Assembly: GCA_016699105.1 (NCBI GenBank)
Contig: CP064960.1
Location: 328,727-392,726 of the forward strand
Length of the DNA: 64,000 bases
Source of the DNA: a bacterium
GTDB lineage: Bacteria > Patescibacteriota > Saccharimonadia > UBA4664
Direction of reading: 5' to 3'
Shown: positions 1-64,000 of the stretch, in pieces
Layout: each line of letters starts with the position of its first letter
How positions within the stretch are numbered: position 1 is the stretch's first letter
Program-made: the position numbers and the translations under genes
The notes under the pieces: model-generated
Told to the model about the DNA's origin: nothing
Database searches by the model: none
What the model saw: only the letters and a program-made list of their open reading frames with translations

Positions 1-21
1 TCGACTCAACAGCTCATTGGT

Positions 22-249
22 TTGGCGCCGGTTGGTTATCCATTTATGAAATATGAGGTTTTCGGCGAAGAAGACAAGCGTATTGTTGCACTGCAATGTG
101 ATGGTTATAACGACGAGCAAATCGCCCGGCGAATGCACTTCGATTACACGCAAGTTGTGTCATATCGGTGTAACGCAATGTGTGTGGCGATGGGATCCAG
201 ATACGATTACACGTGGCTATTGTTGGCTGCGATGCTGACGAGAATATGA
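22..249 (+). CDS. LuxR/GerE-type HTH regulator C-terminal fragment (partial at window start)
   Basis: 'RIVALQCDGYNDEQIARRMHFDYTQVVSY' resembles the LuxR-family HTH. The ORF opens at the window edge, so it is probably the 3' end of a longer gene. Confidence 0.3.
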   Translation: MAPVGYPFMKYEVFGEEDKRIVALQCDGYNDEQIARRMHFDYTQVVSYRCNAMCVAMGSRYDYTWLLLAAMLTRI

Positions 250-271
250 GGTGAATGATGAAAGGGTTGTT

Positions 272-322
272 TCCTGAATGAAATATTCGGGAAACAACCC
301 TGTTTTTTGTTTATGATGACAT
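272..322 (+). terminator. Rho-independent terminator
   Basis: Inverted repeat AGGGTTGTTTCC...GGGAAACAACCCT followed by GTTTTTTGTTT. Confidence 0.6.
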
Positions 323-334
323 GTTGTATGAGAT

Positions 335-1318
335 TTGGGTATTTGCTGTGGTTCTGCTACAGTAGCGCCGATGAAACATAATGATGACAATCTAATTCGC
401 TCTGCCACGGGGGCACTTGAGTTGCTCAAAAACGGCGCCATTGGCGTACTGCCGACTGATACGGTGTACGGCCTGGTGGCGCTGGTCATGGACCAAAGTG
501 CTGTGGAGCGCATGTATGCGCTGAAACACCGGAAACATAAGCCCGGTACAGTGATAGCTGCCAGTATTGAGCAATTGATTGAGTTGGGGCTGGATGAGAC
601 GGAGTTACAGCGGGTCCGTCAGTGGTGGCCTGGCGCTTTGAGTGTGGTGATACCGGCACATGAGGATTTAGCGTATTTGCATCAAGGGGTGGGGTCGTTG
701 GCGGTGCGTGTGCCGGGAGACACCCGAGTACGTGAATGGCTGCAGCACACTGGTCCACTGATGACGACTAGTGCCAACCATCCGGGCGAACCGGGTGCGG
801 TATCGGTTGCTAAGGCGCAGAGCTATTTTGATGGGGCGGTTGATTTCTATGTCGATGGTGGCGATTTATCAGGCCGCGAACCTTCGACGGTGGTACGCTG
901 GGAGGAGCGCGGTTTGAAAATATTGCGACAGGGGGCGGTAGAAGTCCGACCAGGGACGTGTGTCTTTTGTCTCGAAAATGGACTACTCAATGGCGATATT
1001 CTGGCTGAGACTACCGAAGTTTTCATGATAGCGGCGGCATCGCGGAACGGTAACTACCTGATAATTCCCAAAGTTCATATTGAGGATCCAGCGCATTTAC
1101 CGGCTAATTGGTGGCGCGGAGTGCGGCAAGTACTGCCGCAGGTGCCAGGCTTGGGCAAGCATTACAATTTGTCGTTTAACGTCGGTCACACGGCGGGACA
1201 GACCGTGCCGCATTTGCATTTGTGGGTGGTACCGCGAACGGCTGGTGGCCAAGACCGGGGCATGGGCCTCGTGGGACTAATCGAGAAAGTTAATACAAAT
1301 GCCGCGACGATCAGCTAA
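335..1318 (+). CDS. tsaC: L-threonylcarbamoyladenylate synthase (TsaC/YrdC domain) fused to a C-terminal HIT (histidine triad) domain
   Basis: N-terminus carries the YrdC/Sua5 hallmarks ('GVLPTDTVYGLVA', 'LMTTSANHPGEP'). C-terminus carries the HIT motif 'NVGHTAGQTVPHLHLWVVPR' (HxHxHxx). Alternative start at M371. Confidence 0.75.
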   Translation: MGICCGSATVAPMKHNDDNLIRSATGALELLKNGAIGVLPTDTVYGLVALVMDQSAVERMYALKHRKHKPGTVIAASIEQLIELGLDETELQRVRQWWPGALSVVIPAHEDLAYLHQGVGSLAVRVPGDTRVREWLQHTGPLMTTSANHPGEPGAVSVAKAQSYFDGAVDFYVDGGDLSGREPSTVVRWEERGLKILRQGAVEVRPGTCVFCLENGLLNGDILAETTEVFMIAAASRNGNYLIIPKVHIEDPAHLPANWWRGVRQVLPQVPGLGKHYNLSFNVGHTAGQTVPHLHLWVVPRTAGGQDRGMGLVGLIEKVNTNAATIS

Positions 1319-3121
1319 AAAGCGGCCGCTTTTGCCACCGAGCGAATACGCGCGGGCACTGTGGGGGGTAGCGCAGATCAGTGCCCAGAGTGCGCCGTTG
1401 GCGGTAGTATTTAAGCTGTCTGGAGCAGTCATTAACTCTGCTCTACCGATAGCAACTACTTATTTTGCGGCTTTGACGACTACTGAGCTGGCACGTGCGT
1501 ATGCTGGTTCGGCAGCAGCTGGTCGTTTGGCCCTGACATATGTCGCAATTACGGCTGGTTTGGGGCTTTTTCAGGTAATTTGGCGGACCGTCGATAACTA
1601 TTTGCAGGAAAAGTTGCGCTATCTGGTGGAATCGCGGGTAAGTGACATGATGTACGATCGTTTCCTGGCTTTGGATTTCTGGCGGTATGATGACAAAGAT
1701 ACGGTAGACCTATACGATCGAGCCCAAAAATTTAGTCAGTTTTTTGCCTATATTTTTGACCGGTTTGCTGGTCTGGCCACCCAAATTATTACGTTGGTAT
1801 TTGCATTGGTGGCATTGGGCGTATTCTTGCCGTGGCTAGCGATGGCTACATTGGTGGCAGTGATACCAAGTATGTATGTGCAATTTAAAGTATCTCGAGC
1901 TCAAATAGAGCATTGGAATAGTCAAGTTGATACCCGGCGGTCTAAATCTTATATTGAGTGGAATTTACTTCAGCCCAAGGCCATTGCCGAGTTGCGCTTG
2001 AATAGCTTGGCACGGCATTTATTAGATTTAAGGGTGAAACTGCGCGAAAAAGACGAACGGCAACGACTCGATTACGAGCGCAAATTCCTTGGGCAGCGAT
2101 TATTGAGTGACGGCTTGCAGGCAATTACCGAGCTAGGCGCATTATTATGGATCGTTGGTCAGATCGCCAATCGGGCTCAACCGATCGGTCAATTTGTGTA
2201 TGTGCAGCAATTGGTTTCGCGGGCATTAGGATCGGCCAGTACCTTTGTAGCGCAACTCGGTACGATTGATGAAGATCTGGCAAATCTCTTTGATTATCGG
2301 ACATTTATGGCGTTGCCCGTCGGTCAGGGTGGTAGCCGGCAGTTGGCAGGTATGCCGGCGGTGGTAGCGTTTAAAAACGTCACATTTCGATATCCTCAGG
2401 CGAAATCTGGCAGTTTGCGTGACGTTAATTTAACAATTAAACGAGGCCAGCATGTGGCGCTTGTGGGCGAGAATGGTGCCGGCAAATCGACGCTGATCAA
2501 ATTGCTGACGGGACTATACGCACCGACTCATGGTGAGGTACTGCTCGATGGTATATCGGTAAGCGAGTATTCCTTGGAAAGTTGGCATGCGCATCTGAGC
2601 GTGTTGCAGCAAGATTTTGACCAATACGCTTTTGCTAGTGTGCGCGACAATATATATTTTGGTGATGTTTCGAAGGCACTTGATACCAAGCAATTACATC
2701 GGGCAATGAGGGCGGCAGAAGCAGCTGGGTTTGTGGCTAAATTGCCATTTGGTGAACAGACTTTGCCCAGTACCTGGATGGAGGATGAACATGGTAATAA
2801 GGGTACAAATCTCTCGGGTGGACAGTGGCAACGGATTGCCTTGGCTCGCAACTTTTACCGTGATAGCGACATGATTATATTGGATGAGCCGACCAGTGCT
2901 ATTGACGCCTTAGCTGAAGCGCGGATATTTAAGCGGTTGTTTGGAGAAAATAATGAAAAACGGTCCTGACCATTAGCCATCGGTTGAGTACCGTCGAACA
3001 GGCAGACTTAATTATTGTATTAACTGACGGGCGCATAGCGGAATCTGGCACGCACACCGAATTGGTGGCTTCTCGTGGTGCATACTATCATTTATTTGAA
3101 GCACAGCTTACGAAAAACTAG
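1299..3121 (+). CDS. ABC transporter, fused permease/ATP-binding (MsbA-like exporter), apparent frameshift near 2960
   Basis: N-terminal TM domain, Walker A 'GENGAGKST', signature '[13 protein letters not shown]', Walker B '[10 protein letters not shown]'. The frame breaks at an A6 run near 2960. The conserved '[21 protein letters not shown]...' continues in another frame to the stop at 3119-3121. Confidence 0.75.
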
Positions 3122-4146
3122 ATCGGTAAACTGGGATTGGTCGTGAGGCTCAGCGGATCGGAGGTACGCCCTGCTAATGCCAAGTGATAGCCCATGGCGC
3201 CAATCATGGCACCATTGTCGGTACAATATTGGATGGGGGCATAATTCATGGTGATTGGTAACTGTGCCGACACTTCTTGGCGCAGCCGGGTATTAGCTGC
3301 CACACCGCCTGCGATAACGACTGATTTGGGCTGATATTGGGTGTAGGCTTTGCCCAGGCTGGCAACTAATGTCTGACAGACGGTGGCCTGGAAACTGGCG
3401 GCCATGTCGGCTTTCTGTTGATCAGTGAGTAAGGCCGGTATCTGTGTTGAGTGCAAGCGGAAATCAGCACCAACGGCGTGCTGGAGTGCGCGCAAGACGG
3501 CAGTTTTGAGGCCGGAAAAACTAAAGTCATACGGATTATCGAGGCGGGCGATTGGTAATTTGAAGGCTGATTCATCGCCCTGGAGAGCGAGCTTGCCGAT
3601 TTGCGGACCGCCAGGATAGGGTAGGCCAATCATGCGGGCGACTTTGTCGAAGGCTTCACCGGCGGCGTCGTCGCGGGCACTCCCCAGCAAGCGGTATTCG
3701 AGCAGGGATTCAAATAATAATAAATGTGAGTGGTTGCCGGAAACGCTCAGTGATAGGAGTGGAAATTGAGGCTCGGGCTCAATTAAAAAGTTGGCAAAGG
3801 TATGAGCAACCACGTGATTGACGGCGTAGAGCGGTTTGCGGTGGGTGAGTGCCAATGTGCGGGCGGTGAGGGTACCAATGAGTAGACTACCCAATAGGCC
3901 AGGTCCATGGGTAACGGCAATGCCATCGATGTCGTCCCAAGAGACTTTAGCGGTGTCGAGGGCTTCGTGAATGACCGGGAGAATTACTTCTATATGGCTG
4001 CGGGCCGCCACTTCCGGTACGACGCCACCATAGGCTTGATGGATATCAATTTGAGATGCCACCACATTTGACATGGCGTGACGGCCGTCTTCAACGACAG
4101 CCGCTGACGTTTCATCACAAGATGTTTCAATTCCGAGAATGCGCAT
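3118..4146 (-). CDS. tsaD: tRNA N6-adenosine threonylcarbamoyltransferase TsaD (Kae1/YgjD)
   Basis: '[21 protein letters not shown]...' and the overall ASKHA/Kae1 pattern; 342 aa. Confidence 0.9.
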
Positions 4147-4267
4147 AACGAGGGGTAGTATAGCCCAGATGAGTATAAAAATGAAGCGCCCGGCTCTCTC
4201 GCACGATTGGGAGAGAGCCGGGCGAATAGTTACAGCGAGGAAACGTAGCGGCTGCAGGATGTTGGTT

Positions 4268-4780
4268 TCAGGCCGGTCGGGGGTCGAGTGTCATACTCAC
4301 GATACTGAGCAGGCTTTCGTGTTTACAGCCGGTATCGTGAACAGCTTTGGCTATTTCGAATTTGCGGTATGGGCTAAGAGTTGGGCTGCATAGGCGTCCC
4401 TGTACCCAAGCAACTGCCTGTGCGTAAACAGGTAGATTGGCGATGTTGTCAGCTTGGATACTTAAAATAGCAACGACTAGCATGAGCGCGCGCCGGTTAT
4501 CCTTGCAATATGGCACATTTGGTGTGGCCTCGTGACTGCCAATCAGTCGGCGGTAGAGGTATTCGAGTGCAAGTCCAACGGCACCGACTAGCCTGATATC
4601 AGCGTAGTTGACTACAATGCTGCAGGCCAGCAGGTCGTAATACTGTAACCTGGCGTTTTCGCCTTGCAAGCTATCACTCAGGGCAGCATTTATGGTGGCG
4701 GCTAACTGGTTCGGATTTGCCGCCGCCAGAAGATCTGTGATGGCTAAATTTAGGGCGGTCGTATCAGAACGAATTGCCAT
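4268..4780 (-). CDS. hypothetical protein
   Basis: 170-aa ORF with no recognisable motifs. Confidence 0.4.
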   Translation of the reverse strand: MAIRSDTTALNLAITDLLAAANPNQLAATINAALSDSLQGENARLQYYDLLACSIVVNYADIRLVGAVGLALEYLYRRLIGSHEATPNVPYCKDNRRALMLVVAILSIQADNIANLPVYAQAVAWVQGRLCSPTLSPYRKFEIAKAVHDTGCKHESLLSIVSMTLDPRPA

Positions 4781-4993
4781 TGTTTGCCTCTCTTATCTGG
4801 ACGGCCGTGAAGGGTGTGTGTTGACCATGTAGATAGCGGGCATGGCGCGACGCACTGGCATGGATGCGATTGTGAGGGTACGCGAATCTATCACTATAAT
4901 TTGCCTCTCGGTCGGAGATGGACACACAAATTCGTTGAGTTATGGTACGGCTACTTCGAGCGCTTGTCAAAGTATAGGTGGTACAATTAGCCT

Positions 4994-5945
4994 ATGAACC
5001 TGCTTGAGATTAAGGATAAGACAGCTTGGAATGATTATGTGAATGCTCATTCTGGCGGCCATCCCTTGCAATTATGGGGTTGGGGTGAATCCAAGCGGCC
5101 TGGTTGGCGTCCAGTGCGACTAGCGCTGGTTGAAGGAGACACTTGGTCTGCGGCGGCTCAGGTGTTGCTTTGGAAAATTCCGCGTATAAAATGGGTGGTG
5201 GCGTACGTTCCGCGAGGTCCAGTTGGTGCGGCTGAAAGTACTGTCACCCAAGAATTGATGGAACAAGTAATAGATTGGGCTCGGCAGCAGGGCGCCATTT
5301 ATGTACGCATTGAGCCAGCGTGGCGCATGTCCGATTTGAAATGGCCAGGTTTGCGGCGGGCAAAGCACCAGTTACAAATGCGCCAAACATATGTAATTGA
5401 CCTGACTAAGCCGCTTGATGAAATACAAGCGGCGATGAGTCGTAAGCACCGGCAATATTCGGGCAAAGCCCTTCGGGATGGTGTTGAAGTTCGGCGGCTC
5501 GAGCCCGGCGTCATCGGTGATATGTACGCTATCTATCTGGCTACGGCTCAACGAGCAGGATTTGGCATTCACGCTCGCGATTATTATTTGAATTTATGTC
5601 GTGAACTGGGCGCAGCCAGTGTGCTGTATGAAGCCCGTTTTGAAAACCAACCAGTGGCATTTTTGTGGCTGGCTACGGGCGGGGGCGACGGCTTATGAAC
5701 TGTATGGTGGCGTTAACGCAACGGGTCAAAAGATGAGAGCCAATTATGCCTTAAAATGGCGAGCCATTACTGATGCGCAGAATGCAGGTTTGAAGTTTTA
5801 TGATTTTAACGGCCGCGTTAGTGATGGAGTCAGTCAATTCAAGGAAGGTTTTGGGCCAGATGAGGTTGATTTTGTTGGTACTTGGGATCGGGCCAATCGT
5901 GCCGGCAGCTTATGCCTTGTGGGAAGGTCTGTGGCCGGTCATTAA
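4994..5945 (+). CDS. FemAB-family peptidoglycan bridge aminoacyltransferase, apparent frameshift near 5690
   Basis: Two ORFs (4994-5698, 5601-5945) are collinear with the intact paralog at 7891-8946 ('...FYDFNGRVSDGVSQFKEGFGPDEVDFVG' vs '...QYDLLGSPNRDKVGTGVSNDGLYTFKSKFNPEI'). The break is at a G5 run. Confidence 0.7.
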
Positions 5946-6374
5946 ACGGGTTGGTCGTGTGCTCAAGGGTCGTCACTAAAGATTAAGATGGCCCTGTTCT
6001 CGAGAAAGAACAGGGCCGGGTGAAGAAATGCCTGCTAGGTCATATCTTGCATCAGTAGGAGTTTGGCAACGCCGATCGTGACTCCGTGGATATGGCTGTC
6101 GGCTCGATACTGAATGATGGTACGGGCGACTAGTACTCGTTCGGACAACGGTTCATCTGAATTGATGAGATAACCGATGATAGATAGTTGCAGAAACGGC
6201 ACTTCCTGGTTGTAGGGGCAGCAATACACCCATGATGGCTTCATCGGACAATTCTGCTATCCGATTCATGCGGAATTTGGCCGCGGCGAGCTCGGCAAAT
6301 GTATTCATATTGCACTCCTATAGGTTGAGTAGGATGAATGCTTGAGCTGCGTATGGATATTACAACCGGTTAGA

Positions 6375-7223
6375 TTAAATGTCGAGTTCGAGACTGATGG
6401 GGCAGTGGTCGATCCCATGATGGCCTGGTGGATGTCGGCGGCTTTGACTTTGTCTTTGAGCGCCGCTGATACCAAGAAATAATCGATGCGCCAGCCGGTG
6501 TTATTGGCGCGGGCATTGCCGAAGTTTGACCACCAGGTGTAGTGGCCGTTGCCCTGATGAAAGAGGCGGAATGTGTCTACAAAACCAGCATCGATGAAAG
6601 CTTGGAAACCGACGCGCTCTTCGTCGGTGAAACCGCGTTTGCCAACATTGGGTTTGGGACGGGCCAAGTCGTCGGGTGTGAGCAACGTTGAGATCGCCGC
6701 AAAAATTGACGGGCTTGGGGTCGTTGCCAAAGGCGCCGACTTCAAGTCCCTGGCAGTATTCGAGAAACGCCGGATCCCAGTGCTGGTTACGCAACGGTAT
6801 GCGCGACAAATCGTCTTTGGCATTGGGCGTATAGACGGTTACCACGTAAAAGTTATCAAATTTAGCCGTGAGTACGCGGCCTTCGGTATCGGGGTCGCCG
6901 TATTTGTCGTCGGTCATGGCGTACTTGGCTTTGATGGCGTCGGGTAGACCATGGTTGGTCTTGAGTGGTTCGATTTTTGCTCAAAATGGCGGTACCAGAA
7001 TAGCCTTTTTGTCGGCTGAGTTGATATAGGTATGGTAGCCATCGGCGTTGGTGATAATTTCTTCCGGCTGGGCTTTGGTCTCCTGGATGCACAAGATGTC
7101 GGGTTGCTCAGATTCGAGAAAGGGGTGAAATAGTTCTTTGCGCATGACGGCACGAATGCCGTTGACGTTCCAGGAATAGAGTTTCATGAAAGTTATTGTA
7201 CTATATTGAAAATGTATATACAA
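6375..7223 (-). CDS. xth: exodeoxyribonuclease III (Xth/AP endonuclease), at least three apparent frameshifts
   Basis: N-terminus '[13 protein letters not shown]...DILCIQETK', middle 'FCGDLNVAH', C-terminus '[10 protein letters not shown]...[15 protein letters not shown]' recovered in a third frame. Three ORF fragments. Confidence 0.7.
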
Positions 7224-7508
7224 TTGTAGTTACAATGAGTGAATACACTGTTACAGTAATCAAAACGGGCAATTCTTATGCGCTGCGAGTGCCTAAGGCG
7301 TATGTGGTTGATGGCGGTCTTGCATTAGGTCAAAAGGTGGAGGTGTCGCTGCCGAAAAACGATCAGGTGCGTATCATCAACAAGATCGTGCAGCCTTTGA
7401 ACAAGCCTTTCAAGAGCTGCAGAAATCGAATCCTTTGGTGACATTGAAGACCCGGTAGCATGGCAGCGTGAGATCAGAAAGGATCGACCTCTGCCGGGTA
7501 GAGATTAA
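7196..7508 (+). CDS. vapB: AbrB/SpoVT-type antitoxin (VapB-like), apparent frameshifts
   Basis: '[24 protein letters not shown]' is an AbrB/MazE swapped-hairpin fold. The C-terminus '...[10 protein letters not shown]...[24 protein letters not shown]' is recoverable across two frame changes. Sits directly upstream of a PIN gene. Confidence 0.6.
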
Positions 7509-7510
7509 CT

Positions 7511-7873
7511 TTGGTTATAGCAGATACCAATATTTTCATTTACATTGCTCAGCATAAACTACCGGCTGATATTTTCGGTGGTCGAGATGTTGGTTTTGCA
7601 TCTGTCACGCGCATCGAAGCCATAGGCTTTGACCGTTTGCCGGTACGTGAAGCCCGCTGGCTGGAAGAAGCATTTAGGTCGCGAGAGCAAATTTACTTGA
7701 GTGAAGCTGTGCTATTGCGGGCAATTGAGATTCGGCAGATCCGGAAAATGAGTCTAGGAGACTCCATAATTGCTGCGACGGCGTTGGTGCAGGAGGCGGA
7801 GTTGTGGACGGCCAATACTGCCGATTTCGCTGGTATAGCAGGCTTAAAAATTCACAATCCATTGTCATCATAG
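7511..7873 (+). CDS. vapC: PIN-domain toxin VapC
   Basis: 'VIADTNIFIY' N-terminal acidic PIN signature, ~120 aa, TTG start 3 nt after the vapB stop. Confidence 0.7.
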   Translation: MVIADTNIFIYIAQHKLPADIFGGRDVGFASVTRIEAIGFDRLPVREARWLEEAFRSREQIYLSEAVLLRAIEIRQIRKMSLGDSIIAATALVQEAELWTANTADFAGIAGLKIHNPLSS

Positions 7874-7890
7874 GGTATAGTTGAGGCACA

Positions 7891-8946
7891 ATGGCAATGC
7901 GACGGGCAACAGAAGACGAAATTTCTCGCTGGGATGAACTGGTGGCGGCTAATCCCGACGGTGGCAACTCGTTGCAAACACGCACCTGGGGTGAGTTTAA
8001 GGCGCGGTGGGGCTGGCAGCCGGCGCAGTTTGTTTATGAGCTAACAGGTGGCCGGCTCGTGGCAGCACAATGGCTGAGCCGGCAGATTCCTGGTTTCGGT
8101 GTTATCTGGTATTGTCCGAAAGGCCCCGGCGTAACGACGCCAGCAGATTATCTGGAGGTAGTCCGGCAGACGAGTGCGGCGGGATTATTGGCAGGCTTGT
8201 GGGCGCGGTTTGAATCGGAAGTATTACACGACGAAATGGATATCTCGTCATTGGCTGAAGCCGGGCTCGTGCGAGCGAATCGGGATCCAGCGAGCAAATC
8301 GACTATCTTCGTTGATCTGAGTCCTGGAGAAGAGGCGCTGTTGGCAAATTTCAGCCAGAGTGCCCGGCGCAATATCCGTAAGGCGCAGGCTGGAGGGGTG
8401 ATCGTAGATGTTGTACCAGCGACAGCCGAAAATTTGGATATCATGTTTGGACTGATGAAGGCGACGGAAGCGCGAGCCAAATATGGCTTACGGCCGCAGA
8501 AATACTTTTTAGATTATTGGCAGGCGCAAATTGCTGCCGGCCAGGGGCAGCTGTTTTTGGCTCATCATGAGGGCGACATATTGGCGGGCTTGTTTTTGAC
8601 GTATCTGGGTGAGCGCGGTTGGTACAAAGACGGCGGATCGTTTGATCTCAAGCGCGAATTGCAGGCACCATATCTGGTGCAGTGGGAAGTTATGCGGTGG
8701 CAGATGCAACAGGGGATTAAACAATACGATCTGTTGGGTTCGCCGAATCGGGACAAAGTTGGTACTGGTGTTTCGAATGACGGATTGTATACGTTTAAGT
8801 CGAAGTTTAACCCGGAAATCACTGAGTTTATGGGCTGCTACGATCTACCTTTGGCGGGAAAACTTGCATATACCGCGTGGCGCAAAGTAGGTGAGCGGGT
8901 GGCGGCTCGGCTCGCCGCACGATCGCCGGAACGATTCTTGTATTAG
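7891..8946 (+). CDS. FemAB-family peptidoglycan bridge aminoacyltransferase (intact paralog)
   Basis: 351 aa, Fem/GNAT-like architecture, paralogous to 4994-5945. Confidence 0.75.
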   Translation: MAMRRATEDEISRWDELVAANPDGGNSLQTRTWGEFKARWGWQPAQFVYELTGGRLVAAQWLSRQIPGFGVIWYCPKGPGVTTPADYLEVVRQTSAAGLLAGLWARFESEVLHDEMDISSLAEAGLVRANRDPASKSTIFVDLSPGEEALLANFSQSARRNIRKAQAGGVIVDVVPATAENLDIMFGLMKATEARAKYGLRPQKYFLDYWQAQIAAGQGQLFLAHHEGDILAGLFLTYLGERGWYKDGGSFDLKRELQAPYLVQWEVMRWQMQQGIKQYDLLGSPNRDKVGTGVSNDGLYTFKSKFNPEITEFMGCYDLPLAGKLAYTAWRKVGERVAARLAARSPERFLY

Positions 8947-9193
8947 TTTAAGTTTCAAATTGACGCCCCGGAGCTATAGCCAATATGTGGGCTGTAGCTC
9001 CGGGGCGATTGCTAGACGATGACGGTCGTAAATGTGCCGGTATATCGGGGATTGTCATGGCGAACTCGGCCCATGGCCGATGTTGGTGACGATTGGTCGC
9101 TCATCTTGGCAGAGTGGACAATTATGGGCTGGATACGTCTGAAGATCAGCGTGGAGGTCAGATGGGTAACAGAGTGCATGCAAGCTGGGGAGC

Positions 9194-9697
9194 TCAAGCT
9201 GGTGGCAGAAATACTCCCCGGTTGAAGATGACACTGCCACCAATGACGGTGGCGCCAGCAGAACGGGCGGCATCAATTACGGCTTTGAGGCTGCCGCCGG
9301 TTGTGAGCATGTCTTTGACTACGAGGACGCATTTGCCGGTAATCAGCCGGTCAAAGCCGCGAGTTAATTTGAAACCACCATCCGTATCTGATTTTTCAGC
9401 CCAAAGTGTTAAAGGCCTAGTCTGTGTTCCGAAGCCAAATCCGGTGTAAATAGCCAAGCTTAATGCCGCCAATAGCCGGTCCCAGAATAATGTCTGGCGC
9501 GTCGTGATAAAACGGAGCGGCCAAGCGGTGACCCAATGTTTCCATTAGTTGGCCGTTACCAAAAGCCGGATCGAGATTGATATAGCTGCCAGCGTGCCGG
9601 CCAGACTTGAGTACAAATGATAGCCGGTATATATGCAGCCGGCGTCGCGTAGGCGATCAACGATAGTGTTGATCGGGTGAGTTATTGTCATCAGATG
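9194..9697 (-). CDS. type I phosphoribosyltransferase (PyrE/orotate PRTase-like), multiple apparent frameshifts
   Basis: PRPP-binding motif 'VLVVKDMLTTGGSLKAVIDAARSAGATVIG'. N-terminal pieces 'MTITHPINTIVDRLRDAGCIYTGYHLYSS...' and 'GNGQLMETLGHRLAA...' lie in other frames. Confidence 0.6.
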
Positions 9698-9735
9698 CTC
9701 CTAGCGGAAAGGTGCGTGACTATTGCCGATGATTG

Positions 9736-10176
9736 CTATTGTAAGACGATAGGGACAGGTTTGACCAGATTGGCGGCACACAACCAAAAGTCGGTCAGTG
9801 CCCGGCGAGTAATACTGTCGACATTGAGTTTGGGTAAATCACGAGGTCCGTGGATGGTCACTAGTTGGGCGGATTGGTGCAGTCGGAGCTGGTCTGGTTG
9901 TTCCACGAGCCGGACAAAAAAATGATGAGGCCAGTAGGTACGCCAGTACATGAGTTTGGCGTTGTCGTGATCGAGATTGGTATGTTGCAAGAGGCTACGA
10001 CTGGCGGCAGCGATGGGTGATTCGTTTGCCCACAGCGCGAGAGACATGGGTCGCACCAATGGAAATTCGGAATGGTGATCGGGCTGGTGTGGGTCGAGTT
10101 GAAGTAAGAGAGACCCATCGGAACGAAGGAGTAGGACACTGGCTTGTGAGGCTATGGTTTGGTCCAGGGTCGTCAT
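9736..10176 (-). CDS. hypothetical protein (weak Nudix-like resemblance)
   Basis: 146-aa ORF with no Nudix box, so the resemblance is low confidence. Confidence 0.35.
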   Translation of the reverse strand: MTTLDQTIASQASVLLLRSDGSLLLQLDPHQPDHHSEFPLVRPMSLALWANESPIAAASRSLLQHTNLDHDNAKLMYWRTYWPHHFFVRLVEQPDQLRLHQSAQLVTIHGPRDLPKLNVDSITRRALTDFWLCAANLVKPVPIVLQ

Positions 10177-11508
10177 AATGCTATTCTACAGCTAATGCTA
10201 CGCAAATTGGTAAAGCTTATTATTCCGGTCGGCGTCTTTCGAGTGGTCGAGCCAACAGGCCATCTTATGGAAGCTATTTTTTGGAACCTGGTGCTCGGTT
10301 TTCCGGCTCGGGGTTTGAAGGTAATAGGTGTAACCGGAACAGACGGCAAAACCACTACCAGTACCATGATCTACACCATGCTCAATGACGCTGGTATCAA
10401 GACTGGACTGATGACGACCATAGGCTACGGTGTGCCGGGGGATTGGCATGATAATCACGTCCATATGACCACTATGCAAACCAAGCCGATGCTGGAGCGT
10501 ATTCGACAACTGCGTCGCGCAGGCATAGAGTGCCTGGTGCTCGAAACAACTAGTCATGCCCTGGCTCAACACCGGGTGTGGGGGATACCGTACAGTGTGG
10601 CGGTAGTGACTAACATCACGCATGAACACCTGGATTACCATGGTACCTATGAACGTTACCGTGAAGCCAAGCTATTACTTTTTCGACAGGTGGCAGTGGG
10701 AAGTGGCCTCAAGATAGGAATTATCAACGCCGATGACTCAAGCGCGCCGTATTGTATGGCTACGGGTGTCAAACCGATGACCTATGGCGTAGTGGCTGCC
10801 AGTGCCGATTTGCGGGCGCGCGAGGTACGCAGTGGTGCCACTGGTAGTACCTACAAACTCAAGTTTGGTGATCAGCTTGCGACGGTTCAGGTCCACTTGC
10901 CAGGATCATTTAATGTCTCAAATTCATTGGCGGCAGCGGCGGTGGGGCAAGCATTGGGACTTTCGGCGCCACAGATTGTGCGTGGTATTGGTGCACTCAA
11001 AACGGTAGAAGGGCGCATGAATCAGATAGACGTTGGTCAAGATTTTGCAGTCATCGTCGATTTTGCTCACACACCGGATAGTTTCGACAAAATATTAGCC
11101 AGTATGCGCGATCTGACGCAAGGACGGTTGATTGTTATGTTTGGCTCTGCTGGCCGGCGAGATGTCAGCAAGCGGGGTAAGCAAGGGGCGATTGCCGGCA
11201 AATGGGCTGATGTAGTGGTGATTACTGAAGAAGATGATCGCGATGTGGACGGGCAAGAAATTATGGATCAGATAGCTGGCGGTGCCGAAAGCGCTGGAAA
11301 AGTGCGTAATACCAATCTGTTTTTGGTGCCTGACCGGACCGATGCCATCAATTTTGCGGTGAACAAAGCACGGTTTGGGCAAGGAGACACGGTACTCCTG
11401 CTCGGTAAGGGTCATGAGAAAACAATTGAACGGGCTGACGGTGAGCATCCCTGGGATGAACTAGATACTGCGCGCCAAGCGGTCAAACAGCGGTTGATGG
11501 CCAAATAG
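10159..11508 (+). CDS. murE: Mur ligase family protein, probably UDP-N-acetylmuramoyl-tripeptide ligase MurE
   Basis: 'VIGVTGTDGKTTTSTM' P-loop of Mur ligases, 449 aa, central and C-terminal Mur ligase domains present. Confidence 0.75.
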   Translation: MVQGRHNAILQLMLRKLVKLIIPVGVFRVVEPTGHLMEAIFWNLVLGFPARGLKVIGVTGTDGKTTTSTMIYTMLNDAGIKTGLMTTIGYGVPGDWHDNHVHMTTMQTKPMLERIRQLRRAGIECLVLETTSHALAQHRVWGIPYSVAVVTNITHEHLDYHGTYERYREAKLLLFRQVAVGSGLKIGIINADDSSAPYCMATGVKPMTYGVVAASADLRAREVRSGATGSTYKLKFGDQLATVQVHLPGSFNVSNSLAAAAVGQALGLSAPQIVRGIGALKTVEGRMNQIDVGQDFAVIVDFAHTPDSFDKILASMRDLTQGRLIVMFGSAGRRDVSKRGKQGAIAGKWADVVVITEEDDRDVDGQEIMDQIAGGAESAGKVRNTNLFLVPDRTDAINFAVNKARFGQGDTVLLLGKGHEKTIERADGEHPWDELDTARQAVKQRLMAK

Positions 11509-12588
11509 ATGAAGTTTGTATACGCTCGGGATCTTGATCTGCAGGATCTGCCGGAATCATCGGCGAGCGCCAATTGGTTAGTGGTTGATGCCGATGGAAA
11601 CATCCGGACTTGGAGCTGGTGGGCATTAATTTTCCTGATGTTGGCGGTGGTAATGAGCATCTTATTCCCGTCGCTCGGTGGCACCATGCAACTGCTCTTC
11701 ATGCTTTGTGTGATGGCGTATGTTTTGGCTGTATGGTTTGCGCAATCAAAGAATGATCGACAAACCGAAGGAGCGCTGTTGGCATTTGCAACCCGCAATC
11801 GTTGGTCATATGAACGTGCTGGACTCGGGGGATTAAATCAATCGAGTTTGCTGTGGCAACCGGATGCACAGTCGACGGTGCGGCATGGCTTGCGCAATCG
11901 AATGTCTGAATGGGATGTGGCTGTTTGGGATCATCAAGTAGTCCGGGGGACGGGCAAATCGCGGCAAGAGTGGCGCTTTACCGTCATTGCAGTGCGCTTA
12001 GATCGTATGGTGCCGCACATAGTCTGCGATAATCGCCATAACAATGGTCAGAATCTACTGGCTTCATTGCCGACACAGTTTGCGGGTAATCAAGAGTTGA
12101 AGCTCGAAGGCGATTTTCCACAACACTTCAAAGTGTATGCACCCAAAGACTACGAGCGCGATGCTTTGGTCTTTTTAACGCCGGATGTCATGCAGGCTTT
12201 GATGGCAACTGAAGTGGCTTGTGATTTTGAGCTGGTCGATAACGTGGCCTATGCCTATGTGCCAGGGGCGTTTCATCCCACTAAGTCAGCGGTGAGTAAA
12301 CTGTTGGCAGTTGTTGAAATGATGCAAAAAGAATTCGGCAAACAAAACCAGGGGTATCAACCGGCAGCGGATGTTAAATCGGTGGCAGCTACGATCGAAC
12401 CGGGTGGCCGACGTTTAAGGCAAACCAACCCGACATTGTATCTGATCATAGCGTCTGTTGGTGTTATGTTGTGGAATGCGACATTTGTCTTGCGACCGTT
12501 CATAGACAATGCATCGCCGTGGCTGATGGTTGTACCATTGTTTCTAGCAGGTTGCGTGGTGCTTGTATTGTGGCACCGCGGGCGTTAG
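11509..12588 (+). CDS. hypothetical membrane protein
   Basis: Hydrophobic segments at both ends. Immediately downstream of the Mur ligase and stops 6 nt before tyrA. Confidence 0.45.
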   Translation: MKFVYARDLDLQDLPESSASANWLVVDADGNIRTWSWWALIFLMLAVVMSILFPSLGGTMQLLFMLCVMAYVLAVWFAQSKNDRQTEGALLAFATRNRWSYERAGLGGLNQSSLLWQPDAQSTVRHGLRNRMSEWDVAVWDHQVVRGTGKSRQEWRFTVIAVRLDRMVPHIVCDNRHNNGQNLLASLPTQFAGNQELKLEGDFPQHFKVYAPKDYERDALVFLTPDVMQALMATEVACDFELVDNVAYAYVPGAFHPTKSAVSKLLAVVEMMQKEFGKQNQGYQPAADVKSVAATIEPGGRRLRQTNPTLYLIIASVGVMLWNATFVLRPFIDNASPWLMVVPLFLAGCVVLVLWHRGR

Positions 12589-12593
12589 GGCAT

Positions 12594-13319
12594 ATGAAAA
12601 CGGTAGGTATTATCGGTTTTGGCGTCTTTGGGGCTTTTATGACGCGGGTATTGGCTCCATACCTCCACGTGACGGTCAGCAGCCGACTAGCCAGCTCCGA
12701 AGCTGTCCAGTCGGTCGGGGGAACGCTGGTGAGTTTTTCTGATGCCTGCCGGGCAGATGTGGTGGTGCCGAGCGTGCCAGTGCAGAATCTGGAGACAGTC
12801 TTGCAGAAGATGGCGCCATTGCTGAAGGCGGGTACCCTTGTGGCAGATGTGGCTAGTGTTAAAACGGTGCCAGTGCAGTTGATGGAGCGCATATTGCCGG
12901 GTGACGTCGACATAGTGGCGACCCATCCATTGTTTGGTCCCCAGAGCGGTGCCAATGGGGTGCAGGGGCTACCGATGGTCATCTGGCCGGTGCGGGTATC
13001 GGATGGCCGTATGTACCGTCTCGAGACGTTTTTGAAGGACTGTCTGAGACTTGATGTGCAGCGAGTGAGTCCCGATGAACATGACCGGGAAATGGCCTAT
13101 GTGCACGCGTTGACGTTTCTGCTGGGTCGGGCTTTTCATGATCTGGATATACCTAACACACCGCTGAAAACCAAGACCTATCAGCATTTATTGGATGTAC
13201 GGCGAATCGTGGAGCATGATACGCCAGAATTATTTGAGACTATCCAAAAGTATAATCCCTATGCTGCCGACATGAGGCGGCGGCTGGTGGGGAGTTGGAA
13301 TCGTTGGAGCGCGAATTAG
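12594..13319 (+). CDS. tyrA: prephenate/arogenate dehydrogenase TyrA
   Basis: 'MKTVGIIGFGVFG' Rossmann fold and 'ATHPLFGPQSG' motif. Start moved to the ATG at 12594, after the upstream stop at 12588. Confidence 0.8.
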   Translation: MKTVGIIGFGVFGAFMTRVLAPYLHVTVSSRLASSEAVQSVGGTLVSFSDACRADVVVPSVPVQNLETVLQKMAPLLKAGTLVADVASVKTVPVQLMERILPGDVDIVATHPLFGPQSGANGVQGLPMVIWPVRVSDGRMYRLETFLKDCLRLDVQRVSPDEHDREMAYVHALTFLLGRAFHDLDIPNTPLKTKTYQHLLDVRRIVEHDTPELFETIQKYNPYAADMRRRLVGSWNRWSAN

Positions 13320-13337
13320 CTGTGGTAGAGTTGAGAC

Positions 13338-13724
13338 ATGAGTAACCACGAAGCAATTATGAAACTGGCCCTAGATGAAGCGGCGCTGGCTGTAAGAGAG
13401 GGCAATGCTCCATTTGCTTGTGTTGTAACTGATGAAGCTGGAAATGTCGTGATCAAAGAACATGACCGGGTAAATGAATATACGGATCCGACAGCCCACG
13501 GAGAAGTGAATGCCATTCGGGCTTTGTGCAAGCAGCTAAACAAACTTTCTCTGCGTGAATTTACTTTCTATACAACATCGGAACCATGTCCCACATGTAT
13601 GACTTGTATGATCAAGGCCAAGGTAGCACAAAACTTTTATGGTGCGAAAACTGAACCGACTGCCTCATTGTCAATTCCGGCTGAAGAGATAGCAAGACAG
13701 TCCAAAAATACCCTATATCAGTAG
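13338..13724 (+). CDS. CMP/dCMP-type nucleoside deaminase (TadA/guanine deaminase-like)
   Basis: 'AHGEVNAI' (HAE) and 'SEPCPTCMTCM' (PCxxC) zinc-binding motifs. Confidence 0.8.
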   Translation: MSNHEAIMKLALDEAALAVREGNAPFACVVTDEAGNVVIKEHDRVNEYTDPTAHGEVNAIRALCKQLNKLSLREFTFYTTSEPCPTCMTCMIKAKVAQNFYGAKTEPTASLSIPAEEIARQSKNTLYQ

Positions 13725-13776
13725 TAGGTGGAATTCTTGCCGACGAATGTCTTGAACAACGCAATCGTTTGCTGTC

Positions 13777-14666
13777 TTAATCTTGCTTGTTTAAAGTCAA
13801 ACTGACGCAGCGGATGCCACCGCCGGTGAGCTTAAATTGGCTAACACTTGTTGTGGACACCTCATAGCCGTGACTGCGCAGGTCGGCGGTTAATTTGGGA
13901 GCGGCATCGGTCATGACGACGGTGCGGCCGGTGCTAACTAAATTGCATGCAAAACCATCACGGGCTTCAGCCTCGTCGACTGAGATTATGGTAACTGGAT
14001 TGACGGGGCGTGTAGCTAAGCTCTGAATAGTTTGGCGGCTGTCGGGTAGAAGGGCGTCGAGGCAGACAGCCAGAACATTGGGAGCTATGACGGCTACGGC
14101 CAGATCGATGTCGTAATAGTAACTATCGGCTAGACCGGTAACAATATTAGTTTGTGGTTGGCCGTGTTCGTCTAATTGCGGCTTTGCCTGAATGGGAATG
14201 GGCGAGATGCCCAGCCAGTCGAAATCTTTGAGTAAAGCCGGCGTTAGCTTGGTGCGGTAGCCGTGTCCAAGAATGGCTTCATGGTCGTTGAATAGTAGAG
14301 TGTCGCCCTGGCCAGAGAAGTAATCGTGCGGCCGACGGCAATGAAACCCGAGTTGTTCGAGTTGGTCTTGGGCATACGGTTCTTCAGACTCGCGGGCATT
14401 GGGTAGTTTCGATAAGAGGGCTTTGCCTTGGTACGTCACGGCCCAATTAGCCGTGTAGACGCCATCTTGACAATCTGGTGGACTGGGAATCTGGACGACA
14501 TTGATACCGGCGGCTTTGATGGCAGATTGATATGTTCAAACTGCTGCTGAGCGTTGCGGCGATCGGGGCCATGATGAGTATCTTCATAGGCATTAATTCC
14601 GGCGATGCCGATGTGGTTCGGATCAGTCATCAGGATGTGGTGATTGAGCATTGGTTGCTCAGTCAT
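13777..14666 (-). CDS. amidinotransferase/DDAH-family protein (dimethylarginine dimethylaminohydrolase-like), one apparent frameshift near 14465
   Basis: C-terminal '[10 protein letters not shown]' matches the catalytic Cys region of DDAH and arginine deiminase. Two ORFs join across a single-nucleotide shift. Confidence 0.6.
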
Positions 14667-15248
14667 GCTTGGATATGATCATGAACGAGGTGAAGTTAAA
14701 CTTGAGGTCTTGGATGCTCGGCTCGAGGATCTCCAAGCCATATAGCTTGGCGGCGGTGGCAGAGGCAATGACGGCCACATTTGCTCTAGCTTGCCTTCGG
14801 CGAGATCCTTAGCAGCTAATGCGGTGTCAGCATATTCGACATGCTCAATTTTGGGCCAACTGCGGCGCAGGTAAAATTTACATTGGGCCAAGGCTTGATG
14901 ATGCGACACAATCTTTTGAATAGTTTCACGCTTGCTGCCTGGTTTGACGATCAGATTTTGGTGAACATCAATCTCTAATATACCTTCGATATGGTAGAGA
15001 AAATCGGCTGAGGCGTAGACGGTTTCAACGACAATGCCTCCATTGGAATTCTCCAGAGGCACCACGCCGTACTGTACCTTGCCAGTGGCGACCATTTCCA
15101 TGGTATCGCGGGCGGTGGTGGCATAGACCGTTTCAGCCTGGAGGCTTTCAACGCGCATAAACTTGGCAGCGGCTTCTTCCGAAAAACTGCCGGCAATACC
15201 GGAAATAGCGATCTTTGGTAGATTTGAGTTTGATTCTGCTTGTGCCAT
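14659..15248 (-). CDS. pheA: prephenate dehydratase (PDT domain only, no ACT domain), apparent frameshift near 14800
   Basis: '[15 protein letters not shown]' and '[12 protein letters not shown]' PDT motifs. The true C-terminus '[40 protein letters not shown]' is recovered in another frame. Its stop overlaps the ATG of the downstream gene within 'ATGACTGA'. Confidence 0.7.
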
Positions 15249-15404
15249 TGCTATAACGGTACCAGATGAGCTGGAATTTGGGTATAGCGCTGGCTGTACG
15301 CAATACTGATAAATCGCTGATTTGAGGCGGAAGATTTAGAAGATTGCCAGACGATCGTGCGCGAGCTTAGAGAGATAATCGGACAACGCTTAATCTAACG
15401 GGAG

Positions 15405-15716
15405 GTGTGTATGAAGAAGTTACTTATGCAAATGGCTGGTGGCGGTGCTCTAGCGCTAGCATTTGGATTGGTGTCAGCTGGTGGTGCGGCGGCATCCGAC
15501 GGCCATAAAGAGTATAAGCATGATTGCGATCGTGGCAAGGTAGAGCAGCGCGATTGGAATCATGCCGACAAAGCCAAGTGGCATCACTGGAAGCAGGGTG
15601 AGCACAAATATCAGATGGTAAGCTACCGTCATGACAAAGATTGTGACCCCAAGGTAACGTATGCCAAGTATGAAGCCAAGCACGACAATTGGTCGAAGGA
15701 TCGCGACTGCGATTAA
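15405..15716 (+). CDS. small secreted His/Lys/Asp/Trp-rich protein with three DCD motifs
   Basis: Signal peptide 'MKKLLMQMAGGGALALAFGLVSAGGAAAS', then the repeated motifs KHDCDRGK, RHDKDCDPK and KDRDCD. GGAGG RBS upstream. Confidence 0.55.
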   Translation: MCMKKLLMQMAGGGALALAFGLVSAGGAAASDGHKEYKHDCDRGKVEQRDWNHADKAKWHHWKQGEHKYQMVSYRHDKDCDPKVTYAKYEAKHDNWSKDRDCD

Positions 15717-15749
15717 GCCGGCTGGCTGACAACTCAATCAACCTTGGTA

Positions 15750-15781
15750 CCCCGCCCCTCTATACCAGAGGGGCGGGCGGC
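15750..15781 (+). terminator. GC-rich stem-loop, probably a terminator
   Basis: CCCCGCCCCTCT...AGAGGGGCGGG perfect inverted repeat after the small secreted ORF. No T-run follows. Confidence 0.4.
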
Positions 15782-15795
15782 GTATAATAGGTGAT

Positions 15796-17159
15796 ATGAA
15801 TTTTGTTGAATCTATCTTTAAAGCGTATGACGTTCGAGGAATTTCTGGTGAAGAGTTAACTGACGAAGTAGCACGAGCCTACGGGCGGGCAGCAGCCGAT
15901 TGTCTACCACATAAGGGTCCAGTGATTGTTGGACGTGATATGAGAGTAGATTCAGAAAGTTTGGCAGCTGCAGTCATCGATGGTTTGACGCAGCAAGGCC
16001 GCGACGTCTGGGATATTGGTCTGGTTACGACCGATATGGTATATTTTGCGGCTGGGAAATTTGCCGAAACTGCCGGTGGAATCATGGTGACAGCCAGCCA
16101 CAACCCCGGAAAATACAACGGCATCAAAATGGTTGGTCATGGCTCGGTGCCCATGGGAGCCGCCAATGGCCTTTTGGATATCAAGCAAAAACTGGTTGAT
16201 GATGATTTCGCGCCACCAGCGCCAAACCGCGGCCAAGTGACCAAGAAAACTATCCATGACGATTGGGTTGATCAAATCCTGACGTTTATGAATCTAGACG
16301 CACTCAAGCCTTACCACATAGCTGTTGATGCCGGTAATGGTATGGGCGGGGCAATATTCCCTCATTTGGGGGCAAGATTGCCTTTAAGGTGGAGGAAATG
16401 TACTTTGAGCTTGACGGGACGTTTCCTAATCACATAGCCAATCCTCATCTCTATGAGACGCTGACCGATTTGTGTAATAAGGTGCGCCAGGGAAAACTTG
16501 ATTTTGGTTTAGCTTTTGACGGTGATGGCGACCGCGGCGGGATAGTGGATGAATCTGGCCGACCAGTGCCTGAGCACGTGATGGGAGCAATGCTCGTTGC
16601 CTATTTTTTGAAGAACCATCCTGGAGCCTCCATTGTGTATGATTTGCGGACGAGTCATATCGTCAAAGATACGATTGTGGCGCACGGCGGACAGGCATTG
16701 CGTTGCAAAGTTGGTAATGATGCGATCAAAACCATGATGCGCCAAAGTGGTGCGGTGCTGGGTATCGAAGCATCGGGTCACTATTACTTCCGAGACGATT
16801 ATTACAGTGACTCTGGCATTATTGCCGTCATGAGCGTGGTCAGTATTTTGGCTGAGTCGGGCAAACGATTGAGTGAACTAGTCAAAGAATATGAGTCGGT
16901 TTACGCGACAGCACATGAAACTAATCTTGAAGTCGATAATGCAGCTATGGTAACGACCAAGCTGGCCGAAACTTTTGCTGATGGACAGCAGGATAGACTA
17001 GATGGATTAACGGTGACATTTCCCGATTGGTGGTTTAACTTGCGGGCCAGTAATACGGAACCAGTGGTCAGGCTAAATATTGAAGCGAGTAATGAAGACT
17101 TACTCGCCGAAAAAAAGGCAGCAGTTGAGGCCGTGATAGGAGGTCGGGTACATGGCTAA
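15796..17159 (+). CDS. phosphomannomutase/phosphoglucomutase (alpha-D-phosphohexomutase), apparent frameshift near 16390-16437
   Basis: 'KAYDVRGI' and active-site 'TASHNPGKYNGIKM'. Two overlapping ORFs are collinear with the PMM/PGM family. Confidence 0.75.
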
Positions 17160-18704
17160 TCTACGTGATAGTCTCTCGTATGATCCCAAAGAAATGGGAT
17201 TTGGTACTTCGGGCTTGCGGGACCTGGTAACTGTTATGACTGATCTGGAATGTTATATCAATACGACAGGATTTCTCACTTTCTTGAGTGAATCTGGGCA
17301 AATTAAAGCTGATGATGTCGTGTATGTGGCAGGCGATCTCCGCGAAAGTACGCCGCGGATAATCCGCGCAGTGATGCAAGCCATCATCGATGCGGGATAC
17401 CGAGTTGAATATAACGGGTTTATTCCCACGCCGGCGCTGGCTTATCGGTCCTTTACCAGGGAGCTGGCATCATGGTTACGGGTAGCCATATTCCGGCAGA
17501 TCGTAATGGTATTAAGTTTAATAAACCAGATGGTGAAGTACTTAAACCAGATGAAGCTGGAATTCACGCAGCGGTATCGGTGGTGCGGGCGCGGCTTTAC
17601 TCGCAAGATATCCAACAATCTGCCTTCGACGGACAGGGTATGCTCAAACAAACACCCTCACTACCAGAGATAGTTAATGCCGGCCGTGCATATAATGAGC
17701 GTTATACTCATATTTTTGCAGACCAACCATTGGCTGGTAAAAAAGTAATCTTCTATCAACATTCAGCCGTGGGCCGAGATTTGTTGGTGGAATTACTGCG
17801 TGAACTCGGCGCCGATGTGGAACCAGTCGGAAGATCCGACCATTTCATCCCGATTGATAGCGAAAATGTAAAACCCGAGCACCGGGCTTATTTCAAGGAG
17901 TTAGCTGAGCAATACCCAGGATCTTTGGCGATTGTATCAACTGACGGTGATAGTGACCGCCCATTTGTGGTCGATGAAACCGGAGAATTTCACCGCGGGG
18001 ATATCTTGGGGGCGGTGGTGGCGCATTGGCTCAAAGCTGATTTCGCAGCTTATCCAATCAGTAACAGTGATGCGGCCGATATCTGGCTCGGACAGCAAGG
18101 AGTGCCAATTAATCATACGAAAATCGGGTCGCCCTTTGTGATCGCGGCAATGAACGAAGCGGAAGCTGCCGGAAAGACAAAAGTAGTCGGTTGGGAAGCT
18201 AATGGTGGCTTCTTGATTGGATCAGACTTGGATGTGCGAGGCCGGAAAATGACGGCGTTGGCGACACGTGACGCCATACTGCCGATTATCGTAGCTTTGG
18301 TAGCGGCTAGTGAGGCTGGTCAGACAATTTCGGAGCTATTTGCTGGTCTGCCTCAGCGTTATACACAGTCGGGATTGATCGACGATTTTCCAGCTGATGT
18401 ATACCGGCACATGGTCGAACGATTTGGGCAAGACACGCCGGAAGCCAAAGTACTGCTAGCAAGATTCTTTGGGTCCGACAATGGTTTTGGCGATATCACG
18501 AAGATCAATACGCTTGATGGTATTCGGATGTACTTTGAGAACGGTGATATTGCGCATTTACGCCAGTCGAGCAACGCGCCGCAACTTCGTATCTATACCG
18601 TGGCCAATACTCAGGACCGGGCGAATGAAATGGCCGCACAGGCATTAGCCGAACCAGATGGAATTTTTAGACAAATTCAGAAGCTGATTGAATCTGGCGG
18701 CTAA
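17152..18704 (+). CDS. second alpha-D-phosphohexomutase family paralog, apparent frameshift near 17465
   Basis: 'GTSGLRDLV' N-terminus, then 'GIMVTGSHIPADRNGIKF' active-site serine loop and an 'ISTDGDSDR' metal-binding loop. Confidence 0.7.
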
Positions 18705-18716
18705 GCAGCGGGTGAG

Positions 18717-19016
18717 CTAGCGATTCTGATAGTCATTGAATAGGCGTAATTCAAGCTGCGCTCCAGGTAGGGCATGGGTGATTCGTAAAAGTAGATTAAT
18801 ACTTGGGTTGCCTTGGCCGGCTTCGATTTGAGCTATGACCGATTGGGTAGTGCCGGCGAGCTGGGCAACGTATTTTTGCGATAATGACCAAGTTTGACGA
18901 CGCTCTCTGATGCGTATGCCAAATTGTGTTAATTGGCGTCTTGTTTGTTTATGGCTGCTTTCTAATATGGCTTGCTGGCGAGCTTGGACGAAGTTATTGG
19001 TAATTTTTGCAGGCAT
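18717..19016 (-). CDS. XRE-family HTH transcriptional regulator
   Basis: 'LSQKYVAQLAGTTQSVIAQIEAG' HTH_3 motif. Divergent from groES. Confidence 0.7.
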   Translation of the reverse strand: MPAKITNNFVQARQQAILESSHKQTRRQLTQFGIRIRERRQTWSLSQKYVAQLAGTTQSVIAQIEAGQGNPSINLLLRITHALPGAQLELRLFNDYQNR

Positions 19017-19049
19017 TGGGTGAACCTTTCAGGTATAAAACTGGAATTG

Positions 19050-19098
19050 ATATGCTACAGCATATACATTTCATATGCTACAACATATCATTTTCATG
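19050..19098. promoter_or_regulatory. two palindromic direct repeats, candidate operators
   Basis: ATATGCTACAGCATAT and ATATGCTACAACATAT, 25 nt apart, in the promoter region of the XRE regulator. Confidence 0.4.
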
Positions 19099-19157
19099 TT
19101 TTACTTAAAGTTGCTTCATAAACCCTTTGTGAATAATAGGGCGCGACGACAGCCCTC

Positions 19158-19218
19158 TTGACGCCAAAAACGCATAACGCTATCGTAAGGGCTGGCACTC
19201 GTGCTAAGAGAGTGCTAA
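19158..19218 (+). promoter_or_regulatory. groES promoter (TTGACG-N17-TATCGT) plus CIRCE operator
   Basis: CIRCE 'CTGGCACTC-GTGCTAAGA-GAGTGCTAA' (19192-19218) matches the HrcA consensus TTAGCACTC-N9-GAGTGCTAA with 2 left-arm mismatches. -35/-10 elements lie just upstream. Confidence 0.75.
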
Positions 19219-19286
19219 AGTAGATACACAAGGGTGGCGACACCCTTATTCAATCTTATAAACGAAAAATAACCAAGGAGTGTGGT

Positions 19287-19556
19287 ATGACGTTACAACC
19301 GCTCGGCGACAGAATTGTAGCCGAACCAGTAGAGGCCCAAACCAAGACGGCAGCCGGTATCTTATTGCCGGATCAAGCTAAAACCAAGACTCAGCAAGCC
19401 AAAGTGTTGGCGGTGGGCAAAGAGGTCAAAGAAGTGAAAGTCGGTGATATCATCGTGCACACCGAGTATGGTCCTAACCACTTCAAGCAAGATGCCAACA
19501 AAGAGCTGCTTATCGTCAAAGAAGAAGACGTACTGGCAGTAGTTAAGACCAAATAA
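19287..19556 (+). CDS. groES: co-chaperonin GroES
   Basis: '[27 protein letters not shown]' GroES signature, 89 aa. Confidence 0.9.
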
Positions 19557-19573
19557 GGAGTAGATTACCAGAT

Positions 19574-21230
19574 ATGGCAAAGAAGATTTTTTATGATGAC
19601 GATGCCCGCGGCCGGGTACTAGCCGGGGCCAAAGAACTGTATGAGGCCGTGCGTGTAACCATGGGCCCGAAAGGCCGCAATGTGGTGGTATCCAAGAGCT
19701 ACGGTGGACGAGCGTGACTCACGATGGTGTGAGTGTGGCTAAGGCCGTGGAAATTGAAGCGCGCAATGACGAGACATTGGGTCGCGGTGTGGGTGCTGAA
19801 CTGATTAAATCGGCGGCTTCCAAGACTGCCGACAACGTCGGTGATGGTACGACGACCTCAACCGTATTGACCTACCACATCTTGGCTGAGGCCAACAAGT
19901 TGATTGCCGCCGGACACAACCCCATGGATCTCAAGAAAGGCTTAGATCAGGCCGCTGAGATAGTATTGGCTGGTGTACCTGGCATGACCGAGAAGATTGC
20001 TGGCAACCGGGCTAAGATTGCCCAGGTGGCTACTATTTCAGCTGGTGACGGTGAGATTGGTGATCTGATCGCCGAAGTTATTGAAGCTGTAGGTGAAGAC
20101 GGTACGGTGACTGTTGAGCAATCGCAAGGTTTGGCTCTAGAAAAGGAAGTTGTCGAAGGATTCAAGATCGATCGGGGATACGTTAGCCAATATATGGTGA
20201 CCGATCCTGCTCGCATGGAAGCTGTCTACGAGAAGCCCATGATCCTGGTAACCGACAAAAAAATTGGTGGTATCCAAGAGATTTTGCCACTGCTCGAGAA
20301 AATGGCTCAGGGTGGTAAGAAAGACCTGGTCATCGTAGCTGAAGATGTGGAAGGTGAAGCATTGGCCACTTTGGTACTCAACAAGCTCAAGGGTGTATTC
20401 AACACCTTGGCTATTAAGGCGCCGGCTTTTGGTGACCGTCGCAAAGCTATCTTGCAAGATATCGCCGAGCTGACGGGTGCAACGGTGATTACTTAAGAGC
20501 AAGGCTATACCTTCGAAAACGCTACCTTGGCCATGCTAGGTAGTGCCCGCAAGGTGATTGCTGGTAAAGACGACACCACTATTATTGAAGGTTATGGTGA
20601 CGCCAAGAGCGTGACAGCCCGGATTGCAGAAATTCGCGCCCAGATCGACAATGCAACCAGCGAGTATGACAAAGAAAACCTAGAGAAGCGCCTGAGCGCC
20701 TTGGCCGGCAAAGTAGCCGTCATCAAGGTCGGTGGTGCCACCGAGACTGAAATCAACGAAAGAAAGACCGCGTCGATGACGCTGTAGCCGCTACCAAGGC
20801 AGCTGTAGCTGAAGGTATCGTGCCTGGCGGCGGTGTGACTCTGGTAGACCTGAGCAAGAAGCTGACGGTTGAGCCAACCAAGATTGGTTCCAGCGCCGAA
20901 GCTGGTCACTTGGTGCTCAAGCGCGCCTTGGTGCAGCCTTTCCGTGAACTCATGCGCAACGCTGGTTTTAACCCGGACGAGAAGCTACCGGCCGTATTGG
21001 CTGCCAAGACCGGGGGACAGGGCTTTGACGTAACGGCTGCCGGTGCGTTGGTTGACCTCAAGGCCAAAGGAATTGTCGACCCAGCCAAGGTGGTACGTGA
21101 AGCCGTGCAGAACGCGGTATCGATCGCCGGTACTGCCATGACCATGGGTGCGCTCATTGTAGACATCCCCGAAGAGAAGAGTGCTGCCGGTGGTGGTATG
21201 CCGGGTGGTATGGGTGGTATGGACTATTAA
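19574..21230 (+). CDS. groEL: chaperonin GroEL, at least three apparent frameshifts
   Basis: Starts '[38 protein letters not shown]'. Four collinear ORF pieces end in a 'GGMGGMDY' tail. Confidence 0.85.
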
Positions 21231-21377
21231 GTAAGTAATATAGGCTGCGCGAACAGCCATGCTCGATTGCCTTGCGAAACTCACTGAAGTTCGAACATTC
21301 TCAGGCTTCTCCAGCATAACTGTTCGCTAGCCGTCGCTTACTGCCCACGTTCGTAAAAGTAAAAATGTGCAGGTATT

Positions 21378-21410
21378 AAAAGAGGCCCCTGGTGGAGTGG
21401 GCCTCTTTTA
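21378..21410 (+). terminator. groEL terminator
   Basis: AAAGAGGCCC-CTGGTGGAGT-GGGCCTCTTTTAT hairpin followed by T-run. Confidence 0.6.
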
Positions 21411-21444
21411 TAATTGATTATTTATGTTTATTGTGACATAAGTG

Positions 21445-21473
21445 TTGACAATTGTAACTACTTATGCTATTAT
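21445..21473 (+). promoter_or_regulatory. consensus sigma70-type promoter for the high-GC module
   Basis: TTGACA (21445-21450), 17-nt spacer, TATTAT (21468-21473), in an AT-rich stretch ~105 nt upstream of the ATG at 21578. Confidence 0.55.
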
Positions 21474-21577
21474 GTCTGACATGCTCGTTTGGTGCTCATG
21501 AAGATTCGTCTTCCTCTGATCATTAAACCGGCGTACCCCGACATCACGCAAGTTCACACACGAACAGGAGTCCGACC

Positions 21578-22711
21578 ATGACTGCTCAGACCACCACCCA
21601 GCCCACCAACACGTCGACCGACGCCGAGGTGGCGCAGGAGGTCCAGGAGCCCACGGCGGCTCCCAAGGACTTCTTCGCTCCGCCGCTGGCGGCTCACGAG
21701 GGCCTCGCTGCTCTGGTCGACCAGCTCAACAACGTCGGCGCCGAGATGGCGCCCGAGGCGACCCAGAAGCCCGACCCGCACGCGCAGCTCAAGCTGCGTC
21801 GTGAGACGTACTGGGCCAAGCTCCGTGAGGAGCAGGGCCTGGCCGACGATGTCATGCCCGACTTCGATGCAGTGATGTTCCAGCCCGCCAAGGGCCGGGA
21901 ATCCATCCACCTGGTCGAGAAGGACATCGACGCGTTGAAGACCATGAAGCTGACCGGCAACATCGCCGGGCGGCTGAAGTGGCTGCTCGACCGCCTGCTG
22001 GTGGACGAGAGGGTCGGCAAGCCGGCCGGACCCAAGTCCGGTGCGACCAAGGCTCCGGCCAAGGCCACCAAGTTGCAGTACCCCGTCGTGCCCCCCATCT
22101 CTTCCGAGTGGGACAAGGAGCGCCGGGACTTCTACCGACAGGTGGTCCGCGCGTGGGACTGGAAGACCTGCGAGTCGTTCCAGGCCAACTTCGCCCGCCA
22201 GAAGGGTCTCCCCCAGGAGATCTGGTTCATGCTCAATTTCAAGAAGTGTGGCCAGTTCATCGAGGCGGTTCTGCGCCAGGCTCTGGTTCTCGCGCTCGTC
22301 GAGCGCGAGCGGCAGGCCGGCAAGGAGGACGAGTACCTCGCCCTTGCCGCCGGCATCGAGGGGGCTCGCGCCTCCGAGGCTGCCAAGCTGGCGGAATTGG
22401 CCGACTGCGGCCGGGTCGTCGACCCGACCAAGACGGTCAACCCTGTCCACCGAGTCGAGGTCACCGCTGACCGCACTCCGGAGGAGATCGAGCAGGAGCG
22501 CATTGCCTTCTGGTCGAGCGTGCCGCGCGAGCTCCGCGAGGAGTTCAAGGCACGCGCTGCCAAGGACTTCGCCGCCGCCATGCTGGTGGTGCGCAAGCCC
22601 AAGAAGGTGTACACCCCCGAGCGGATCCAGGAGATGGTCTCGGCCATCTCCGTCGCGGAGCGTCTGCTCCGCGTGATCCAGCGTGAGCACGCTCAGGCCG
22701 ACCAGGCCTAA
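21578..22711 (+). CDS. hypothetical protein encoded in ~68% GC DNA (foreign-type composition)
   Basis: 377 aa with an AGGAG RBS 8 nt upstream. Codon usage has a high-GC third position, unlike its neighbours. No recognisable domain. Confidence 0.6.
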   Translation: MTAQTTTQPTNTSTDAEVAQEVQEPTAAPKDFFAPPLAAHEGLAALVDQLNNVGAEMAPEATQKPDPHAQLKLRRETYWAKLREEQGLADDVMPDFDAVMFQPAKGRESIHLVEKDIDALKTMKLTGNIAGRLKWLLDRLLVDERVGKPAGPKSGATKAPAKATKLQYPVVPPISSEWDKERRDFYRQVVRAWDWKTCESFQANFARQKGLPQEIWFMLNFKKCGQFIEAVLRQALVLALVERERQAGKEDEYLALAAGIEGARASEAAKLAELADCGRVVDPTKTVNPVHRVEVTADRTPEEIEQERIAFWSSVPRELREEFKARAAKDFAAAMLVVRKPKKVYTPERIQEMVSAISVAERLLRVIQREHAQADQA

Positions 22712-22728
22712 GCGTCTCACCGCACTGC

Positions 22729-22778
22729 GGGGAGGAGTGGAAGGCTTACATGCCCCCACTCCTCCCCAACCCGATTTT
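22729..22778 (+). terminator. Rho-independent terminator
   Basis: GGGGAGGAGTGG...CCACTCCTCCCC stem then AACCCGATTTT. Confidence 0.55.
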
Positions 22779-22897
22779 AGAACTTGCGTGATGTCTCTCA
22801 CCTGAATTTTCAAAGGAAACTTTGAAGATTGAGGCGAGATTGGCAGATCCGATCTCGAGGTTCATCGAAAAATCCATCCCCGTCAGAGGAGTAACGC

Positions 22898-23185
22898 ATG
22901 ACCACGTATGTGACCGAGCGGCTCGTCAGTATCGAAGAGCGGCTCGGACGAGCCACCCGAGTGATCGGGCGACCGCAGGTCGTGGCGACGCGCGAGCAGG
23001 TGCTCGCGGATCGTGCCGTCTACATGGCGGGGCGTCCGTTGTCCAATGTCTGGTTGGCCGCCGGCCGCCAGCAGATCAGGCCGTCGGAAGCGCAGGAACA
23101 CCTGCTCACCGCTTCCGCCGGCCAGCTCGACCTCGACCAGATCGGGGAGCTGTACAAGCTCCTGGGCAAGGTGGTCCGCGGCTGA
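22898..23185 (+). CDS. small hypothetical protein encoded in high-GC DNA
   Basis: 95 aa with GAGGAG RBS. Same composition as 21578-22711. Confidence 0.5.
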   Translation: MTTYVTERLVSIEERLGRATRVIGRPQVVATREQVLADRAVYMAGRPLSNVWLAAGRQQIRPSEAQEHLLTASAGQLDLDQIGELYKLLGKVVRG

Positions 23186-23210
23186 CAGAGCCGCTGATTC
23201 ACCAACACCC

Positions 23211-23252
23211 CCGGGGAGGGGCGGTTTCGACCGCCTCTCCCCATCTTCTTTT
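23211..23252 (+). terminator. Rho-independent terminator
   Basis: GGGGAGGGGCGG-TTTCGA-CCGCCTCTCCCC then ATCTTCTTTTAT. Confidence 0.65.
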
Positions 23253-23275
23253 ATACATGTGGTACGCTTAGTACT

Positions 23276-24109
23276 ATGAAAACGCTTGCGGTTAATACTA
23301 CGAGATTGGCTGAAGAAACGTGGCGGCAGCGAGTCGATCAGACTCCAGCCCAGCCGGATGAATTTGCGCGTTTGGCGTTGGCAATCGTTGAATCAATTGA
23401 GCAACATCGTGATGAGCATGGTTTAAACGAGGCTATCAGCCAGGCTAAAGAAGATTTAGTTGATGCGTTGACCAATCAGGAACTCAAACATTTTGGCGAA
23501 GTGGTCGTGGGCGCACGACGCCAGGCCAAGTTGCAGGAATGGTTGGATGCCGACCGTGATAAATTGCACAGTGGACAGCTTGATCATCAAGAGCGGGTGA
23601 GTGTCGGCCATCAGTATGAGGCTTTGCGGCATGAAGCGTGCGAGTACAATCATCATTTGCGCAGTGTAATCGAACTTTCGGGACATCATTTTGACCGTGA
23701 GGACTTAACGAATTGGCTCGTGGACGTCAGCCAGGGCCGGCATGAATGGGCGGTAGCCGAGATCCAGGGTGCGGTCAGTGAAGTGGCGCTTCACGCAGCC
23801 CTACAAGGTGTGCCCGAACTTGCAGGTGTGCGCTATGGCAGTGTGGCCGAAGATCTAGCCGGTTATGATTTTATCGCTGAATTGAATGGTAAATTACTGA
23901 CAGTTGATGCTAAAACCGGCAAATATTGGCCGTTGGATGAACGCAAGCACGGGCACCGGCACCTGGAAGTGAGTGTGCCCCACGAGGCTGTTAATGGTTT
24001 TTGGATCAAACGACCGGCGATGGAACGACTACGCACCGAAATCCGGCAGGCCTTGCAGATACCGCATCATGTCGAACACACTTGGCGATTGACGCCAGTA
24101 CAAGCATAA
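23276..24109 (+). CDS. hypothetical protein (possible C-terminal PD-(D/E)xK-like motif)
   Basis: 277 aa at host-like GC. 'GYDFIAELNGKLLTVDAKTGKY' could be a D...DxK nuclease core, but this is weak evidence. Confidence 0.45.
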   Translation: MKTLAVNTTRLAEETWRQRVDQTPAQPDEFARLALAIVESIEQHRDEHGLNEAISQAKEDLVDALTNQELKHFGEVVVGARRQAKLQEWLDADRDKLHSGQLDHQERVSVGHQYEALRHEACEYNHHLRSVIELSGHHFDREDLTNWLVDVSQGRHEWAVAEIQGAVSEVALHAALQGVPELAGVRYGSVAEDLAGYDFIAELNGKLLTVDAKTGKYWPLDERKHGHRHLEVSVPHEAVNGFWIKRPAMERLRTEIRQALQIPHHVEHTWRLTPVQA

Positions 24110-24147
24110 TAGATTACAGAACCTTCATAACAGACTCGTGACTGAAA

Positions 24148-24717
24148 GTGGAGGTGGTTCAAGTGATATGGCCGATATTGCTGACCGGACTGACGTTTGC
24201 GCAGCTCCATGGGCTGTATGATGTCACTCGCGACGCGATCGATGACGATATCGGAATGCCCCGATTGCTGGGAAGTCACTTGCTGGCGCTCGGGATATCT
24301 CAGGAGTCGTGGCCGGATGAACTCAACAGCGCAATGGTGGTTGATACTGCCGGAAGTGAACGCAATTGGCTCCTGGAATCGGTAGCACTCGATCTCATCG
24401 TCCTACTCGAAGACATTGCCATGTGCCATCTCGGCTACAACGCCTGGTATCTGGTATCGGAATTGACTCGCTACCGTGAGCAGACTCGTGATTTCATTCA
24501 AGATTCCCGTGCTGTCAGTGTCGACCGCAAAACTGTCGAATTTGATCTGTGGCGTATCTGTTGCCGCTACGGAGGTATGGAGCGATTGAAAGTGTGGATG
24601 CCTTATACCCTGACTAGCAACCGTTCGCGCATATCATACACCATCGTTTTGCGAGAATTGGCACAGGCAATCCGCAGACTCGATCAAGCGGGCATGCCGA
24701 TATTTCGGACTTCTTAA
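24148..24717 (+). CDS. hypothetical protein
   Basis: 189-aa ORF with no recognisable motifs. Confidence 0.4.
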   Translation: MEVVQVIWPILLTGLTFAQLHGLYDVTRDAIDDDIGMPRLLGSHLLALGISQESWPDELNSAMVVDTAGSERNWLLESVALDLIVLLEDIAMCHLGYNAWYLVSELTRYREQTRDFIQDSRAVSVDRKTVEFDLWRICCRYGGMERLKVWMPYTLTSNRSRISYTIVLRELAQAIRRLDQAGMPIFRTS

Positions 24718-24756
24718 GAGAAAGGAGTGAGTTTGCGAATGGGGGGTTACCAATCG

Positions 24757-24789
24757 GGCCCGGGGCAGCGCATGAGGCCGCCCCGGGCC
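24757..24789. terminator. GC-rich palindrome, probably a terminator
   Basis: GGCCCGGGGC...GCCCCGGGCC 10-bp stem. Confidence 0.4.
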
Positions 24790-24810
24790 TCAATCATGTA
24801 GAATACACAT

Positions 24811-25839
24811 ATGAGTATGCTAGACGAAGTCGATTTTCGAGCCCGATATGATAAGGATGATTGCATTGGTTTGATCGGTCGCCAACTAGAACAGTTGGCC
24901 AGTGATTTAGTACAGCCTGTAGGGCTGGATCCGGTGCGGGTCAAACGGGTGCTCGTAGCCGGAATGGGCGGGTCAGCCTTAGCTAGTGAATTAGCTCGAG
25001 TGTTGTGGCGCGACCGACTGCCATGGCCGGTTGATATCTGTAAAGACTACGATTTACCGGCCTATGTGGACGATCAAACATTGGTAATTTGTTCAAGTTA
25101 TTCGGGTACAAGCGAAGAGACCTTGGCGGCACTAACGACTGCTCGGTCGGCAGGTGCCCAAGTGGTATGTATTACGGCCGGAGGAAAGCTGTTGGCGACG
25201 GCGCAAACTGAAAAATTGCCATTTGTGGCGCTACCAAGCGGTATTCAGGGTCGGTATGGGGTATTGTCGGGCTTGATGGCTTGGGCGGTGGTGGCGCAAG
25301 CTTTGGGCGTAAAGGGTCTGGTTGACGAGTTACAGGCAGCTGGCAGGGCAGTAGTGGAGGCGGCGGCGTCGTGGGCGCCAGAAGTACCGGCTGCAGACAA
25401 CGATGCCAAGAAATTAGCCGAAGCATTACTGGGCAAACCAATCATTTTGTATGCCGGGCCGACGATGTCCGCAATCGCCCAAAAGTGGAAAGTTGATTTC
25501 AATGAGAATGCCAAGCACACGGCTTGGTGGAATGTGTTGCCGGAGATGAATCACAATGAATTGTCAGGCTGGGGCCACCCGCGGGAGCATGGATTGAGGG
25601 TGGTAGAACTCCGCAGCGAGCTCGACCACGAGCAAGTGCGCAAGCGGTTTGAGGTAATGAACCGGCTGATAAGCGACCGGTGGGCGCCCGTGGAAGTGTA
25701 CGTAGTGGGCAAGACGGCGGCCGAGCAAACGGTGTGGGCGTTTATGCTGGGAAGTTACGTAAGTGGCTATTTGGCGATTTTGAATCAAGTAGAGATTGCG
25801 ACCTTGCCGTTAGTTGACAAGCTTAAGAGTCAACTATAA
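24811..25839 (+). CDS. bifunctional phosphoglucose/phosphomannose isomerase (SIS domain)
   Basis: Double-SIS architecture with 'VLVAGMGGSALASEL'. 342 aa is typical of archaeal-type PGI/PMI. Confidence 0.7.
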   Translation: MSMLDEVDFRARYDKDDCIGLIGRQLEQLASDLVQPVGLDPVRVKRVLVAGMGGSALASELARVLWRDRLPWPVDICKDYDLPAYVDDQTLVICSSYSGTSEETLAALTTARSAGAQVVCITAGGKLLATAQTEKLPFVALPSGIQGRYGVLSGLMAWAVVAQALGVKGLVDELQAAGRAVVEAAASWAPEVPAADNDAKKLAEALLGKPIILYAGPTMSAIAQKWKVDFNENAKHTAWWNVLPEMNHNELSGWGHPREHGLRVVELRSELDHEQVRKRFEVMNRLISDRWAPVEVYVVGKTAAEQTVWAFMLGSYVSGYLAILNQVEIATLPLVDKLKSQL

Positions 25840-25927
25840 GAAGGTGAGCAACCCCTCGCGCTTCGTTTCACTTCGTTCAAAGGCGCAGCGAGTGGGTCAC
25901 TCACCCTCTTAAAAAAGATTTAAAGAA

Positions 25928-27157
25928 TTATAAGGCCTTCAATGCTTGAATCGGCCGTTTGCGGGCTGCTTGAATGGCCGGTGCAATGCCGAAGACGATG
26001 CCGACGGCTGCCGAGACGCCAACGGCTAAGAGGATTGATTCGGGCGTAAATACTGGACTAATTTTGGCCGCATTACCGATGGCAGTGGCTAGTCCGACCG
26101 CGGTTGCAATGCCAAGCCCACCACCAAACAAGCTCAAGACGACAGCTTCAATCATAAACTGGCTCAAGACGGTAAACGATGAGGCGCCAATAGCTTTGCG
26201 CAGGCCAATTTCTCGGGTGCGCTCAGTGACCGATACGAGCATGATATTCATGATTCCAATACCGCCGACGAGCAGGCTGATGGCAGCAATTGCCACGATA
26301 AAGCTGGTGAGTAAATTGAGTACCGAATCGATGGTCGACAAGATATCTTTTTGGGTGAGGACGGTGAAATCATCTTGGCCGCCGTGAGACGTTTTAATAG
26401 CTTCGCGCATGGCGTCGGCGGTGGAGTTTACGTTGGCAGCATCATCAATTTGGGCGATGATTCTGATGATGGGAGGGGAACTACCAGTAAGAGTAGCGGC
26501 AGTCGAGATAGGCAAATAAACGGCGTTTTCTAGGCTGGGGCCGCTCGAAATGGCGCTAGCTGCGGCATCAGATGCTTGCAAGACCCCGATGACTTTGAAG
26601 TCAGATCCGCGGATTTTGATGGTAGCGCCCAGCGCTTCTTTGTCGCCAAAGAGTTCTTGTTTGGCACTGCCGCCCAGGATAGCTACGCGCTGGTTGGTGT
26701 CTTGCTCTTCGAGGAAGCGACCACCAACAAACTTGAGTGTCTGAGTCTGACCAAAAGCCGGGGTAGTGGCCAAGATGAGGCTATTTTGGGTAGTGACTGA
26801 GCCATTGGCGACTAATCCCGAAATAAAGCTCAAGGGGGCGACGGCGGAAATGTGTTTGACGTTTTTGAGGGCGTTTACGTCGGCGGGTGTGAGGGTGGAT
26901 GCACCAACACTGGAAGCGGCGCTACCGCCACTACTGGATTTACCGACGGCGATTTTACCAGAGGCTACGGCGATAGCGTTGGCATTTACAACACCGGTGA
27001 TCTGATCGCGGACGGCTTGCTTGACGCCTTCGCCGATAGCCAAAATAGCAACGACAGCAGCTACTCCGATAATAATGCCAAGCATGGTCAGGAAACTGCG
27101 CAGTTTGGCGCTGCCCAATGACACGAAGGCCATTTTGAGATTTTCCCAAAACATCAT
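25928..27157 (-). CDS. ABC transporter permease (FtsX/MacB-like)
   Basis: N-terminal TM helix, large periplasmic domain, C-terminal FtsX 4-TM bundle. Confidence 0.75.
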   Translation of the reverse strand: MMFWENLKMAFVSLGSAKLRSFLTMLGIIIGVAAVVAILAIGEGVKQAVRDQITGVVNANAIAVASGKIAVGKSSSGGSAASSVGASTLTPADVNALKNVKHISAVAPLSFISGLVANGSVTTQNSLILATTPAFGQTQTLKFVGGRFLEEQDTNQRVAILGGSAKQELFGDKEALGATIKIRGSDFKVIGVLQASDAAASAISSGPSLENAVYLPISTAATLTGSSPPIIRIIAQIDDAANVNSTADAMREAIKTSHGGQDDFTVLTQKDILSTIDSVLNLLTSFIVAIAAISLLVGGIGIMNIMLVSVTERTREIGLRKAIGASSFTVLSQFMIEAVVLSLFGGGLGIATAVGLATAIGNAAKISPVFTPESILLAVGVSAAVGIVFGIAPAIQAARKRPIQALKAL

Positions 27158-28009
27158 GAGTGGTGTCCTCCAGATAGAGTATCAATACTATGGCCGCGCG
27201 GGCGATGTGGCTTGGTGGCGGGTTTTACTGGGGCGACAGTTTCTGGTACTGTTTCAGGCTCTGGGTCGGCGGCAATCGGGTGAGCAGGCTTATTGGCGGT
27301 ATCAGACACAATCTGGCCATCGCGGACGGTAATGGTGCGGTCGGTAAGCTCGGCGATTTCGGGATTATGGGTAACGATGACAATAGTAGCACCGGTTTCC
27401 TGGTTGAGGCGGCGCAGTTCGGCAATAATTGCGGCAGACGATTTGGAATCAAGGTTGCCGGTGGGCTCATCGGCCAAAAATGAGGCTCGGTTCGTTGGCG
27501 AGTGCCCGGGCGATGGCTACCCGCTGGGTTTGGCCGCCTGAGATCTGATTGGGGCGGTAACCGGCGCGGTCTTTGATGCCGACAAGGTCAAGTAAATGCA
27601 GGGCGCGGGCTTTGCGCTGGCTTTTGGGTAGCCGGGCATACACCATGGGAAGCTCGACGTTGGCGCGCACACTCAAACGCGGTAGGAGATTAAAGCTTTG
27701 GAAAATAAAGCCAATTTTATCGCGGCGGACATTGGATAGTTTGCGGTCTGATAGACCAGCGACCTCTTGACCGTCGAGCAGGTACTGACCTTCGCTCGGG
27801 CTGTCGAGCAGGCCGATAATATTCATAAGGGTTGATTTACCAGATCCAGAAGGGCCAATGATAGCCACAAATTCACCGGGAGCAATGGTGAGCTCCACGC
27901 CGGTTAGGGCGACTGTCGGTTCGGCGCGGTCGGTAAAGGTTTTGGCGATGCCGTGCAGCTCGATGACATTGGTAGTGCTTTCAGGCATATTGGTAGAGCT
28001 ATCGATCAT
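27154..28009 (-). CDS. ABC transporter ATP-binding protein (MacB/LolD-type), apparent frameshift near 27470
   Basis: Walker A 'GPSGSGKST', signature 'ISGGQTQRVAIARAL', then Walker B 'ADEPTGNLD' in the second ORF. Confidence 0.8.
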
Positions 28010-28113
28010 GCTTATGATTGTAGCAGGTATGAGGGTAAGGGTCGAAATAGTTAGTAATAAAGGGTTCCCAGGAGGAACCGCACGATGGTGCTGTGCGGTT
28101 CCTCCCGTGGGGG

Positions 28114-28435
28114 TTAGTGCGGAAGGCGGTAGTTGGTTTGGTCTACCTGGATGTCGGCCTCAATTCTGGCTTCGGCTAGCTTCTGCCTGTAGGCTGAGTC
28201 ATCTTCGTGAATGACGGCGATTTCGCGATCGGGATCTGCAAATACTTCTTTGCCTTTGATCCAGACCGATCGACGCAGTATGACGTGCGTATTGCCTTCG
28301 TTGTCGACAAATTCTGATCGTCGCCATACGGTCTTCTTGAGCCGAGAATTTCTAACTTCCTTAAGTGCCTGGTTTACGAGGTAAACCAAGGCTCCGATCA
28401 GGACAATTAGAATGAGGATCGCTATACCTCGCATG
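28114..28435 (-). CDS. small membrane protein downstream of the SPFH gene
   Basis: 'MRGIAILILIVLIGALVYLV' TM helix. Partner of the SPFH protein. Confidence 0.45.
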
Positions 28436-28444
28436 TTCGACTCA

Positions 28445-29440
28445 TTACTTCGCCGCTGGCGCAGCCTGTGAGGGCTGCGTGATGGCAAAGCCACTGCCCG
28501 GCGCATACGTGGTGACGTTTGGCGGGATGGCCTTGAGCATGTCGATCTGCGCACAAGCCGGGCAGGTTTCATAGCCCCTCTGCTTGGCAGCGTTGGCGGT
28601 TGCTTCAGCTTCTGCTGTCGCGATCTTGGCCTGGGCCTCAGTCACGGACGCAAAGGCAGTCTGGGCGCTGGTAATGGCGTCCTGAATCTTCGGCGGCAAC
28701 GTGATCCGGGTGAGGCTGAACCTCACGTCAGTGATGAACGGTCCGCCCAACTGAGTATTGAAGTCAGCTGTCAGACGGGCGTTGATTCTGTCCTGGATCT
28801 TGGCGATCTGGATATTGGTCTGACCTGGTTTGGTCTTGGCCGTTGCATCGACAGCCTCAATTGCCTCCTTCAGACTGGAATTCTGAATGAGCGCACAAGA
28901 CGCCTGCAGATCGACACACTTGACCTCACCGATAGCCTGACGCAGTCCGCCACTGATGACGGGTCGGACGATCTGATTCAAGAATGTCTGCCAAGCCTCT
29001 TCGTCCTGCCAAGCGTATTTGTACTCAATTTCGCCGTTGGCTTTGGTGATCTTGTATGTACGGGTGCCGTACTTGTCGTCGAAACTGATGAGGGCAGCCG
29101 GATCAGTATTGAGTCCGAGATAGATAGTGCCCTCGACTCCGACCTCGACACCGTCAGACGTAGGTGTGTTTTCGATGTCAATGCCACCCTTATCGCCATT
29201 TGGCGAAATGGTGTAGAACCTCTGATTGGCAGAGTAAGGATGCATCTTGGACATCGCACCCACCCAGGTCAAACCTGAGTTTGGCTGGATGACCGTGCGC
29301 ACATCACGCGCGCTGAACGGACCGCCGTTGCGGACGACGATGACGGTTCCTGCATCTGGTTTCTCGAATGCGGTGAAGAACCCGGTGACGCCAAAGACCA
29401 ACATAAGTAGCGTCAGGATTCCAAGAACTTTGCGTCTCAT
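28445..29440 (-). CDS. SPFH/band-7 (prohibitin/HflC-like) domain protein
   Basis: N-terminal TM, SPFH core, Ala/Glu-rich coiled-coil tail. Confidence 0.65.
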   Translation of the reverse strand: MRRKVLGILTLLMLVFGVTGFFTAFEKPDAGTVIVVRNGGPFSARDVRTVIQPNSGLTWVGAMSKMHPYSANQRFYTISPNGDKGGIDIENTPTSDGVEVGVEGTIYLGLNTDPAALISFDDKYGTRTYKITKANGEIEYKYAWQDEEAWQTFLNQIVRPVISGGLRQAIGEVKCVDLQASCALIQNSSLKEAIEAVDATAKTKPGQTNIQIAKIQDRINARLTADFNTQLGGPFITDVRFSLTRITLPPKIQDAITSAQTAFASVTEAQAKIATAEAEATANAAKQRGYETCPACAQIDMLKAIPPNVTTYAPGSGFAITQPSQAAPAAK

Positions 29441-29675
29441 GAGAACTAACCTTTCATGTCGAAGAACTCGGAGATAGGCATCCCCGAACGTAATATTTAT
29501 ACATTATAAGTAGTATTAAGTCAATATAATCATCTTACTAGTGATCTAATGTAATCCAGTTGTATTTTTGATTGGCTGGAGGGCATCTATGATAGCTGGG
29601 AATTTATAAAGTTTTAGTTGGGAGAGGCTGTCGGGCGACAGCCTCTCCCAAACTTGAAGCAAGATGAAACTAGAG

Positions 29676-30737
29676 TTACCAGGGTCGTTCGGTGAGTTCG
29701 GTGGGTCGGACGTAGAATACGCCCATTCCAGATCGAAGGATCGTGTCGGGAGACCATGTAAACACCCGTCGGCGATCGCCGTCGACGGTTTCCTGGAAGC
29801 CAAAGCAGCCAGCACCGCGCTCCATTAGCCATACTACAATTTCCCGTACCGTGAGCGTATTCAGTAGCTCAGGGGGTAGGGTCATGAGGTAGGCGTTTCC
29901 ATCATCTCCATGAATGGCTCCACCTGTATAGGCGATTTCCGACATGGCTTCGCCAATACCAGGGTAGCGGGCACTGCGAGCGGCCACGCCGGGGTCGGCG
30001 TCGACACATTCGATCTCATGGTCATGCTGACTGACCATCTGGAGCTTCGGGGCATTTCTCATATCTCTCAGCACTGCCACTACATGGACGGCGGTATTGA
30101 CGTGACGAACTGCCAGTAGCCACGATTGCGTTACTAGATCGTCATTACCGTTAATGATGACTGCCAGCGGTGCATGCTTGGCGTCGAGGCAGGCTCGCAG
30201 GTACGGGTCGGCTAGGCCTAGGTCGCCGGAAACGAAGTGTACGTCTGACCAGGTGTCTGGGAAAGGATTCTCCTGAAGCTGGTCGGATGGGGCGCACACA
30301 ACAATTCGCGTATTGGCCGAACGAAGCTGCCCTACGAGCTGCTCGGTATAGCCGGGTGTATACCCAGCAATTACAAAGTGATCGGTAAGATCGAGTTGCT
30401 GTGTTCCCATTCTCATCTTCCTCCGATATTCGATAAATGCCACACCCACCTTTGTCAGGATGAGGGCAAAAATTGGTAAAGAGATGGAAGTTGTCACAAA
30501 GTACGTCAGGCGTCCACCAAATGTTTTGGGTGACAAGTCACCAAATCCGATTGTCTTGCCGGCGACGTCGTAGAAGTACCAATATGCCTTGACGAGGTCG
30601 GGATTCGCCCGCCACTCAAAAAGAGCCATGATTGGCCAGGTGAACAACATCCATCCGAAATACAGCAGAAAAAGCGTTCTCATTCGTTGGTTTAGCAGTT
30701 GGGCTGCCAACTTTCGAATCTGATCAAATAGCAGCAT
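29676..30737 (-). CDS. potassium channel with RCK/TrkA-N domain
   Basis: Two TM helices flanking the selectivity filter 'TIGFGD'. 'HFVIAGYTPG' is Rossmann-like RCK. Start at the ATG after an AAGGAG RBS. Confidence 0.7.
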   Translation of the reverse strand: MLLFDQIRKLAAQLLNQRMRTLFLLYFGWMLFTWPIMALFEWRANPDLVKAYWYFYDVAGKTIGFGDLSPKTFGGRLTYFVTTSISLPIFALILTKVGVAFIEYRRKMRMGTQQLDLTDHFVIAGYTPGYTEQLVGQLRSANTRIVVCAPSDQLQENPFPDTWSDVHFVSGDLGLADPYLRACLDAKHAPLAVIINGNDDLVTQSWLLAVRHVNTAVHVVAVLRDMRNAPKLQMVSQHDHEIECVDADPGVAARSARYPGIGEAMSEIAYTGGAIHGDDGNAYLMTLPPELLNTLTVREIVVWLMERGAGCFGFQETVDGDRRRVFTWSPDTILRSGMGVFYVRPTELTERPW

Positions 30738-30793
30738 ACGTGCTCCTTTAAAAAGAAAGCCGGCGTCCGCGCAAGGCGGACGCCGGCTGGGGG

Positions 30794-31706
30794 TCACTGC
30801 ACGATGGCAGGTACTCCCAGTTGGCTGACGATGACAGTAGCGATAGCCGAAATGGTGATGAACGAGCCGCCTAGCACGACCATGCCGGCGTAGGCGTTGT
30901 TCTCAATCAGATCGGATACGGTGCAACTCGTCAAGATGTACTTGTCGACCAGCCACCGCCCCAGGTACAGAATGACCAGTCCGGCGGCAAAGTTGAGCAG
31001 GAAGCTCTTGATATCGGGCACCCAGTCGGTGAAATCACCGGATACGGCGTAGCGCAAGGGCAGGCTGATGGCTACTAGGACGGCACCGCTTTCGATGCCG
31101 CTGCTGGCCAGACCGTCGCGGAGGCCCTGTCGCACGTTATAGCGTGTCATACCCTCATGTGCGAAGTACACCAGGATGAGTGAGACGAGCGCCAGACCGG
31201 TGAACAATAGGCTAGACTTGAAGCCGGTTTGCCAATCGGTGGCTTCTCCCTTGAGTGTTCCGCCGAGAATGAGGCCGAAACCAAGGAAGTACCCAGATTC
31301 AAGGAAGCCGACGCCCAAGTTGCCTTCAATGAGCGCTTGGTGGTTGCTGATCTTCCACAGGACCACCCAGTCGACGATCTTGCGCACGATCAGTAGCAGA
31401 GCGAAGATCCACAGACCCTCTCCGGCCATCCAGGCCAAATTGTCCCAGCCGTTGCCGTAATAGGGTTCGAGCACCCATCATGCCGATGCCTTGGGCGGCC
31501 GTGAGAGCGGTCCGCTGAGCACCATAGGCCAGATTGTGCTTGTTCACGATTTCATCGTGGTCGTCGACACGGGTGATGCGATTGATGAAGTGCCACATTG
31601 CTACCATGAAGGCGACAATGATCATAAGTGAGCCAATTGCGGTCAAGGCCTCGCCTACCGTGATATTCACGATAGCGATGTCCATGAAACTTCGCAGGGA
31701 ATCCAC
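30794..31706 (-). CDS. DUF350-family membrane protein (YjfL-like), apparent frameshift near 31470
   Basis: Repeated DUF350-like hydrophobic modules. Two collinear ORFs. Confidence 0.55.
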
Positions 31707-31747
31707 TGGTTACCCCATTCTTGATAGTGTAGTTGGTTTTTGATTGA

Positions 31748-33055
31748 CTAGGCGGAAAACCCGATGGTTTGGGGGACGAAGTACGACAAATTGTTGGTAA
31801 CAATGGCGTTTGCGTCGCCACGGCTTTCGCGGATTCCGCAGCCGTAAGGTTCGCAGTCGATTGCCCACAGCCCCAATACAGGGTAGTGAAACTCCTCGGT
31901 CAGCGGGTTCAGATAGGCCGGTGGTGCGGCTAGTGCCTGCACAATCGAACCTTCCTTACCATACCGGCCAGGCATACTAACAACTACTTCGCCGTTACGA
32001 ATCACGGTGAGGCTGGCGCCTTCGCGCGAGAATATGGGCTTAATGACATAATTGTCGTCATTGAAGCCCAGCGGCATCTCGTCTTGGAAATAGCTTGGTA
32101 GGAGGTATTTACCATACCTTGAGTCGGTACCAAACAGCTTCCAGAGCACTGGCAGCATGGCCTTGTTGCTCCAGAGTAGCTTGTAGTACGGTTCGATCCA
32201 GGCTGTGCCACCGTTCGGGCCGACTCCCCGGACGATGTCGTCCACGAGTGGCTTACCAAAATTATCGGCAAAGGTCATTTCCCACGGATAGAGGGCAAAG
32301 ACCACGTCGAGATGTTGACCGGTCGGGGCATAGAACCGCCCGTCCTGGTCGCTGCGGACAATGTCCTCCATCCAAATGAGCTGGACCTCATAACCTGCCT
32401 GTCGGCAGGTGTCCATGAGGTACGCCACGTTGAGCAGGTCTTCGCCCGAGTCATCCCAATTGGACGGTGCGAACCAGACAATAGGTTTGTAGCCCAGACG
32501 GGCTTCTACCATGGCCAGGTTGCGTTGCCACGCGGCAATGAGTGCCTCGTGCAGACCATTCCATTGATCCTTGGCTTCAAGTCGCGTCTTCAGTTCCTCG
32601 AACCACTGCCACTGAGTGAGAGCAGATTCGGGGAGACTAGTAGGTGTCTGAGCATTGAACTCATAGAGCTTTGGCACGAGCAGTGTAGGATCACGTTCGG
32701 CTGCTGCGCACGCTCCACCATAGCGGATGTCGAAGCGACTATAAACGCTGGGCGATGTGCCATCGAAGTCGAGCCATGAGTGCTCGACGGCTTTCTGGGC
32801 CCACGGCGGAATGCCGAAACGTTCCCAGAGACCAGATTCAAGTACGTGGTCACCAGCTTCGATGTACATTTCGATAAGGTCAGCGACTGTCTGTTCGAGC
32901 ATTGTCACTTCCTCACTCGTGAACTGATAGTGACCGCCGACATCAAAGTACGAAACCATTTTGCCACTCGGCAATTCGGTCTGGAAATAGGGCAGCCCCT
33001 GACGGAGCTTTTCTTCCCAGTCTGGCCAGTCTGGCGCACTGAATATGCGTTGCAT
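31748..33055 (-). CDS. glutathionylspermidine synthase-like ATP-grasp protein (YgiC/YjfC family)
   Basis: 435 aa. 'WFAPSNWDDSGEDLLNVAYLMDTCRQAGY' and 'YVIKPIFSREGASLTVIRNGEV' resemble the GspS pre-ATP-grasp family. Confidence 0.65.
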   Translation of the reverse strand: MQRIFSAPDWPDWEEKLRQGLPYFQTELPSGKMVSYFDVGGHYQFTSEEVTMLEQTVADLIEMYIEAGDHVLESGLWERFGIPPWAQKAVEHSWLDFDGTSPSVYSRFDIRYGGACAAAERDPTLLVPKLYEFNAQTPTSLPESALTQWQWFEELKTRLEAKDQWNGLHEALIAAWQRNLAMVEARLGYKPIVWFAPSNWDDSGEDLLNVAYLMDTCRQAGYEVQLIWMEDIVRSDQDGRFYAPTGQHLDVVFALYPWEMTFADNFGKPLVDDIVRGVGPNGGTAWIEPYYKLLWSNKAMLPVLWKLFGTDSRYGKYLLPSYFQDEMPLGFNDDNYVIKPIFSREGASLTVIRNGEVVVSMPGRYGKEGSIVQALAAPPAYLNPLTEEFHYPVLGLWAIDCEPYGCGIRESRGDANAIVTNNLSYFVPQTIGFSA

Positions 33056-33101
33056 TTAGGGCTCCTTCGCTAGTATGAAGACAAGTTGGATTAGATAATC
33101 G

Positions 33102-33569
33102 TCAGCTGCCTCCACCAGCGTGGCCGCCGCCGGCATTGCCGGCATTGCCACCGCCGAAACCACCGAATCCACCCTTGGCACCACTACCAGCACCAGATGC
33201 GGCGCGGATGCCGGTGCCGAAACCGCCAGAACTACCCTTGACTACGCCCGTCGCTGGCAGTCCAGCATTCGTGCGGGCGGCCTGGTCAGACACTCTGATG
33301 GACCTGCCGTTCGAATACGGCACGACATAACCCTTGGGATACGAGGAGTGGCTTCCACCATGTCCGATCCACAAAATGTGGGTACTGTCGTTGGCGTCGG
33401 TACAGTCGTCTGGGTCATCAACCTCTCCGGTGCGCTGATCGATGCAGTAGACGTAGTCGTCGTCTTGGGGATCGACAGCGGGGCTTGAGCTTCCGCAGCC
33501 GGTCAGACTTTCGGTAATGAGGGCTGCAGCTACAGCCCAATACAGAGGTGCTCTTCTCTTGAGACTCAT
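33102..33569 (-). CDS. Gly-rich lipoprotein
   Basis: Signal peptide with lipobox 'LTGC', then a long Gly/Ala/Ser-rich tail. Confidence 0.55.
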   Translation of the reverse strand: MSLKRRAPLYWAVAAALITESLTGCGSSSPAVDPQDDDYVYCIDQRTGEVDDPDDCTDANDSTHILWIGHGGSHSSYPKGYVVPYSNGRSIRVSDQAARTNAGLPATGVVKGSSGGFGTGIRAASGAGSGAKGGFGGFGGGNAGNAGGGHAGGGS

Positions 33570-33907
33570 CTGGTCCGATCTCCAATCGGTATAGATTGTC
33601 AAGGATTCACTTGTATCGAGCTAGCGGATGCCAGCTCGGGTCCATTAGTTGCGCGAACGAACAGGCCCGAACCGATCCCTTGGGGGCAATATCATAGCCT
33701 ATCCAGATATAAATCAGATACGTGAAATACGATAGTATATAAATGCTATTTTGTCAATTTACTCGTAATAGTACAAAGGTCATGAACTAATTCCGTAGAC
33801 AGAGCGTGGGTACGAAAAAGCGGTCAAGCGCATGTGGCTTAACCGCTAGGGTGGGGAGTCCGATCATCTCCCGCCTGCCCTTTGTCATCTCCGTACTACC
33901 AGAGTGT

Positions 33908-34489
33908 TCAGGAAACGCGTCGTGCACGCTCCGCATCGGCGACGGGACGGACTTGTTCGACCAACGCTACCAATTGGTCCTCCTCGAATTGCTGTTTCTG
34001 GCGATTGCGGTCTTGGTACCGGCTGAGGTGGCTACGCACCTCGGCACGCACCTCGCGATTGTCCGCATTGGTGTAGAGGGTGTATGCGACGATGTAGATT
34101 TTGCGGAAGAGCGGGCCATGAGACTCGCTCGCCGTGGTGAAGGCGTGAGACAGTTCGTGGATGAGTGTCTCCGTTTCGTCCCATCGGCCCAGTCGAGCGT
34201 CTACCCAGACTCGGCGGGAGTGAGGCCGGCCGCGGTGGTCATCACGTGACCAGCAGAGACCGAGGTAGCCTTTGTGGACAGAGTTGTCGACTAAGACATC
34301 ATAGATTTTTGCTTCCCAGGCCGGGCTGTCCAAGTGGTGGGCGACCCATCGGACATGCGCCTCGATGCTCGCGATGATCTCGGGAGTGAGGTCGGCGTTG
34401 TTGGCCAATCGAAATCGATGGTGCTCCCGTCGGGTGCTCGGTTTGGTGTCCCGTGCGGGACCGAATAGGAAGTCAAACAAACGGCCCAT
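33908..34489 (-). CDS. putative zinc metalloprotease (HExxH)
   Basis: The 'LIHELSHAF' HEXXH motif is the only evidence. Confidence 0.4.
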   Translation of the reverse strand: MGRLFDFLFGPARDTKPSTRREHHRFRLANNADLTPEIIASIEAHVRWVAHHLDSPAWEAKIYDVLVDNSVHKGYLGLCWSRDDHRGRPHSRRVWVDARLGRWDETETLIHELSHAFTTASESHGPLFRKIYIVAYTLYTNADNREVRAEVRSHLSRYQDRNRQKQQFEEDQLVALVEQVRPVADAERARRVS

Positions 34490-34622
34490 CGGGACGCCTT
34501 TCGCTCGAAGGGGGTACTCAGATGAGTTTATATATTATAGCACATAAAGCTTAATAATGCAATGTTATTGACCGTGTTGAGGCTGGCCAAGGCATAAGTT
34601 TACGGGTATAATGGCCGGGTTC

Positions 34623-34712
34623 GGAGAGGTCGCATAGTGGCCGAGTGCGCTCGCTTGGAAAGCGGGTATGGGGGCAACTCCATCGAGGGTTCGAATCCCT
34701 CCCTCTCCGCCA
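34623..34712 (+). tRNA. tRNA-Ser (anticodon GGA)
   Basis: Acceptor GGAGAGG/CCTCTCC, discriminator G, genomically encoded CCA, anticodon loop TTGGAAA, long variable arm (class II), T-arm GAGGGTTCGAATCCCTC. Confidence 0.85.
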
Positions 34713-34729
34713 GGAATTATAATGATTGT

Positions 34730-35362
34730 ATGAAAAAACGGCGGGTCATCATTGCTCACGGCTGGAATGACGGCAGTACCAACCAATGGCTCAATTGGTT
34801 GGCTCGTGAGTTGACTGCGCGCGGGTATGAGGTGGTGCAGCCGGTATTTTCGACGGTGCATGTGCCAAATCCCCAGAAGTGGCTGGCGGAATTGGCGGCC
34901 GCTGCCGGCGAACTCGATCAGCAGACGGTGATTGTTGGTTATTCACTCGGAGTACCGACGGTGTTGCGCTACCTGCATGATTATCAGCCATCGGTGCGGA
35001 TAGCTGGATTGGTGTTGGTAGCTGGTTTTGGCGATGGCGTTGGTGGGCGGCCGGCAGCTTTGTTTGCTCCGCCACTCGATTGGGAGCGGTTGCAGAGGCG
35101 GTCGCGGTCGCGCATCTGTATATATGCGGATAATGATTACTTGGTGGCGCCTCATCGCTCCCAGGAGCTGGCGCGCAATTTGGCCGCTCGGGAAATATTG
35201 GTGGTTGGAGGCGGGCATTTGATTGGGATGCCCATTTGGCCAGGTAGTCTCAAACAATTTCCGGCTGTGCTGACAGCATTGGAAGATTGCTACACGTGGA
35301 GCGCCCGCCGGTGGTGGTATGATGTTCGTCTATGGATGAAGCTGCATTTAAGCAAAAATTGA
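34730..35362 (+). CDS. alpha/beta hydrolase (YdeN/RBBP9-like serine hydrolase)
   Basis: 'VIIAHGW', nucleophile elbow 'GYSLG', ~210 aa. Start taken at the ATG after the tRNA. Confidence 0.6.
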   Translation: MKKRRVIIAHGWNDGSTNQWLNWLARELTARGYEVVQPVFSTVHVPNPQKWLAELAAAAGELDQQTVIVGYSLGVPTVLRYLHDYQPSVRIAGLVLVAGFGDGVGGRPAALFAPPLDWERLQRRSRSRICIYADNDYLVAPHRSQELARNLAAREILVVGGGHLIGMPIWPGSLKQFPAVLTALEDCYTWSARRWWYDVRLWMKLHLSKN

Positions 35363-35727
35363 CGCCGGAACAGTACCGAGTATTGCGCGAAAAGGGGACC
35401 GAAGCACCCGGATCGGGCAAATATGTTGATACCTTTGATGATGGTATGTATCATTGTGCTGCTTGTGGCCAGGCGTTGTTTTCGAGCGATGCAAAATATG
35501 AGAGTACGACTCCGGGGTTGGTGGGTTGGCCGGCGTTTTCAGATTTGGCGAGCAATGAAGCAGTACATTTGCAGTCAGATGACGCTTTGGGGATGCAACG
35601 CACCGAAGTGACATGTTCACAATGTGGCTCGCATCTGGGGCATTTTTTTGAAGGAGATCCGGCTGCTCCGAACGGCAAACATTATTGCATCAATTCGTGT
35701 GCTTTGGATTTTCAGGCCGAAAAATAG
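35332..35727 (+). CDS. msrB: peptide-methionine (R)-S-oxide reductase MsrB
   Basis: 'HCAACGQALFSS', 'CSQCGSHLGHFFEGDP', 'YCINSCAL' are the SelR motifs with both CxxC pairs. Confidence 0.85.
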   Translation: MDEAAFKQKLTPEQYRVLREKGTEAPGSGKYVDTFDDGMYHCAACGQALFSSDAKYESTTPGLVGWPAFSDLASNEAVHLQSDDALGMQRTEVTCSQCGSHLGHFFEGDPAAPNGKHYCINSCALDFQAEK

Positions 35728-36636
35728 GTGGACCAGCAGGATCTCAAGGTTTTTCGAGCTAAAGTTTGGGCTTTTTATCATGAATATGGGCGCCATGATT
35801 TGCCGTGGCGGGTTGATACCTCGCCATATTCGGTGCTGGTGAGCGAAGTCATGTTGCTGCAACAAACCCAAGTATCGCGGGTTATAGGCAAGTACGCTGA
35901 GTGGATGAAAACGTTTCCAGATATGCATAGCTTGGCAGGGGCAAGCGGTACTGACGTACTTGGAACATGGCAGGGCTTGGGTTATAACCGGCGGGGTTTG
36001 TGGTTGCGGGAAGCGGCCCGGCGGGTGGTGTCAGATTATGACGGGCATTTGCCTGGTGATCCGACTGAGTTGGTGAAATTGCCGGGAATTGGGCCGAATA
36101 CGGCTGGAAGTATTGCGGCCTTTGCATATAACCGGCCGGTGGTGTTTATTGAGACTAATATTCGGCGGGTGTTTATTCATGAGTTTTTTGGAGGAAGCTC
36201 CGATGTGACTTCGACTGGTCGGCGAACGCTACCCGTGACTTTACCTGAAGTATTTTCAGAACCTACACCGACTGGCGTCTCAGTCACACCTAATGCTTTA
36301 CTTCATATTTCAGATGAACAGCTCAAACCTTTTATCGAAGCGACGCTCGATCACGAGCATCCGCGAGAGTGGTACTGGGCGCTGATGGATTATGGAGCTG
36401 ATTTGGTCAAAAAAGTGACCGATCCGAACCGCCAAAGCCGGCATTTTGCCAAACAATCCAAGTTCGAAGGCAGTGCGCGGCAAATTCGCGGCGAAGTATT
36501 GCGACGGCTGCTTGATGGACCAAAGCGACGCTCGGCGTTGGAAATAGACGATGAGCGCTTGGAACGTGTACTGGAAGGTTTGGCCAACGATGGACTCATT
36601 GAGCAGATACAAGGTACGTGGAGCTTGGTGAAATAG
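35728..36636 (+). CDS. HhH-GPD base-excision DNA glycosylase (MutY/Nth-like), no 4Fe-4S cysteine cluster seen
   Basis: 'LPGIGPNTAGSIAAFAY' HhH-GPD motif. No C-x6-C-x2-C-x5-C signature. Confidence 0.65.
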   Translation: MDQQDLKVFRAKVWAFYHEYGRHDLPWRVDTSPYSVLVSEVMLLQQTQVSRVIGKYAEWMKTFPDMHSLAGASGTDVLGTWQGLGYNRRGLWLREAARRVVSDYDGHLPGDPTELVKLPGIGPNTAGSIAAFAYNRPVVFIETNIRRVFIHEFFGGSSDVTSTGRRTLPVTLPEVFSEPTPTGVSVTPNALLHISDEQLKPFIEATLDHEHPREWYWALMDYGADLVKKVTDPNRQSRHFAKQSKFEGSARQIRGEVLRRLLDGPKRRSALEIDDERLERVLEGLANDGLIEQIQGTWSLVK

Positions 36637-36673
36637 AGCTGCCCCATCCGGATAAACCAGATGGGGCACGTAA

Positions 36674-36929
36674 TCAGTGATCAGATTGATACTCAAGCAA
36701 CTGGAGTAGAGTGCGGTATCTTTCTCTAAACTCCTTGTCATTGGCTGCCCGAATCTTCTCAATAAGCATCTCGAGGTTTTCGGGGCTGGTGTGTTTAGCA
36801 AATTCATCGATGGCGGTTTGGGCAGCTTGGCGAATGAACTCAGAGGCGGTAGTGCCAGTCAAAGCTGCAACAGCTTCAATAGCAGCCTTAAAATCCGGTT
36901 CTGCTCGAAAGGTTACAACGACCTTCATC
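36674..36929 (-). CDS. ribbon-helix-helix (CopG/antitoxin-like) protein
   Basis: 'MKVVVTFRAEPDFKAAIEAVAALTG' beta-strand plus helix. Confidence 0.45.
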
Positions 36930-36947
36930 GTCAGTCTCCCTTTTGAT

Positions 36948-37088
36948 CTATGATTGGTAGAATATACTGAGAGCCTGCAGGCTGTCTGCGCGTTTGGCTT
37001 CGTATTGTTCTTGGGTGGCGGCAATTAAAGCCATAGCTTTGAGTGCGTCGTTGAGATCAGTGGGCATGCGCATCGTAAAAGTAGCCAT
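36948..37088 (-). CDS. small ribbon-helix-helix protein
   Basis: 'MATFTMRMPTDLNDALKA' RHH N-terminus, 46 aa. Confidence 0.4.
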   Translation of the reverse strand: MATFTMRMPTDLNDALKAMALIAATQEQYEAKRADSLQALSIFYQS

Positions 37089-37177
37089 TCCATGACTCCT
37101 TTGCTCGATAGTCGTTATCAAAGTTCGATGCGCTCGCGAGTATATCACACTCCAAACCACAATGATAAGATGAGCGC

Positions 37178-38197
37178 ATGACAAAACCAGACCTAAAATT
37201 TGAATCACTCCACTCACATACCACCCTTAGTGATGGGGTAATGAAACATGGTGAGGTGCTGGCGGCGGCTGAAGCCTTGGGGGTAGGCGTAATAGGTTTT
37301 GCGGATCATGATGCCTTGCCCGACCAGGAGGCGCTGGCGGCGGTGCGCGCCTATGCGGGGCCGGTGCAATGGACGCTGGGAGTAGAACTTTCCAGCTATG
37401 TGCCCGCGTCTGTCGGAGGACCGGAACGAGGCGCCGTCCACATTTTAGGTCTGTTTGTAGATATCCAAAATCGCGCTTTGGTGGAGTTTTGTGCAGCAGC
37501 CGAAGCCAGCCGGCTGGACCGGATGAAAGCCTATGTGAAGCATTTGCAAAGTTTGGGTTTTGTAATCAGTGAAGCTGATGTGTTGGCAGTAGCGCCCAGT
37601 AAGAATATTGCCAGCCCGCATATGGTCAAAGCTTTGGCACTGCATACTGATAATAAAGTGGTGATGGCCCGGATCGAACGCGAGTTTCGGGAGGCGGCGG
37701 CCCATGATGATGTATTGGCGACGAAACTGGCCCAAACATTAGCTGATGGGCCAAACCAGTGGCCCTATACGCTGTTTATGGGGTCGAGATCGTTTCGGCC
37801 GGCGCCAGTGGTGAAGTCGAGTGCGCTGCTGCCGTATGAAGATTCGGTGAAATTGATCAGGGCGGCAGGTGGGCTGGCAGTGGCGGCCCATTGGTATCTG
37901 GAGCCTGATAAAATGACCGAAGCTGATCTGGAAGCGGTGATCAAAGCTGGTGGGTTAGACGGCATCGAAATTGAAGTCGAAAACGTGATCAATGATCGCG
38001 ATTTGACCGACGGGGCGATTGCCAGCCGAAAGTTGGTGGACCGCTATGGTTTGATACCGACTTGGGGCTCTGATAGCCATACCCGGGCGGATCTGGAAGC
38101 TTTTGTAAAATCGCATGTGGCACAAGACAGTATTGGTCAAACGGCTCGGTTGTTGGAACGACATGATGTGAGTCTGCGCTGGAGCCATCTGCACTAG
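37178..38197 (+). CDS. PHP-family metal-dependent phosphoesterase
   Basis: 'LHSHTTLSDG', 'FADHD'. Confidence 0.65.
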   Translation: MTKPDLKFESLHSHTTLSDGVMKHGEVLAAAEALGVGVIGFADHDALPDQEALAAVRAYAGPVQWTLGVELSSYVPASVGGPERGAVHILGLFVDIQNRALVEFCAAAEASRLDRMKAYVKHLQSLGFVISEADVLAVAPSKNIASPHMVKALALHTDNKVVMARIEREFREAAAHDDVLATKLAQTLADGPNQWPYTLFMGSRSFRPAPVVKSSALLPYEDSVKLIRAAGGLAVAAHWYLEPDKMTEADLEAVIKAGGLDGIEIEVENVINDRDLTDGAIASRKLVDRYGLIPTWGSDSHTRADLEAFVKSHVAQDSIGQTARLLERHDVSLRWSHLH

Positions 38198-38217
38198 TTT
38201 GGTACAATGCCGGCCAG

Positions 38218-38718
38218 GTGAGCACCTTTCGATCCGATATTAAGGGGTACGACATGGAGCCAACGACTGTAAGTGCTTGGTCATATCTTGATGAACTGGT
38301 GAGTAGCGTTCCGGGACTTGAAGAGGCTGTAGTGCGCTATCAGCAACTGAGACTCCAACAATTGGGCCGGGAGCAACCGGGAATGTCATATCTTGATTGG
38401 CCAGACTCCGAAATAGCCCAAATGACTGTTGGAGAAGGTGGATTGATGCAGACACTTATTGACGAATTGGCTGGACGTCAGTTTGAGCAACCAGCTGATG
38501 AAGTTACACATTTGATTGCCCGAATGTTTGTGAATTTGGCCAAAATTCAAGCGGCAATGCGGGCGGTAACTGATGCCGAGCCAAGTATTCGTCGCTTGGT
38601 CTCAGATCGTTTATTTGGACACGTGCAGAGGTTGGTGGTGCGTTGGTCAATACATCAATGCCCAGATCCAGATTGCCTTGGTGGTTGTCGACCGCCGTTT
38701 CGGGACATTTATAATTAA
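38218..38718 (+). CDS. hypothetical protein
   Basis: 166-aa ORF with no recognisable motifs. Confidence 0.4.
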   Translation: MSTFRSDIKGYDMEPTTVSAWSYLDELVSSVPGLEEAVVRYQQLRLQQLGREQPGMSYLDWPDSEIAQMTVGEGGLMQTLIDELAGRQFEQPADEVTHLIARMFVNLAKIQAAMRAVTDAEPSIRRLVSDRLFGHVQRLVVRWSIHQCPDPDCLGGCRPPFRDIYN

Positions 38719-38788
38719 GGGCTGGGTGACGGAATTGGTACATTCGCATTTTGTTCGCAAGATCTGATGGCGGGCGTATAATACAGAT

Positions 38789-40570
38789 ATGGATGAAGTG
38801 GCAGAGGTCAAAGCGCGCTTGGAAATAACCGAAGTGGTGTCGGGCTATTTGCCATTGAAACAAGCGGGTCGCAATCTCAAGGCGCCGTGCCCGTTTCACG
38901 AAGAAAAATCGGCTAGTTTTATGGTCAGCCCCGAGAAGGGCATTTATCATTGCTTCGGTTGTGGCGAGGGTGGCGATATCTTCAATTTTGTCATGAAAAT
39001 GGAAGGCCTGGACTTCCGGTCGGCTTTGGAACTTTTGGCGCGCAAGGCTGGAATTGAGCTTAAGGCTAAATCGGGTGAAGGTCGTCAGGTTCAAAAACTA
39101 CGCGACCGGTTGCTGGCGGCTCATGCTCTGGCGCTGCGCTATTATCAAGCGACGCTGATCAAGAACACTAAAGCGCTCGAGTATGTGCGTAAACAACGGG
39201 GCCTCGACAAAGAGACTATTCGAGATTTTGGCATCGGCTATGCGCCCGATAGTTGGGAGGCCTTGAGTCACTTTTTGCTCGGACAAGGTTTCACCCAACG
39301 GGAATTATTGCAGGGCGGACTGGCTGGTCAAAAAGAAGGCCGGACGACTGTGTACGACATGTTTCGGGGCCGGATTATGTTTCCAATTTGTGACCGCGAT
39401 GGGCGGCCGATCGGATTTACCGCCCGGGTGCTTGATGATGGATTGCCGAAGTATCTGAACACCCCACAGACGCCGCTGTATGACAAATCGCAGGCAATTT
39501 ATGGGCTTCATTTGGCTAAAGCAGACATTCGGACGACCAATGAAGTGGTGTTGGTGGAAGGCAATATGGCTGTGGTGGCCAGTCATCAGGCGGGCGTGCG
39601 ACAAGTAGTGGCGGCCAGCGGTACGGCCTTAACGCTGGAACAACTGCGGTCATTGAGTAAATTGACCAAGACGGTGAAGCTGGCTTTTGATAGTGATCGG
39701 GCGGGGTTGGCAGCCACTGAGCGAGCGATTGATTTAGGTCAGAAACTGGGTTTGACCTTGCGAATGGTGGTACTGCCGGACGGCATCAAAGATGCTGATG
39801 AGCTCATCAAGGCTCAGGGGGCAGAGGCGTGGTCAGCGGCCATAGCCAATGCTCAATACATTGTAGATTATTTGTTTGAGCGGTTTGAGCGCGACTTTGA
39901 TCTAGCGTCGGCGATGGGTAAAAGGGGTTATACCGATCGACTGGTCGGGACGCTGCAACGGCTCGGTGACCCGGTCGAGCAAGACCATTACATCAAGCTC
40001 TTGGCCGAAAAAACAGGGGTAGCCGAAGCGGCGGTCCGGGCAAAAGTGGAAGGTAAAGCAAAGGTTGCTTCCGACAATACCGATGCGTCGGTGTCCCGGG
40101 TCGATGAAGCTTCGGCTCGTCGGGCGGTTGAGCAAGTGAGTGGCAAACGCGGCGTCAGACAGCAGCACGAAGATCTACTACTCGGATTGACGTTACTGAT
40201 GCCAGGCGTGCGAGCATGCCTAACCGATCTGCAATCGGCTGATTTTTCGCATGCTCCGGCGCGGGCGGTATTTGATGCGCTGCGTAAGCATCGGGCGCTG
40301 GCTGGTGAGAAGTTGGTTGAAAAAATGGCGGAAGCGGAAAATTACGCCAAAGGACTATTGCTGGTGGCCGAAGAGGAATTTGGCGGGATTGAAGAATTGC
40401 CCTTGCAACAGCAGGCTTTTGAACTGGCTCGCACCGTCTTGCTCGAAGCTAATGCTGAGCACAAAAATCGCTTGAGTGCGGAGATCAGATCGGCTGAAGC
40501 GAGTGGTAACGATGCCTTAAAAACCGAATTGTTACGGGAATTTCAGCGCATTATTGAATCCGAAGCTTAA
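38789..40570 (+). CDS. dnaG: DNA primase DnaG
   Basis: Zinc ribbon 'CPFHEEKSASFMVSPEKGIYHCFGCGEGGD', TOPRIM 'VVLVEGNMAV...DSDRAG'. Confidence 0.9.
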   Translation: MDEVAEVKARLEITEVVSGYLPLKQAGRNLKAPCPFHEEKSASFMVSPEKGIYHCFGCGEGGDIFNFVMKMEGLDFRSALELLARKAGIELKAKSGEGRQVQKLRDRLLAAHALALRYYQATLIKNTKALEYVRKQRGLDKETIRDFGIGYAPDSWEALSHFLLGQGFTQRELLQGGLAGQKEGRTTVYDMFRGRIMFPICDRDGRPIGFTARVLDDGLPKYLNTPQTPLYDKSQAIYGLHLAKADIRTTNEVVLVEGNMAVVASHQAGVRQVVAASGTALTLEQLRSLSKLTKTVKLAFDSDRAGLAATERAIDLGQKLGLTLRMVVLPDGIKDADELIKAQGAEAWSAAIANAQYIVDYLFERFERDFDLASAMGKRGYTDRLVGTLQRLGDPVEQDHYIKLLAEKTGVAEAAVRAKVEGKAKVASDNTDASVSRVDEASARRAVEQVSGKRGVRQQHEDLLLGLTLLMPGVRACLTDLQSADFSHAPARAVFDALRKHRALAGEKLVEKMAEAENYAKGLLLVAEEEFGGIEELPLQQQAFELARTVLLEANAEHKNRLSAEIRSAEASGNDALKTELLREFQRIIESEA

Positions 40571-40595
40571 TTACTCGATCTTTGCCCCCGGCATT

Positions 40596-40624
40596 TTTGA
40601 CAATTTGGCGTTTTTTGCGTAAGA
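40596..40624 (+). promoter_or_regulatory. candidate sigma70 promoter upstream of rpoD
   Basis: TTGACA-N17-TAAGAT. Confidence 0.4.
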
Positions 40625-40832
40625 TATAGCTATCTGGGATAAGCAGGGGTTCGCTGACCTTATCTCTGGCAGACCGCAGGACGTTAGACTTCCTGAATGA
40701 CGGCTGCACGCGACATACGAACTGGTTCAACATTTATAGATATCATATTTAACGACAGACGCGTGATAGCAGGGGAATGGGCTATGCGCGCGCTTCGTGC
40801 ATAACCACACGTTTTATTAAGAGGAGTAGATT

Positions 40833-41941
40833 TTGGCAAAAGCAGCGCCAGTACCAGAAGATCAAGAAGCCAGGACCGGGGCAGCCTATACCCCGGAGGT
40901 TGAGCGATTAATTACCAAGGGTAAAGAACAAGGCTATGTCACACAGCAAGAAATTGCTGCTGCCATGCCAGAAGCCGAGGAAAATCTCGAAGAGCTCGAC
41001 GAGCTGTATGGCGCGTTGGCCGAGCAGGGTGTGGAAGTAACCGATCAAAAAGACGCCCTCATCTGGGATAAAGACGACGAAGAGCCCATTGATACCAGCG
41101 AAGATTACATCAAGGATATTGCGGACGATAGTGTGCGGCTGTATCTGCGGAAATCGGTAAGATTCCGCTCCTTACCAGTGAGCAAGAAGTCACTTTAGCG
41201 AAGCGCATCGAAGCCGGCGACAAAGCCGCCAAGATGCTATGGCCGAAGCCAATATGCGTTTGGTGGTCAGTATTGCCAAAAGTACATTGGCCGTGGGTTA
41301 GACCTGCTTGATCTGATTCAAGAAGGTAACACTGGATTGCTGCGCGCCGTCGAAAAGTTTGATTACTCCAAAGGATTCAAGTTTTCGACCTACGCTACCT
41401 GGTGGATTCGCCAAGCTATTACCCGGGCGATTGCCGACCAAGCCCGAACCATTCGTATTCCGGTGCATATGGTAGAAACCATAAACAAATTGATCCGGAC
41501 CCAGCGTCGGTTGGTGCAAGAACTCGGTCGTGAGCCGCTGCCTGAGAAATTGCCGCCGAGATGGAAATGGACGTCGATAAGGTCAACCATATCCTCAAGA
41601 TTAAACAAGACATCGTGTCGCTCGAAGCCCCAGTTGGTGAAGAAGAAGATTCCCAACTGGGTGACTTTATTGCTGACGAAGATTCGTTGACGCCGGAAGA
41701 AGCCGCCACGCACCAGTTGCTCAAAGAGCACGTTAATCAGGTGTTAGCGCTACTGACGCCGCGCGAACAAAAAATCTTGCGCATGCGCTTTGGTCTCGAA
41801 GATGGCCGCTCGCATACCTTGGAAGAGGTGGGCCAGGAGTTTGGTGTTACCCGTGAGCGTATCCGGCAGATTGAGGCCAAAGCCTTAGCCAAACTGCGCA
41901 AGCACCGCGAGAGCAAGAAACTCCGCGATTATTTGCGGTAG
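40833..41941 (+). CDS. rpoD: RNA polymerase sigma-70 factor RpoD, at least three apparent frameshifts
   Basis: Region 2 '[54 protein letters not shown]', region 4 '[26 protein letters not shown]'. The acidic region-1 N-terminus lies in ORF 40833-41198. Confidence 0.8.
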
Positions 41942-42164
41942 GGTGGTGAAGAATGTCACAGATTTAGGCGGTGGTGTTTGATTTCTATGGGGTGATCTCT
42001 GCGCTATTATATTGGCTGGTGATTGCCGAGATTGTTGGCTTGTTCGATGAGCAGATAGTGTCATCGGAGGTGAGGCAGACTAAACCTGACCCGACTCAAC
42101 TGCGACGCGAATTTGGGTAACTAGAAGTGATTCCATCTGGTCGCTGATGCGGTAAGATGGTGGT

Positions 42165-44492
42165 ATGAGCGAACAGGTAGGGGTAGAGCAGGGGGTTGGC
42201 CTAGCGGGGGATAGTTCCGTTTGGGCAAATTCTATGCGTGAGCTTGATCAGCCTGAGACGGCACCAAATGAGCCGAGCTCCCGTGAGCAGGCGCAGCCAG
42301 TGGTTGACCAGTTTAAGCAACTTGAGCACGATTTTTGTGAGGCGTCCAAAATCATTCGTGCTGAGGAGCTGTTGGAGGGCCACTATGAAGATAGCGACGA
42401 ACCATCGGTAGAGTTAATCGCACATCGACGTGAGGCATTGATGGCAGAAATGGGACGCTTGCGCCAAGCATGCCAGGCTGATCATCCCTTAATTGCTTTA
42501 CGGGCAGAATACCTTACAGTTTGCCTATATGGTCGTATCGATCACAGCTATACCGATGATCGCTTACTCGATGATGATCTACGGCAAGAATTTGATTCGT
42601 ATCGTGACAAGTACGGCAATGGCTATTTTGATGATCAGCCAGAGTCGCTGGATGAGGACGAGAGCCAGAGTTTCAATCTACCCTTTGTTGACGTTTCGGG
42701 TAAAGTAGTCCTACCAGAGCAAGTATACGAGATGGCCAAGAAAGATCGCCCAAGTTTCGTAGGCGTTAAAGCGTTTCAGGTAGCCCGAGATGGAGTAGTA
42801 TTCCTGGCCGAATCGTTGCCGAGAGGTGGCTATGATGCCGTGAACGTGGTGGCGGAGGCCAGGTTAGATGCGCAGCAATTAGACCAAGCCGAAACGGTAA
42901 AACTGCAGCCTTCGCAGTTAGCGCGTTTTGAGTCTGTAGTGCAGCATGGTCGTCTCGATGTTTTGCGCGAATTACTCCAATGGGGGCCAGAGTTCTTGGA
43001 GAAGGGACACATACCATGGCAAAGCCAAGATCGACAAACTGCTACAGAACGGCGTCGTTACTGGGAAGAGCGGATACCAACATTAGATAGTGCTGAGTGG
43101 CGGCTCGTGTATGAGTCAACTGCGGATAGACAATATGATGAGGACAAACCTGTGTCCGTGGATGATTTCCTGCGTGAGGCATCGCTCGGCGAATATCTGA
43201 CTGAGTTAGGGATTGATTCGGGCAAGGCAAACCAGATGCAGGATCAAATGACAACGTATTTGCGCCAGGTACATCAACAACAAAACAAAGAGTTGGCGCC
43301 GGTGTTTGAGGTACATGCCCTTGATACTTCCAATGATACAACGATGCTCTGGCGTGATTTCTTTTTAGAGCCGGGAATGCAAGAAGCGTTGAGTAAACAG
43401 TTTGAACTCGATATGACCTCGATGTCTTTGGCTGCGCAACGACAGCTCGTGGCTTATCTGGGGCGCAGCACAATTGTGGAATTTAACCGGCTTAAACAGA
43501 TAGTTTCTGGGCGGGATGACGAATCAAAGCTTAGCTTGTTTGAATCGTTTTTAGCTTTAGAGCATGGTGACGAGTTTGGTGATAGCCTACTGACGATTGT
43601 CGAGCAATTACCAGAGGAAACATCGCAAGAAATCCTGAGCGAATTGGCAAATATTCGCCAATTGGCACATGAAAACGGTCAAGAATACCACGATTTTGAC
43701 CCTGAGTTTGCACAGCAATTTGAGCAAGCTTGGGTGTCGCGAACAACGCAGGTATTGTTGAATGCCCAAGAACTAGCCGAGGGGCGCACCCCGAGCGTTA
43801 CTAGGTATGATGGAACAGTCAAAACTATTAGCTCGATCGGTGAGGTAACCTGGGGATTACGATTGCTTAGGGACCGGCTGAGCCGGGAGCTGAGTCATTT
43901 ACGCGATGGTGGTGGCGTGATTGAGCGCCAAGACAGTACAACTACTACTATTCGAATGCCTGATGGTGGGTTGGAGCAATTGCGGCCGTATGCCGCTGAG
44001 CAAGATCAGCACGATGAAGAGCATCATTTTGATGATGAGGCACGCGCTAACTCATTGGCCAGTACTGATAGCTGGCCATTTACAGAATCTCGGAATGACC
44101 CCGCCAGAGTTCGGGCGTTAAGTATTCGGATTGATCGTGAGGGTATCTGGAGAAATGAGGCAGGCGAACCGCTGCGGGATCGTCAAAACAAACTCGTAAA
44201 CTTGCCGACAGGCGAGTATGGCTGGGTCTCATTAGATATTGGTGGATTGGTGGGTGAACCGGATGATCCCAATGTGCGTATTGGGGCGTTGATGGCAGCA
44301 GGGGCTGCTATATTTGCCAATCGTCGGGGTCAGGTTTCTCATCAGCATCATGTGAGAGAGGTGTTTGCTGAGCGCTTTGGTCGGAAAGAGGAGTTTGCGC
44401 GCTTGGTTCGCTTTCGGCAGGAGAGGTTGCTGCGACAGATATCGAAGACTGTTTCGCGCCCCGCTTCATCAGAGCAAAAACTTGCCTCATAG
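42165..44492 (+). CDS. large acidic hypothetical protein (775 aa)
   Basis: No recognisable motifs; strongly acidic. Confidence 0.5.
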   Translation: MSEQVGVEQGVGLAGDSSVWANSMRELDQPETAPNEPSSREQAQPVVDQFKQLEHDFCEASKIIRAEELLEGHYEDSDEPSVELIAHRREALMAEMGRLRQACQADHPLIALRAEYLTVCLYGRIDHSYTDDRLLDDDLRQEFDSYRDKYGNGYFDDQPESLDEDESQSFNLPFVDVSGKVVLPEQVYEMAKKDRPSFVGVKAFQVARDGVVFLAESLPRGGYDAVNVVAEARLDAQQLDQAETVKLQPSQLARFESVVQHGRLDVLRELLQWGPEFLEKGHIPWQSQDRQTATERRRYWEERIPTLDSAEWRLVYESTADRQYDEDKPVSVDDFLREASLGEYLTELGIDSGKANQMQDQMTTYLRQVHQQQNKELAPVFEVHALDTSNDTTMLWRDFFLEPGMQEALSKQFELDMTSMSLAAQRQLVAYLGRSTIVEFNRLKQIVSGRDDESKLSLFESFLALEHGDEFGDSLLTIVEQLPEETSQEILSELANIRQLAHENGQEYHDFDPEFAQQFEQAWVSRTTQVLLNAQELAEGRTPSVTRYDGTVKTISSIGEVTWGLRLLRDRLSRELSHLRDGGGVIERQDSTTTTIRMPDGGLEQLRPYAAEQDQHDEEHHFDDEARANSLASTDSWPFTESRNDPARVRALSIRIDREGIWRNEAGEPLRDRQNKLVNLPTGEYGWVSLDIGGLVGEPDDPNVRIGALMAAGAAIFANRRGQVSHQHHVREVFAERFGRKEEFARLVRFRQERLLRQISKTVSRPASSEQKLAS

Positions 44493-45194
44493 CTTGGGCG
44501 ATCTGGGGACTTTCGATGATTGTGCCCATGGCTTCATGCCCAAATGAGATGAACGCGACTTTGTCACCGTAAATATCGATTTCGACAGGCGCTTGATAAT
44601 CTTGTGGCTCGTACCAGGTACGGTTGAGCAGATGTTGTGCATCAATATTTGGGTCACGATTCGCATCTGGTATACGGGGAGTAAGAGCTTCGACGGTAAT
44701 GTTGAGTTTGGTTCGTTTGGCGATGTACTGACTCATGAACTGCGAACCCAGAAAGTCATTTTCAGCCGGTGTACGCATCAGGCTAATAGGTTGGCGGGTA
44801 CGCAGCATATCCTCGTATATCTGGATCAAGCCGGTTTTACCCTGATAGAAGCGGACACCAGGTTGCTCGAAAACGTATAAAAATAGGTCATGAGTTGGGG
44901 CATGAAGTTGCGCAGTCGGGTTTCGTGCTCAATTACCTGATTGCGACGGGATTCCATGAGCTTTTCCAGATTGGCAGGGTTTTCAGGGCGATAGGTCAAT
45001 TTGGAGCCAGTGCCGGATTTGACGGCGAGCGTGAGCTCTTCCAGTTGTTTAAGGACTTCATAAGCGTTGGTGCGAGTAATCTGGATCTTATCTGATAATT
45101 GTGGTGGTGTGAGGGTGCCGTTTGAGATTAGCGCCAGATAGGCGCGGGCTTGGGTTGTGTTGAGGCCGATTTGTTCGAGAAGTGAAGCGTCCAT
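44308..45194 (-). CDS. TrmB-family transcriptional regulator (HTH plus C-terminal sugar-binding-like domain), apparent frameshift near 44828
   Basis: N-terminal winged-helix 'LNTTQARAYLALISNGTLTPPQLSDKIQITRTNAYEVLKQL' and a TrmB-like C-terminal domain in the adjacent ORF. Confidence 0.55.
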
Positions 45195-46055
45195 AGGTGT
45201 AAGTTAGCACAAGCGGGATAAATTGTCAATGAGAAATTGACAGAAAATGGTTTGTTTTTATATCTGTTAGAATGTAATACGCGAGTGACTAATTGACATA
45301 TTAAAGTCCTTGTGGTAAAGTGTGTTCATTCGATGAGGCAGACATAAAATACCTACTCTCGAAAGTCAAGCTAACAATTACATACGTACACATTTGGTAA
45401 GACACGTTCTAGGGTCAGAAGCTCGAAAACGGTCCAAATATAGGTTGAGCCCTTGGGTGTTCCCTGTATCTGGATCGCGAGCGTGTCTTTCTATCGTTTT
45501 AAGGGCAGTTTTAGGACCTTTAAAACCACTAATTGAGATGATCTAGAACTCGGTTAGTACCCGCGAAGGTGCATCTAGTAACGGGTAACAGACGATTAAT
45601 GGACTATTCCTTGGTCCGTCGCACCAAGTACGCGCTTTGTAGCGAGATATCCGCGTGATGATCAGAAGGCATCATGAATGCAGGTTGGCGAAACTATTTG
45701 TTCGCCCGTCACGCGCTATCTCTCTGGAAAGAGAGAAATTTAAAAATCGATCACAAATTTTTGAGCGGAAGCTGCCTCTCGTAATCAATAGTCCCACGCC
45801 AACATGAATACCTGCGCGATCGGATGTACTAGAAGGAATACGGGAGACAGGTTCCACTGAAGGAACCAGTATTTGGGCGAAAGTCCAAAAAAGTACCTTT
45901 TGAAAAGTTGTTTGAATATGGTCGCTGGTCGGCGTTGCGGAAACGTATACGATGGTGTTTTCCCAAGGGGTATCGATGAGAATCGACGCTCGCTGGGGAG
46001 ACGCCAACGGGGCGGATCCAACAATGGGGCAGATGTGCTCCGGAAGGAGGTGGTC

Positions 46056-46463
46056 TTCGTGATCACCCAGACGACCGAGACCACGACCCCGACCGCCCCG
46101 GTGACAGGGCGGCTGGTTCCGCGGCCGCCCGCGGGCCGCAAGGGGGTCGTCAACCCCCGGACCCACGCGGCCACCCGCGAGGCGGCGCTGCTGGACCAAC
46201 TGGCGGCCGAGCTGACCGCCCACCAGGCGGAGGCCGCCGAGGCGGCGACCCGGCAGGGTTTGATCCTGCCACCCGTCGGCCGGGTCATTGACCCGGCCAC
46301 CCTCCGCGAGGAGGGTCTGCCCGAGATCGTGGGGCAGACCCGGACGGTGCAGTCGGCACGGCCTGCGACGCCGCGGCGTCAACCGATGATGCCCCGTAAC
46401 GGGGGGCGTCGCTACAATGGCCCGCTTACGCGGGCCGAGCTGGCGGCAAGGGTCGCCAGCTGA
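46056..46463 (+). CDS. Thr/Pro/Arg-rich hypothetical protein in the high-GC island
   Basis: GGAAGGAGG then GTG start. ~135 aa at ~70% GC. Confidence 0.4.
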   Translation, partial: FVITQTTETTTPTAPVTGRLVPRPPAGRKGVVNPRTHAATREAALLDQLAAELTAHQAEAAEAATRQGLILPPVGRVIDPATLREEGLPEIVGQTRTVQSARPATPRRQPMMPRNGGRRYNGPLTRAELAARVAS

Positions 46464-46764
46464 CAACCAGCCGCAGGTGAGGCAGCTGCGGGATATAAAT
46501 TCCTGCCTCAACGTTCGAGCCGGGTTGACGGCTATGAGCGGGCCAGCGCGAAAGCGCCCGACCGCATCACCATGGGTTGTTTTGACCCAGATCGTTTGAA
46601 CATTTTGTTCACAAGTTCGTTTGTGCCCGCCGAGAGCTTTTCTCGGTAGTACCACAAGGAAATCGTTTCGCGACTTTTTTCGAAAATCGCTGAACGATGT
46701 GGTGCGCCACACTTGTACATTTTTGTACGAATCGGGGAGGTCGGCCAACCGGCCGCTACCTCCC

Positions 46765-46819
46765 CCTGACTTCCGTGGATGCGTATCTGCGTTGATGAGT
46801 CCGAAAGGACGAAAAGTCA
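46765..46819 (+). ncRNA. type-III hammerhead ribozyme motif, copy 1 (C3U variant)
   Basis: Helix III CUGACU/AGUCAG, cleavage triplet UUC, helix I hairpin CGUGGAU-GCGU-AUCUGCG, core 'UUGAUGA' (U at position 3 instead of C), helix II GUCC-GAAA-GGAC, then GAAA. Confidence 0.5.
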
Positions 46820-46934
46820 GACCAGTACTTTGATTAGTGATAGATGTTCCGGACTGGATATTTGTTATTGAGATACACCGATGACAGGTATCCGGTCCGG
46901 GAAGCGCCCAGACCACAAATCCCCTGGAGGGGTC

Positions 46935-47174
46935 ATGCTTTGGAAGACCACGTATCAGGAATCACCGTATGAGAGTACGGGACAGTATGGAGTGTATGTT
47001 TGGCACCGGTTTTTCGGCCGGTGCCAAACAGGATGGCAGGTGGTGCCAATCGCCTGCCATCCTGATGGCGAAAAAAGAATGGATGCCTTTTTGGCTTTCA
47101 TTCGCCAACCGCGGCGGTTCGCCGCGGTGGAAAGGAGGGCAAAAGAGTTGGGCTTCAGACTTGACAAGGTCTAA
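46935..47174 (+). CDS. small hypothetical protein (79 aa) after conserved leader
   Basis: 'CCCCUGGAGGGGUCAUGC' leader/RBS conserved downstream of all three hammerheads. Confidence 0.35.
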   Translation: MLWKTTYQESPYESTGQYGVYVWHRFFGRCQTGWQVVPIACHPDGEKRMDAFLAFIRQPRRFAAVERRAKELGFRLDKV

Positions 47175-47224
47175 CTCTGGCCGCTGATCTGTCGGCTTCA
47201 GGTCAAACGCTGCGCCGAGGGGTG

Positions 47225-47420
47225 TTCAAATCCTCGGAAGTACCAAAGGAACTCAGGTTTAGAACCCGAGTGGTGCGAGACGGGTAACCGGGAGCAACCC
47301 ATAATATGCTCCCCACTCAACCCGAGTGTTTCATATCTTCTGCGTTCCTACCGCCGATTACCGCGTAATCGGCGGGTGAGAGGGGTGATGAAACACTCAG
47401 GCTGGGTGAAAGCTCAGAAA
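47225..47420 (+). repeat. repeat B copy 1 (diverged)
   Basis: Shares 'GCTCCCCAC..AACCCGAG...TTCA.A.CTTCTGC.TTC', 'GTGAGAGGGGT' and 'TCAGGCTGGG' with copies at ~50072 and ~52217. Contains an 11-bp perfect hairpin CCGCCGATTAC-CGC-GTAATCGGCGG (47352-47376). Confidence 0.5.
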
Positions 47421-47496
47421 TGTACCTTCAGTACTAAGTTCACGCGGATGGTCCGCGTGGTGCGTACATGCGCATGGATCACCCTTAGGAGGTGAA

Positions 47497-48423
47497 ATGA
47501 CTGCGTATATGGCATTGGATCCTCGTCCGGCGGCTCGACAGACAATGCTCGAGCTTCTCTCCACCCCGACCTTTGGGGTGGAGGTGACGGTGCCCGAGCT
47601 GGGGTCGGCGTGCCTTCTGGGCAATGCTGACCCCCAGCACACCGGGGGGCGGGCAGATATGTCAGCCATCGAGGGCCTTGCCGCGTTGTTTCGCGGTGAG
47701 GCACAGGTAGCCACCGTGCTGCCTGACCTCGATAGCCTTGGTTCCATGGCGGTGCTGGACATCGCCATGGACGCCATTGCCCAGCTCGGTGCGTTGGCAG
47801 GAGAGATCCTGCGGCGCATCGAGCTAATCGGCCGTGCTGATCGCTTCGAGAGAGGCGAATGGCCCGGTCGGCGACCCCTGCCGACCCTCGACCAGCCGTG
47901 GTCGGACGTGCTTTCGGGCGCGTCAGACACACGCGAGCTTGCGGCCATGGGGGCCGTTGTCGCGGACCACCGGCTGCCGGTGGAGGAGCGGGTGCGTTTG
48001 CTGCGCATCTGGCTCTCCACCGGCGAGGAGCCGTTGGAGTATCGCCAGCGAGTTGAGGCTGAACGGGCCGAGATGCTGGCTGCCCTGACGGGTGGCGAGA
48101 TCTTGGTTCGCGAGGCTGCCAAGGGCCATATCGCCACGGTGGTTTCAACCCACCGGGCTGGCATGGCCATTGGCTACCACCGGGCTCCGGTGGTAGTGGC
48201 GCAGAACCCGGCTTTTAGTTTTAAGGGTTCGGCGCCGGTCGTTAAGTTCACGATAGCCCAGTTCAGAGTGGGTTACGTGGATCTGTCGGCCGCTCTGACT
48301 GAGCTGGCCGGACGTGAGCCCGGCTGGGGCGGATCGCCAACGATTGGCGGCTCACCCCAGGGGGTCTCGTCGGGCTTGTCGCTCGACGAGGTTGTAGCGG
48401 TCGTGGAGGCTCATCTCCTCTGA
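47497..48423 (+). CDS. hypothetical protein (308 aa) in the high-GC island
   Basis: AGGAGGTGA RBS with 8-nt spacing; no recognisable domain. Confidence 0.5.
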   Translation: MTAYMALDPRPAARQTMLELLSTPTFGVEVTVPELGSACLLGNADPQHTGGRADMSAIEGLAALFRGEAQVATVLPDLDSLGSMAVLDIAMDAIAQLGALAGEILRRIELIGRADRFERGEWPGRRPLPTLDQPWSDVLSGASDTRELAAMGAVVADHRLPVEERVRLLRIWLSTGEEPLEYRQRVEAERAEMLAALTGGEILVREAAKGHIATVVSTHRAGMAIGYHRAPVVVAQNPAFSFKGSAPVVKFTIAQFRVGYVDLSAALTELAGREPGWGGSPTIGGSPQGVSSGLSLDEVVAVVEAHLL

Positions 48424-48456
48424 CTGCGCCCATTCGAATCGAGCCTTCGGAAGGAG

Positions 48457-48648
48457 GTGAAAGAAATGAGAGGGCCACTGTTCGTGATCGCCCTGGGGGC
48501 CGCTATGGCGACCTTCGGGTGGTGGGTAGAAAGGAAGCATCAGGCGGCGGTGGGGCCGGTTGATCCGGCTTGCGCTCTGATGCTCCTGGGAGGGGTTATA
48601 GCTTTTCTTGGCGCTGCTGCCTTTGGGGCAGCGGTCGTCAGTGGGTGA
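48457..48648 (+). CDS. small two-TM membrane protein (63 aa)
   Basis: AGGAGGTGA RBS; two hydrophobic helices. Confidence 0.4.
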   Translation: MKEMRGPLFVIALGAAMATFGWWVERKHQAAVGPVDPACALMLLGGVIAFLGAAAFGAAVVSG

Positions 48649-48733
48649 GCACTGCCTTCCAACCCCAACTGCACCGGCAGTCATCCGGGACAAGGCGCTC
48701 AAAAGGAAATTGGCCAACAGTGCCAATGCGCGC

Positions 48734-48890
48734 CAGGGAGCGACTCCTCAAGACGCTGAACCACGGTTAATACCCGTTGGTCACTGTCATCGCGACAACA
48801 ACAGGTTTGCCGGTTTCCTCCGCAAGGAAATAACCGGTGCAACTCGGCGGATGTGTATCCGCCCTGACGAGTCCGAAAGGACGAAAGTTG
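48734..48890 (+). ncRNA. ~157-nt structured repeat A, copy 2, ending in a canonical type-III hammerhead ribozyme (48839-48890)
   Basis: Helix III GCAAC/GUUG(G), cleavage after CUC (C48845), helix I GGCGGAU-GUGU-AUCCGCC, core CUGACGA, helix II GUCC-GAAA-GGAC, GAAA. Upstream ~100 nt is near-identical to copy 3. Confidence 0.65.
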
Positions 48891-49028
48891 GCTGTTCTTT
48901 AAAGAGATTCCTCGATATTCGGTTGGTTCTGAGAGTAATTGCCAGGTCGGATATTCGCTATTGCGTGGAGCGATGGCAGATATCCGGTCTGGGGGAATAG
49001 CTCAGGCTACGAGATCCTTGGAGGGGTC

Positions 49029-49493
49029 ATGCGAGTTTTTCGAGAGTTCCGTGTTCGTGCCGGAAGCACGTTAGAGACGGATGGGGTGCGATTCGACGCC
49101 CCTGGACCTTGGGGATGGAGCACCCAGATCCCGTATCCGCGCGGTGGACGTGCCGCGGGTGTGGGGTTAGTGGAAAGTCCAAGTACTTTCCACGGCGAGA
49201 GCCTTGGTTGGCTGTGCAGCGAGAAATCGCTGCGTCTCGGTGCAAGATTTGCACCGAGCTTGACCACAACCCAGCCTTTACCAGGCTGGAAGGATCGGCT
49301 GGCCGAGCTGAGGGGGCTCGAGCAGACAATGCTGGACGCTCTGGTAGCGCTGCTCAGCTGCGAACGGCCCGTAGACCTGCGGGTTGAGTCCCTTGAGCGG
49401 GCGGGGCTGCTCGTGGTGGGGGCGGTATCGTGCTCACGAAGCACGAGCCGGATATCGCCCGACGATTGGGCCTACTGTTCCGTAAGGAGGTAA
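49029..49493 (+). CDS. hypothetical protein (155 aa) after conserved leader
   Basis: The 'CCUUGGAGGGGUCAUGC' leader is the only support. Length is uncertain given assembly indels. Confidence 0.35.
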   Translation: MRVFREFRVRAGSTLETDGVRFDAPGPWGWSTQIPYPRGGRAAGVGLVESPSTFHGESLGWLCSEKSLRLGARFAPSLTTTQPLPGWKDRLAELRGLEQTMLDALVALLSCERPVDLRVESLERAGLLVVGAVSCSRSTSRISPDDWAYCSVRR

Positions 49494-49795
49494 TTGAAGT
49501 TGTCTCCTGCGTCGAGGAGCACGCAATCGGGGGGTACCTCAAGGTCCTCTGCCGAAGGTCGCGGGCCCAGGGGTGCCCTCATACGGTTGGTCTGTTTACT
49601 CAGACGGACCAGAGGGGGCTTACTCCCTCCTCGGTAAGGAGGATTACTTCCCAGGAGCAATCAGGAGCTGGGACAGTCTCCTGAAGCAGTTTGCTCAAAT
49701 CGTGGAGGGCCGCGCATCCGCAGCGACGACATCTGTCGGCTGAGGCGCGAACTCAACGAGCCTTTGAAAGGAGGTGGAACGAATCGGTCCACCAA

Positions 49796-50229
49796 TGCTG
49801 TTTCTTGGCACGGTGATGGCTGTGCGGGCTGTCTGGGCTCTATGTAGTGGAAGCTACAAGGGTAAGCCAGCCCGGCGGGGATCGCCAATATGGTATCCAT
49901 TGTGGTTTGCGCTTGCCGCAAGCGTGAGCGTTGCCGTGATGGGGCCATATTTATCGGCTCCGAATGATTCGGGCCCACCGTCAGACGGCTTCTGGCAAAA
50001 CCCGCCCTCTGATCGCGGATCGAAAAGATCAGAACTGCCACATAAGGACTTCGCGAACGCGGAGGTGGCGCAAAACGTATTTACGGTAAAGGGGAGTCGC
50101 CTAAGAGCTCCCCACCCAACCCGAGGGCTTCACACCTTCTGCATTCCGACAACTCATTTGAGCAATCGGAGGGTGGTCGGAGTGGTGGAGCTCTCAGGCT
50201 GGGCGCCAATCAGGTTCCCAGTAGTTTGA
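49796..50229 (+). CDS. small hydrophobic hypothetical protein (extent uncertain)
   Basis: GAAAGGAGGTGG RBS. The N-terminal two-TM segment resembles the 48457 ORF. The 3' part may be out of frame. Confidence 0.3.
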
Positions 50230-50250
50230 AACACCCGTGAGAGGGGTAAG
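50072..50250 (+). repeat. repeat B copy 2
   Basis: 'GGTGGCGCAAAACGTATTTACGGTAAAGGGGAGTCGCCTAAGAGCTCCCCACCCAACCCGAGGGCTTCACACCTTCTGCATTCCGAC...' shows ~90% identity over ~85 nt to copy 3. Includes the GGGGAG-N11-CTCCCC hairpin. Confidence 0.55.
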
Positions 50251-50252
50251 CG

Positions 50253-50537
50253 ATGAACGTCGTCTTCGGTACCGTGAAATTCGTCAACGCCGAACGAGGG
50301 TTTGGCTTCGTCCGTCTCGATGGGGGCGCCGGAGATGTCCACTTCTGGCTCGATCGCGGATTTACCTCCGCAGTGGGCTGGCGGGCGGACCCAATGGGTG
50401 CCATGCGAAGCGGTGAAAACTTTGGTCGGCTGGAAATCGTTCGACCGGCGACACCAAAGCCTGGCGAACGTCTGGCCCTGAGTATTATCTGCCGGAACCG
50501 CACAGACTCGCCGCGGTCAGACCCAAGCGAAAGCTAA
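50253..50537 (+). CDS. cold-shock-domain-like small protein (degenerate CSD)
   Basis: 'GTVKFVNAERGFGFV' resembles the CspA RNP1 motif 'GTVKWFNAEKGFGFI'. The rest diverges. Confidence 0.4.
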   Translation: MNVVFGTVKFVNAERGFGFVRLDGGAGDVHFWLDRGFTSAVGWRADPMGAMRSGENFGRLEIVRPATPKPGERLALSIICRNRTDSPRSDPSES

Positions 50538-50563
50538 GGGCCCGACTGCCGAGTGGTGGGCGT

Positions 50564-51322
50564 TTGAAGTGCCCTGGAAGGCGGCGCAGGCCGAAATCGA
50601 AGCCCGAAAAGAGCAGTACCCGGTTGGTCTGTATTACTGGCCGATCGAGTATGGAGACGGACGCGCTGCACGTGTCATACCGGTGCCCAGGGAGCACGAA
50701 ACGTATACGAGCCACTACGATTACGGCCGTGTACCTGCTCACTGGGCGGTGGTGGAGCGTGCAGGGAGTTACCGCACGAGTCGTTTGCCCGTGGGATGGT
50801 TCCGGCGGATTGGGACACTTATTTGTCGCCGGGCTTGCTCGAGCGTTTCTCGATTGTTCGGGGCGAGCTGAGTATGTGGCTGCCCTGCGATCCGAACTGA
50901 CTGACCTAGAGGATCGTGTTGTGGTTGCCGAGCGCGCGTCGGGTCCGAAGAGGGCGAAGCCAAAATTGCGGCTGGATGGCGTCGGAAACGGCGAGATCCA
51001 CTACATGGGGGTAAGCCTTCAAGTGACAGGTTTTCGTATCACAACGGGCAAGAAGGAAGGCTTCAGTTGGCCTGGCGACCCTGACGACCCAGAGTACACC
51101 GAGGTCACCTATAGCATCGAGCTGGGTGGCCATGAAGTCTCGGCCCTACCAGGTCCGGTGGTGGTGTTGGCGAGAGCCGCCGAGAAGAAGGAAGACGTGC
51201 GTGATAGCTGGGATATCTTGATATCTGAGCTCAGCCGGGGAGTACAACACGACCTTAGCTGGATGAGAAAGCGAGTTGTTGCGATTCACGCCGAGATCGA
51301 ACGCCAGGAGGCCTCAGAGTAG
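50564..51322 (+). CDS. hypothetical protein (frame ambiguous; alternative ORF 50569-50871)
   Basis: Two overlapping long ORFs in different frames. High GC makes ORF calls unreliable. Confidence 0.3.
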   Translation: MKCPGRRRRPKSKPEKSSTRLVCITGRSSMETDALHVSYRCPGSTKRIRATTITAVYLLTGRWWSVQGVTARVVCPWDGSGGLGHLFVAGLARAFLDCSGRAEYVAALRSELTDLEDRVVVAERASGPKRAKPKLRLDGVGNGEIHYMGVSLQVTGFRITTGKKEGFSWPGDPDDPEYTEVTYSIELGGHEVSALPGPVVVLARAAEKKEDVRDSWDILISELSRGVQHDLSWMRKRVVAIHAEIERQEASE

Positions 51323-51370
51323 GAATTCTGGGACAAAACGCGCATAAGGACCAGCTCGTGAGCTGGGCGT

Positions 51371-51528
51371 CAGGGGAGCGACTCCTCAAGACGTTGAACC
51401 ACGGTTAATACCCGTTGGTCACTGTCATCGTGACAACCAAAGGTTTGCCGGTTTCCGCCGCAAGGAAATAACCGGTGCAACTCGGCGGATGTGTATCCGC
51501 CCTGACGAGTCCGAAAGGACGAAAGTTG
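51371..51528 (+). ncRNA. ~158-nt structured repeat A, copy 3, ending in a canonical type-III hammerhead ribozyme (51477-51528)
   Basis: Hammerhead core identical to copy 2. 8 substitutions over ~157 nt between the copies. Confidence 0.65.
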
Positions 51529-51577
51529 TCAGCCAGTTGGTCCGGGAAACGCCCAGACCACGAGGCCCTGGAGGGTC

Positions 51578-51811
51578 ATGCTGCAGCTGGTTTCGATTCA
51601 TTGGGGTCCGCTCGACGAGCCCCACGAGGACGTCATCATTCACGATGGAGTCCCGGCGCGGCGACTTGCCGTGCCGAACTACTACGATGAAGGGCAGACG
51701 GTCGAGGAGTCGATCTTCTGCCCGAGCACAAGGTGGGCAGCAAGTTACATCGCTGCCCTCGTGGCGCGGGGCTATCCCGGCCGGAGCCACATGGCACGGA
51801 TCTTGAGATGA
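51578..51811 (+). CDS. small hypothetical protein (77 aa) after conserved leader
   Basis: The 'CCCUGGAGGGUCAUGC' leader is the only support. Confidence 0.35.
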   Translation: MLQLVSIHWGPLDEPHEDVIIHDGVPARRLAVPNYYDEGQTVEESIFCPSTRWAASYIAALVARGYPGRSHMARILR

Positions 51812-51912
51812 GGGCGTTTGGCCGCGCGCTGCCGAATTCTGACCGAGCGTCCCCAGTTAGGATAACTGCCAAACTCCTGATCTCGCAATTCGATTTTAAG
51901 GAGGGATGGGAA

Positions 51913-52044
51913 ATGTTTCTGACTGGACAGCCTGATGACTGTGGCTGCCCGGTTAGAGCAGGAGGTAGTCTCGGCCAGGATGAGCGAAACTGGAGCTTCG
52001 AGTGCCATCTTTGCGGAGCAAGTGGTGTCGCGTACGGGTTTTAG
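51913..52044 (+). CDS. Cys-rich small protein (43 aa, CxC...CxxC zinc-ribbon-like)
   Basis: AAGGAGGGA RBS 6 nt upstream; 'DCGCPV...ECHLCG'. Confidence 0.35.
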   Translation: MFLTGQPDDCGCPVRAGGSLGQDERNWSFECHLCGASGVAYGF

Positions 52045-52216
52045 ATATCCGTATGACGCCCAGGCTTTTCTGGAGACCCATCCCGAGGCTCAGCGAATGT
52101 AGTAGAGCTGGCCGCACCAGGAATCCGGCTGCACTACCTCCCGGAGGTGCAGTACCAGACCAATACGCCGGAAAGCGTTGAATTTTCCGGAAGTGCCAAA
52201 GGAACCCGTCAAGGAA

Positions 52217-52360
52217 TGGGTGGCGCAAAATCGTTCTACGGTAAAGGGAGTCGCCTAAGAGCTCCCACCTAACCCGAAGGCTTCATACCTTCTGCATTCT
52301 GACTGCTTTATGAAATATCAGCGAGCAGTTGGAGTGATGGAGCCTTCAGGTTTGGTTGAC
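52217..52360 (+). repeat. repeat B copy 3 at right edge of the high-GC island
   Basis: Near-identical to copy 2 over ~85 nt. GC drops to host level immediately downstream. Confidence 0.55.
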
Positions 52361-52435
52361 CAAAATCAGATTGATTGTTCGCAGCCAAAATTGATACTAT
52401 TGGCGAACTTGTAACTACGACAATATCTACTTAAG

Positions 52436-53875
52436 TTGCCAGACGGCGCCGAGGAGCCTACCATAGAACTAGACGTTTGCGGGGGTATTTTGGCCGATTT
52501 GACCGAAAAATGTGGCGTTTTTGGCGCTGTTACTGAGCATAGTTATACCGCTCGGGTGACGTATTATGGGCTGTGGGCACTGCAGCACCGCGGCCAAGAG
52601 GGCAGTGGTATCGCTAGTTGGGATGGCCAGCGCATGCACTCTCGTGTGGGCGCGGGACTGGTGGCGCACGTGTATGATCCAGGAGATCTCGAGCGGCTTG
52701 ATGGGTGCATAGCTATTGGCCACAATCGATATTCGACATCTGGTGCCGATGGCGGGGCACATGCTCAGCCGGTAATTGACCGAGATTTAGATCTGGCTTT
52801 CGCACATAATGGTAATTTGCCTTCTACTAAGGCGCTGGAAGCGTTTTTGCGCAAACACCATATCAATCCACGCCCATTGAATGATTCCGAAATGATGACA
52901 CGGGCAATTGGTGTGTATTTGCGTGACGGGATGAGTCTTGAAGATGCAGTTGTGGCGGCATGGCCGTTGTTTACTGGCGCTTTTTCGTGCGTGGTCATGC
53001 AAGAAGGTCATTTGGTGGCATTTCGAGATGAGTGCGGGATTCGGCCATTGGCTCTGGGAAAACTTGAGGATGGTTACTGTGTATCGAGTGAATCGTGTGC
53101 CTTTGATACAGTGGGCGCCGCTTTTTGCGCGAAGTGAAGCCTGGAGAACTTTGTCAGTCTGACGGCTGAAAAGTGACGGCACGCCAAGTGGTGACGGCTC
53201 GACCCAAATTGGATGTGTTTGAGTTGGTCTATTTTGCCCGCCCTGATAGTTTGATCGCTGGCCGCAAAGTTAATGAAGTCCGGCGGGAAATGGGCAGACA
53301 GTTGGCTCGAGAATTTCCAGTTGTCGCTGATGTTGTCATACCAGTGCCCGATTCGGGGATTCCGATGGCCCTAGGATACAGTGAGCAGAGTGGGGTGCGA
53401 TTTGATCATGGTTTTATCAAAAACCGCTATATTCACCGGACGTTTATTAAAGCCGACACAAGTAATGCGGAGCGGGATGTGCGAGTAAAGCTCAATCCCG
53501 TGCCGGAAGTAGTCATGGGTAAAAGCGTGGTGGTAATCGATGATTCCATAGTGCGAGGAACCACAACCGGGCAAATCGTTGGCATGCTGTATGGAGCCGG
53601 TGCTCAGTGTTCATGTTCTGGTGAGTTCGCCGCCGGTTTTGTACCCAGACTTTTATGGAATCAACACGCCGAGCCAGACAGAATTGATAGCCGCCAATCG
53701 CAGCGTTGAAGAAATTCGGGAGCATATCGGTGCGGATAGCTTGGGCTACCTGTCGGTGACTGGTATGGTAAAAGCAACCGGATTGGCACGTCAAAAGTTG
53801 AACCTGTCGTGTTTACTGGTGAATATCCGATTGATATCGGTGAGCGGGCGCTCACTATTCAAAAAGTTTTACTAG
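52436..53875 (+). CDS. purF: amidophosphoribosyltransferase PurF, at least three apparent frameshifts
   Basis: 'CGVFGAV' N-terminal nucleophile region, 'IGHNRYSTSG', PRTase motif 'VVVIDDSIVRGTT'. Four collinear ORF pieces; start uncertain. Confidence 0.8.
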
Positions 53876-53940
53876 ACAAGAAGCCGGTACTCGTCTAGAA
53901 TGGCTCGTTACGCTATGATAGACAAAGGAAATTTATAGAT

Positions 53941-54838
53941 ATGAAATTACGACAAATCATTGGAATCGCAGTCATCATTTTAATGGCTGCGGGAGGCGTG
54001 GCCTTGGTGCGGTCGCAGCCAGCGGGTGCACCAGAAAATAGATTGAAGGTAGCGGCCAGCTATTATCCGTTTTATGAAGTTGCCGCTAGAGTAGGCGGCG
54101 ATCATGTGGTCGTATCCAACCTAACGCCTGCAGGAGCGGAACCCATGATTTCGAACCATCAGCCCAAGATCTAGCTGGGGCTCAAGATTCGGCGGTTTTT
54201 GTATATAATGGTGTCGGCTTTGAACCATGGGTAGAAGGATTCGTTCGTGATTACAAAGGTGCTGCCGTTAAGGGTAGTGACAAGATAGAGCTGCGGACTT
54301 CGGCTGAGGGCGTGGTTGATCCTCACTATTGGCTCGATCCGGTCTTGATGCAGCAGGTAGTTGATACGGTCAGAGAAGCTTTGGCCAAGGCCGATCCCGC
54401 CAACGCTGGTTACTACCAGACAAAAGCAGATGAGTATAAGGGCAGTTGGACGATCTCGATAATCGTATGGGTTTGAGCTTGGCACGCTGTCAAACCAGCG
54501 TTATTGTGACAAATCATGCGGCATTCAATTATTTGGCGTACCGCTATGGGTTAACGAGTCAGGCAATTACCGGCTTATCGCCAGAAGCCGAGGCTAGTCC
54601 AGAGCAGCTGGCAGCACTATCGACGCTCGTAAAAGAACAAGGCATCAAATATGTCTTTATGGAAAAATTAGCATCACCCAAATTGGCTGAAACATTAGCT
54701 CAAGAAGCAGGAGTTCAAGTAGGTGTGCTTGATCCCATTGAAGGCTTAACGACTGCGGATATAGCCGCCGGAAAGGATTACTCGAGTGTCCAAAAAGAAA
54801 ATTTGGCAGCCCTCCAACGAGCCCTTACATGCCGGTAA
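53941..54838 (+). CDS. znuA: metal (Zn/Mn) ABC transporter substrate-binding protein, TroA/ZnuA family, apparent frameshifts
   Basis: Signal peptide, 'VAASYYPFYEVA', then '...HDFEPSAQDLAGA...VVDPHYWLDP' in shifted frames. Confidence 0.7.
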
Positions 54839-55529
54839 GCAACAACTGCTGCTAGACCTTGATGATGTGACAGTTGAATTGGGTGGTCAAAAGGTCTTGG
54901 CCGACATAAATTTGTGTATTCATCGCGGTGAATTTATTGGGCTCATTGGCCCCAATGGGGCAGGCAAAACGACTCTCTTGCGAGTGATGCTGGGCTTGCT
55001 TCAGCCAAGCAAAGGTCGAGTCGATTTTGCGGATAGCACCAAGGTGGCGTATGTGCCACAGCGTGGAGCGGCCATGGGAGGAGCGGTGCCGGTAAGCGTG
55101 TCAGAAGTTGTAAGTATGGGAAGTACTGATCGAGAGGCGGTGTCACAGGCGCTAGCCGATGTTGATTTGAGTGAGCTGGCGACTAAGCGGTTTGGTGAGC
55201 TGAGCGGTGGCCAACAGCAGCGGGTGCTGATCGCGCGGGCGCTAGCTGGTCAGGCGCACATGCTGATACTCGACGAACCAACAACCGGTATCGATGATGC
55301 TACTGAAATAGATTTCTTTAATATTCTGAAACGGCTCAAGAAACTGGGCGTTACGATCTTGATGGTATCGCATGATCTAGAAGCGGTACTTGAGGAGGCT
55401 GGCAGAGTAATTTGTCTGAATAGGCGAGTGCTGTACGATGGTTTGCCGCAGCAATTTGAAGTCAGCAGTATTGGCCCGATATGTATGCGGCCAAGCATCG
55501 GCAGTTGCATCATCAACATCCGGAGGTAG
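54786..55529 (+). CDS. znuC: metal ABC transporter ATP-binding protein (ZnuC-like); start uncertain
   Basis: Walker A 'GPNGAGKTT', 'LSGGQQQRVLIARAL', Walker B 'LILDEPTTGID'. Confidence 0.8.
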   Translation: MSKKKIWQPSNEPLHAGKQQLLLDLDDVTVELGGQKVLADINLCIHRGEFIGLIGPNGAGKTTLLRVMLGLLQPSKGRVDFADSTKVAYVPQRGAAMGGAVPVSVSEVVSMGSTDREAVSQALADVDLSELATKRFGELSGGQQQRVLIARALAGQAHMLILDEPTTGIDDATEIDFFNILKRLKKLGVTILMVSHDLEAVLEEAGRVICLNRRVLYDGLPQQFEVSSIGPICMRPSIGSCIINIRR

Positions 55530-55532
55530 CGG

Positions 55533-56327
55533 GTGTTTGAGTTATTTCAATATGAATTTATGGTACGGGCCATGGTGGCAGGAATCCTGGCTGCAGTAAT
55601 GTTGCCGGTACTCGGTAGTTTTCTGGTGGCACGGCGGTATTCGCTGATGGCCGATAGTTTGGCCCATGTTAGTTTAGCAGGTATAGGTTTGGGTTTACTG
55701 GTAGGTTCATCGCCAATTTTGTGGGCGGTGCCCGTAGCTATCGCCGGCGGGATAATGCTAGAACACTTGCGGCAAAGCGGCCGGCTGAGTGGTGAAAATG
55801 GATTAGCTGTTCTCATGAGCGGAGGTTTGGCGATAGCCGTCGTTTTGGCTGGATTGGCGCAAAACCAATCAGTGAATTTTGCGAGTTATCTATTTGGGAG
55901 TATCACCACGACGACGTGGTCGGATGTATTGTTGCTGAGTGGACTGGCGGTAATTATTTTGGGAGTGGTTGGTTTTAATTATCGGCAACTGGTTCATATG
56001 GTGTTTGATGAAGACGGCGCCCGCATCATGGGTTATCGTGTACAGTTTTTGAACTATCTATTGGTGAGCTTGGCTGCCGTGGCGGTTGTTTTGGCCATGC
56101 GCGTGGTCGGTGGATTACTGATCGGCGCGTTGCTGGTGATTCCAGTGCTAGCTGCCAGTCAATTAGCGCGTAGTTTTCGGGGCACTATCTGGTGGTCGGT
56201 GGTTCTGGGTGTACTGGCGGTTCTAGGAGGCTTGGCGGTGGCGTTTTATGCCGGGCTGGCGGCCGGCGGTGCCATAGTACTAGCCGCATTGGTGCTATTT
56301 GGCTTAGCTCTTCTGTTACGACCCTAG
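55533..56327 (+). CDS. znuB: metal ABC transporter permease (ZnuB-like)
   Basis: Multi-TM protein directly downstream of znuC. Confidence 0.75.
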   Translation: MFELFQYEFMVRAMVAGILAAVMLPVLGSFLVARRYSLMADSLAHVSLAGIGLGLLVGSSPILWAVPVAIAGGIMLEHLRQSGRLSGENGLAVLMSGGLAIAVVLAGLAQNQSVNFASYLFGSITTTTWSDVLLLSGLAVIILGVVGFNYRQLVHMVFDEDGARIMGYRVQFLNYLLVSLAAVAVVLAMRVVGGLLIGALLVIPVLAASQLARSFRGTIWWSVVLGVLAVLGGLAVAFYAGLAAGGAIVLAALVLFGLALLLRP

Positions 56328-56345
56328 CACGTATCAGGTATACTA

Positions 56346-59207
56346 GTGGGTATGAAGACACCCAAGCGACCAATTTTAGTACTGGTAGATGGTTCGGCGG
56401 TATTCCACCGGGGCTTTCATGCCATTCCGCATCTTTCGAACAGTGCAGGTGAGCCGACCAATGCCATTTATGGCTTTGTGACGATTTTGCTCAAGGTTTT
56501 GGCTGATCTCCAACCGGCCTACATGATCGTGGCCTGGGATAAGTCGAGTAAAACATTTCGCAAAGACATGTATCCCGAGTACAAAGCGACCAGAACTGCT
56601 ATGCCGCCTGAGTTGCGGGCTCAAATTGAGCCGACCAAAGAATTGGTACAGACGTTGCGCTTGCCGTTCATAGAAGTTGAGAATTATGAGGCTGACGACA
56701 TCATTGGCACCTTGGCGCGCAAAGCTGAAGCAACTGGTGAATTAGACGTAGTAATTGCTACGGGTGATCGGGATCAGCTTCAGTTGATTGATGAGCACAC
56801 AGTAGTCGACTTGTTTAATCCCCGTGGTTTGGAGCCGACTCGATACGATTTGGCTAAAATGATTGATAAATATGGCCTGACTCCAACACAATTCATTGAT
56901 TACAAAGCGATTGTCGGTGACTCAAGTGATAACATTCCCGGTGTGAAGGGGATAGGCGATAAGGGTGCCCAGAAATTGTTGGCTGACTACAAAACTTTGG
57001 AGGGCGTTTACCAACATGCCGACGAAGTGGCGGGCAAAATGGGTGAGTATTTGCGGTCGAGTAAAGACATCGCTTTTTTGAGTCGGCAGCTGTCAGAAAT
57101 CGTTTGTGACATGCCGATTGAACTCGACTTAGATGCAGCTAAGGTGGGTCAATATGACCAAGAAGAAGTGCACAAGTTATTTGCTCGTTTTGACTTTCGT
57201 AGCTCTCTATTAAGTAAACTTAATGATGCTCATAATGGTGAAAAAGCGCAACTTCAAGCGGTGCAAAAGGATATTGAAACGACCAAAACAGAAGTAAAGA
57301 CAGGTGTGAGTGGACAAGCACAGAGCTTGTTTTCTGGGGTGACGTTGGGCGGTCAAACTGACACTGAGAAGCCGCGCCGGGACCACTTACAAAAAGCGGA
57401 TTATCAAATGATCAGTACGCCAAAAGAACTTCAAAAACTCATGGAACAAGTCCGGCAGCAAAAGGTAATCGCCATCGATACGGAAACAACTTCGGTGGAT
57501 GTGACTGTCGCCAAGCTTGTTGGGGTGAGCTTGTGCTGGCAGAGTGGGGTGGCCTATTACATTCCGGTTGGTCATACGGCCGGTGATCAGTTGAGTTGGC
57601 AGGAGGTCAAAGAGCAGCTTTTATCTGAACTTGAGCGAGCTGATCTGGTCAAAGTCGGACACAATATCAAATACGACTATCAAGTGTTACGGAGGCATGG
57701 TGTAACGCTGGGTCCCATCGGATTTGATACGATGGTTGCCAACTTTTTGCTCAACCCCTTGGGTAGGGCTCAATCACTTGATGATTTGGCCTTCCGCGAG
57801 TTGGCTGTAGATATGATTCCCATTACTGAGCTGATAGGTACGGGCAAAAACCAGACATCATTTGCTGATGTGCCGGTAGCGGAAGCTACGACGTATGCCG
57901 CCGAAGATGCCGATATGACGTGGCGGTTGTACGAAATATTGTCTGAGCGGTTAGCCAAAAAAACCGACAAAACACCGCAAGGGTGGAGTATGAAGCGACT
58001 GGCCGATGACATTGAGTGGCCGATTATACCAGTACTGGGAGAAATGGAACTGGATGGCATATTACTCGATACCAAGGTATTGCAAACATATGGCAAAAAG
58101 TTAGATGAGCGCTTAGCACAGCTGAAACAACAGATATTCGATCTTGCTGGTGAAGAGTTTAATCTGAACAGTCCAGCACAACTGGGACAGATATTGTATG
58201 GCCGGTTAGGCTTGTCGTCGGCTGGACTAAAAAAGGGCAAAAATGGCGGTTTTACAACGGCTGTAGACGCTCTCGAGAAGCTGCGAGATGCGCATCCGAT
58301 GATACCGTTGCTGATGGAATTTCGGGAGCTAGATAAGCTGACCAATACGTACGTGAAGGCTCTGCCTGAAATGGTACGTGAAGATGGACGGATTCACACC
58401 AGTTTTAGTCAGGTAATTGCCCAAACCGGACGGTTGTCGAGCTCAAATCCAAACTTGCAGAATATTCCCGTTCGCACCGATGCTGGCCGGGAAATTCGAC
58501 GAAGCTTTGTAGCAAGCAGTGGGCATAAATTGGTAACGGCCGATTATTCCCAGATAGAGCTACGCGTGGCAGCGGCTTTGGCTAATGACGCTGAGATGAT
58601 CAAAACTTTTCGGGAAGGAGCCGACCTTCATCAGCAGACGGCGGCCCTGTTATACGGCGTGGCGATGGATGCCGTGACTAAAAATATGCGTAACGCTGCT
58701 AAAACCATCAACTTTGGTGTGCTGTACGGGATGAGTGCTCATGGACTCAGTGTGGCGACAGGTATGGATGGTAAAGAGGCAGTGGCTTTCATTGAAAAGT
58801 ACTTCGAAGTGCGGCCAAAGCTACGCCAGTACATTGCTGACATCAAGACGTTTGCTTACCAGAATGACTTCACTGAAACGATGTTTGGCCGGAGACGACC
58901 CTGTCCCGAGGTGCACTCGAGTAACTTTAATATTAGGTCGGGAGCGGAGCGGGTGGCTGTGAATGTACCAATCCAAGGTACAGCGGCTGATATCTATAAA
59001 TTAGCTATGATTGAACTAGCGGGTAGACTTGATAACGATTGCCGCTTGTTGCTACAGATTCACGATGAGCTTATCGTTGAAACACCGACGGCCAAGGCTG
59101 AAGCAGTGGCCGCATTGATGCGTGAGGTGATGGAAGGCGTGATCGACATTGGAGTACCATTAGCGGTAGATACAGCAATTGGCGATAACTGGGGAGAGCT
59201 GAAATGA
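56346..59207 (+). CDS. polA: DNA polymerase I
   Basis: 5'-3' exonuclease N-terminus, 3'-5' exo 'DTETT', polymerase motifs 'DYSQIELR' and 'QIHDEL'; 953 aa. Confidence 0.92.
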   Translation: MGMKTPKRPILVLVDGSAVFHRGFHAIPHLSNSAGEPTNAIYGFVTILLKVLADLQPAYMIVAWDKSSKTFRKDMYPEYKATRTAMPPELRAQIEPTKELVQTLRLPFIEVENYEADDIIGTLARKAEATGELDVVIATGDRDQLQLIDEHTVVDLFNPRGLEPTRYDLAKMIDKYGLTPTQFIDYKAIVGDSSDNIPGVKGIGDKGAQKLLADYKTLEGVYQHADEVAGKMGEYLRSSKDIAFLSRQLSEIVCDMPIELDLDAAKVGQYDQEEVHKLFARFDFRSSLLSKLNDAHNGEKAQLQAVQKDIETTKTEVKTGVSGQAQSLFSGVTLGGQTDTEKPRRDHLQKADYQMISTPKELQKLMEQVRQQKVIAIDTETTSVDVTVAKLVGVSLCWQSGVAYYIPVGHTAGDQLSWQEVKEQLLSELERADLVKVGHNIKYDYQVLRRHGVTLGPIGFDTMVANFLLNPLGRAQSLDDLAFRELAVDMIPITELIGTGKNQTSFADVPVAEATTYAAEDADMTWRLYEILSERLAKKTDKTPQGWSMKRLADDIEWPIIPVLGEMELDGILLDTKVLQTYGKKLDERLAQLKQQIFDLAGEEFNLNSPAQLGQILYGRLGLSSAGLKKGKNGGFTTAVDALEKLRDAHPMIPLLMEFRELDKLTNTYVKALPEMVREDGRIHTSFSQVIAQTGRLSSSNPNLQNIPVRTDAGREIRRSFVASSGHKLVTADYSQIELRVAAALANDAEMIKTFREGADLHQQTAALLYGVAMDAVTKNMRNAAKTINFGVLYGMSAHGLSVATGMDGKEAVAFIEKYFEVRPKLRQYIADIKTFAYQNDFTETMFGRRRPCPEVHSSNFNIRSGAERVAVNVPIQGTAADIYKLAMIELAGRLDNDCRLLLQIHDELIVETPTAKAEAVAALMREVMEGVIDIGVPLAVDTAIGDNWGELK

Positions 59208-59311
59208 GCGAGCATATGCTGAACCGACCGGATGGTGCTGGGCGAGATGGGGGCATATACCGGAAGCTATTCAGGAATTTGTAAAAAATTGATCCACTAG
59301 CTGTACCAGAA

Positions 59312-59797
59312 TTGAGCCATCAACTGAGGGTTCAAGCAGCGCCAGATATTCTCGAATGGGAACGAGATATGCAGTCGCCAGAGCAAGAATCGATTAACCC
59401 TGAAAATATAGCTGCAGAAATCGAAAAGACAGTAAATGAATTAACTGCAGTACTGAACAAATTCTTCGATTCGAGTAGTCGAGTTCAATCAGAGGAATCA
59501 GGCGGAATTATTTCGCAACAGGTTGAATTAGAGTCGGTTTCTGATGGATTGGGTGACATTTCTAAATTAGATGATTCAAAGGTGCTCATTAGTCGTTCAT
59601 TCGAGCAATCGAACAAGAGAGAAATGGATAAAGATTGTTTCTACACCATTGAACTGATTGAAGATAATGATCACACACTTATATTTCTTGAATCAGAAGA
59701 CCTCGTAATCCATCAGTGGTATATGCGCAAAGGGAAAAAGCTGGTGCTTCTACGCGGGCGTCAGGACCGGAAGACGTTTATATGTTGCAGAGATTAA
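59312..59797 (+). CDS. acidic hypothetical protein
   Basis: 161-aa ORF with no recognisable motifs. Confidence 0.4.
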   Translation: MSHQLRVQAAPDILEWERDMQSPEQESINPENIAAEIEKTVNELTAVLNKFFDSSSRVQSEESGGIISQQVELESVSDGLGDISKLDDSKVLISRSFEQSNKREMDKDCFYTIELIEDNDHTLIFLESEDLVIHQWYMRKGKKLVLLRGRQDRKTFICCRD

Positions 59798-59845
59798 CTA
59801 ATGTTGTACGCGATCTCGATTCAGTCAGACCATTGAAAGACCCCG

Positions 59846-60732
59846 ATGCCTGAAGGGCCTGAGGTCGAGACAATCAGGCGGGGGCTGACCGATACGCTGA
59901 TAGGCCAGCAATTGGTGGCGGTCGAAGTGCTGTGGATGGGCAGTTGGCGGTCGGCAGACGGGTCGGTGGCATCGATTTCGACTACTGAGGCGTTGGTGGG
60001 CGCACGAGTGCGGGTGGTCGAGCGGCGAGCGAAGGTACTGCTTATTGAGTTTGATTTGGATCAGACGCTGATGGTTCATCTGAAAATGACGGGTCAAATG
60101 GTATTGGTGCAAGCAAGTGGCCACAGGCTGGCTGGCGGTCATCCAACGAGCAGTATGGCCGACCAGTTGCCCGATAAAAGTACCCGGATCGTTTTCATTT
60201 TGCCAGTGGTGACAGTTTGTACTTCAATGATCAGCGTAAATTTGGTTGGGTGAAATTGGTACCGTCACCAGATGTAATGGCCGATACATTGGTAGCCAAA
60301 CTGGGACCCGAGGTAGATACGTCTGAATTTTCGGTGGACTATTTGCAGACGCAGTTGACCAGGCGCAAGAAATCGCCGGTCAAAGCGGTGATACTTGATC
60401 AAACAGTTTTGAGTGGAATAGGTAATATCTATGCCGATGAATCGTTACATTTGGCGAAAATTCACCCTGAACGTCGGGCGGGTACATTATTGCCGGTAGA
60501 GACTAAGCGGTTGCATGCGGCGGTCAAAACGATCATGGCAGCGGGTATTACTCACGGTGGTACCAGTTTCTCCCGCTATGTGAATGCGCTCGGTGGCACT
60601 GGTGACTATTTGGACCAAGCCCGGGTGTTTCGACGTCAAGGACTGACGTGTGGTGTCTGTGGCAGTGTAATTATAAAAACGCGGGTATCTGGACGCGGTA
60701 CGCATCTGTGCCCGAAGAGTCAGTTGCTATGA
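59846..60732 (+). CDS. fpg: formamidopyrimidine-DNA glycosylase Fpg/MutM, apparent frameshift near 60230
   Basis: 'MPEGPEVET' N-terminus, 'YFNDQRKFGW', C-terminal zinc finger 'CGVCGSVI...LCPKSQ'. Confidence 0.8.
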
Positions 60733-61673
60733 CGATATTTCTCTATGGGAGCGGACAATATGAGCTGCGACGCAACGTGGCTCAGATGACGGCGGCTTAT
60801 ATCAAGAAAAACGGATCCGATATGGGTATCGAGCGCGTAGACGGGTCGGTTGCAAAATTTGATCAATTGGCTGGTGATCTGGCAGCAGTGCCATTTTTGG
60901 CATCCAGCAGGCTGGTGATTATTGATGACGTGTTGACCAATAAAGTAGTCGCCGAAAAGATAGCTGACTTGCTAGCGCTTATTCCCAAGACGACTGTGGC
61001 GCTATTCGTGGAGCGAACCGTGGACGGTCGGACAAGCGCATTCAAGACACTCAAAACAGCCGATAAAGTAGTGAAGTTTGATCCGGTAACGGGTCCGAAG
61101 CTCGTGAATTGGATTAAAGCGGAAGTGCAGATGCTCGGCGGCACCATAGACCATACGGTTGCCAAGATGTTGGCAGACCGGGCTAAGGAGGATCAGTGGC
61201 GGTTGGTGGGGGAGATCGCCAAGCTGGTTACCTATGATCCGACTGTGACAGCTGAGACTGTTGAACAGCTAGTGGCACCAACGATTGAGCGAACTGTATT
61301 TGAGTTGATTGAAGCAGTGGCGGTTGGTCGTGTAGCTGTGGCCATGGAAGCACTTGAGGCATTACGGGCAGCCCGGGAAAGCGATGTGTATGTGCTTAAT
61401 ATGATTCAGTGGCAGTTGCGTAATTTGCTATTGGTAAAGCTGGCACCACCTGCCATGAGTCCAGCTGATGTTGCACAGGCGACGGGTATAAACAGTTTTG
61501 TGGCTAGTAAGGCGGCTGCTATCGTGGTTCGGTTGCCGGAAGCTGGATTAAAGCGGGCGTTTACCGAAAGCGTCGCGGCTGAATATCTGATCAAATCGGG
61601 CAGCCGGCCAGCTGATGTGGCAGTAGAACTATTAATTATCAAGATAGCCGAGTTGGTTAAACCAGCTCAATAA
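60732..61673 (+). CDS. holA: DNA polymerase III delta subunit HolA
   Basis: 'IFLYGSGQYELRRNV...' typical delta N-terminus, ~313 aa. Confidence 0.65.
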   Translation, partial: TIFLYGSGQYELRRNVAQMTAAYIKKNGSDMGIERVDGSVAKFDQLAGDLAAVPFLASSRLVIIDDVLTNKVVAEKIADLLALIPKTTVALFVERTVDGRTSAFKTLKTADKVVKFDPVTGPKLVNWIKAEVQMLGGTIDHTVAKMLADRAKEDQWRLVGEIAKLVTYDPTVTAETVEQLVAPTIERTVFELIEAVAVGRVAVAMEALEALRAARESDVYVLNMIQWQLRNLLLVKLAPPAMSPADVAQATGINSFVASKAAAIVVRLPEAGLKRAFTESVAAEYLIKSGSRPADVAVELLIIKIAELVKPAQ

Positions 61674-61879
61674 CCTGATTCGGCATCGTTAGCCTTGATA
61701 TCGTTGAGGAGTGTTTCGAGATCACTGAGAGTGGTCATGAGAGCCTGTAATTCGGCTTTGGCTAGCCAGGCATTACCCGGTACCGACGCAAAGTCACGCA
61801 AGGCGTTTTGGCGCATGGCAGCGTCGTCGAGGAGTTCGAGCAGTTTGATGCGCAGGGGATCGGGGGGAGTTTTGGACAT
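61667..61879 (-). CDS. small hypothetical protein
   Basis: 70-aa ORF with no recognisable motifs. Confidence 0.3.
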   Translation of the reverse strand: MSKTPPDPLRIKLLELLDDAAMRQNALRDFASVPGNAWLAKAELQALMTTLSDLETLLNDIKANDAESGY

Positions 61880-61900
61880 GATTTGATCATACCATCTTAG

Positions 61901-62477
61901 GGCTTGATGGCGCGCAAGGCAGTATAGGTTTTGGAGCGGCCCAAGATTTCGTAATTGCCGAAATATTCGGTGAGGTGGCGTTTCATGTAGTCTTTGAGGC
62001 CGGAGATGACGACAATTGCGATTTGACCGCCTGGCTTGAGGTGGTCACGGTATCATACAGGAAAATTTGGAGTAATTCGGTGCCAATTTTGGCCGGCACA
62101 TTAGAGATAACGGCGTCAAATTTAGTGTCGGCTGGTACCTGGCTAAAACCATTAGATAGGTATGCTTTGACATTGGTCAGACCATTGGCCTGGGCGTTTT
62201 TGGCGGCCAGTTCAACGGCAATGAAGTCTTTGTCGACTAAGTGGGCTGTTCCTTGAGGGGCGAGCTTGGCGGCGACCAGACCCAGGGGCCCATACCCGCA
62301 ACCAAGATCGAGAATTGTGGCGGTAGCCGGCAGATCGAGCCGATCTGCTAATAGTTGCGTGCCTTCATCGATGGCCTTGGGACTAAAGACACCCCAGGTA
62401 GAATGAAATACCAACTGGTGTCCATGCAAACGGGCCTCAAATTTGAGGCCCGTTTTGAGTTCGGCGATAGTGGCCAT
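61901..62477 (-). CDS. class I SAM-dependent methyltransferase (small-domain RsmC/RlmG-like), apparent frameshift near 62045
   Basis: 'ILDLGCGYGPLG' motif I, 'ISNVP' motif IV. C-terminus 'HLKPGGQIAIVV...' in another frame. Confidence 0.7.
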
Positions 62478-62535
62478 TACTCGCTTTTGCTAGCTGCCTT
62501 AGGTGCAGGAGCTTTGGCTTTGGTGGCTTTAGGGG

Positions 62536-62951
62536 CTACTTTTTGGCAGCAGCAGTAGATTTAGCGGCTACAGTCTTGGCAGCAGTTTTCTTGGTGGTAG
62601 CTTTTTTGGCAGCGGGCTTTTTGGCAGCAACTTTTTTGGCTGGAGACTTGGTAGTAGCTTTGGCGGCTTTAGCTGGAGCGGCTTCTTCGGTTGAAACCTT
62701 AGCAGCTGCTTGAGCGAGCACGCTCTTCTTGCGAGCAGCGGTGTTTTTGTGAAGGGTGCCTTTTTGACAGCCCGGTCGATTTGCGAATAGGCCATGCTTA
62801 AACTGGAGGTGATATTTTCGGCTTCACCAGTGCTAATAGCAGTATAAAGGGCAGTGATGTCCTGCTTGATGGCGCGCTTCACTTGGAGGTTGCGCGAGCG
62901 GCGGGTAATGGTCTGGCGAGCACGCTTGATAGCGGATTTGATGATGGGCAT
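62536..62951 (-). CDS. rpsT: 30S ribosomal protein S20 with Lys/Ala-rich C-terminal extension, apparent frameshift near 62750
   Basis: 'MPIIKSAIKRARQTITRR' is the S20 N-terminus. A ~45-aa 'AAKVSTEEAAPAKAAKATTKSPAKKVAAKKPAAKKATT...' tail continues in the adjoining frame. Confidence 0.75.
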
Positions 62952-63054
62952 GAGAATTCCTAAAAAGTACCAGTGGACTATAGCTGATTTCTGCCAGATT
63001 GTAAAGGTTTAGTAATCTAGCAGGGTGCAAGATAGGGTGAAGCACAAGCGAAAT

Positions 63055-63083
63055 CTTGACAAAGTAAGCGAAATGGTGTATGC
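63055..63083 (+). promoter_or_regulatory. candidate sigma70 promoter
   Basis: TTGACA-N17-TATGCT upstream of the DHH gene. Confidence 0.4.
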
Positions 63084-63093
63084 TCTACGAACT

Positions 63094-64000
63094 ATGGATT
63101 TAACTCCCAAGCAGCAAACTTCTGAAGCTATCCGCCAAGCGGAAAACATTTTAATTATTACTGGCCAACGTCCGTCAGTTGACCAGACTGTGTCGGTATT
63201 GGCGCTGACGATGATCTTGCGCAAATTTGGTAAGCAAGCGACAGCTGTCGTGACTGACCAACTACCATCTGCAGTGGCACCATTAGCTAATGGTATTATC
63301 GACAAGAATTTGGGGGAGTCCGCGATTTTATTCTCAAGCTCGATACGAGTAAGGCCGAAGTCGACAAATTGCGCTACGAAATGGTGGATGGCAAGCTCAA
63401 CGTCGTCATTACACCCTTCAAAGGCAACTTCGCGCCTAGTGATGTGACTTTTGGCTATGGCGAGTCGGCGGCCGGTGGATACGATGTGATTGTAGTTATC
63501 GGTGTACCGGGCAAAGCGCGTATTGATAAAATTTATGACCAAAATGCCCAACTGTTAGCTCAAGTGCCGGTGATTAATTTCGACTTTCATCGTTCAAACG
63601 AAGGTTACGGTGCCATTAATATGATTGATGGCAACGCTTCGTCTTTGAGCGAAATGCTCATTGCCCTCAGCGAGAGCCTGCAAAGTGGCTTGATTGACGC
63701 TGACATTGCGACACCATTATTGATGGGTATCGTATCGGCAACTGATAGGTTTACGGCTACTCATACTACGTCCAAGAGCTTAACTGTAGCGGCCCAAATG
63801 ATGGCAGCCGGCGCTTCTCAGCCTCAAGTCATCCGGGCTTTATACCGTGGTGGCGATGGCAGTCGCGACGCTGCGCGCGAACCAAACCGAGACAGCAACC
63901 GCCCACCCGCATCACGTGATGGTGGCAATCGTGACCGGACTGAACGCCCAGCACGGGTAGAACGAACAGAACGAACCGAGCGACCAGAACGAACTGAGCA
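63094..64000 (+). CDS. DHH/DHHA1-family phosphoesterase (NrnA-like), frameshifted, partial at window end
   Basis: 'ILIITGQRPSVDQTVSVLAL' DHH N-terminal region; a later region resembles DHHA1. Ends in an Arg/Glu/Pro/Thr-rich repeat tail that runs off the window. Confidence 0.5.

Follow-up and report, generated by a model that had tools for sequence, protein, structure and literature searches.

How does a short segment with the coding signature of a high-GC genome come to lie directly behind groEL, and did it arrive there as one unit or does it fill a place that relatives share? The window studied here, i.e. the whole stretch of 64,000 nucleotides that was analysed, belongs to a 1.32 Mb genome from a lineage within the Saccharimonadales (TM7 epibionts) for which metagenome assemblies are the only source to date. 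Across 21550-23230 the GC content is 65.1%, in two blocks of 66.7% (21530-22770 and 22871-23245) parted by a spacer of 43% (22771-22870), and this module is the top-GC 1.7-kb stretch anywhere in the window. With both islands left out, the remainder of the window has 51.3%; the contrast of 68% against 48% in the first-pass annotation was too large. On the plus strand, the segment encodes proteins of 377 and 95 aa (Table 1), with GC by codon position of 0.69/0.43/0.89 and 0.72/0.46/0.84, respectively, as is typical of coding sequence in a high-GC genome. Three-base periodicity is strong and confined to the annotated frames, and overlapping alternative ORFs, including one of 419 aa on the minus strand, were rejected on their off-frame GC pattern. 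Moreover, codon usage of the cassettes is extremely C/G-ending (AAG 100%, GAG 91%, CTC at least as frequent as CTG, and GTC more frequent than GTG).

Table 1 Features of the locus behind groEL, with positions in the window and the evidence or remarks for each.
Feature	Position	Strand	Evidence and remarks
groEL intrinsic terminator	21377..21409	+	hairpin of -22.6 kcal/mol, z -4.1, then T-run; left platform edge
Predicted slot promoter, TTGACA-N17-TATTAT with TG extension (extended -10)	21445..21473	+	11/12 consensus matches
5' leader, ~100 nt	21474..21577	+	alignment; GC climbs from ~21530
Slot-1 gene, 377-aa orphan protein QQR52916.1	21578..22711	+	GC3 0.89
Hairpin 1, GC-rich, outer stem GGGGAGG...CCTCCCC	22729..22767	+	folding; adjacent T-run absent
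3' element, ~50 bp, TGTCTCTCACCTGAATTTTCAAAGGAAACTTTGAAGATTGAGGCGAGA, with small AT-rich palindrome	22792..22839	+	right edge of slot 1
Slot-2 gene, 95-aa orphan protein QQR52917.1	22898..23185	+	GC3 0.84; Shine-Dalgarno site GAGGAG at 22886-22891
Intrinsic terminator, 13-bp stem with 10 GC pairs, loop TTCG, T-rich tail	23213..23252	+	end of high-GC DNA
277-aa backbone gene QQR52918.1 (context only, outside module)	23276..24109	+	invariant D...DAK motif

Comparison with relatives shows that the groEL terminator, the promoter, part of the leader and the 3' element form a conserved platform with the composition of the resident genome. The groEL terminator is kept in the sister species (L005) and in L011. 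The promoter, which had been predicted ahead of both genes as a near-consensus site in DNA of the resident type, is confirmed as the best promoter-like site within 19-25 kb; its spacer block ACTTATGCTA is conserved, and the pattern TTGACAANNGTAANNACTTATGCTA, of which the window holds a single exact copy, is confined to cassette starts (L002, second cassette; L005, L007, L011, L012, L016 and L017). The distal part of the leader (CCCYGACATCAYGCAAGTTCA) is conserved between species; the Shine-Dalgarno site AGGAG of the 377-aa gene lies at 21566-21570. Folding of the leader is no better than that of shuffled sequence (z -0.9), and no Rfam family was found within the module; the only Rfam match, a sub-threshold Thr_leader that covers the groEL terminator on the other strand, was taken as chance. 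The 3' element occurs once in the window, with 0 copies expected by chance, and as a single copy in 15 of the fetched contigs spanning the position, while two copies flank a 154-aa cassette in L002. The sister species keeps it too, apart from one change in the stem (T.G to A-T) that is compensatory, and homology at the element stops at the identical nucleotide in four contexts. Searches of JGI metagenome contigs and IMG/VR for the 3' element and the promoter block gave no match, also with a relaxed pattern.

What lies within this platform differs between relatives. The sister species has the same platform around a different high-GC gene (342 aa), which is homologous to the 377-aa gene only over the N-terminal ~145 residues (31% identity, E 6e-16), and GC3 of the slot genes is ~0.88 in both species although their N-domains have diverged this far. 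Within the same species-level population, a haplotype B (L002 and L021, backbone 96% identical) holds a 368-aa and a 154-aa cassette together with other genes, and the 154-aa cassette of L002 carries its own copy of the slot promoter. Because L005, L002 and L021 hold different high-GC genes in the same platform, the slot is old, and turnover concerns its contents alone. Furthermore, the two genes sit in separate slots, each with a turnover of its own. L003 matches the window at ~92% identity over 868 bp, after which 237 bp are 100% identical to L002. Architecture, turnover and population pattern of the locus are matters of direct observation. Consequently, the notion of a separate module inserted after groEL is not supported, since promoter, distal leader and 3' element are the platform shared with L005, L002 and L021. 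The expectation that same-locus homologs in relatives would make the segment ancestral came true by half, because the platform is conserved in the relatives while the contents differ.

The slot-1 protein falls into three 90%-identity clusters only among 5.8 billion protein clusters, and an HMMER profile search of 1.84 billion representatives gave no relatives outside those three. Its N-terminal ~145 residues are conserved and the remainder is swappable. The alleles are block mosaics of 329-379 aa, in which every frame stays open through in-frame indels, hot and cold diversity blocks alternate along the gene, and pN/pS ranges from 0.3 to 0.9. The protein is predicted to be all-helical with long low-confidence linkers; a structure-prediction check with AlphaFold2 on a 3-sequence alignment reached a pLDDT of 36.9, too poor for use. 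Downstream of the gene, the outer stem of hairpin 1 recurs, with a different yet still paired interior, 3' of the L002 154-aa gene and of the L005 342-aa gene, and the stem is also present at 46734-46765, ~270 nt downstream of a 134-aa ORF, in a second island of the window (island 2, 45.9-52.4 kb). A strong intrinsic terminator had been proposed after each gene. This applies to the second gene, whose stem at 23213-23242 followed by ATCTTCTTTT is the sole module hairpin passing the terminator scan, whereas the first is followed by a strong hairpin without T-run, which the scan did not call.

For the slot-2 gene, no plus-strand promoter of its own was detected in the spacer, and among the 5.8 billion clusters its protein is found in its own cluster only. 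AlphaFold2 on the single sequence gave four helices at a pLDDT of 46.5, a confidence too low for use. Across 15 contigs the gene has a pS of 0, the adjoining 277-aa gene one of 0.12-0.26. Its terminator is unchanged in 17 sequences, and backbone homology with L002 and L005 restarts at 23254 (ACATGTGGTACGC...).

Both proteins are orphans, for which no donor, domain or usable fold was found. Neither matched Pfam, PHROGs, PADLOC or NCBIfam, which together with the GC3 values bears out the earlier description of two genes of foreign composition without recognisable domains, and no match was obtained among PDB sequences. The search of the 5.8 billion clusters and the profile search of the 1.84 billion representatives returned own family members only for the cassette proteins; GTDB species representatives, INPHARED phages (DNA and tblastn), PLSDB plasmids and IMG/VR were likewise empty besides these, and neither at the DNA nor at the protein level did IMG/VR or the 50,697 phage records give a match. 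P0004 (E 8e-4) was dismissed as a chance-level match. As actinobacteria, phages, plasmids and viral contigs yielded no homolog of any cassette protein, the donor is hypothetical. In addition, neither protein shows a signal peptide, a transmembrane segment or a recognised secretion or toxin domain. An Esx/WXG100 substrate pair, prompted by PMC13622651, was rejected on the grounds that neither sequence has a Pfam domain (such as WXG100, LXG or PE-PPE), a WxG turn or a YxxxD/E motif; the helical bundle predicted by the model has too little confidence to be of use here. With a codon style like that of high-GC bacteria, the likely actinobacterial hosts among them, the cassette genes are candidate host-interaction genes, for now no more than that.

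The neighbourhood is of housekeeping character. The neighbours comprise a GlmM/PGM-like mutase, an HTH protein, groES/groEL, the 277-aa and a 189-aa gene, PGI/PMI and a MacB-like permease, and twenty further ORFs of the window are housekeeping genes or have no Pfam match. No recombinase, integrase or phage gene was found among the neighbours and the scanned ORFs of the window, which represents part of the whole genome. The only tRNA of the window lies at 34623-34712, no direct repeats flank 21.4-23.3 kb, and no repeat of the module occurs elsewhere within the window. The backbone neighbours are without strong Shine-Dalgarno sites, whereas the cassette genes carry them. The 277-aa gene, whose protein has no match in Pfam or among PDB sequences, is syntenic after groEL in L004, L005 and L006 and under strong purifying selection (pN/pS about 0.03, 0.02-0.06). 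The downstream genes had been suggested as functional partners of the module, but the 277-aa gene follows groEL in distant Saccharimonadia without any high-GC cassette, is held by purifying selection, and in haplotype B is parted from the cassettes by two other genes. Likewise, a donor in common with island 2 is not supported, given that island's much weaker coding periodicity (GC3 0.58-0.77), its make-up of internal repeats and the lack of any sequence in common with the module. Its first ORF (46059-46463, GC3 0.87) is the sole similar-looking one there and is not homologous; membership in the slot-1 family is unsupported (E 0.05-0.1). Island 2 was also rejected as rRNA (no Rfam match) and as a diversity-generating retroelement (DGR), as the repeat differences are not adenine-specific.

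Together, we favour, with about even confidence, the explanation that the segment is the present content of a conserved, strongly promoted cassette slot after groESL, in which high-GC accessory cassettes are exchanged horizontally and probably serve in host interaction. The cargo unit would be self-contained and foreign, consisting of a Shine-Dalgarno site, an ORF with a GC3 of ~0.85-0.9 and a GC-rich hairpin. Slot 1 would always hold one fast-evolving helical family with a conserved N-domain and an exchangeable remainder, and slot 2, reaching from the 3' element to the 277-aa gene, would take unrelated genes depending on the strain, here the 95-aa orphan. The cargo might be derived from, or continually re-supplied by, a high-GC gene pool, most plausibly the actinobacterial hosts of these epibionts or the mobile elements of these hosts. 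Saccharibacteria dwell on Actinobacteria and require a T4SS for epibiotic growth (PMC10633639), and Saccharimonadales of activated sludge co-occur with Actinobacteriota (PMC12592800). Cassettes and segments of them could pass between strains by natural transformation and recombination via the conserved flanks; natural competence and integration of linear DNA by homologous recombination have been described for Saccharibacteria (PMC10633639). Such exchange through the flanks would lead to the mosaics and to a recent sweep of the 95-aa cassette. The epibiont would express the proteins off the platform promoter, and they may act in host interaction (effector, anti-defence or similar) under arms-race selection. 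Origin, exchange mechanism and, above all, function are what we infer. Against this explanation, a pN/pS near 0.9 equally fits relaxed constraint on a dispensable gene, the still high GC3 in two species with N-domains at 31% identity fits poorly with simple horizontal gene transfer followed by amelioration, and the abrupt stop of the 3' element at one and the same nucleotide in the four contexts points to a site-specific step, for which no enzyme was found in the scanned window ORFs.

Other explanations have to be weighed against a cassette slot. An artefact, i.e. a TM7 contig into which actinobacterial reads were wrongly joined, or high-GC DNA that is non-coding and whose ORFs are spurious, could be suspected from the clear indel errors of the window assembly, e.g. 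the broken groEL, yet left and right junctions were both recovered in ~18 contigs of independent NCBI, ENA and Logan assemblies from different samples, which excludes a mis-join, and both the periodicity in the annotated frames only and the in-frame indels that leave the frames open in all alleles leave this idea next to no chance. The composition boundaries are indeed sharp, the module is near-identical between strains with differing flanks (1 mismatch against 11 in 144 bp) and pS in the 95-aa gene is 0, all as expected if the 1.8 kb had been inserted once and recently as a mobile unit of two genes, which brought promoter and terminators along and had its donor in common with the 45.9-52.4 kb island. 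However, another species keeps promoter, leader and 3' element around a different gene, the two slots are separate and their genes turn over independently, island 2 has another coding signature and no sequence in common with the module, and there is neither a flanking direct repeat nor a tRNA or integrase at the locus. L005 and L002 have largely refuted such an insertion already, and we regard it as quite unlikely. Three earlier readings are hereby corrected, namely the single insertion, the donor in common with island 2 and the partnership with the downstream genes.

Alternatively, the locus might be a conflict or addiction cassette, kept for competition or phage defence and not for host manipulation. 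The 377-aa protein would then be a defence effector or a polymorphic toxin whose C-terminal part varies, with the 95-aa protein acting as the matching antitoxin or immunity protein. The domain logic of slot 1 (N-domain conserved, remainder swappable), the block-mosaic alleles and the small ORF downstream resemble polymorphic toxin loci, and the variable hotspot and the signals of recent sweeps also speak for such a cassette. We nevertheless consider it unlikely, as PADLOC, Pfam and NCBIfam models of toxin, immunity and defence functions gave no match, trafficking domains were not found either, the 95-aa gene is invariant although the 377-aa alleles vary, and the small gene does not change along with the C-terminal region of the large one: that of P0003 is related to the one in the window (~85% DNA identity), yet an unrelated 154-aa gene with its own promoter follows downstream. 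It might also be argued that the genes form an endemic family, native and without foreign donor, whose GC3 is kept high in place, e.g. through selection acting on the nucleic acid or through GC-biased gene conversion where recombination is frequent. No homologs were found outside the lineage, slot and N-domain are common to two species with the same GC3 of ~0.88, and recombination at the locus is clear. Biased conversion, though, should not spare the recombining spacer, proximal leader and 3' element, which remain at 43-51% GC, and the Shine-Dalgarno sites and U-less GC hairpins on the high-GC units are absent from backbone genes. In addition, a GC3 of 0.89 against a genome GC3 near 0.5 lies far outside known recombination-associated shifts, and an endemic origin seems rather improbable to us.

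The cassette slot resembles several known systems in part. Like a phage moron, the segment is a self-contained unit with strong promoter, terminating hairpin, a composition unlike its flanks and accessory cargo; however, it lies outside a prophage, among groESL, sugar-phosphate enzymes and an ABC permease, and its promoter is part of the conserved chromosomal platform and not of the cargo. In contrast to a classical genomic island, there is no tRNA/tmRNA insertion, direct repeat or integrase at 21.4-23.3 kb. A diversity-generating retroelement target differs in that no RT was found among the scanned ORFs and no repeat of the module in the window, and that the allele differences come in blocks and not at adenine-specific sites. 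Host-derived effectors of intracellular or epibiotic parasites (e.g., the eukaryote-like ones of Legionella, an analogy from PMC12592800) share the coding style of the presumed host and the accessory, strain-variable and fast-evolving character, but here no host homolog, recognisable secretion signal or effector domain was found. With integrons, the locus has in common a platform with a promoter upstream of the cargo, cargo that is exchangeable and of mixed origin, and an imperfect palindrome at the end of each cargo unit, whose 7-bp outer arms are conserved while its paired interior varies. As to cassettes without promoters that a platform promoter would express, the platform promoter is conserved and no promoter was detected for the 95-aa gene, but the L002 154-aa cassette has a promoter copy of its own. 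Unlike in integrons, neither the adjacent genes nor the scanned part of the window contain an IntI integrase, the hairpin arms are GGGGAGG/CCTCCCC in near-perfect stems and not RYYYAAC/GTTRRRY, no attC R''/L''-L'/R' architecture with a GTTRRRY core is readable at the cassette ends, and slot 1 always holds one protein family. A capture and expression site that works like an integron without integron integrase, in which the fixed promoter, the GGGGAGG/CCTCCCC hairpins and the sharp-edged ~50-bp site would acquire, shuffle and express genes with the coding signature of actinobacterial hosts, strikes us as very improbable. Even bolder would be a version, by analogy with T-DNA, in which host-type codons, Shine-Dalgarno sites and U-less hairpins are retained for T4SS delivery and expression inside the host.

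Very little is known of the means by which ultra-small epibiotic Patescibacteria recognise their hosts and exploit them, and candidate effector genes are very few. In this respect, the cassette slot behind groESL offers a concrete and genetically tractable candidate, which combines a conserved, strongly promoted slot and host-like codon usage with a fast-evolving, block-recombining and sweeping cargo. If the cargo is endemic, a GC3 near 0.9 lasting in a 51% GC genome needs an explanation of its own. If it is host-derived, the locus would clearly exemplify how genes passed from host to epibiont are put to use, and the prediction of host range from metagenomes could benefit.

The region 3' of groEL carries a conserved platform (groEL terminator, promoter, part of the leader and a ~50-bp 3' element) that is strongly promoted, as judged by its predicted promoter, and whose cargo of foreign-style gene units turns over within and between species. 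In the window this cargo stands out in the sliding GC profile, which jumps abruptly from about 45-50% to 65-69% at ~21.5-23.2 kb, with 66.7% GC in each of two blocks (21530-22770 and 22871-23245) and a 43% GC spacer between them. The first-pass annotation had put the contrast at 68% versus 48%, figures that are somewhat overstated given means of 65.1% across 21550-23230 and 51.3% outside both this segment and a second island (45.9-52.4 kb), although the segment is indeed the GC-richest 1.7 kb of the window. Its two ORFs were called at the positions and sizes first proposed (377 and 95 aa), and their codon-position GC, 0.69/0.43/0.89 for the longer and 0.72/0.46/0.84 for the shorter, is the textbook pattern of genuine genes in a genome of ~68-70% GC. 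Competing ORFs that overlap them show off-frame GC values, among these one of 419 aa on the opposite strand, which was rejected on that ground.

The textbook promoter claimed earlier was recovered, ranking best among sigma-70-like sites within 19-25 kb, while the strong intrinsic terminator attributed to each gene holds only for the second; 3' of the first lies a strong GC-rich hairpin with no T-run next to it. An inverted repeat flanks the -35 hexamer and spacer and could be an operator, its right arm falling inside the conserved ACTTATGCTA block. Codon usage of the cassette genes is extremely C/G-ending (AAG 100%, GAG 91%, CTC at least as frequent as CTG, GTC>GTG, TCC/TCG), and each is preceded, at 6-8 nt, by a strong Shine-Dalgarno site that its backbone neighbours lack. 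The codon pattern and the U-less GC hairpins resemble those typical of Actinobacteria.

Features of the groEL-slot region, the second island and related loci (window coordinates unless a contig is named)
Feature	Position	Strand	Remarks
Split PGM/GlmM-like gene	15796-18704		housekeeping
Split groEL	19575-21230		frameshifts near 19700 and near 20770, in-frame TAA at 20494
Inverted repeat CATAAGT/ACTTATG	21437-21443/21460-21466		
Promoter TTGACA-N17-TATTAT	21445-21473		TG extension; 11/12 matches
377-aa ORF	21578-22711	+	ORF calling
Hairpin 3' of 377-aa gene	22729-22767		strong, GC-rich; no adjacent T-run
95-aa ORF	22898-23185	+	ORF calling
Terminator of 95-aa gene	23213-23242		canonical, then T-rich tail
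277-aa gene	23276-24109		backbone gene
775-aa ORF	42165-44492		host composition; no Pfam match
AT-rich stretch upstream of island	45200-45900		~700 bp, 39-48% GC, ORF-poor, several TTGACA-like motifs
Island, first ORF	46059-46463		134 aa; GC3 0.87; SD GGAGG
Island, hairpin GGGGAGG...CCTCCCC	46734-46765		~270 nt downstream of 134-aa ORF
Island, repeat modules, set 1	46777-46939, 48727-48890, 51364-51582		
Island, repeat modules, set 2	47308-47348, 50064-50150, 52219-52303		
Split purF-like gene	52436-53709		housekeeping
Slot 2, haplotype B	L002 2039-3517; L021		416-aa gene and 57-aa gene on the minus strand; host composition; neither with Pfam match
Slot 2, sister species	L005 8869-9936	convergent	355-aa gene; host composition; phosphoribosyltransferase-like motif, judged by eye
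Post-groEL stretch, distant relative	L006 9060-9880		TTGACA-N17-TATTTT promoter, ~700 bp without clear ORF, terminator at end

Comparison of platform and cassettes across related loci indicates two slots. As delimited by these alignments, slot 1 is the interval from promoter and leader to the hairpin and 50-bp element, and slot 2 that between the 50-bp element and the 277-aa gene, holding the 95-aa gene in the window and unrelated genes elsewhere. In a sister species (L005), whose 277-aa gene is 84% identical to that of the window, the groEL terminator and promoter (TTGACAAAAGTAACTACTTATGCTAATAT) are shared at the same position and the distal leader is partly conserved, with slot 1 occupied by a different ORF of 342 aa (GC3 0.88), followed by a hairpin that shares the GGGGAGG...CCTCCCC outer stem, then by the ~50-bp element, which reads in both genomes TGTCTCTCACCTGA-[small palindrome]-TTGAGGCGAGA. 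Haplotype B (L002, L021), which belongs to the window's own species-level population (backbone 96% identical), has in slot 1 a 368-aa relative (57% identity), then a second complete unit with its own promoter copy, a high-GC ORF of 154 aa, a hairpin and another 50-bp element, and then two host-composition genes before the 277-aa gene. Among the fetched loci the promoter block and 3' element occur at cassette positions only, as does the GGGGAGG/CCTCCCC hairpin motif bar one stray match in L006. Homology of the 3' element copies ends at an identical nucleotide in four different contexts, and pairing of the palindrome is preserved between species via one compensatory change.

Both cargo proteins are orphans. 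Of 5.8 billion clusters at 90% identity, three make up the 377-aa family; screening 1.84 billion representatives with a HMMER profile yielded just one further match, at chance level, and relatives are encoded by none of 185,579 species representatives; the 95-aa protein forms its own cluster alone. Neither matched Pfam, PHROGs, PADLOC, NCBIfam or PDB sequences, nor did phage, plasmid and IMG/VR searches with the cassettes return a match. Homology between the 342-aa protein and the 377-aa family is limited to the N-terminal ~145 residues (31% identity, E 6e-16), so the N-domain of slot-1 proteins is conserved and the rest exchangeable. Hydrophobic segments are absent from both window proteins, and AlphaFold2 placed helices in both at unusable confidence (pLDDT 36.9 for 377 aa, 46.5 for 95 aa).

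A mis-join, envisaged in the first-pass annotation, is contradicted by ~18 contigs assembled independently from different samples (NCBI, ENA and Logan), all with both genes at the same place. A 1,960-bp contig of another, independent assembly aligns gap-free to 21460-23419 and therefore covers both junctions; NCBI annotates the 377-aa protein as 'hypothetical protein IPG36_02270 [bacterium]' on a 1.32-Mb contig. The window's groEL is disrupted by one in-frame TAA and two frameshifts, but those contigs have the gene intact, which argues for indel errors of this assembly and not a mis-join. Two further housekeeping genes are split, and in all three the likely cause is long-read indel or base errors of this assembly, not pseudogene formation; strain contig L011 has full-length copies of both groEL (552 aa) and the mutase (452 aa), and L005 has an intact groEL as well.

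The backbone is the chromosome of a member of the Saccharimonadales (Saccharibacteria/TM7), with a conserved gene order of groES, groEL, gap, 277-aa gene and, further on, PGI/PMI and a MacB-like permease. More distant Saccharimonadia (L004, L006) keep this synteny and have no high-GC cassette; in L006 a promoter at the same post-groEL position precedes a stretch that may be a non-coding RNA. Another 20 ORFs across the window were housekeeping (TsaD, FemAB, Mur ligase, DnaG, PolA, DNA polymerase III delta subunit, ABC transporters, others) or Pfam-negative; none is a gene for a recombinase or transposase or of phage type, and the sole tRNA sits 11 kb from the cassettes. The downstream genes had been proposed as possible functional partners, a role that is not supported. 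The 277-aa gene is a conserved backbone gene: orthologs turned up in Saccharimonadia MAGs only, in syntenic positions, and it is under strong purifying selection (pS 0.12-0.26, pN/pS 0.02-0.06 among strain contigs relative to the window). The protein, without Pfam or PDB sequence match, represents an uncharacterised conserved family present 3' of groEL across Saccharimonadia; its invariant motifs are D198...D211-A-K213 and KHGH, the former possibly belonging to a putative PD-(D/E)xK fold.

Nor is a donor shared with the second island supported. Coding periodicity is weak there (GC3 0.58-0.77), and the island is built of repeated intergenic modules around variable segments and has no sequence in common with the groEL-slot module. 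It gave no Rfam match and its ORFs no Pfam match; its first ORF and the hairpin downstream are the sole cassette-like features, without detectable homology to the cassettes. A DGR was ruled out there, the repeat differences not being adenine-specific.

Among the strain contigs, the slot-1 protein is fast-evolving and the slot-2 cassette recently swept. The 377-aa gene has a pS of 0-0.06 and a pN/pS of 0.3-0.9, with in-frame indels yielding alleles of 377, 378 and 379 aa, and diversity along it switches between cold blocks and hot ones (pi about 0.07-0.08 at 21500-21700 and at 22100-22300). Its alleles are block mosaics; in strain contig L003 a stretch of 868 bp with ~92% identity to the window gives way to 237 bp that match L002 at 100%. 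The 95-aa gene shows zero synonymous differences and one non-synonymous SNP in 15 contigs, where the backbone rate would predict ~12 from about 70 synonymous sites, and 23100-23300 is without variation in 17 sequences. Hence the cargo, in whole or in part, is younger than its carrier strains and recombines freely.

Among known systems, the unit resembles a phage moron as an autonomous promoter-gene-terminator of deviant composition but does not lie inside a phage. The locus recalls integrons in its platform promoter and in cassettes that terminate in palindromes whose outer arms are conserved, but the defining features are missing: there is no integrase among the ORFs scanned in the window, and the cassette ends have no attC core sites. 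Slot-1 domain logic resembles that of polymorphic toxin loci, yet toxin and immunity domains are absent from the cassettes, and variation in the small gene does not follow that in the large one; likeness to host-derived effectors of parasites is limited to codon style. Two features hint that one step is site-specific, namely the nucleotide-precise end of the 3' element and outer arms that stay conserved in hairpins differing elsewhere; no enzyme for such a step was found. Slot-1 genes of two species retain a GC3 of ~0.88 although their N-domains share just 31% identity. A single transfer with later amelioration does not account for this persistence, which requires either that genes be imported repeatedly from a reservoir not yet sampled or that the composition be maintained in place.

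We propose that cargo would be drawn from a high-GC gene pool, most economically that of the epibionts' actinobacterial hosts or the hosts' mobile elements, would be exchanged by natural transformation and recombination through conserved flanks, and would act in epibiont-host interaction under arms-race selection. Saccharibacterial hosts and competence (PMC10633639) and co-occurrence with Actinobacteriota in activated sludge (PMC12592800) have been described. Serious weak points, besides the GC3 persistence and the hints of a site-specific step noted above, are that no donor homolog was found among protein clusters, species representatives, phage, plasmids or IMG/VR, and that the cargo proteins have no recognisable secretion or effector feature; a pN/pS near 0.9 is equally what a dispensable gene could show. 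Taken as a whole, we give this combination of origin, exchange and function about an even chance, the doubt being mostly about function, and class the locus as a horizontally exchanged accessory-gene hotspot with unusual, unexplained features.

Follow-up and report, generated by a model that had tools for sequence, protein, structure and literature searches.

We report a GC-rich gene island of about 6.5 kb, with about seven uncharacterised genes, in the chromosome of a tiny-celled CPR bacterium (Saccharimonadales), in which hammerhead ribozymes (HH) and a second structured RNA, element B, strictly alternate in the order X0-HH-Y1-B-X1/X1b-HH-Y2-B-X2-HH-Y3-B-purF. The island lies in a 64-kb stretch of DNA, hereafter the window, and every feature located below is on its + strand. 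The island is best read as a resident variable-gene region at a fixed chromosomal site, and we lean, with moderate confidence, towards a reading in which its polycistronic transcript is cut or insulated by the ribozymes and B, the same elements doubling as recombination anchors.

The island and its chromosomal site

Windowed GC, 0.43-0.47 before the island, climbs to 0.61-0.72 at 45.75-46.5 kb, is 0.52-0.66 inside the island and falls back to about 0.51 past 52.3 kb. The high-GC stretch and both of its edges are thus as originally predicted, but the content is not a uniform 65-70%, since it dips to 0.52-0.55 near 46.5-47.5 kb. At least nine further contigs (L043-L051), from several other sequencing samples, carry the island at 92-94% identity. 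Because independent assemblies cross both junctions, we reject a chimera or contamination and take the repeats and the GC island to be real. Searches of the ORFs of the island and of 10 ORFs beside it found no integrase, transposase or reverse transcriptase domain, and the earlier exclusion of a prophage, insertion sequence, retron, diversity-generating retroelement or integron holds.

The site is fixed, being bounded on the left by a conserved promoter and structured leader next to TrmB and on the right by purF. A promoter scan located the sigma-70-type promoter at 45293..45321 (TTGACA-17-TAAAGT, TG-extended), which points away from the divergent TrmB gene; the block ATTGACAtA..TGnTAAAGT aligns in L019, L022, L024 and L026, the promoter being conserved in five loci, and it presumably drives the whole array. 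It is followed by a structured 5' leader RNA of about 550 nt (45322..45870; MFE -173 kcal/mol, z -4.35) without a match in Rfam, in which GAGGCAG (~45336) might pair at long range with CUGCCUC (~45772). This leader belongs to the host side of the locus, which stays constant: its blocks are common to the different-cargo locus L005 until ~45868. The right host flank, a purF-like amidophosphoribosyltransferase gene (52436..53875), is frameshifted in the window by homopolymer indels and intact at 470-488 aa in L005, L043 and L047. In L005, the same TrmB-promoter-leader region and B-purF junction enclose AAA-ATPase and 453-aa genes, and L019, L022 and L054 bear other gene sets at the TrmB locus.

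Genes of the island

The ten or more ORFs of 43-308 aa counted previously are partly a sequencing artefact, judging from the alleles of other strains. Compared with locus L047, to which it is 92.5% identical, the window copy has 41 indels, mostly 1-nt deletions in G, C or A homopolymers, with about 30 one-base homopolymer deletions in all. These split single genes and so inflate the count: ORFs of 154 aa, 94 and 252 aa, and 77 and 43 aa are fragments of genes for 238, 358 and 175 aa, respectively, purF and TrmB are likewise split by frameshift, and ORF151 overlaps the second copy of B. The intact alleles comprise seven genes (135/201, 79, 308, 60, 238, 358 and 175 aa), all on the same strand. 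The description of the island as three tandem diverged modules proved overstated: the non-coding RNA elements repeat, but the proteins do not, with no similarity among the X or among the Y proteins.

The first gene, X0 (46059..46463), encodes about 135 aa from a GTG start after GGAAGGAGG, or 196/201 aa from an upstream start; its GC is 69-72%, and its product, which has a high content of Ala, Arg and Pro, has no match in domain-family searches. The L043 and L047 alleles of X0 are 99% identical to each other. Y1 (46935..47174; 79 aa) is identical in L043, L047 and L048. X1 (47497..48423; 308 aa) has at least 490 homologues, 45-72% identical to it; the family is large, Patescibacterial and uncharacterised, with invariant DPQH and DxD motifs. 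Its AlphaFold model (pLDDT 90.9) has as best Foldseek PDB matches RecJ, RecJ2 and PAP phosphatase (E 2.5e-4, TM ~0.3), and the family has a fold like that of the DHH/DHHA1 (RecJ-like) phosphoesterases. The GC3 of this gene is 0.74-0.84, where the host GC is about 0.5, and would fit a foreign origin, the source originally suggested being an actinobacterium or its phage; but the family is overwhelmingly Patescibacterial and tblastn gave no match in phage or plasmid collections. X1 is always followed by X1b (48466..48648; 60 aa), which is predicted to encode a small membrane protein and is identical in 8 other contigs, and L019 has an analogous small ORF after its X1 homologue.

Y2 (49029..49743; ~238 aa), frameshifted in the window, is hypervariable between strains: the intact alleles of L043 and L047 are 238/239 aa long, and their identity to the copy in the window is 59% and 42%. 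X2 (50253..51322), split into 94 and 252 aa in the window and intact in L047 at 358 aa, has one relative found in databases and a weak cold-shock-domain match at residues 6-31 (Pfam E 9e-4, 19.5 bits, cut-off 27; NCBIfam Csp models E 9e-5, below their curated cut-offs). Y3 (51578..52102; 175 aa intact) is broken into 77 and 43/55 aa in the window, and strain L043 is devoid of the HH3-Y3 segment.

The hammerhead ribozymes and their leaders

The window holds three type III hammerhead motifs, all on the + strand and all in the island; the pattern searches for the hammerhead and for B gave three matches each, against zero expected from shuffles. The family covariance model R2, run with filters off, likewise returned only 46756-46830, 48828-48902 and 51466-51540 (73-87 bits), which bears out the three predicted motifs. 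HH2 (48838-48892; 48736..48892 when the conserved ~100 nt upstream are included; R2 85 bits) has the canonical core CUGACGA..GAAA and the cleavage triplet CUC. HH3 (51476-51530; 51374..51530 with its conserved upstream block; R2 86.6 bits) also has a canonical core, and its block, like that of HH2 a copy of repeat D1, is 97% identical to the latter. Rfam assigns both to RF00008 (HH2: 40.5 bits, E 3.2e-6; HH3: 43.3 bits, E 5.3e-7) at scores below the curated gathering score. HH1 (46765..46820; R2 73.1 bits) departs from consensus at C3, which is U (UUGAUGA vs CUGAUGA), and is absent from the Rfam search output even at E<=10; this copy, which has an equal R2 score at the matching position in L043 and L047, has probably lost some or all of its activity. 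Across 24 sequences, 12 of the 15 pairs show compensatory changes in both partners, the fraction of paired cells is 95.8%, and none of 500 shuffles did as well. On this covariation, we consider that the hammerheads truly belong to a type III family whose pairs covary strongly.

Here, as in L006, L024 and L026, which have the same hammerhead subtype, the hammerheads are intergenic and upstream of ORFs. L006 has the arrangement HH-ORF374-B; in L024 a hammerhead ends 20 nt 5' of a 308-family gene and a second copy lies at the island end; in L026 one copy stands on either side of such a gene. The first L024 copy has U4, a normally invariant core position, changed to C, and such core deviations, as in HH1, suggest that some copies need not cleave. 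Many 308-family genes at the TrmB locus lack both HH and B, so the RNA elements are dispensable for that gene.

Alignment also recovers three copies of a hairpin-plus-Shine-Dalgarno leader, GGGAA.CGCCCAGACCAC..CCUGGAGGGGUCAUGC (repeat family D5). The first (46847..46938; D5, D17) comprises a 24-bp hairpin, GGUCCGGGAAGCGCCCAGACC, the Shine-Dalgarno sequence GGAGGGG and AUG (-49.7 kcal/mol, z -4.19), and the second (48940..49031; D5, D17) a hairpin of about 22 bp, GGAGGGG and AUG (z -3.69). The third (51540..51583; D5) is a shortened copy with GGUCCGGGAAACGCCCAGACC, a Shine-Dalgarno sequence and AUG. The leader was expected about 100 nt 3' of each hammerhead and is so placed for the first two, but HH3 is separated from its leader by only about 10-15 nt.

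Element B

The second repeat, too, is present at the three predicted sites and nowhere else in the 64 kb: B1 at 47205..47415 (core 47294-47415; model R1 103 bits, fold z -5.93), B2 at 50034..50212 (core 50094-50212; 117.7 bits, z -4.6) and B3 at 52160..52364 (core 52248-52364; 110.8 bits), the fold z scores of B being -4.6 to -5.9. Its shape is an irregular hairpin of about 95 nt (~40 bp) in which a bulge of 8-9 nt is conserved. On the 5' side it is always abutted by a GC hairpin, the sequence of which differs completely from copy to copy. B1 consists of a 5' extension (CGGAAGUACCAAAGGAAC..UGGUGC), the GC hairpin and the long irregular hairpin, whose bulge reads AUAUCUUCUGC. The long hairpin of B3 and the next ~90 nt form the constant junction with purF, and this hairpin is common to L043, L047 and L005 despite different upstream cargo.

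Of the 35 pairs in B, 11 show changes in both partners, and the fraction of paired cells is 93%; by type, there are 301 Watson-Crick cells, 57 G·U and only 6 C·A. Since the pairs covary and G·U pairs arise almost only on the + strand, the sequences indicate that B folds as an RNA read from that strand; on the same grounds we reject an attC-like DNA site. Part of the conservation may reflect shared ancestry, as the sample amounts to about six independent sequences, all of one class, and B was found only in Saccharimonadia. It matches no Rfam family, and we put it forward as a candidate new processing RNA. Its recognition as an RNA structure goes beyond the original prediction, as does the placement of the whole array downstream of the conserved promoter and leader, at a cargo-variable locus.

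Exchange of segments between strains

In sequence comparison, strains differ by whole segments with break points at the RNA elements. Between L043 and L047, identity drops from about 97% to below 50% just past the 3' end of B2, some 6 nt beyond the pairing, and recovers exactly where the long hairpin of B3 begins. Between these two strains Y2 is 61% identical (dS 0.69) and X2 46-48%, with dS saturated or high, and the genes beside them are 95-100% identical. Similarly, the window and L047 share 70-79% nucleotide identity in Y2 and about 99% in the flanking RNA elements, and in some strains alleles of 42-61% identity lie between elements of about 99% identity. The break points at the edges of B could result from selection on B rather than recombination within it. 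We nevertheless prefer recombination anchors, because the elements are near-identical between strains and would permit homologous exchange of the divergent gene segments lying between them.

A proposed working of the array

A single transcription unit is plausible, as the genes lie on one strand behind a conserved promoter and a consensus scan of the island revealed no sigma-70-like site above shuffle expectation, nor a standout intrinsic terminator. Weak internal promoters may be present, the scan being consensus-based and the host a CPR organism. With covarying hammerheads between the genes and break points at the elements, the predicted cassette array with ribozymes cutting a polycistronic transcript is the best-supported reading, within which we infer co-transcription and actual cleavage. 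Under this cassette-array reading, the approximately seven genes would be transcribed as one long RNA and each hammerhead would self-cleave immediately 5' of the ribozyme body. The upstream message would be left with a 2',3'-cyclic phosphate end, and the downstream message would begin with a 5'-OH and carry, in this order, the ribozyme in its folded form, a long hairpin and a Shine-Dalgarno site left exposed, an arrangement that would be a natural counterpart of the RiboJ-type insulator. We posit an equivalent role for B at the remaining junctions, probably as a processing or 3'-end-stabilising site, either as a substrate of RNase III or by cleaving itself, and it may in addition govern how the following gene is translated.

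The processing of polycistronic transcripts by self-cleaving ribozymes of bacteria and phages has been put forward in the literature as a yet untested proposal, of which the clustering of different ribozyme classes is a part (PMC6765202). Hammerheads of the same subtype as those of the island also occur in phage contigs of IMG/VR, in arrays of 2-4.

Organization of the island and its insertion site

The GC content climbs from 0.43-0.47 to 0.61-0.72 over 45.75-46.5 kb, stays mostly between 0.52 and 0.66 inside the island and settles at ~0.51 past 52.3 kb. All genes and RNA elements of the island lie on one strand and, in the window as well as in L047, a contig carrying the same island, they follow the order promoter-leader-X0-HH1-Y1-B1-X1-X1b-HH2-Y2-B2-X2-HH3-Y3-B3-purF, where HH1-HH3 are type III hammerhead motifs, B1-B3 are copies of a structured repeat and the X and Y terms are protein-coding genes. 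Consecutive B copies are 2.1-2.8 kb apart, with one or two genes per segment, and in a consensus scan the island was not enriched in promoter-like or terminator-like sites. In pattern searches each repeat was matched exactly three times in the 64 kb and never in shuffles; given these counts, and the restriction of matches of R2 (a covariance model of the hammerhead subtype) to three sites, the repeats, their positions and their strand are real. The original prediction saw here three tandem, diverged modules, which is borne out for the RNA elements but not for the proteins: we found no similarity across modules among the X proteins or among the Y proteins.

In intact loci seven genes are followed by purF (472-488 aa), namely X0 (201 aa as called, ~135 aa from a Shine-Dalgarno (SD)-led GTG), Y1 (79 aa), X1 (308 aa; window 47497-48423, + strand), X1b (60 aa), Y2 (238/239 aa; window 49029-49743, L043 6001-6720, L047 8001-8717), X2 (358/349 aa) and Y3 (175 aa). 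The sole match at the Rfam gathering level in the window is a tRNA with a long variable arm (34623-34709, 54.4 bits); with no integrase beside it, it does not stand out as a place where the island might have integrated.

The promoter (45293-45321, + strand) aligns with those of loci L019, L022, L024 and L026, and in the window, L019, L022, L043, L047 and L054 a TrmB-family gene points away from it in divergent orientation. Between it and the first island gene lies a leader of ~550 nt (45322-45870; z -4.35), whose conserved blocks are nearly identical with those of a different species, L005, up to ~45868. As the leader has no Rfam match at E<=10 and a stable predicted fold, we regard it as a candidate for a new structured RNA in its own right. 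No degenerate hammerhead or B was recovered at the left island boundary with R2 (filters off) or R1, the covariance model of B. In L026 (2038-2283) and L024 (184-194 and 1584-1730) the leader is shorter, and an 11-bp long-range helix (GAGAGGCUUCG / CGAAGCCUCUC) closes it; in L024 a hammerhead-led cassette of ~1.39 kb, bearing a homologue of X1 (the 308-family), sits inside the leader between blocks that are 60 nt apart in L026.

The L005 locus, from an uncultured Saccharimonadales MAG, agrees with the window in its TrmB-promoter-leader region and its B-purF-znuA junction; these enclose an AAA-ATPase gene and a gene for a 453-aa protein, with no hammerhead. Because L005 keeps both the promoter-leader and the B-purF ends around other genes, the site is constant and its cargo variable.

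Hammerhead ribozymes of the island

HH2 (48838-48892, + strand) and HH3 (51476-51530, + strand) match Rfam Hammerhead_3 (RF00008) with 40.5 bits (E 3.2e-6) and 43.3 bits (E 5.3e-7) respectively, both under the gathering threshold of 48.5 bits, in alignments spanning model positions 1-54. HH1 (46765-46820, + strand; repeat family D2), which reads UUGAUGAG..GAAA, went unreported in the permissive Rfam scan (cmscan, 45-53.5 kb, E<=10), and from its sequence is plainly homologous to the other two. R2, built from seven copies of this subtype (alignment A5), aligns all three, yields exactly three matches in the window with filters off, and in L043 and L047 finds a match at the position corresponding to HH1 with a score equal to that of HH1. 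Each has three helices round a junction, with loops capping stems I and II and stem III open. HH2 and HH3 retain the invariant core (CUGACGA..GAAA) and a CUC cleavage triplet, with a 4-bp stem III, a 6-bp stem I capped by loop UGUGUA and the stem II GUCCGAAAGGAC. HH1 departs from the invariant core (UUGAUGA, C3 to U) and has the triplet UUC; departures in the core are limited to HH1 and the first copy in L024 (U4 to C). Active-site pairing of C3 with G8 is established for hammerheads, so the activity of HH1 is probably much lower.

Across 24 sequences, 12 of the 15 pairs are changed on both sides and 95.8% of the cells are paired; the covariation score of 0.68, as against 0.16 for shuffles, was reached by none of 500 shuffles, and slid registers likewise fell far short. 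A search of the literature for hammerheads in Saccharibacteria or CPR bacteria, or together with integrons, found no relevant report. The island copies add new members to a known class, from a host group not previously reported to have it.

Successive hammerheads are spaced by 2072 nt (HH1-HH2) and 2638 nt (HH2-HH3), and downstream of each come a hairpin, of 22-24 bp in the first two modules and truncated in the third, the string GGAGGGG and an AUG. A 155-nt block comprising ~100 nt of upstream sequence and the ribozyme (D1) is 97% identical between 48736-48890 and 51374-51528, and 97-98% identical when compared crosswise between strains, which suggests gene conversion or strong selection. Elsewhere, the subtype is placed upstream of a 374-aa ORF in L006, 20 nt upstream of a 308-family gene in L024, with a second copy at the end of that island, and on either side of the 308-family gene in L026. 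It is also present in 15 IMG/VR contigs, of which 13 are of phage length, some with 2-4 copies, the others being records of 366 and 377 nt. The latter (L033 and L035) have a loop 1 and stem II almost identical to those of the island, and their size matches that of plant virusoid and satellite RNAs. In the phage contigs L032 (7054-8897, - strand), L034 and L038, stretches of 2-3 kb hold 2-4 hammerheads of the subtype, every one occupying a short interval that separates small ORFs, as natural parallels of the island layout.

Cargo proteins and exchange of segments between strains

The 308-family has at least 490 members, 45-72% identical and almost all from Patescibacteria, and its gene often occurs at the TrmB locus with neither hammerhead nor B. 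The exact 308-aa sequence of X1 is not on record, and X1 has no sequence match in Pfam, NCBIfam, PADLOC or PDB. Its predicted structure (pLDDT 90.9) retrieves RecJ, RecJ2 and PAP phosphatase, all DHH/DHHA1 enzymes, as the top Foldseek matches (E 2.5e-4, probability 1.0, TM only ~0.3); the model thus resembles DHH/DHHA1 phosphoesterases, and DPQH and DxD motifs are invariant in the family (alignment A7). The remaining cargo gave nothing in Pfam, NCBIfam or PADLOC beyond a weak, partial cold-shock-domain-like segment at the N-terminus of X2, under the curated cut-offs of Pfam and NCBIfam, and no more than one or two database relatives were found for X2 and Y2. The GC3 of X1 is 0.74-0.84 against a host GC of ~0.5; family members in lineages with hammerheads or B range over 0.67-0.84, again with host GC of ~0.5, and those of L022, L027 and L052 over 0.38-0.50, near or below the GC of the surrounding locus. 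A distant homologue in L020 (3597-9728) is near genes for a TraG-like coupling protein of a type IV secretion system (T4SS), RadC, Fic and APH, and one in L056 (Nesterenkonia flava; 1193-17431) is near IS110/IS3 transposases, a methyltransferase, AAA_5 / DUF2357-PDDEXK genes and NucS; judged by gene content, these surroundings are mobile-like or defence-like.

Comparison of L043 with L047 reveals a mosaic. X2 is replaced by an allele only 46-48% identical, and L043 lacks HH3, Y3 and the 5' extension of B3, leaving it with two hammerheads. Identity runs at ~97% through B2, collapses just past the 3' end of its hairpin and returns at the first base of the long hairpin of B3; the whole B3 hairpin is therefore common to strains with different upstream cassettes. 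Synonymous divergence (dS) between the two is 0 for X0, Y1 and X1b, 0.26 for X1 and purF, 0.69 for Y2 and saturated for X2. Y2, which contains CxxC pairs, has at least three alleles, 42-61% identical, set among RNA elements that are ~99% identical and, in the population bearing these alleles, flanks that are 93-99% identical. Y2 thus has the look of a gene in an arms race, under balancing or diversifying selection, and the divergence values point to Y2 and X2 being old alleles moved by recombination rather than products of local mutation.

These observations bear on the possibility that the island is a remnant of a phage or other mobile element, or a moron block, whose hammerheads are inherited baggage with no processing logic of the island's own. 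The identical subtype (the same loop 1 and stem II) in phage-length contigs, sometimes with 2-4 copies per few kb, the foreign-looking composition of X1 and the occurrence of its homologues beside T4SS coupling protein, RadC and Fic genes (L020) or IS and restriction genes (Nesterenkonia) would all agree with such a history. Yet we found no phage structural, integrase or replication domains in the island or the neighbouring ORFs, and the island proteins are unmatched in the hammerhead-bearing viral contigs and in phage and plasmid collections. B is absent from viral contigs, where two pattern scans and R1 were negative, the 24 pattern matches being attributable to chance. Moreover, X0, Y1, X1 and X1b have dS values of 0-0.26, not above that of purF, and the window and L047 retain 92.5% identity across both junctions, which fits vertical inheritance. 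The near-complete conservation of the RNA elements, while the intervening genes vary, argues for selection on these elements themselves. Hence, we consider such an origin unlikely. A phage or plasmid source of the 308-aa gene in particular was rejected, as tblastn returned no match to it in phage and plasmid collections.

Repeat B, an undescribed structured RNA

Each B consists of a small GC-rich hairpin followed directly by a long irregular hairpin of ~95 nt (z -4.6 to -5.9), the latter with two conserved 1x1 mismatches near its foot (A·C / C·A) and a conserved 8-9-nt bulge, (C/U)A(C/U)CUUCUGC. A core pattern recovered relatives in L001 and L005 among 185,579 species representatives, and in L006, L013 and L017 from metagenomes; the real relatives are limited to Saccharimonadia, the remaining pattern matches being due to chance. 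Over 11 distinct sequences, 11 of the 35 pairs are changed on both sides and 93% of the cells are paired; the 385 cells comprise 301 Watson-Crick and 57 G·U pairs against only 6 C·A, because of which the fold can be assigned, on comparative grounds, to the + strand, i.e. the transcript. The small 5' hairpin is represented by six unrelated sequences, all of which pair. B has no Rfam match at E<=10 (cmscan of 45000-53500 against all 4227 families), and none was found for the copies in L001-L006; nor did it match the class models of the self-cleaving twister, twister-sister, pistol, hatchet, HDV-like, hairpin, VS or glmS RNAs.

Copies of B that come after Y-type genes, and those of L001 and L006, have a further 5' extension of the form C(G/A)GAAGUGCCAAAGGAAC ... 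GGUGGCGC, which is missing from L005 and the B3 of L043. A hairpin sequence, AUCGGCUCCGAAUGAUUCGGGC, is common to the regions upstream of B2 (49955-49975) and of the L006 copy (1341-1362), and so the conserved non-coding part of some copies may extend over ~250 nt. Two other readings of the element were discarded. The first takes B as coding: a translation (..TRGLHTFC.PT..LSNRRVVGVVE.SGW) is shared by B2, L005 and L006, but B1 has an in-frame stop and the changes compensate pairs; a 151-aa ORF of the window likewise runs across B2. The second, a pseudoknot between the bulge and the 5' C(G/A)GAA, fits one A/G covariation, with too few sequences and too many alternative partners.

As the bulge, (C/U)A(C/U)CUUCU, resembles the anti-Shine-Dalgarno end of 16S rRNA, B could in principle serve the following gene (X1, X2 or purF) mainly as a translational or other cis-regulatory leader, masking its ribosome-binding site, and not be a processing site. 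In keeping with this, B is always 27-115 nt before a start codon and precedes purF in four genomes whatever the cargo; further, the bulge of B1 (UAUCUUCU, 47336-47345) is complementary over 8 nt, G·U counted, to the SD of X1 (AGGAGGUG, 47483-47490), 71 nt downstream, and B2 has a 6-nt match to the SD region of X2. However, complementarity to purine-rich SD-like strings easily arises by chance, and the best partners of the bulge in B3, L001 and L006 lie upstream, within the element's own 5' extension. The L006 copy is followed by a hairpin resembling an intrinsic terminator and ~250 nt of AT-rich spacer, with no gene start, and the variable GC hairpin abutting B fits a role at the 3' end of the upstream gene. 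We therefore see a mainly regulatory leader as distinctly improbable.

B can also be compared with the attC sites of integrons: the island would then be a CALIN-like array in which B is a single-stranded DNA recombination site and the cassettes are moved by a recombinase encoded elsewhere. The general layout is shared, i.e. one promoter, then same-strand cassettes of genes of unknown function with imperfect hairpins of ~95-120 nt at segment boundaries, a RYYYAAC-like box (ACYYAAC) at the 5' foot of every B, strain differences that break at hairpin edges, and different cargo at a fixed site in different genomes. The details do not conform. No IntI or other tyrosine recombinase was found in the island ORFs or in the 10 ORFs scanned on the upstream side, and there is no recombinase among the called genes of L043, L047 and L019-L026. 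The 3' box is GCTGGGY or GTTTGGT and not GTTRRRY; at the R' position we observe GCTGGGT, GCTGGGC or GTTTGGT, and two of the three window copies have an A·C mismatch within the AAC/GTT triplet. An attC folds as the bottom strand, on which B would have C·A mismatches, given 57 G·U cells for the top strand versus 6 for the bottom, and in place of extrahelical bases B has symmetric 1x1 mismatches and a sequence-conserved 8-nt bulge on the top strand. An integron would share only the last 6 nt of the site between cassettes, whereas the entire B3 hairpin is held in common, and equivalent junctions are filled by hammerheads. On the strength of the G·U asymmetry, the R' box, the want of a recombinase and the sharing of the whole hairpin, we reject the attC reading of B and deem an integron-like array very unlikely.

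B stands where hammerheads stand in sister loci, and is for this reason a candidate processing RNA, possibly a ribozyme, though the shape of its long hairpin fits a nuclease substrate equally well. Twister and subsequent classes were discovered through a clue of this kind (PMC6765202). More speculatively, and as a long shot, B might represent an undescribed RNA-processing class, possibly self-cleaving, that substitutes for hammerheads at cassette junctions in Saccharimonadia and forms with them an RNA-punctuated, integrase-free platform served by one conserved promoter and leader.

A proposed processing model and its precedents

The best-supported reading of the comparative data is that the conserved promoter would drive one transcript through the whole array, to be severed by the hammerheads and, at B, either cut, stabilized or insulated. 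Under this model, hammerhead cleavage would leave the next message starting with the ribozyme body, a hairpin and a free SD, while B, together with the GC hairpin that adjoins it, would set or shield the 3' end of the preceding message. Given the likeness of its bulge to the anti-SD, B may also affect the ribosome-binding site of the next gene. Co-transcription, cleavage and the part played by B, like the mechanism of recombination, are steps that we infer from anatomy and comparison. Operon punctuation has been proposed in earlier literature; the novel features of this locus are that hammerheads are regularly paired with an undescribed RNA, that promoter and leader form a conserved platform, and that the RNA elements frame hypervariable alleles.

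Tandem hammerheads could also, in the manner of retrozymes, release units of 2.07 and 2.64 kb that are ligated into circular RNAs with a life of their own. The three same-strand copies at the spacings noted, the occurrence of the subtype in IMG/VR records of virusoid RNA size and the long rod-like hairpins adjoining the hammerheads are reminiscent of this, but there is no reverse transcriptase, the coding content differs completely between units, which hold ordinary SD-led genes, L043 has two hammerheads and L005 none at the same locus, and HH1 is probably impaired; such an autonomous RNA is thus scarcely credible.

Among known systems, the closest to the proposed punctuation of a polycistronic transcript are the type III hammerheads of bacterial and phage genomes, reportedly catalogued by Perreault et al. 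in 2011. Phage T7 early genes offer a second precedent, with RNase III processing signals between them. Like B, these signals are long, irregular hairpins that contain an asymmetric internal loop and are placed between the cistrons of a single long transcript (presumed for the island), and in both cases cleavage would provide the upstream message with a protective 3' stem; B differs in its sequence-conserved bulge, conserved A·C / C·A mismatches and ribozyme partners, and would be an RNase III substrate only hypothetically. A third parallel is provided by RiboJ-type synthetic insulators, in which a hammerhead and a hairpin are placed before the ribosome-binding site. The island has the same order of hammerhead, stable hairpin and exposed SD with start codon, and here too predicted cleavage would remove the upstream context; unlike RiboJ, it is natural and chromosomal, and its hairpin of 22-24 bp is truncated in the third module.

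With the bacterial and phage type III hammerheads (RF00008, PMC6765202) the island copies share the three-way junction with loops on stems I and II, the CUGANGA..GAAA core (in HH2 and HH3), the NUH triplet, the intergenic position on the coding strand, the multiple copies per operon, the presence on phage contigs and the proposed cutting of polycistronic mRNA. They differ in that the host is a CPR/Saccharimonadales chromosome, in scoring below the Rfam gathering cut-off, so that routine annotation misses them, in alternating regularly with a second, undescribed RNA, and in the mutated core of one copy. A further comparison is with the clustering of different ribozyme classes reportedly found in a 2015 study (summarised in PMC6765202), wherein unrelated RNAs occupy equivalent intergenic positions by the same kinds of genes; correspondingly, L024 and L026 place a hammerhead ahead of the 308-family gene, and the window places B there. 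B matches none of the clustered classes; its main feature is one long hairpin, where they have a compact junction or pseudoknot, and its self-cleavage is hypothetical.

The roles of bacterial hammerheads and twisters have been called "largely elusive", polycistronic processing being a suggestion only (PMC6765202). The locus described here offers an unusually clean natural test case, with one conserved promoter, a strict alternation of ribozyme and second RNA, and natural variants in which one hammerhead unit (L043) or all (L005) are missing or the core is mutated (HH1 and the first L024 hammerhead). It also adds two RNA motifs absent from Rfam, B and the ~550-nt leader, in poorly studied CPR bacteria, and illustrates how hypervariable genes can be bounded by conserved RNA elements, a hint of an arms-race function. 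Because none of the three ribozymes passes the standard Rfam thresholds, annotation has probably undercounted arrays of this kind.

Assembly quality and reproducibility of the locus

Alignment of the window with L047 contains 41 indels, mostly 1-base deletions in the window within runs of G, C or A; ~30 one-base homopolymer deletions fall in 44300-55000, e.g. at 44868, 50480, 51779, 52246, 53122 and 53469. They break purF, TrmB, X2, Y2 and Y3 into pieces, and the 154-, 94-, 252-, 77- and 43-aa ORFs initially listed as small genes are, by comparison with the intact loci, fragments of frameshifted genes. The whole window is probably an unpolished long-read assembly, and hence ORF-based findings elsewhere in it call for equal caution.

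The chimera, contamination or duplication of repeats that the original prediction had named as grounds for its refutation can be set aside, as contigs from other samples span both island junctions. Loci L043-L051, reached through two rare-family look-ups, include independent contigs from several samples (L043 from DRR830131, L047 from ERZ3602260, L048 from ERZ22157947, and others). An artefact of assembly, be it a chimeric join, high-GC contamination or duplicated repeats, has practically no probability despite the systematic homopolymer errors evident in the window, since independent assemblies reproduce both junctions and the complete succession of elements at 92-94% identity and the three copies of each repeat are diverged and non-identical (63-84% identity). 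The 92.5% identity with L047 holds over 44483-55000, both junctions included, and L043 matches the window at 93-94% over 43013-50889 and 52269-54511; the locus is real and reproducible.

Follow-up and report, generated by a model that had tools for sequence, protein, structure and literature searches.

Tandem hammerhead ribozymes in polycistronic RNAs are known from Clostridium scindens, Azorhizobium caulinodans and Agrobacterium tumefaciens, where transcripts of about 2 kb are cut at every ribozyme in vitro (Perreault et al. 2011, PMC3088659). In the active hammerhead structure C3 pairs with G8, and natural covariation converts this pair to U3-A8 (PMC3088659). Besides the U3-A8 covariants, the natural core variants include U4C, which reportedly retains enough activity in vivo (PMC3088659), and the A6C variant of phage Bcep176; certain of these variants stay active (PMC3088659, PMC7151607). 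In a mutational scan of a type III hammerhead, every single mutant of the CUGA turn was low in co-transcriptional activity, and the swap of the C:G to a G:C pair was the sole rescue (PMC9901934).

Here we describe three hammerheads on the same strand, spaced by 2073 and 2638 nt, in a window of 64 kb (the whole stretch of 64,000 nucleotides that was analysed) from a probable Patescibacterium. As in the arrays of Perreault et al. (2011), several hammerheads of one strand lie within a few kb and flank individual genes that putatively belong to one transcription unit. Since tandem hammerheads are already known in three bacteria, the arrangement is a further instance of them. It differs from these arrays in its host, in that the three copies are all type III members of one tight subfamily, in a core defect of the first copy, and in that cleavage is predicted here from sequence alone. 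This first copy (copy 1), which carries a U at core position 3, is probably a crippled or strongly attenuated hammerhead heading a gene cluster with three hammerheads. Like the natural core variants, it has one core deviation and is otherwise intact and normally placed; unlike the U3-A8 covariants, it has no compensating A8, the compensated form being found in contig L139. In the literature searched, a survey that was not exhaustive, we met no active natural hammerhead with U3.G8.

Copy 1 as a type III hammerhead

Copy 1 forms a three-way junction in which helices I and II are closed and helix III is open (7, 4 and 7 bp in the structure parse; Table 1). It shares with the Rfam family RF00008 (clan CL00010) the three helices round the core, the CUGANGA...GAAA layout, the A15.1-U16.1 pair, the C17 at the cleavage site and, on the closed helices I and II, the combination of a conserved loop 1 and a GAAA loop 2. 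The core (C3 U4 G5 A6 N7 G8 A9, G12 A13 A14, A15.1-U16.1 and H17) is canonical except for U3, no second core defect is present, and the alignment to the family covariance model contains 0 non-canonical pairs. Position 3/8 is a U.G wobble, and thus neither the Watson-Crick pair C3-G8 nor the covarying U3-A8. In hammerhead geometry the cut falls 3' of nucleotide 17. The original prediction had the letters of the element right, and its U at core position 3 is confirmed in the sequence; its intact helix II and GAAA elements and its 7-bp hairpin of helix I are borne out by the structure parse. Its span of 46765-46819 is one base too low, the base at 46791 to which it assigned U3 is G2.1, and the helix III that it gave as 6 bp has 7 bp once U16.1-A15.1 is counted.

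Table 1. Features of copy 1, its flanks and the related elements of the cluster (window coordinates)
Feature	Position	Strand	Basis or remarks
Hammerhead copy 1, type III topology	46766-46820	+	Sequence, structure parse, family covariance model
Copy 1 helix III, CUGACUU / AAGUCAG	46766-46772 / 46814-46820	+	7 bp including U16.1-A15.1
Copy 1 C17	46773	+	Structure parse
Copy 1 predicted scissile bond, 3' of C17	46773/46774	+	Hammerhead geometry on structure parse
Copy 1 helix I, CGUGGAU-GCGU-AUCUGCG	46774-46780 / 46785-46791	+	7 bp, two G.U
Copy 1 loop 1, GCGU	46781-46784	+	Structure parse
Copy 1 core U3-A9, UUGAUGA	46792-46798	+	Sequence
Copy 1 deviating core base U3	46792	+	Normally C paired with G8 (46797)
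Copy 1 helix II, GUCC-GAAA-GGAC	46799-46802 / 46807-46810	+	4 bp, GAAA loop
Copy 1 G12A13A14	46811-46813	+	Sequence
Strong hairpin GGGGAGGUCGGCC...GGCCGCUACCUCCCC, adjoining the 5' side of copy 1	46734-46765	+	Folding
GUACUUUGA box, local form of the family (G)UUCUUUGAA box, 3' of helix III	46825-46833	+	
24-bp leader hairpin, kept in module 2	46847-46902	+	Folding, alignment
RBS GGAGGGG (46926-46932), ATG (46935), 79-aa ORF	46926-47174	+	Alignment; gene call on L138
Block B, conserved structured leader, hairpin of about 95 nt	47205-47425	+	Also 50040-50222 and 52158-52372
Block A, upstream of copy 2	48727-48838	+	Twin 51364-51476 before copy 3
Hammerhead copy 2, canonical core CUGACGA	48839-48891	+	Predicted cut after C48845
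Hammerhead copy 3, canonical core	51477-51529	+	Predicted cut after C51483

We built a family-specific covariance model on 64 members (a 7-bp helix I, the conserved loop 1 and GUCC-GAAA-GGAC). Its matches in the 64-kb window are the three copies and nothing else, copy 1 with 66.5 bits (E = 1.8e-20), copy 2 with 68.7 and copy 3 with 71.4 bits. Subfamily members usually score 55-77 bits with this model, which makes copy 1 a match. The 23-nt pattern of core and helix II is present at three places of the window (46792, 48864 and 51502) and in none of 100 shuffles. Furthermore, copy 1 differs from copies 2 and 3 in helices I and III by compensatory changes, and its loop 1 octamer AUGCGUAU, the third commonest octamer of the family, is also present in 12 family members. 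The proposal of a third, homologous hammerhead-like copy is upheld by the model score, the compensatory helix changes and the unique pattern; judged by its sequence, the element at 46766-46820 (+) is a bona fide type III hammerhead, homologous to copies 2 and 3.

The Rfam model Hammerhead_3 (RF00008, gathering score 48.5) treats the same element differently. Copy 1, which departs from RF00008 in its U3 and the wobble with G8, reaches 12.3 bits against 48.5 in a partial alignment and was called neither by the gathering nor by the E-value scan of the window. [quoted passage not shown] The covariance-model check that had been proposed for copy 1 has therefore a divided outcome, the Rfam model missing the copy and the family-specific model finding it; the miss is a matter of the strictness of the Rfam model and not of an absent motif.

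Rarity and predicted effect of U3

The T at position 3 recurs in the copy of this element on L138 (NCBI GCA_020047555.1), a contig that was assembled independently, so that a sequencing or assembly miscall at 46792 is unlikely. The case of a C instead of T at this position, which the original prediction had raised, is thereby answered in part, and the variant U3 is most likely fixed in the lineage of copy 1. In a covariance-model census of 199 unique family sequences, position 3 is C in 197 and U in two (L092, identical to L122, and L102), both with G8. The other core exceptions of the census are U4C (six times), A13C (once) and one insertion, the core being otherwise invariant; pyrimidine transitions at position 3 or 4 account for nearly all natural core variation of the family. 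With position 3 left as N, a structural descriptor applied to 0.96 Mb returned C 169 times, U twice and neither A nor G, the two U sites being one sequence found in two metagenome-assembled genomes (MAGs); the descriptor sites outside the seed pattern have C3 in 41 of 41 cases. When JGI metagenome contigs were scanned for U3 with either G8 or A8, U3 with G8 gave 0 matches and the single match was a U3-A8 site (L139:304-356), a compensated covariant within the subfamily of copy 1 itself. U3.G8 is present in three independent lineages in ordinary contexts (the window with L138, L092/L122, and L102). The U3 ribozyme of L102 comes after a stop codon and a hairpin and is followed in turn by a U-rich box, an RBS and an ATG.

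Folding of copy 1 with ViennaRNA gives the canonical three-helix fold an ensemble probability of 0.005, the third lowest of 121 (family median 0.23); this prediction covers secondary structure alone, and a loop-loop tertiary contact could rescue the fold. The minimum free energy (MFE) structure lies 2.7 kcal/mol below the canonical hammerhead fold and has a shifted helix I that pairs U3, U4, A6, U7 and G8. In the U3C back-mutant, made in silico, the canonical fold is the MFE structure with a probability of 0.26. A helix I with two G.U pairs, as in copy 1, is seen in 13 of 143 family members.

The change from C3 to U would thus turn the Watson-Crick pair with G8 into a U.G wobble and in addition stabilise the shifted helix I, and by these two effects copy 1 is most likely dead or strongly slowed. 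The rarity of U3, the published mutants and the predicted misfolding together make a loss of activity most likely. Of the two options that had been left side by side, a decayed or inactive copy or a substitution in the consensus, the decayed or attenuated copy is favoured over the consensus substitution by the C3 in 197 of 199 sequences, the CUGA-turn mutants and the misfold.

The gene cluster and the flanks of copy 1

The three hammerheads belong to one GC-rich gene cluster (GC about 0.60 versus 0.50), with a divergent TrmB-like gene on one side and a frameshifted purF-like gene on the other, and copy 1 heads the first of three modules, as had been proposed. After each hammerhead come a shared leader/RBS with an unrelated small ORF and then block B with a larger ORF. 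A strong promoter-like site is found at 45293-45321, and no convincing terminators were found between the hammerhead copies. Block B precedes ORF308, the pair ORF94/ORF252 and purF; RNAalifold of its three copies gives 57 pairs, 12 of them with compensatory changes, and it has no Rfam match. Block A together with the hammerhead (48727-48890 versus 51364-51528) is 95-97% identical between copies 2 and 3, next to unrelated genes, which suggests recent duplication or gene conversion. The match that includes the hammerhead has 95% identity over 165 nt, and block A by itself is about 95% identical. This block of about 110 nt is missing upstream of copy 1, in line with the earlier remark that a 5' element of about 100 nt is lacking there. 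Strain contigs spanning copies 2 and 3 were not found.

The purF-like gene (52436-53875) is spread over three frames (52436-53137, 53173-53709 and 53579-53875), and the TrmB-like regulator (44308-45194) lies in two pieces; both genes are pseudogenes or the result of indel errors in the assembly. A repeat of 45157-45190 at 52485-52518 was considered as a target-site duplication in purF and rejected, since the identity is only 74% over 34 nt and the left copy lies inside the TrmB-like gene on the other strand.

Copy 1 itself has the context typical of the subfamily: it is intergenic and co-directional with its neighbours, the upstream ORF with a coding-like GC pattern stopping at 46463, and a U-rich box, RBS/ATG (46926-46937) and ORF follow. 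A minus-strand ORF of 414 aa over the motif (45672-46916) was set aside as probably spurious, its GC by codon position not being coding-like. The 40 nt upstream of copy 1 fold at -25.2 kcal/mol, and the hairpin is also part of the MFE structure of 46728-46830. Weaker analogous hairpins precede copies 2 and 3 (-14.5 and -12.7). An upstream hairpin as a rule of the family found no support (MFE of the 40 nt upstream versus control, p = 0.78). At copy 2 the box 3' of the hammerhead reads UGUUCUUUAAA (48896-48906); the box GAAGTRCCAAAGGA was not found in the other loci in which it was sought. The region 46820-46940 has an MFE of -47.8 kcal/mol (z = -4.65). The alignments agree with the earlier description of a conserved leader/RBS and a small ORF after copy 1: 46856-46939 corresponds to 48949-49032 and 46894-46939 to 51539-51582, and the ORF is an orphan of 79 aa. 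Its GC by codon position is 0.55/0.45/0.59, and no homologue was found beyond its own cluster and none from which the ancestral hammerhead could be recovered.

Contig L138 (1-1394) aligns with 46424-47817 of the window. The first 238 nt are about 90% identical (23 differences), and 46662-47255 is 99.7% identical with 2 differences, one of which (G46768A) places an A.C mismatch in helix III of copy 1. This near-identity could reflect constraint or recent transfer. Past 47255, immediately after a conserved box GAAGTACCAAAGGAAC that is also present at 52190-52203, L138 is unrelated; the two sequences may part here at the edge of a cassette or a recombination point, or L138 may be a chimera assembled across a repeat.

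Among the proteins of the cluster, ORF308 (47497-48423), the nearest large gene on the downstream side of copy 1, belongs to a widespread CPR family that carries no annotation. It has no Pfam match, and its AlphaFold model (pLDDT 89.7) weakly resembles the DHH phosphoesterases RecJ2, NrnA and PggH (TM about 0.3). A homologue of 310 aa, 67% identical to ORF308 of the window, is encoded 22 nt downstream of a U4C hammerhead (L140:347-399 = L141:146-198) that itself stands behind a promoter-like site; other U4C copies of the family are found in L036, L044, L045 and, twice, in L081. In L142 an ORF308 homologue is situated amid genes for a T4SS coupling protein, RadC, Fic and HTH proteins. In searches against Pfam, PHROGs and NCBIfam no confident domain was found in the ORFs of the island, the sole match being a weak, cold-shock-like one at the N-terminus of a 94-aa ORF. 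A 775-aa ORF (42165-44492) downstream of a sigma-70 fragment has no match in Pfam, PHROG or NCBIfam.

The CPR hammerhead subfamily and the possible role of copy 1

The exact core/helix II pattern YTGAYGAGTCCGAAAGGACGAAA was sought in a single genome of each species. It matched 115 stretches, often 2-3 times per few kb, and almost all of these stretches came from Patescibacteria/CPR MAGs (Saccharibacteria, Parcubacteria/Paceibacteria and relatives). About 199 unique copies are contained in roughly 0.95 Mb (the genome contigs L020-L134 and, for a minority of the copies, the viral contigs L001-L018). They stand mostly right behind genes and at times in dense arrays, and most of them fall below the Rfam threshold. 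Helix I comprises 7 bp and carries a conserved loop region, for example AUGUGUAU; helix III has mostly 4-6 bp and at most 9 bp, and the helix II hairpin is identical by design of the search pattern. The cleavage-site nucleotide N17 is C in 101, U in 21, A in 13 and G in 0 cases. The elements begin at a median of 68 nt past the stop of an ORF on the same strand, and a short U-rich box, an RBS and an ORF often, not always, follow; of 140 family hammerheads, 27 have a box like GUUCUUUGAA in the 22 nt that follow, as compared to 36 of 5000 random windows (0.7%). No paper that links hammerheads to Patescibacteria/CPR was found in the literature searched.

The same helix II also appears in other settings. 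One Parcubacteria MAG (L026, 2475-3826 and 5889-6528) has about ten hammerheads in 4 kb, 130-440 nt apart, that flank a DinG-like helicase gene (3860-5638); convincing ORFs between the hammerheads were not seen, and the array looks like ribozyme-delimited non-coding units. In the viral contigs L004, L006, L011 and L018, hammerheads with this helix II come right after putative tRNA 3' ends, with T-arm-like sequences such as GGTTCAAACCCC directly upstream. Three IMG/VR contigs of 322-457 nt (L008, L009 and L019), which resemble plant-virus satellite RNAs, have a helix II/loop 2 (GUCC-GAAA-GGAC) identical to that of copy 1, and in two of them, L008 and L019, loop 1 is similar as well (GUGUGUA / GUGCGUA). 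They are whole small replicons, unlike copy 1, which is a chromosomal intergenic element.

By analogy with the tandem bacterial hammerheads (Perreault et al. 2011), we infer that the hammerheads of the cluster may process its transcript. Cleavage of the long transcript would fall immediately 5' of helix I and free an upstream RNA that ends in a 2',3'-cyclic phosphate; the downstream mRNA would begin with a 5'-OH and keep the folded ribozyme at that end. At copy 1 the hairpin 46734-46765 would become the 3'-terminal structure of the upstream product. In this manner three ribozymes would punctuate the GC-rich cluster as it runs toward the purF-like gene.

For copy 1, a crippled or strongly attenuated hammerhead is the reading that we favour. 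That it is attenuated and still functional, with U3.G8 cutting slowly or conditionally and partial processing setting the ratio of joined to separated transcripts, appears doubtful to us, even though several observations are consistent with it. The recurrence of U3.G8 in three lineages with normal operon contexts, a family core that varies almost solely at positions 3 and 4, the U4C hammerhead 22 nt before the ORF308 homologue in L140/L141, the integrity of copy 1 apart from U3 in two strains with no further core defect acquired, and the near-identity of 46662-47255 with L138 next to a more divergent upstream part all point this way, as do the natural core variants with activity (PMC3088659, PMC7151607); with U4C tolerated in vivo, U3 might be partly tolerated too. 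However, U3.G8 is found in just 2 of 199 unique members and 0 times in the metagenome scan, single mutants of the CUGA turn are low in activity (PMC9901934), the canonical fold is predicted at 0.005, and the link to the ORF308 family holds in 2 of 3 cases and was spotted post hoc. A broader version, which we regard as unlikely, would see in copy 1 a selected, naturally attenuated U3.G8 hammerhead that represents one setting of a dial, with U4C in a relative as another, in a system of recombining cassettes. Type III hammerheads would then punctuate operons of Patescibacteria in short cassettes (hairpin, ribozyme, U-rich box, leader, ORF), and these cassettes would recombine between genomes; a description of such a system was not found in the literature searched.

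Quite improbable in our view is the exaptation of copy 1 as a non-catalytic, hammerhead-shaped module of a 5'-UTR or intergenic region (a stabilising fold or a protein site) in a recombining cassette. The unit of hairpin, hammerhead, leader, ORF79 and terminal box (46662-47255) is almost identical in L138 between flanks that differ, being 10% divergent upstream and unrelated downstream of 47255, and strong hairpins stand on both sides of copy 1. Yet a chimeric join at a repeat could account for the junction in L138, the alternative function has no supporting evidence, and the conserved features are exactly those that catalysis needs. An artefact, in the form of a sequencing or assembly error at T46792 or a motif that arose by chance, is hardly credible: the purF-like gene and the TrmB-like pair look frameshifted and indicate an imperfect assembly quality, but frameshifts point to indel errors and not to substitutions, the same T is present in an independent contig of a different assembly, and chance is excluded by the 0 of 100 shuffles and the family model score.

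Taken alone, copy 1 adds little, being a further hammerhead whose core is defective. It does show that a whole subfamily escapes the Rfam thresholds, and, with U3.G8 and U3-A8 present in one scaffold, nature offers a clean test of the C3-G8 pair. The wider CPR subfamily is a more interesting lead than copy 1 itself. Should operon transcripts be processed by these ribozymes, RNA-processing functions in the reduced CPR genomes may be taken over by them, and the core variants of the ribozymes would show which degree of cleavage each junction needs.

Follow-up and report, generated by a model that had tools for sequence, protein, structure and literature searches.

Hammerhead ribozymes, a shared leader and a structured RNA recur around unrelated orphan genes in a bacterial genomic island

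The window analyzed here, a 64,000-nt stretch of bacterial DNA, holds a GC-rich island of ~6.5 kb (about 45.9-52.4 kb) bounded by a TrmB-type regulator gene and purF, in flanks that carry dnaG, rpoD, TrmB, purF, znuA and polA. Three type III hammerhead ribozymes, all on the + strand and spaced by 2.07 and 2.64 kb, each introduce a module in which a leader, one or more orphan ORFs and an RNA element, called X hereafter, follow one another. The unit order is the same throughout: a stable hairpin, the hammerhead, a structured leader, a strong Shine-Dalgarno (SD)/AUG, the ORF(s) and X (Table 1). The module is larger than the initial annotation had it, since the conserved 3' element X, left unconnected there, is part of it.

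Table 1. Features of the hammerhead island (window positions)
Feature	Position	Strand	Remarks
sigma70-like promoter match	45293..45321	+	TTGACA-17-TAAAGT, TG-extended; AT-rich gap upstream of island
Stable hairpin directly 5' of HH1	46734..46765	+	GGGGAGG...CCUCCCC; read from sequence
HH1, type III hammerhead-like	46766..46820	+	core UUGAUGAG (C3 to U); predicted cut 46773/46774
Leader 1 long hairpin	46849..46900	+	22 bp; 3' base overlaps 5' strand of hairpin 2
Leader 1 hairpin 2	46894..46914	+	GGUCCGGG AAGCG CCCAGACC; repeat family D12
Start context copy 1	46921..46938	+	CCCC/GGGG mini-hairpin, SD GGAGGGG (46926-46932), AUG 46935, then C
ORF1, orphan protein, 79 aa	46935..47174	+	identical 79-aa call in NCBI, ENA and Logan assemblies
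X1, ~200-nt multi-helix RNA closing unit 1	47212..47411	+	covariance model R1 154 bits
Pre-HH2 conserved region	48727..48837	+	ends in hairpin abutting HH2; repeat family D1 (97% identity), BLAST
HH2, canonical type III	48838..48892	+	Rfam 40.5 bits, E = 3.7e-6; predicted cut 48845/48846
Leader 2 long hairpin	48942..48992	+	strain variants preserve pairing
Leader 2 hairpin 2	48986..49008	+	true sequence GGUCUGGGAAUAGCUCAGGCU; window has 2 spurious extra Gs
Start context copy 2	49017..49032	+	CTTGGAGGGGTCATGC, one mismatch; SD 49020-49026, AUG 49029
ORF2, true length 238/239 aa	49029..49743	+	zinc-ribbon-like CxxC...CxxC
Small ORF between ORF2 and X2, 57 aa in L030	49795..49970	+	two hydrophobic segments
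X2	50006..50208	+	covariance model R1 204 bits
Pre-HH3 conserved region	51364..51475	+	second direct-repeat copy; repeat family D1, BLAST
HH3, canonical type III	51476..51530	+	Rfam 43.3 bits, E = 6.3e-7; predicted cut 51483/51484
Leader 3 hairpin 2	51539..51559	+	repeat family D12
Start context copy 3	51566..51581	+	AUG 51578; window reads CCTGGAGGGTCATGC (51567-51581), one G short
ORF3, true length 175 aa (L030 14658-15185)	51578..52102	+	frameshifts shorten window copy to 77 aa
X3, island right edge, directly upstream of purF	52165..52362	+	covariance model R1 184 bits

The island ORFs have no Pfam matches and the island proteins no PHROG matches; no prophage or integrase neighborhood was found, and no integrase or recombinase gene lies within +/-10 kb in the sister contig L030 (precomputed Pfam, 20 kb). 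One island-encoded protein has an N-terminal cold-shock-like RNA-binding segment. Terminator-like sites are absent between the units. The promoter match upstream of the island is the only good sigma70-like one on the + strand and is a weak one, promoter and terminator counts being no higher than in shuffled sequence; it is a candidate start of one long transcript.

HH2 and HH3 have cores of the form CUGACGAG...CGAAA, which fit the full consensus (C3 U4 G5 A6 N7 G8 A9 ... G12 A13 A14), and the three core spans lie at 46792-46814, 48864-48886 and 51502-51524. The stem I hairpin, stem II GUCC-GAAA-GGAC, a stem III of 5-7 bp, the A15.1-U16.1 pair and the C17 cleavage site are present in all three hammerheads, stem III being open. 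Neither HH2, HH3 nor a hammerhead from another organism (locus L040, 33.7 bits) reaches the Rfam RF00008 gathering threshold of 48.5 bits, the E-values of the three matches being 6e-7 to 9e-5. HH1 departs from the core consensus in having U3 instead of C3, which is fixed in 11/11 strain contigs, and it gave no Rfam match even at E<=10. Because of this core change and the lack of recognition by Rfam, cleavage by HH1 is doubtful, and unit 1 may be uncut or only slowly cut. Hairpins analogous to the one preceding HH1 adjoin HH2 and HH3; cleavage at HH1 would leave the hairpin preceding it at the 3' terminus of the upstream product. HH2 and HH3 also belong to a 165-nt direct repeat, in which positions 51364-51528 pair with the pre-HH2/HH2 copy at 95-97% identity. 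The cleavage site of type III hammerheads is 5' of the ribozyme, so that the predicted mRNA 5' end would be a ribozyme body of ~47 nt, with the start context 94-183 nt further downstream. A generic hammerhead core retrieved 19 unrelated phage or viroid-like hammerheads from IMG/VR, 0/19 with the leader or X, and a hammerhead plus stem I pattern retrieved two unrelated Pseudomonadota loci (L025 and L026) from the GTDB genomes, a collection that does not contain the window.

That one and the same start context follows each hammerhead, as the initial annotation had proposed, holds for 3/3 copies, all located downstream of type III cores. Copy 1 contains an exact match to CCTGGAGGGGTCATGC (46923-46938), with a 2-nt UC after the G-run and the GGAGG core 4 nt from the AUG. 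Two sister contigs assembled from Illumina reads, L030 and L033, have CCCTGGAGGGGTCATGC at copy 3, and judging from these the G missing from the window is a long-read homopolymer error. Each hammerhead-led unit has a single occurrence of TGGAGGGGTCATGC, and none was found elsewhere in the window or in 52 fetched loci; the chance expectation for the start context with <=3 mismatches in the window is 0.55 matches. The hairpin GGTCCGGGAA.CGCCCAGACCAC, said to precede two of the three copies, was indeed found ahead of copies 1 and 3; the copy 2 hairpin is a diverged homologue, GGTCTGGGAATAGCTCAGGCTAC, in which every pair is kept via G.U.

The likeness extends upstream of the start. Failure of the three leaders to align beyond the SD had been set beforehand as a refutation, and they align over ~45 nt beyond it in all three units and over ~85 nt between units 1 and 2. 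Within-window BLAST gave 87% identity over 46 nt for leaders 1 and 3 (E = 4e-7) and 74% over 85 nt for leaders 1 and 2 (E = 1.5e-6), and the similarity ends 1-2 nt past the ATG. The leader 1 long hairpin has homologues in leader 2 and in L040; unit 3 lacks it, its hairpin 2 beginning 14 nt past the core-terminal GAAA (51524). The proposed leader helices are 91-97% paired, versus 34-53% when the 3' partners are slid, and their covariation, drawn from only 3-4 sequences, is not significant (129/500 and 268/500 shuffles). Between two leader 2 alleles, substitutions avoid the stems and the SD-AUG or turn a U.G pair into C-G. The partition-function accessibility of the SD/AUG did not shift consistently between the cleaved and uncleaved contexts, on which ground cleavage-dependent unmasking of the SD was rejected. 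Neither the leader nor X had a credible match among 4227 Rfam covariance models, even at E<=10 on short segments, and BLAST against phage records matched neither pre-HH3/HH3/leader 3 nor X. The proposed metagenome search for further leader cassettes came back empty: 0 matches to the leader pattern in JGI metagenomes and, in IMG/VR, one chance match (L020), which falls within a coding sequence and has no hammerhead. By these scans the leader is not widespread in either collection.

X comprises five helices with 60 pairs, 90% of the cells in its alignment being paired. Pairs changed on both sides number 17 in X versus 8.1 +/- 1.9 in shuffles (0/500 reach 17), and 1-5 in the slid controls. Under the covariance model R1, X reaches 150-204 bits on the + strand against 15-23 bits on the - strand, and nearly all its wobble pairs read as G.U in the sense orientation. 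This strand specificity indicates that X is an RNA. The X3-purF synteny is repeated in another locus, L047. X is a well-supported candidate for a new RNA family, tied to self-cleaving ribozymes.

The cargo is orphan. The three cargo proteins have no matches in Pfam, PHROGs, PADLOC or NCBIfam; searches for homologues returned nothing for ORF3 among 5.8 billion proteins, only ORF1 itself for ORF1, and only its own allele for ORF2. They also lack mutual similarity, as claimed at the outset, in the window versions and in the intact versions alike. Of the lengths first given (79, 155 and 77 aa) only the 79 aa stands. Compared with short-read assemblies, the window has lost single bases from G/C homopolymers, and it reads 154 and 77 aa for the others, both artefacts: homopolymer indels split ORF2 into pieces of 154, 84 and 56 aa, and frameshifts truncate ORF3. 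A further window frameshift carries the reading frame of the small ORF downstream of ORF2 into X2, and its 3' coordinate is approximate. In independently assembled sequences, gene callers place the start codon of each of the three ORFs at the leader ATG. Two alleles of ORF2 have 61% amino acid identity, an identical N-terminus, MRVFREFRVR, and a dN/dS of 0.41, which indicates purifying selection; together with the gene calls, these features show that ORF2 is a genuine gene whose start is the leader ATG. A 308-aa gene family was also followed, and its loci L021-L024 have neither hammerheads nor X; the RNA elements are thus not tied to that family.

Related strains show how the modules vary. The block from HH1 through leader 1 and ORF1 to X1 is 100% identical across all strains and thus carries no information on selection. 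Contig L031 compared with L030 is 93-97% identical in pre-HH2 and HH2, 95-100% identical in hairpin 2, the SD and the first ~10 codons of ORF2, and then only 55-70% identical in the body of ORF2, with a sharp return to 100% at the stop codon. The same strain entirely lacks pre-HH3, HH3, leader 3 and ORF3 and has a full but diverged X after o349 (R1 92.7 bits). In L040 a fourth unit occurs, consisting of a hammerhead (E = 9e-5), a homologous long hairpin, an unrelated 373-aa ORF, X and a terminator. The block GGUYYGGGA...AGACYAC is common to this unit and the window leaders; hairpin 2 is partly kept and the exact 16-nt start context is absent, which makes the exact context lineage-specific. Hairpin 2 and the 16-nt context may accordingly be young rather than functionally required. 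The ORF2 allele swap, the presence or absence of unit 3 and the fourth unit bear out the earlier proposal of a fixed leader with variable cargo.

We give an even chance to the reading that the island is one long RNA divided by structured RNA elements into gene-length messages. If the units are cotranscribed and the hammerheads are active in vivo, each would cut at its own 5' edge, leaving the upstream message to end in a hairpin with a 2',3'-cyclic phosphate and the downstream message to begin at a 5'-OH with the compactly folded ribozyme and, after it, the leader hairpin(s). Each cargo mRNA would open with a folded ribozyme and a standard leader because the hammerheads cut the long transcript. 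Cutting combined with constant 5' parts would then give the SD (GGAGGGG) constant local surroundings regardless of the sequence upstream. The arrangement would in effect be a naturally occurring ribozyme insulator, comparable to the synthetic RiboJ, and its 5' elements might stabilize as well as insulate the message. X would close the unit on its 3' side, where L040 has an intrinsic terminator after it. Since conservation holds for the RNA parts but not for the ORFs, the former could also serve as homology patches, which would allow cargo exchange between strains and between units. A bolder version of this model, which we hold to be improbable, treats hammerhead, leader, ORF and X together as an expression cassette that is complete in itself, can be exchanged and is defined by its RNA. 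The released message would have the hammerhead and X as its two functional ends, X would be a new functional RNA class (e.g., a second processing ribozyme, a ligation/circularization partner or a nuclease/chaperone site), and with its ends kept constant, small-genome bacteria could try out orphan genes that may have arisen recently.

Other explanations are less probable. The leaders might be leftovers of a duplicated hammerhead segment, perhaps kept alike by gene conversion, with an ordinary strong SD as their sole function and with the downstream ORFs replaced. The near identity of the two 165-nt repeats does point to recent duplication or conversion, and the nonsignificant leader covariation, the loss of the exact 16-nt context from L040 and the similar SD and spacing of other island genes (GGAGGTGAAATG before o308) fit this account. 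However, RNA parts that are 74-87% alike stand next to ORFs unrelated even as proteins, so duplication of whole units with neutral decay does not fit. The long hairpin and a GGUYYGGGA...AGACYAC block are found again in a different organism, and the substitutions between the leader 2 alleles spare stems and start, which together leave this explanation rather unlikely. We consider it a little less likely still that the leader is a regulatory switch or operator, in which GGUCYGG pairs either upstream (long hairpin) or downstream (hairpin 2) and a protein, small RNA or ligand picks the fold and so coregulates the three cargo genes. The base of the long hairpin and hairpin 2 do share nucleotides, every copy is ~94-97% compatible with either fold, predictions put the SD in a partly paired state (unpaired probability 0.2-0.5) downstream of a conserved CCC(C/U) tract, and the island protein with the cold-shock-like segment could be counted in favor. 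Unit 3, though, has no long hairpin and thus no switch, the leader matches no known riboswitch, its covariation is not significant and no regulator has been identified.

Two further readings are far less probable. In the one that we rate very improbable, RNAs of 2.1 and 2.6 kb with 5'-OH and 2',3'-cyclic phosphate ends would be freed from hammerhead to hammerhead and ligated into circular RNAs like retrozymes or viroid-like elements. The three co-oriented type III hammerheads are in viroid/satellite style (stem I loop GGAUGUGUAUCC, stem II GUCCGAAAGGAC), and the ribozyme-bearing direct repeats flanking a 2.6-kb segment recall the LTRs of retrozymes (PMC4918200). Circular or spliced products of clustered bacterial hammerheads were nevertheless sought by Perreault et al. 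and not found (PMC3088659), genes for a reverse transcriptase or a ligase are absent from the island, HH1 departs from the consensus core and the segments carry ordinary SD-led ORFs. The other, scarcely credible to us, would make the units integron-type mobile DNA cassettes, with X as an attC-like recombination hairpin and the hammerhead and leader as passengers. Its appeal lies in the RYYYAAC-like box that opens the X long hairpin (ACTCAAC, ACCCAAC, ACCTAAC), in the common orientation of all ORFs, and in the absence of unit 3 from L031, where identity sets in again precisely at the 5' base of the X3 long hairpin. This strain keeps a diverged X, however, so the apparent junction is a boundary between divergent and conserved domains and not an insertion scar. 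The 3' box of X1 and X2 is GCTGGGT/GCTGGGC rather than R' GTTRRRY, X spans ~200 nt and five helices instead of a single attC hairpin, and the L030 neighborhood is free of integrase. The term gene cassette, used in the initial annotation, thus fails in its integron sense, and we rejected X as an attC site on its boxes, on the strand bias of its G.U pairs and covariance-model scores, and on the absence of an integrase.

Processing of a long transcript into gene-length mRNAs is also the role proposed for clustered bacterial hammerheads, which flank variable genes, include tandem triples and cleave ~2-kb polycistronic transcripts in vitro (PMC3088659). As in those clusters, co-oriented hammerheads surround single genes or short blocks of inconstant identity, which here vary between strains. 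Unlike the prophage-like regions of that study, the island lacks a prophage or integrase context and its host is apparently a bacterium with a 1.3-Mb genome. To the known arrangement of clustered hammerheads and variable genes, the locus adds two new conserved parts, the leader/start site shared by each hammerhead-led unit and the closing RNA X, neither of which was described in 2011. Such clusters have been known since that year, and a defined, repeated anatomy is now added to the question of their function. Together with this anatomy, natural variation in the form of swapped alleles, an absent unit, a ribozyme with an altered core and a second organism makes the processing/insulation idea directly testable.

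Other known systems share parts of this plan. In T4-type phages, PeSL cassettes combine promoter and terminator stem-loops that act at the transcription/DNA level (PMC2839356, PMC4122927). They likewise place short conserved repeats around orphan genes in hypervariable regions, and the repeats here may similarly be recombination patches for shuffling, but the island repeats are ribozymes and structured RNAs within what would be one transcript. In integron cassettes, too, the ORFs share one orientation, seem to lack promoters of their own, each precede an imperfect hairpin repeat and are present or absent by strain, whereas the conserved element ahead of the ORF is here a ribozyme with a leader. 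[quoted passage not shown] 2017, PMC5737381). X resembles them as a complex conserved bacterial RNA outside 5' UTRs, with a terminator after it in L040, and differs from them in its link to hammerhead-led ORFs and, in the window, in being followed by further genes rather than terminators. An association of drum with ribozymes is not borne out by the main text of PMC5737381, and drum serves here as a loose analogy only. In fungal and plant RNA viruses, translation initiation depends on hammerheads located in the 5' UTRs (bioRxiv 10.1101/2024.05.16.594327). These hammerheads too are self-cleaving ribozymes upstream of an ORF, with cleavage tied to downstream translation, but the viral systems are eukaryotic, cap independent and of type I, while the island is bacterial and SD dependent.

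The closest parallel in layout is synthetic. RiboJ joins the sTRSV hammerhead (type III) to a 23-nt hairpin upstream of the RBS (PMC8794103), and the succession of hammerhead, hairpin(s) and RBS of an interchangeable ORF recurs in units 1-3 and in L040, a match of architecture only. The stem and loop sequences of RiboJ are similar in style to those of the island hammerheads. RiboJ removes the upstream RNA and keeps the ribozyme body and hairpin at the 5' end, giving a constant RBS context, and by analogy the same outcome may be predicted here. Unlike RiboJ, the island units are natural, and their leaders are longer (94-183 nt) and have one or two additional hairpins. If the processing model is true, they would be a natural counterpart of this insulator and would explain how hypervariable orphan genes are uniformly expressed from a single transcript.

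Read from the sequence, the real unit in this island exceeds a leader and a start context: X, a structured RNA of ~200 nt, closes each hammerhead-led unit. With HH for the hammerhead or hammerhead-like element, L for the leader downstream of it and other genes named by length in amino acids, the island runs o201, HH1-L1-ORF1-X1, o308, o60, HH2-L2-ORF2-57-aa ORF-X2, o358 and HH3-L3-ORF3-X3, followed by purF.

Coordinates of the features (window positions unless a contig is named)
Feature	Sequence	Position	Strand	Remark
HH1 core	TTGATGAGTCCGAAAGGACGAAA	46792		upstream of start context copy 1
HH2 core	CTGACGAGTCCGAAAGGACGAAA	48864		upstream of start context copy 2
HH3 core	CTGACGAGTCCGAAAGGACGAAA	51502		upstream of start context copy 3
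Predicted cut, unit 1		46773/46774		
Predicted cut, unit 2		48845/48846		
Predicted cut, unit 3		51483/51484		
Start context copy 1	CCTGGAGGGGTCATGC	46923-46938		exact match
Start context copy 2		49017-49032		1 mismatch
Start context copy 3		51567-51581		one G short in the window
X1		47212-47411	+	three-copy repeat 3' of each hammerhead-led ORF
X2		50006-50208	+	same
X3		52165-52362	+	same
X in L040		1377-1597		
X in L047		30-118		
X in L031		9736-9944		
308-aa gene		47497-48423		
60-aa ORF		48467-48648		L030 11533-11715; 3' of 308-aa gene
57-aa ORF		~49795-49970		L030 12864-13037; 3' of ORF2
358/349-aa gene		50253-51322		intact in L030 13323-14399 and L031 8697-9746
165-nt direct repeat		48727-48890 and 51364-51528		
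AT-rich gap		45200-45870		660 nt, ORF-free
Promoter-like site		45293-45321		5' of island
Variable spot by TrmB gene		42165-44492		L030 5244-7529
Second GC-rich stretch		20000-24000		GC 0.55-0.60
Overlapping long ORFs		21554-22813		both strands

The fold of X was built from error-free copies and one copy taken from another organism. It comprises hairpin a, a UGCCA/UGGCG helix around a small hairpin, hairpin b and a long hairpin c (~95 nt) with an invariant asymmetric bulge, AYCUUCUG; there is also an AAGGAA internal loop. Across five sequences, 90% of cells pair, against 39-50% with partners slid, and both sides have changed in 17/60 pairs, a count that shuffles (8.1 +/- 1.9; 0/500 reach 17) and slid controls (1-5) do not approach. 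Since nearly all wobble pairs are G.U on the sense strand and the covariance model of X (R1) scores 150-204 bits on the plus strand versus 15-23 on the minus strand, X appears to be an RNA in gene orientation. It matches no Rfam family, lies 3' of a gene in every case and stands directly 5' of purF in three related genomes. X is a well-supported candidate for a new RNA family.

The initial annotation had claimed the same start context downstream of all three hammerheads, and copies are present at each. It had also named, as grounds for refutation, leaders that fail to align beyond the Shine-Dalgarno (SD) sequence; the leaders do align past it and so withstand this check, the three hammerhead-to-ATG regions having in common a block of ~45 nt (within-window BLAST E = 4e-7 for L1 versus L3 and 1.5e-6 for L1 versus L2). 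This block consists, in order, of the hairpin GGUCYGGG/CYCAGRCY, ACRAR, a pyrimidine tract and UGGAGGGGUCAUGC, and likeness stops 1-2 nt past the start codon. Among 52 loci, TGGAGGGGTCATGC occurs once per hammerhead-led unit and nowhere else. The long hairpin (22 bp) and hairpin 2, the short hairpin before the SD, are 94-97% paired across copies and the SD hairpin 91%, compared with 34-53% in slid controls; covariation in the leader helices is not significant with 3-4 sequences. As far as sequence can tell, the start context is real and non-random.

Sister-strain contigs (L029-L039, from ENA, NCBI and Logan), retrieved via the exact ORF1 protein on record, are ~93-96% identical to the window in nucleotides (93% for the two full-length island contigs). 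Nearly all indels separating the window from the short-read assemblies are one-base losses in G or C homopolymers of the window (e.g., within 46000-52400, at 48991, 49099, 49279, 49420, 49545, 50479, 50691, 51572 and 51778), a pattern typical of long-read consensus error. They break up three genes (ORF2, ORF3 and the 358-aa gene) and alter two RNA motifs. Illumina contigs give leader 3 as CCCTGGAGGGGTCATGC, the same as leader 1, and a leader 2 hairpin without the two extra Gs of the window. Corrected lengths are 238/239 aa for ORF2 (versus 154 aa plus fragments) and 175 aa for ORF3 (versus 77 aa), and a single 358-aa gene accounts for the 94-, 100- and 252-aa fragments at 50.25-51.3 kb. Hence, where unrelated ORFs of 79, 155 and 77 aa had been described, the latter two lengths are too short; the lack of relation holds, with no pairwise similarity among ORF1, ORF2 and ORF3.

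None of the three ORFs matches Pfam, PHROGs, PADLOC or NCBIfam; protein searches returned only ORF1 itself and the own allele of ORF2, and for ORF3 a set of 5.8 billion proteins gave no homologue. The leader ATG is the start that independent gene callers choose for all three, and codon-position base composition is coding-like for ORF1 and ORF3. The two ORF2 alleles (window and L031 versus L030 and L033) differ at 29% of DNA positions and retain 61% amino-acid identity (dN/dS 0.41), CxxC...CxxC and an identical N-terminus, MRVFREFRVR. This conservation supports a start at the leader ATG and argues for ORF2 as a genuine gene.

Among the other island genes, the 308-aa one encodes a member of a large uncharacterised family (>490 homologues, many in Patescibacteria; named homologues are mainly Patescibacteria), and the host is probably a CPR-like bacterium with a small genome. 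The confident AlphaFold model of the 308-aa protein (pLDDT 92) resembles no structures other than DHH/DHHA1 phosphoesterases, and these distantly (RecJ, nanoRNase and the pGpG phosphodiesterase PggH; TM 0.3-0.4), and its invariant DPQH, DxD, D and H residues would fit a metal-dependent nuclease or phosphodiesterase. A 71% identical homologue in a relative, L021 (3786-4721), again adjoins a TrmB gene, with no hammerhead or X; it alone is GC-rich (0.68 versus 0.45-0.50 in its flanks), and the 308-aa gene may be cargo that was itself gained by horizontal transfer. The 358/349-aa protein, whose L031 allele is 46% identical, has an N-terminal cold-shock-domain-like segment of ~30 aa (KGFGF-type RNP1); its long C-terminal remainder is uncharacterised. 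The 60- and 57-aa ORFs each encode two hydrophobic segments and have their own GGAGGTG SD sequence.

Region by region, identities between strains make up a mosaic. HH1-L1-ORF1-X1 does not differ between any of the strains (100% identity), and the flanking genes are at 89-92%. Between L031 and L030, identity is 93-97% over pre-HH2 and HH2, 88-93% over leader 2 and 95-100% over hairpin 2, the SD and the first ~10 codons; it is 55-70% in the ORF2 body, jumps to 100% at the stop codon of ORF2, stays high through X2 and drops once more just 3' of the X2 long hairpin. L031 lacks pre-HH3, HH3, L3 and ORF3 and keeps a full-length, diverged X before purF (92.7 bits). Across the three paralogous units, RNA parts are still 74-87% alike and ORFs share nothing, so RNA ends and cargo appear to differ in history; on these alignments, this is cassette-like modularity, and the interpretation given in the initial annotation is partly supported, with corrections. 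At the L031 junction (9310-9860 versus window 50889-52269), a diverged X 5' domain runs into a long hairpin c that is 98% identical, identity resuming exactly between ...C and TAACCCGAAGG. A second variable spot adjoins the island just 5' of the TrmB gene, with one 775-aa ORF in the window, L031 and L032, and a 340-aa minus-strand ORF plus a 371-aa ORF in L030, L034 and L035.

A metagenome scan with the most invariant X stretch gave 13 matches, 3 of them true X homologues. L047 has hairpin c directly 5' of purF, as in the window, L051 a partial X at its contig end, and L040 (OCTA010059626.1), another organism, a full unit: a type III hammerhead (Rfam 33.7 bits, E = 9e-5), a long hairpin opening with CAGGUCGGAUA as in L2, an unrelated 373-aa ORF, X and an intrinsic terminator, past which GC goes from 0.62 to 0.53 and genes are host-like. 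The hammerhead-long hairpin...X plan thus seems conserved between organisms. L040 retains a GGUUUGGGAGAC...AGACUACGAUG block aligning with hairpin 2 and lacks the CCUGGAGGGGUCAUGC context, so the exact 16-nt start context would be lineage-specific.

Rfam calls HH2 and HH3 type III hammerheads at 40.5 and 43.3 bits (E ~1e-5 to 1e-6), under the gathering score of 48.5; HH1 is not recognized even at E<=10, and no further hammerhead was found in the window. Core position 3 of HH1 is U in 11/11 contigs. Core variants occur in nature, usually with slower cleavage (PMC7151607); cleavage of unit 1 may be poor or absent. The 165-nt direct repeat (95-97% identical) contains the multi-hairpin pre-hammerhead region and the hammerhead and encloses a 2.6-kb segment; short-read assemblies L027, L028, L032 and L037 end within it and within X. 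The last hairpin before each hammerhead carries an anti-SD-like CCUCC or CCGCC tract. In IMG/VR phage contigs L006, L011 and L018, unrelated type III hammerheads directly follow tRNA-like 3' ends (GGTTCAAACCC...), and others lie 20-60 nt 5' of ORF starts; a hammerhead just before a gene is a common layout. X and the leader accompany neither the unrelated phage hammerheads sampled from IMG/VR nor two GTDB matches.

In the best-supported reading, a single transcript would be processed into separate messages with standard 5' ends. The cut of a type III hammerhead falls 5' of the ribozyme, so the downstream RNA would begin with a 5'-OH and the folded ribozyme, followed by the leader hairpins and, after 161, 181 and 95 nt in units 1, 2 and 3, by AUG; the upstream RNA would end in the stable hairpin abutting each hammerhead. 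The 5' end of every cargo message would thereby be structured and of one standard type, and each ORF would have the same strong SD, its GGAGG core lying 4 nt before AUG, with X as 3' closure, perhaps a 3' stabiliser, a nuclease site or something more elaborate. One promoter-like site precedes the island and no terminator-like site separates its units, counts no better than in shuffled sequence. The AT-rich gap that separates the TrmB gene from the GC-rich island holds the only good sigma70-like site and is 95-100% conserved between strains except for a divergent patch at ~45719-45759.

The leader could also be a regulatory switch: GGUCYGG is used by both the long-hairpin base and hairpin 2, so these are mutually exclusive, which leaves room for such a device; unit 3, however, has no long hairpin. 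Predicted SD accessibility does not change consistently on cleavage. Gene-cassette behaviour stands as modularity and not in the integron sense, with no integrase within 10 kb in L030 and the R' box GTTRRRY unmet in X1 and X2; an attC reading of X was rejected, X being a five-helix sense-strand RNA. By PHROGs, the island is not recognisable as a prophage. Its flanks encode DnaG, sigma-70, a TrmB regulator, PurF, ZnuA, ABC transporter proteins and PolA. The second GC-rich stretch has no repeats in common with the island; its overlapping ORFs have no Pfam match and adjoin a truncated Cpn60-like ORF.

The arrangement belongs to an already known kind, clustered hammerheads around variable genes; what is new here is that two elements are conserved, X and the leader together with the start site. 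Three clustered prophage hammerheads cleaved ~2-kb transcripts in vitro, and the processing proposed there matches our reading of the island (PMC3088659). The synthetic insulator RiboJ, an sTRSV hammerhead plus a 23-nt hairpin (PMC8794103), has the same design logic as the predicted hammerhead-leader-SD arrangement.
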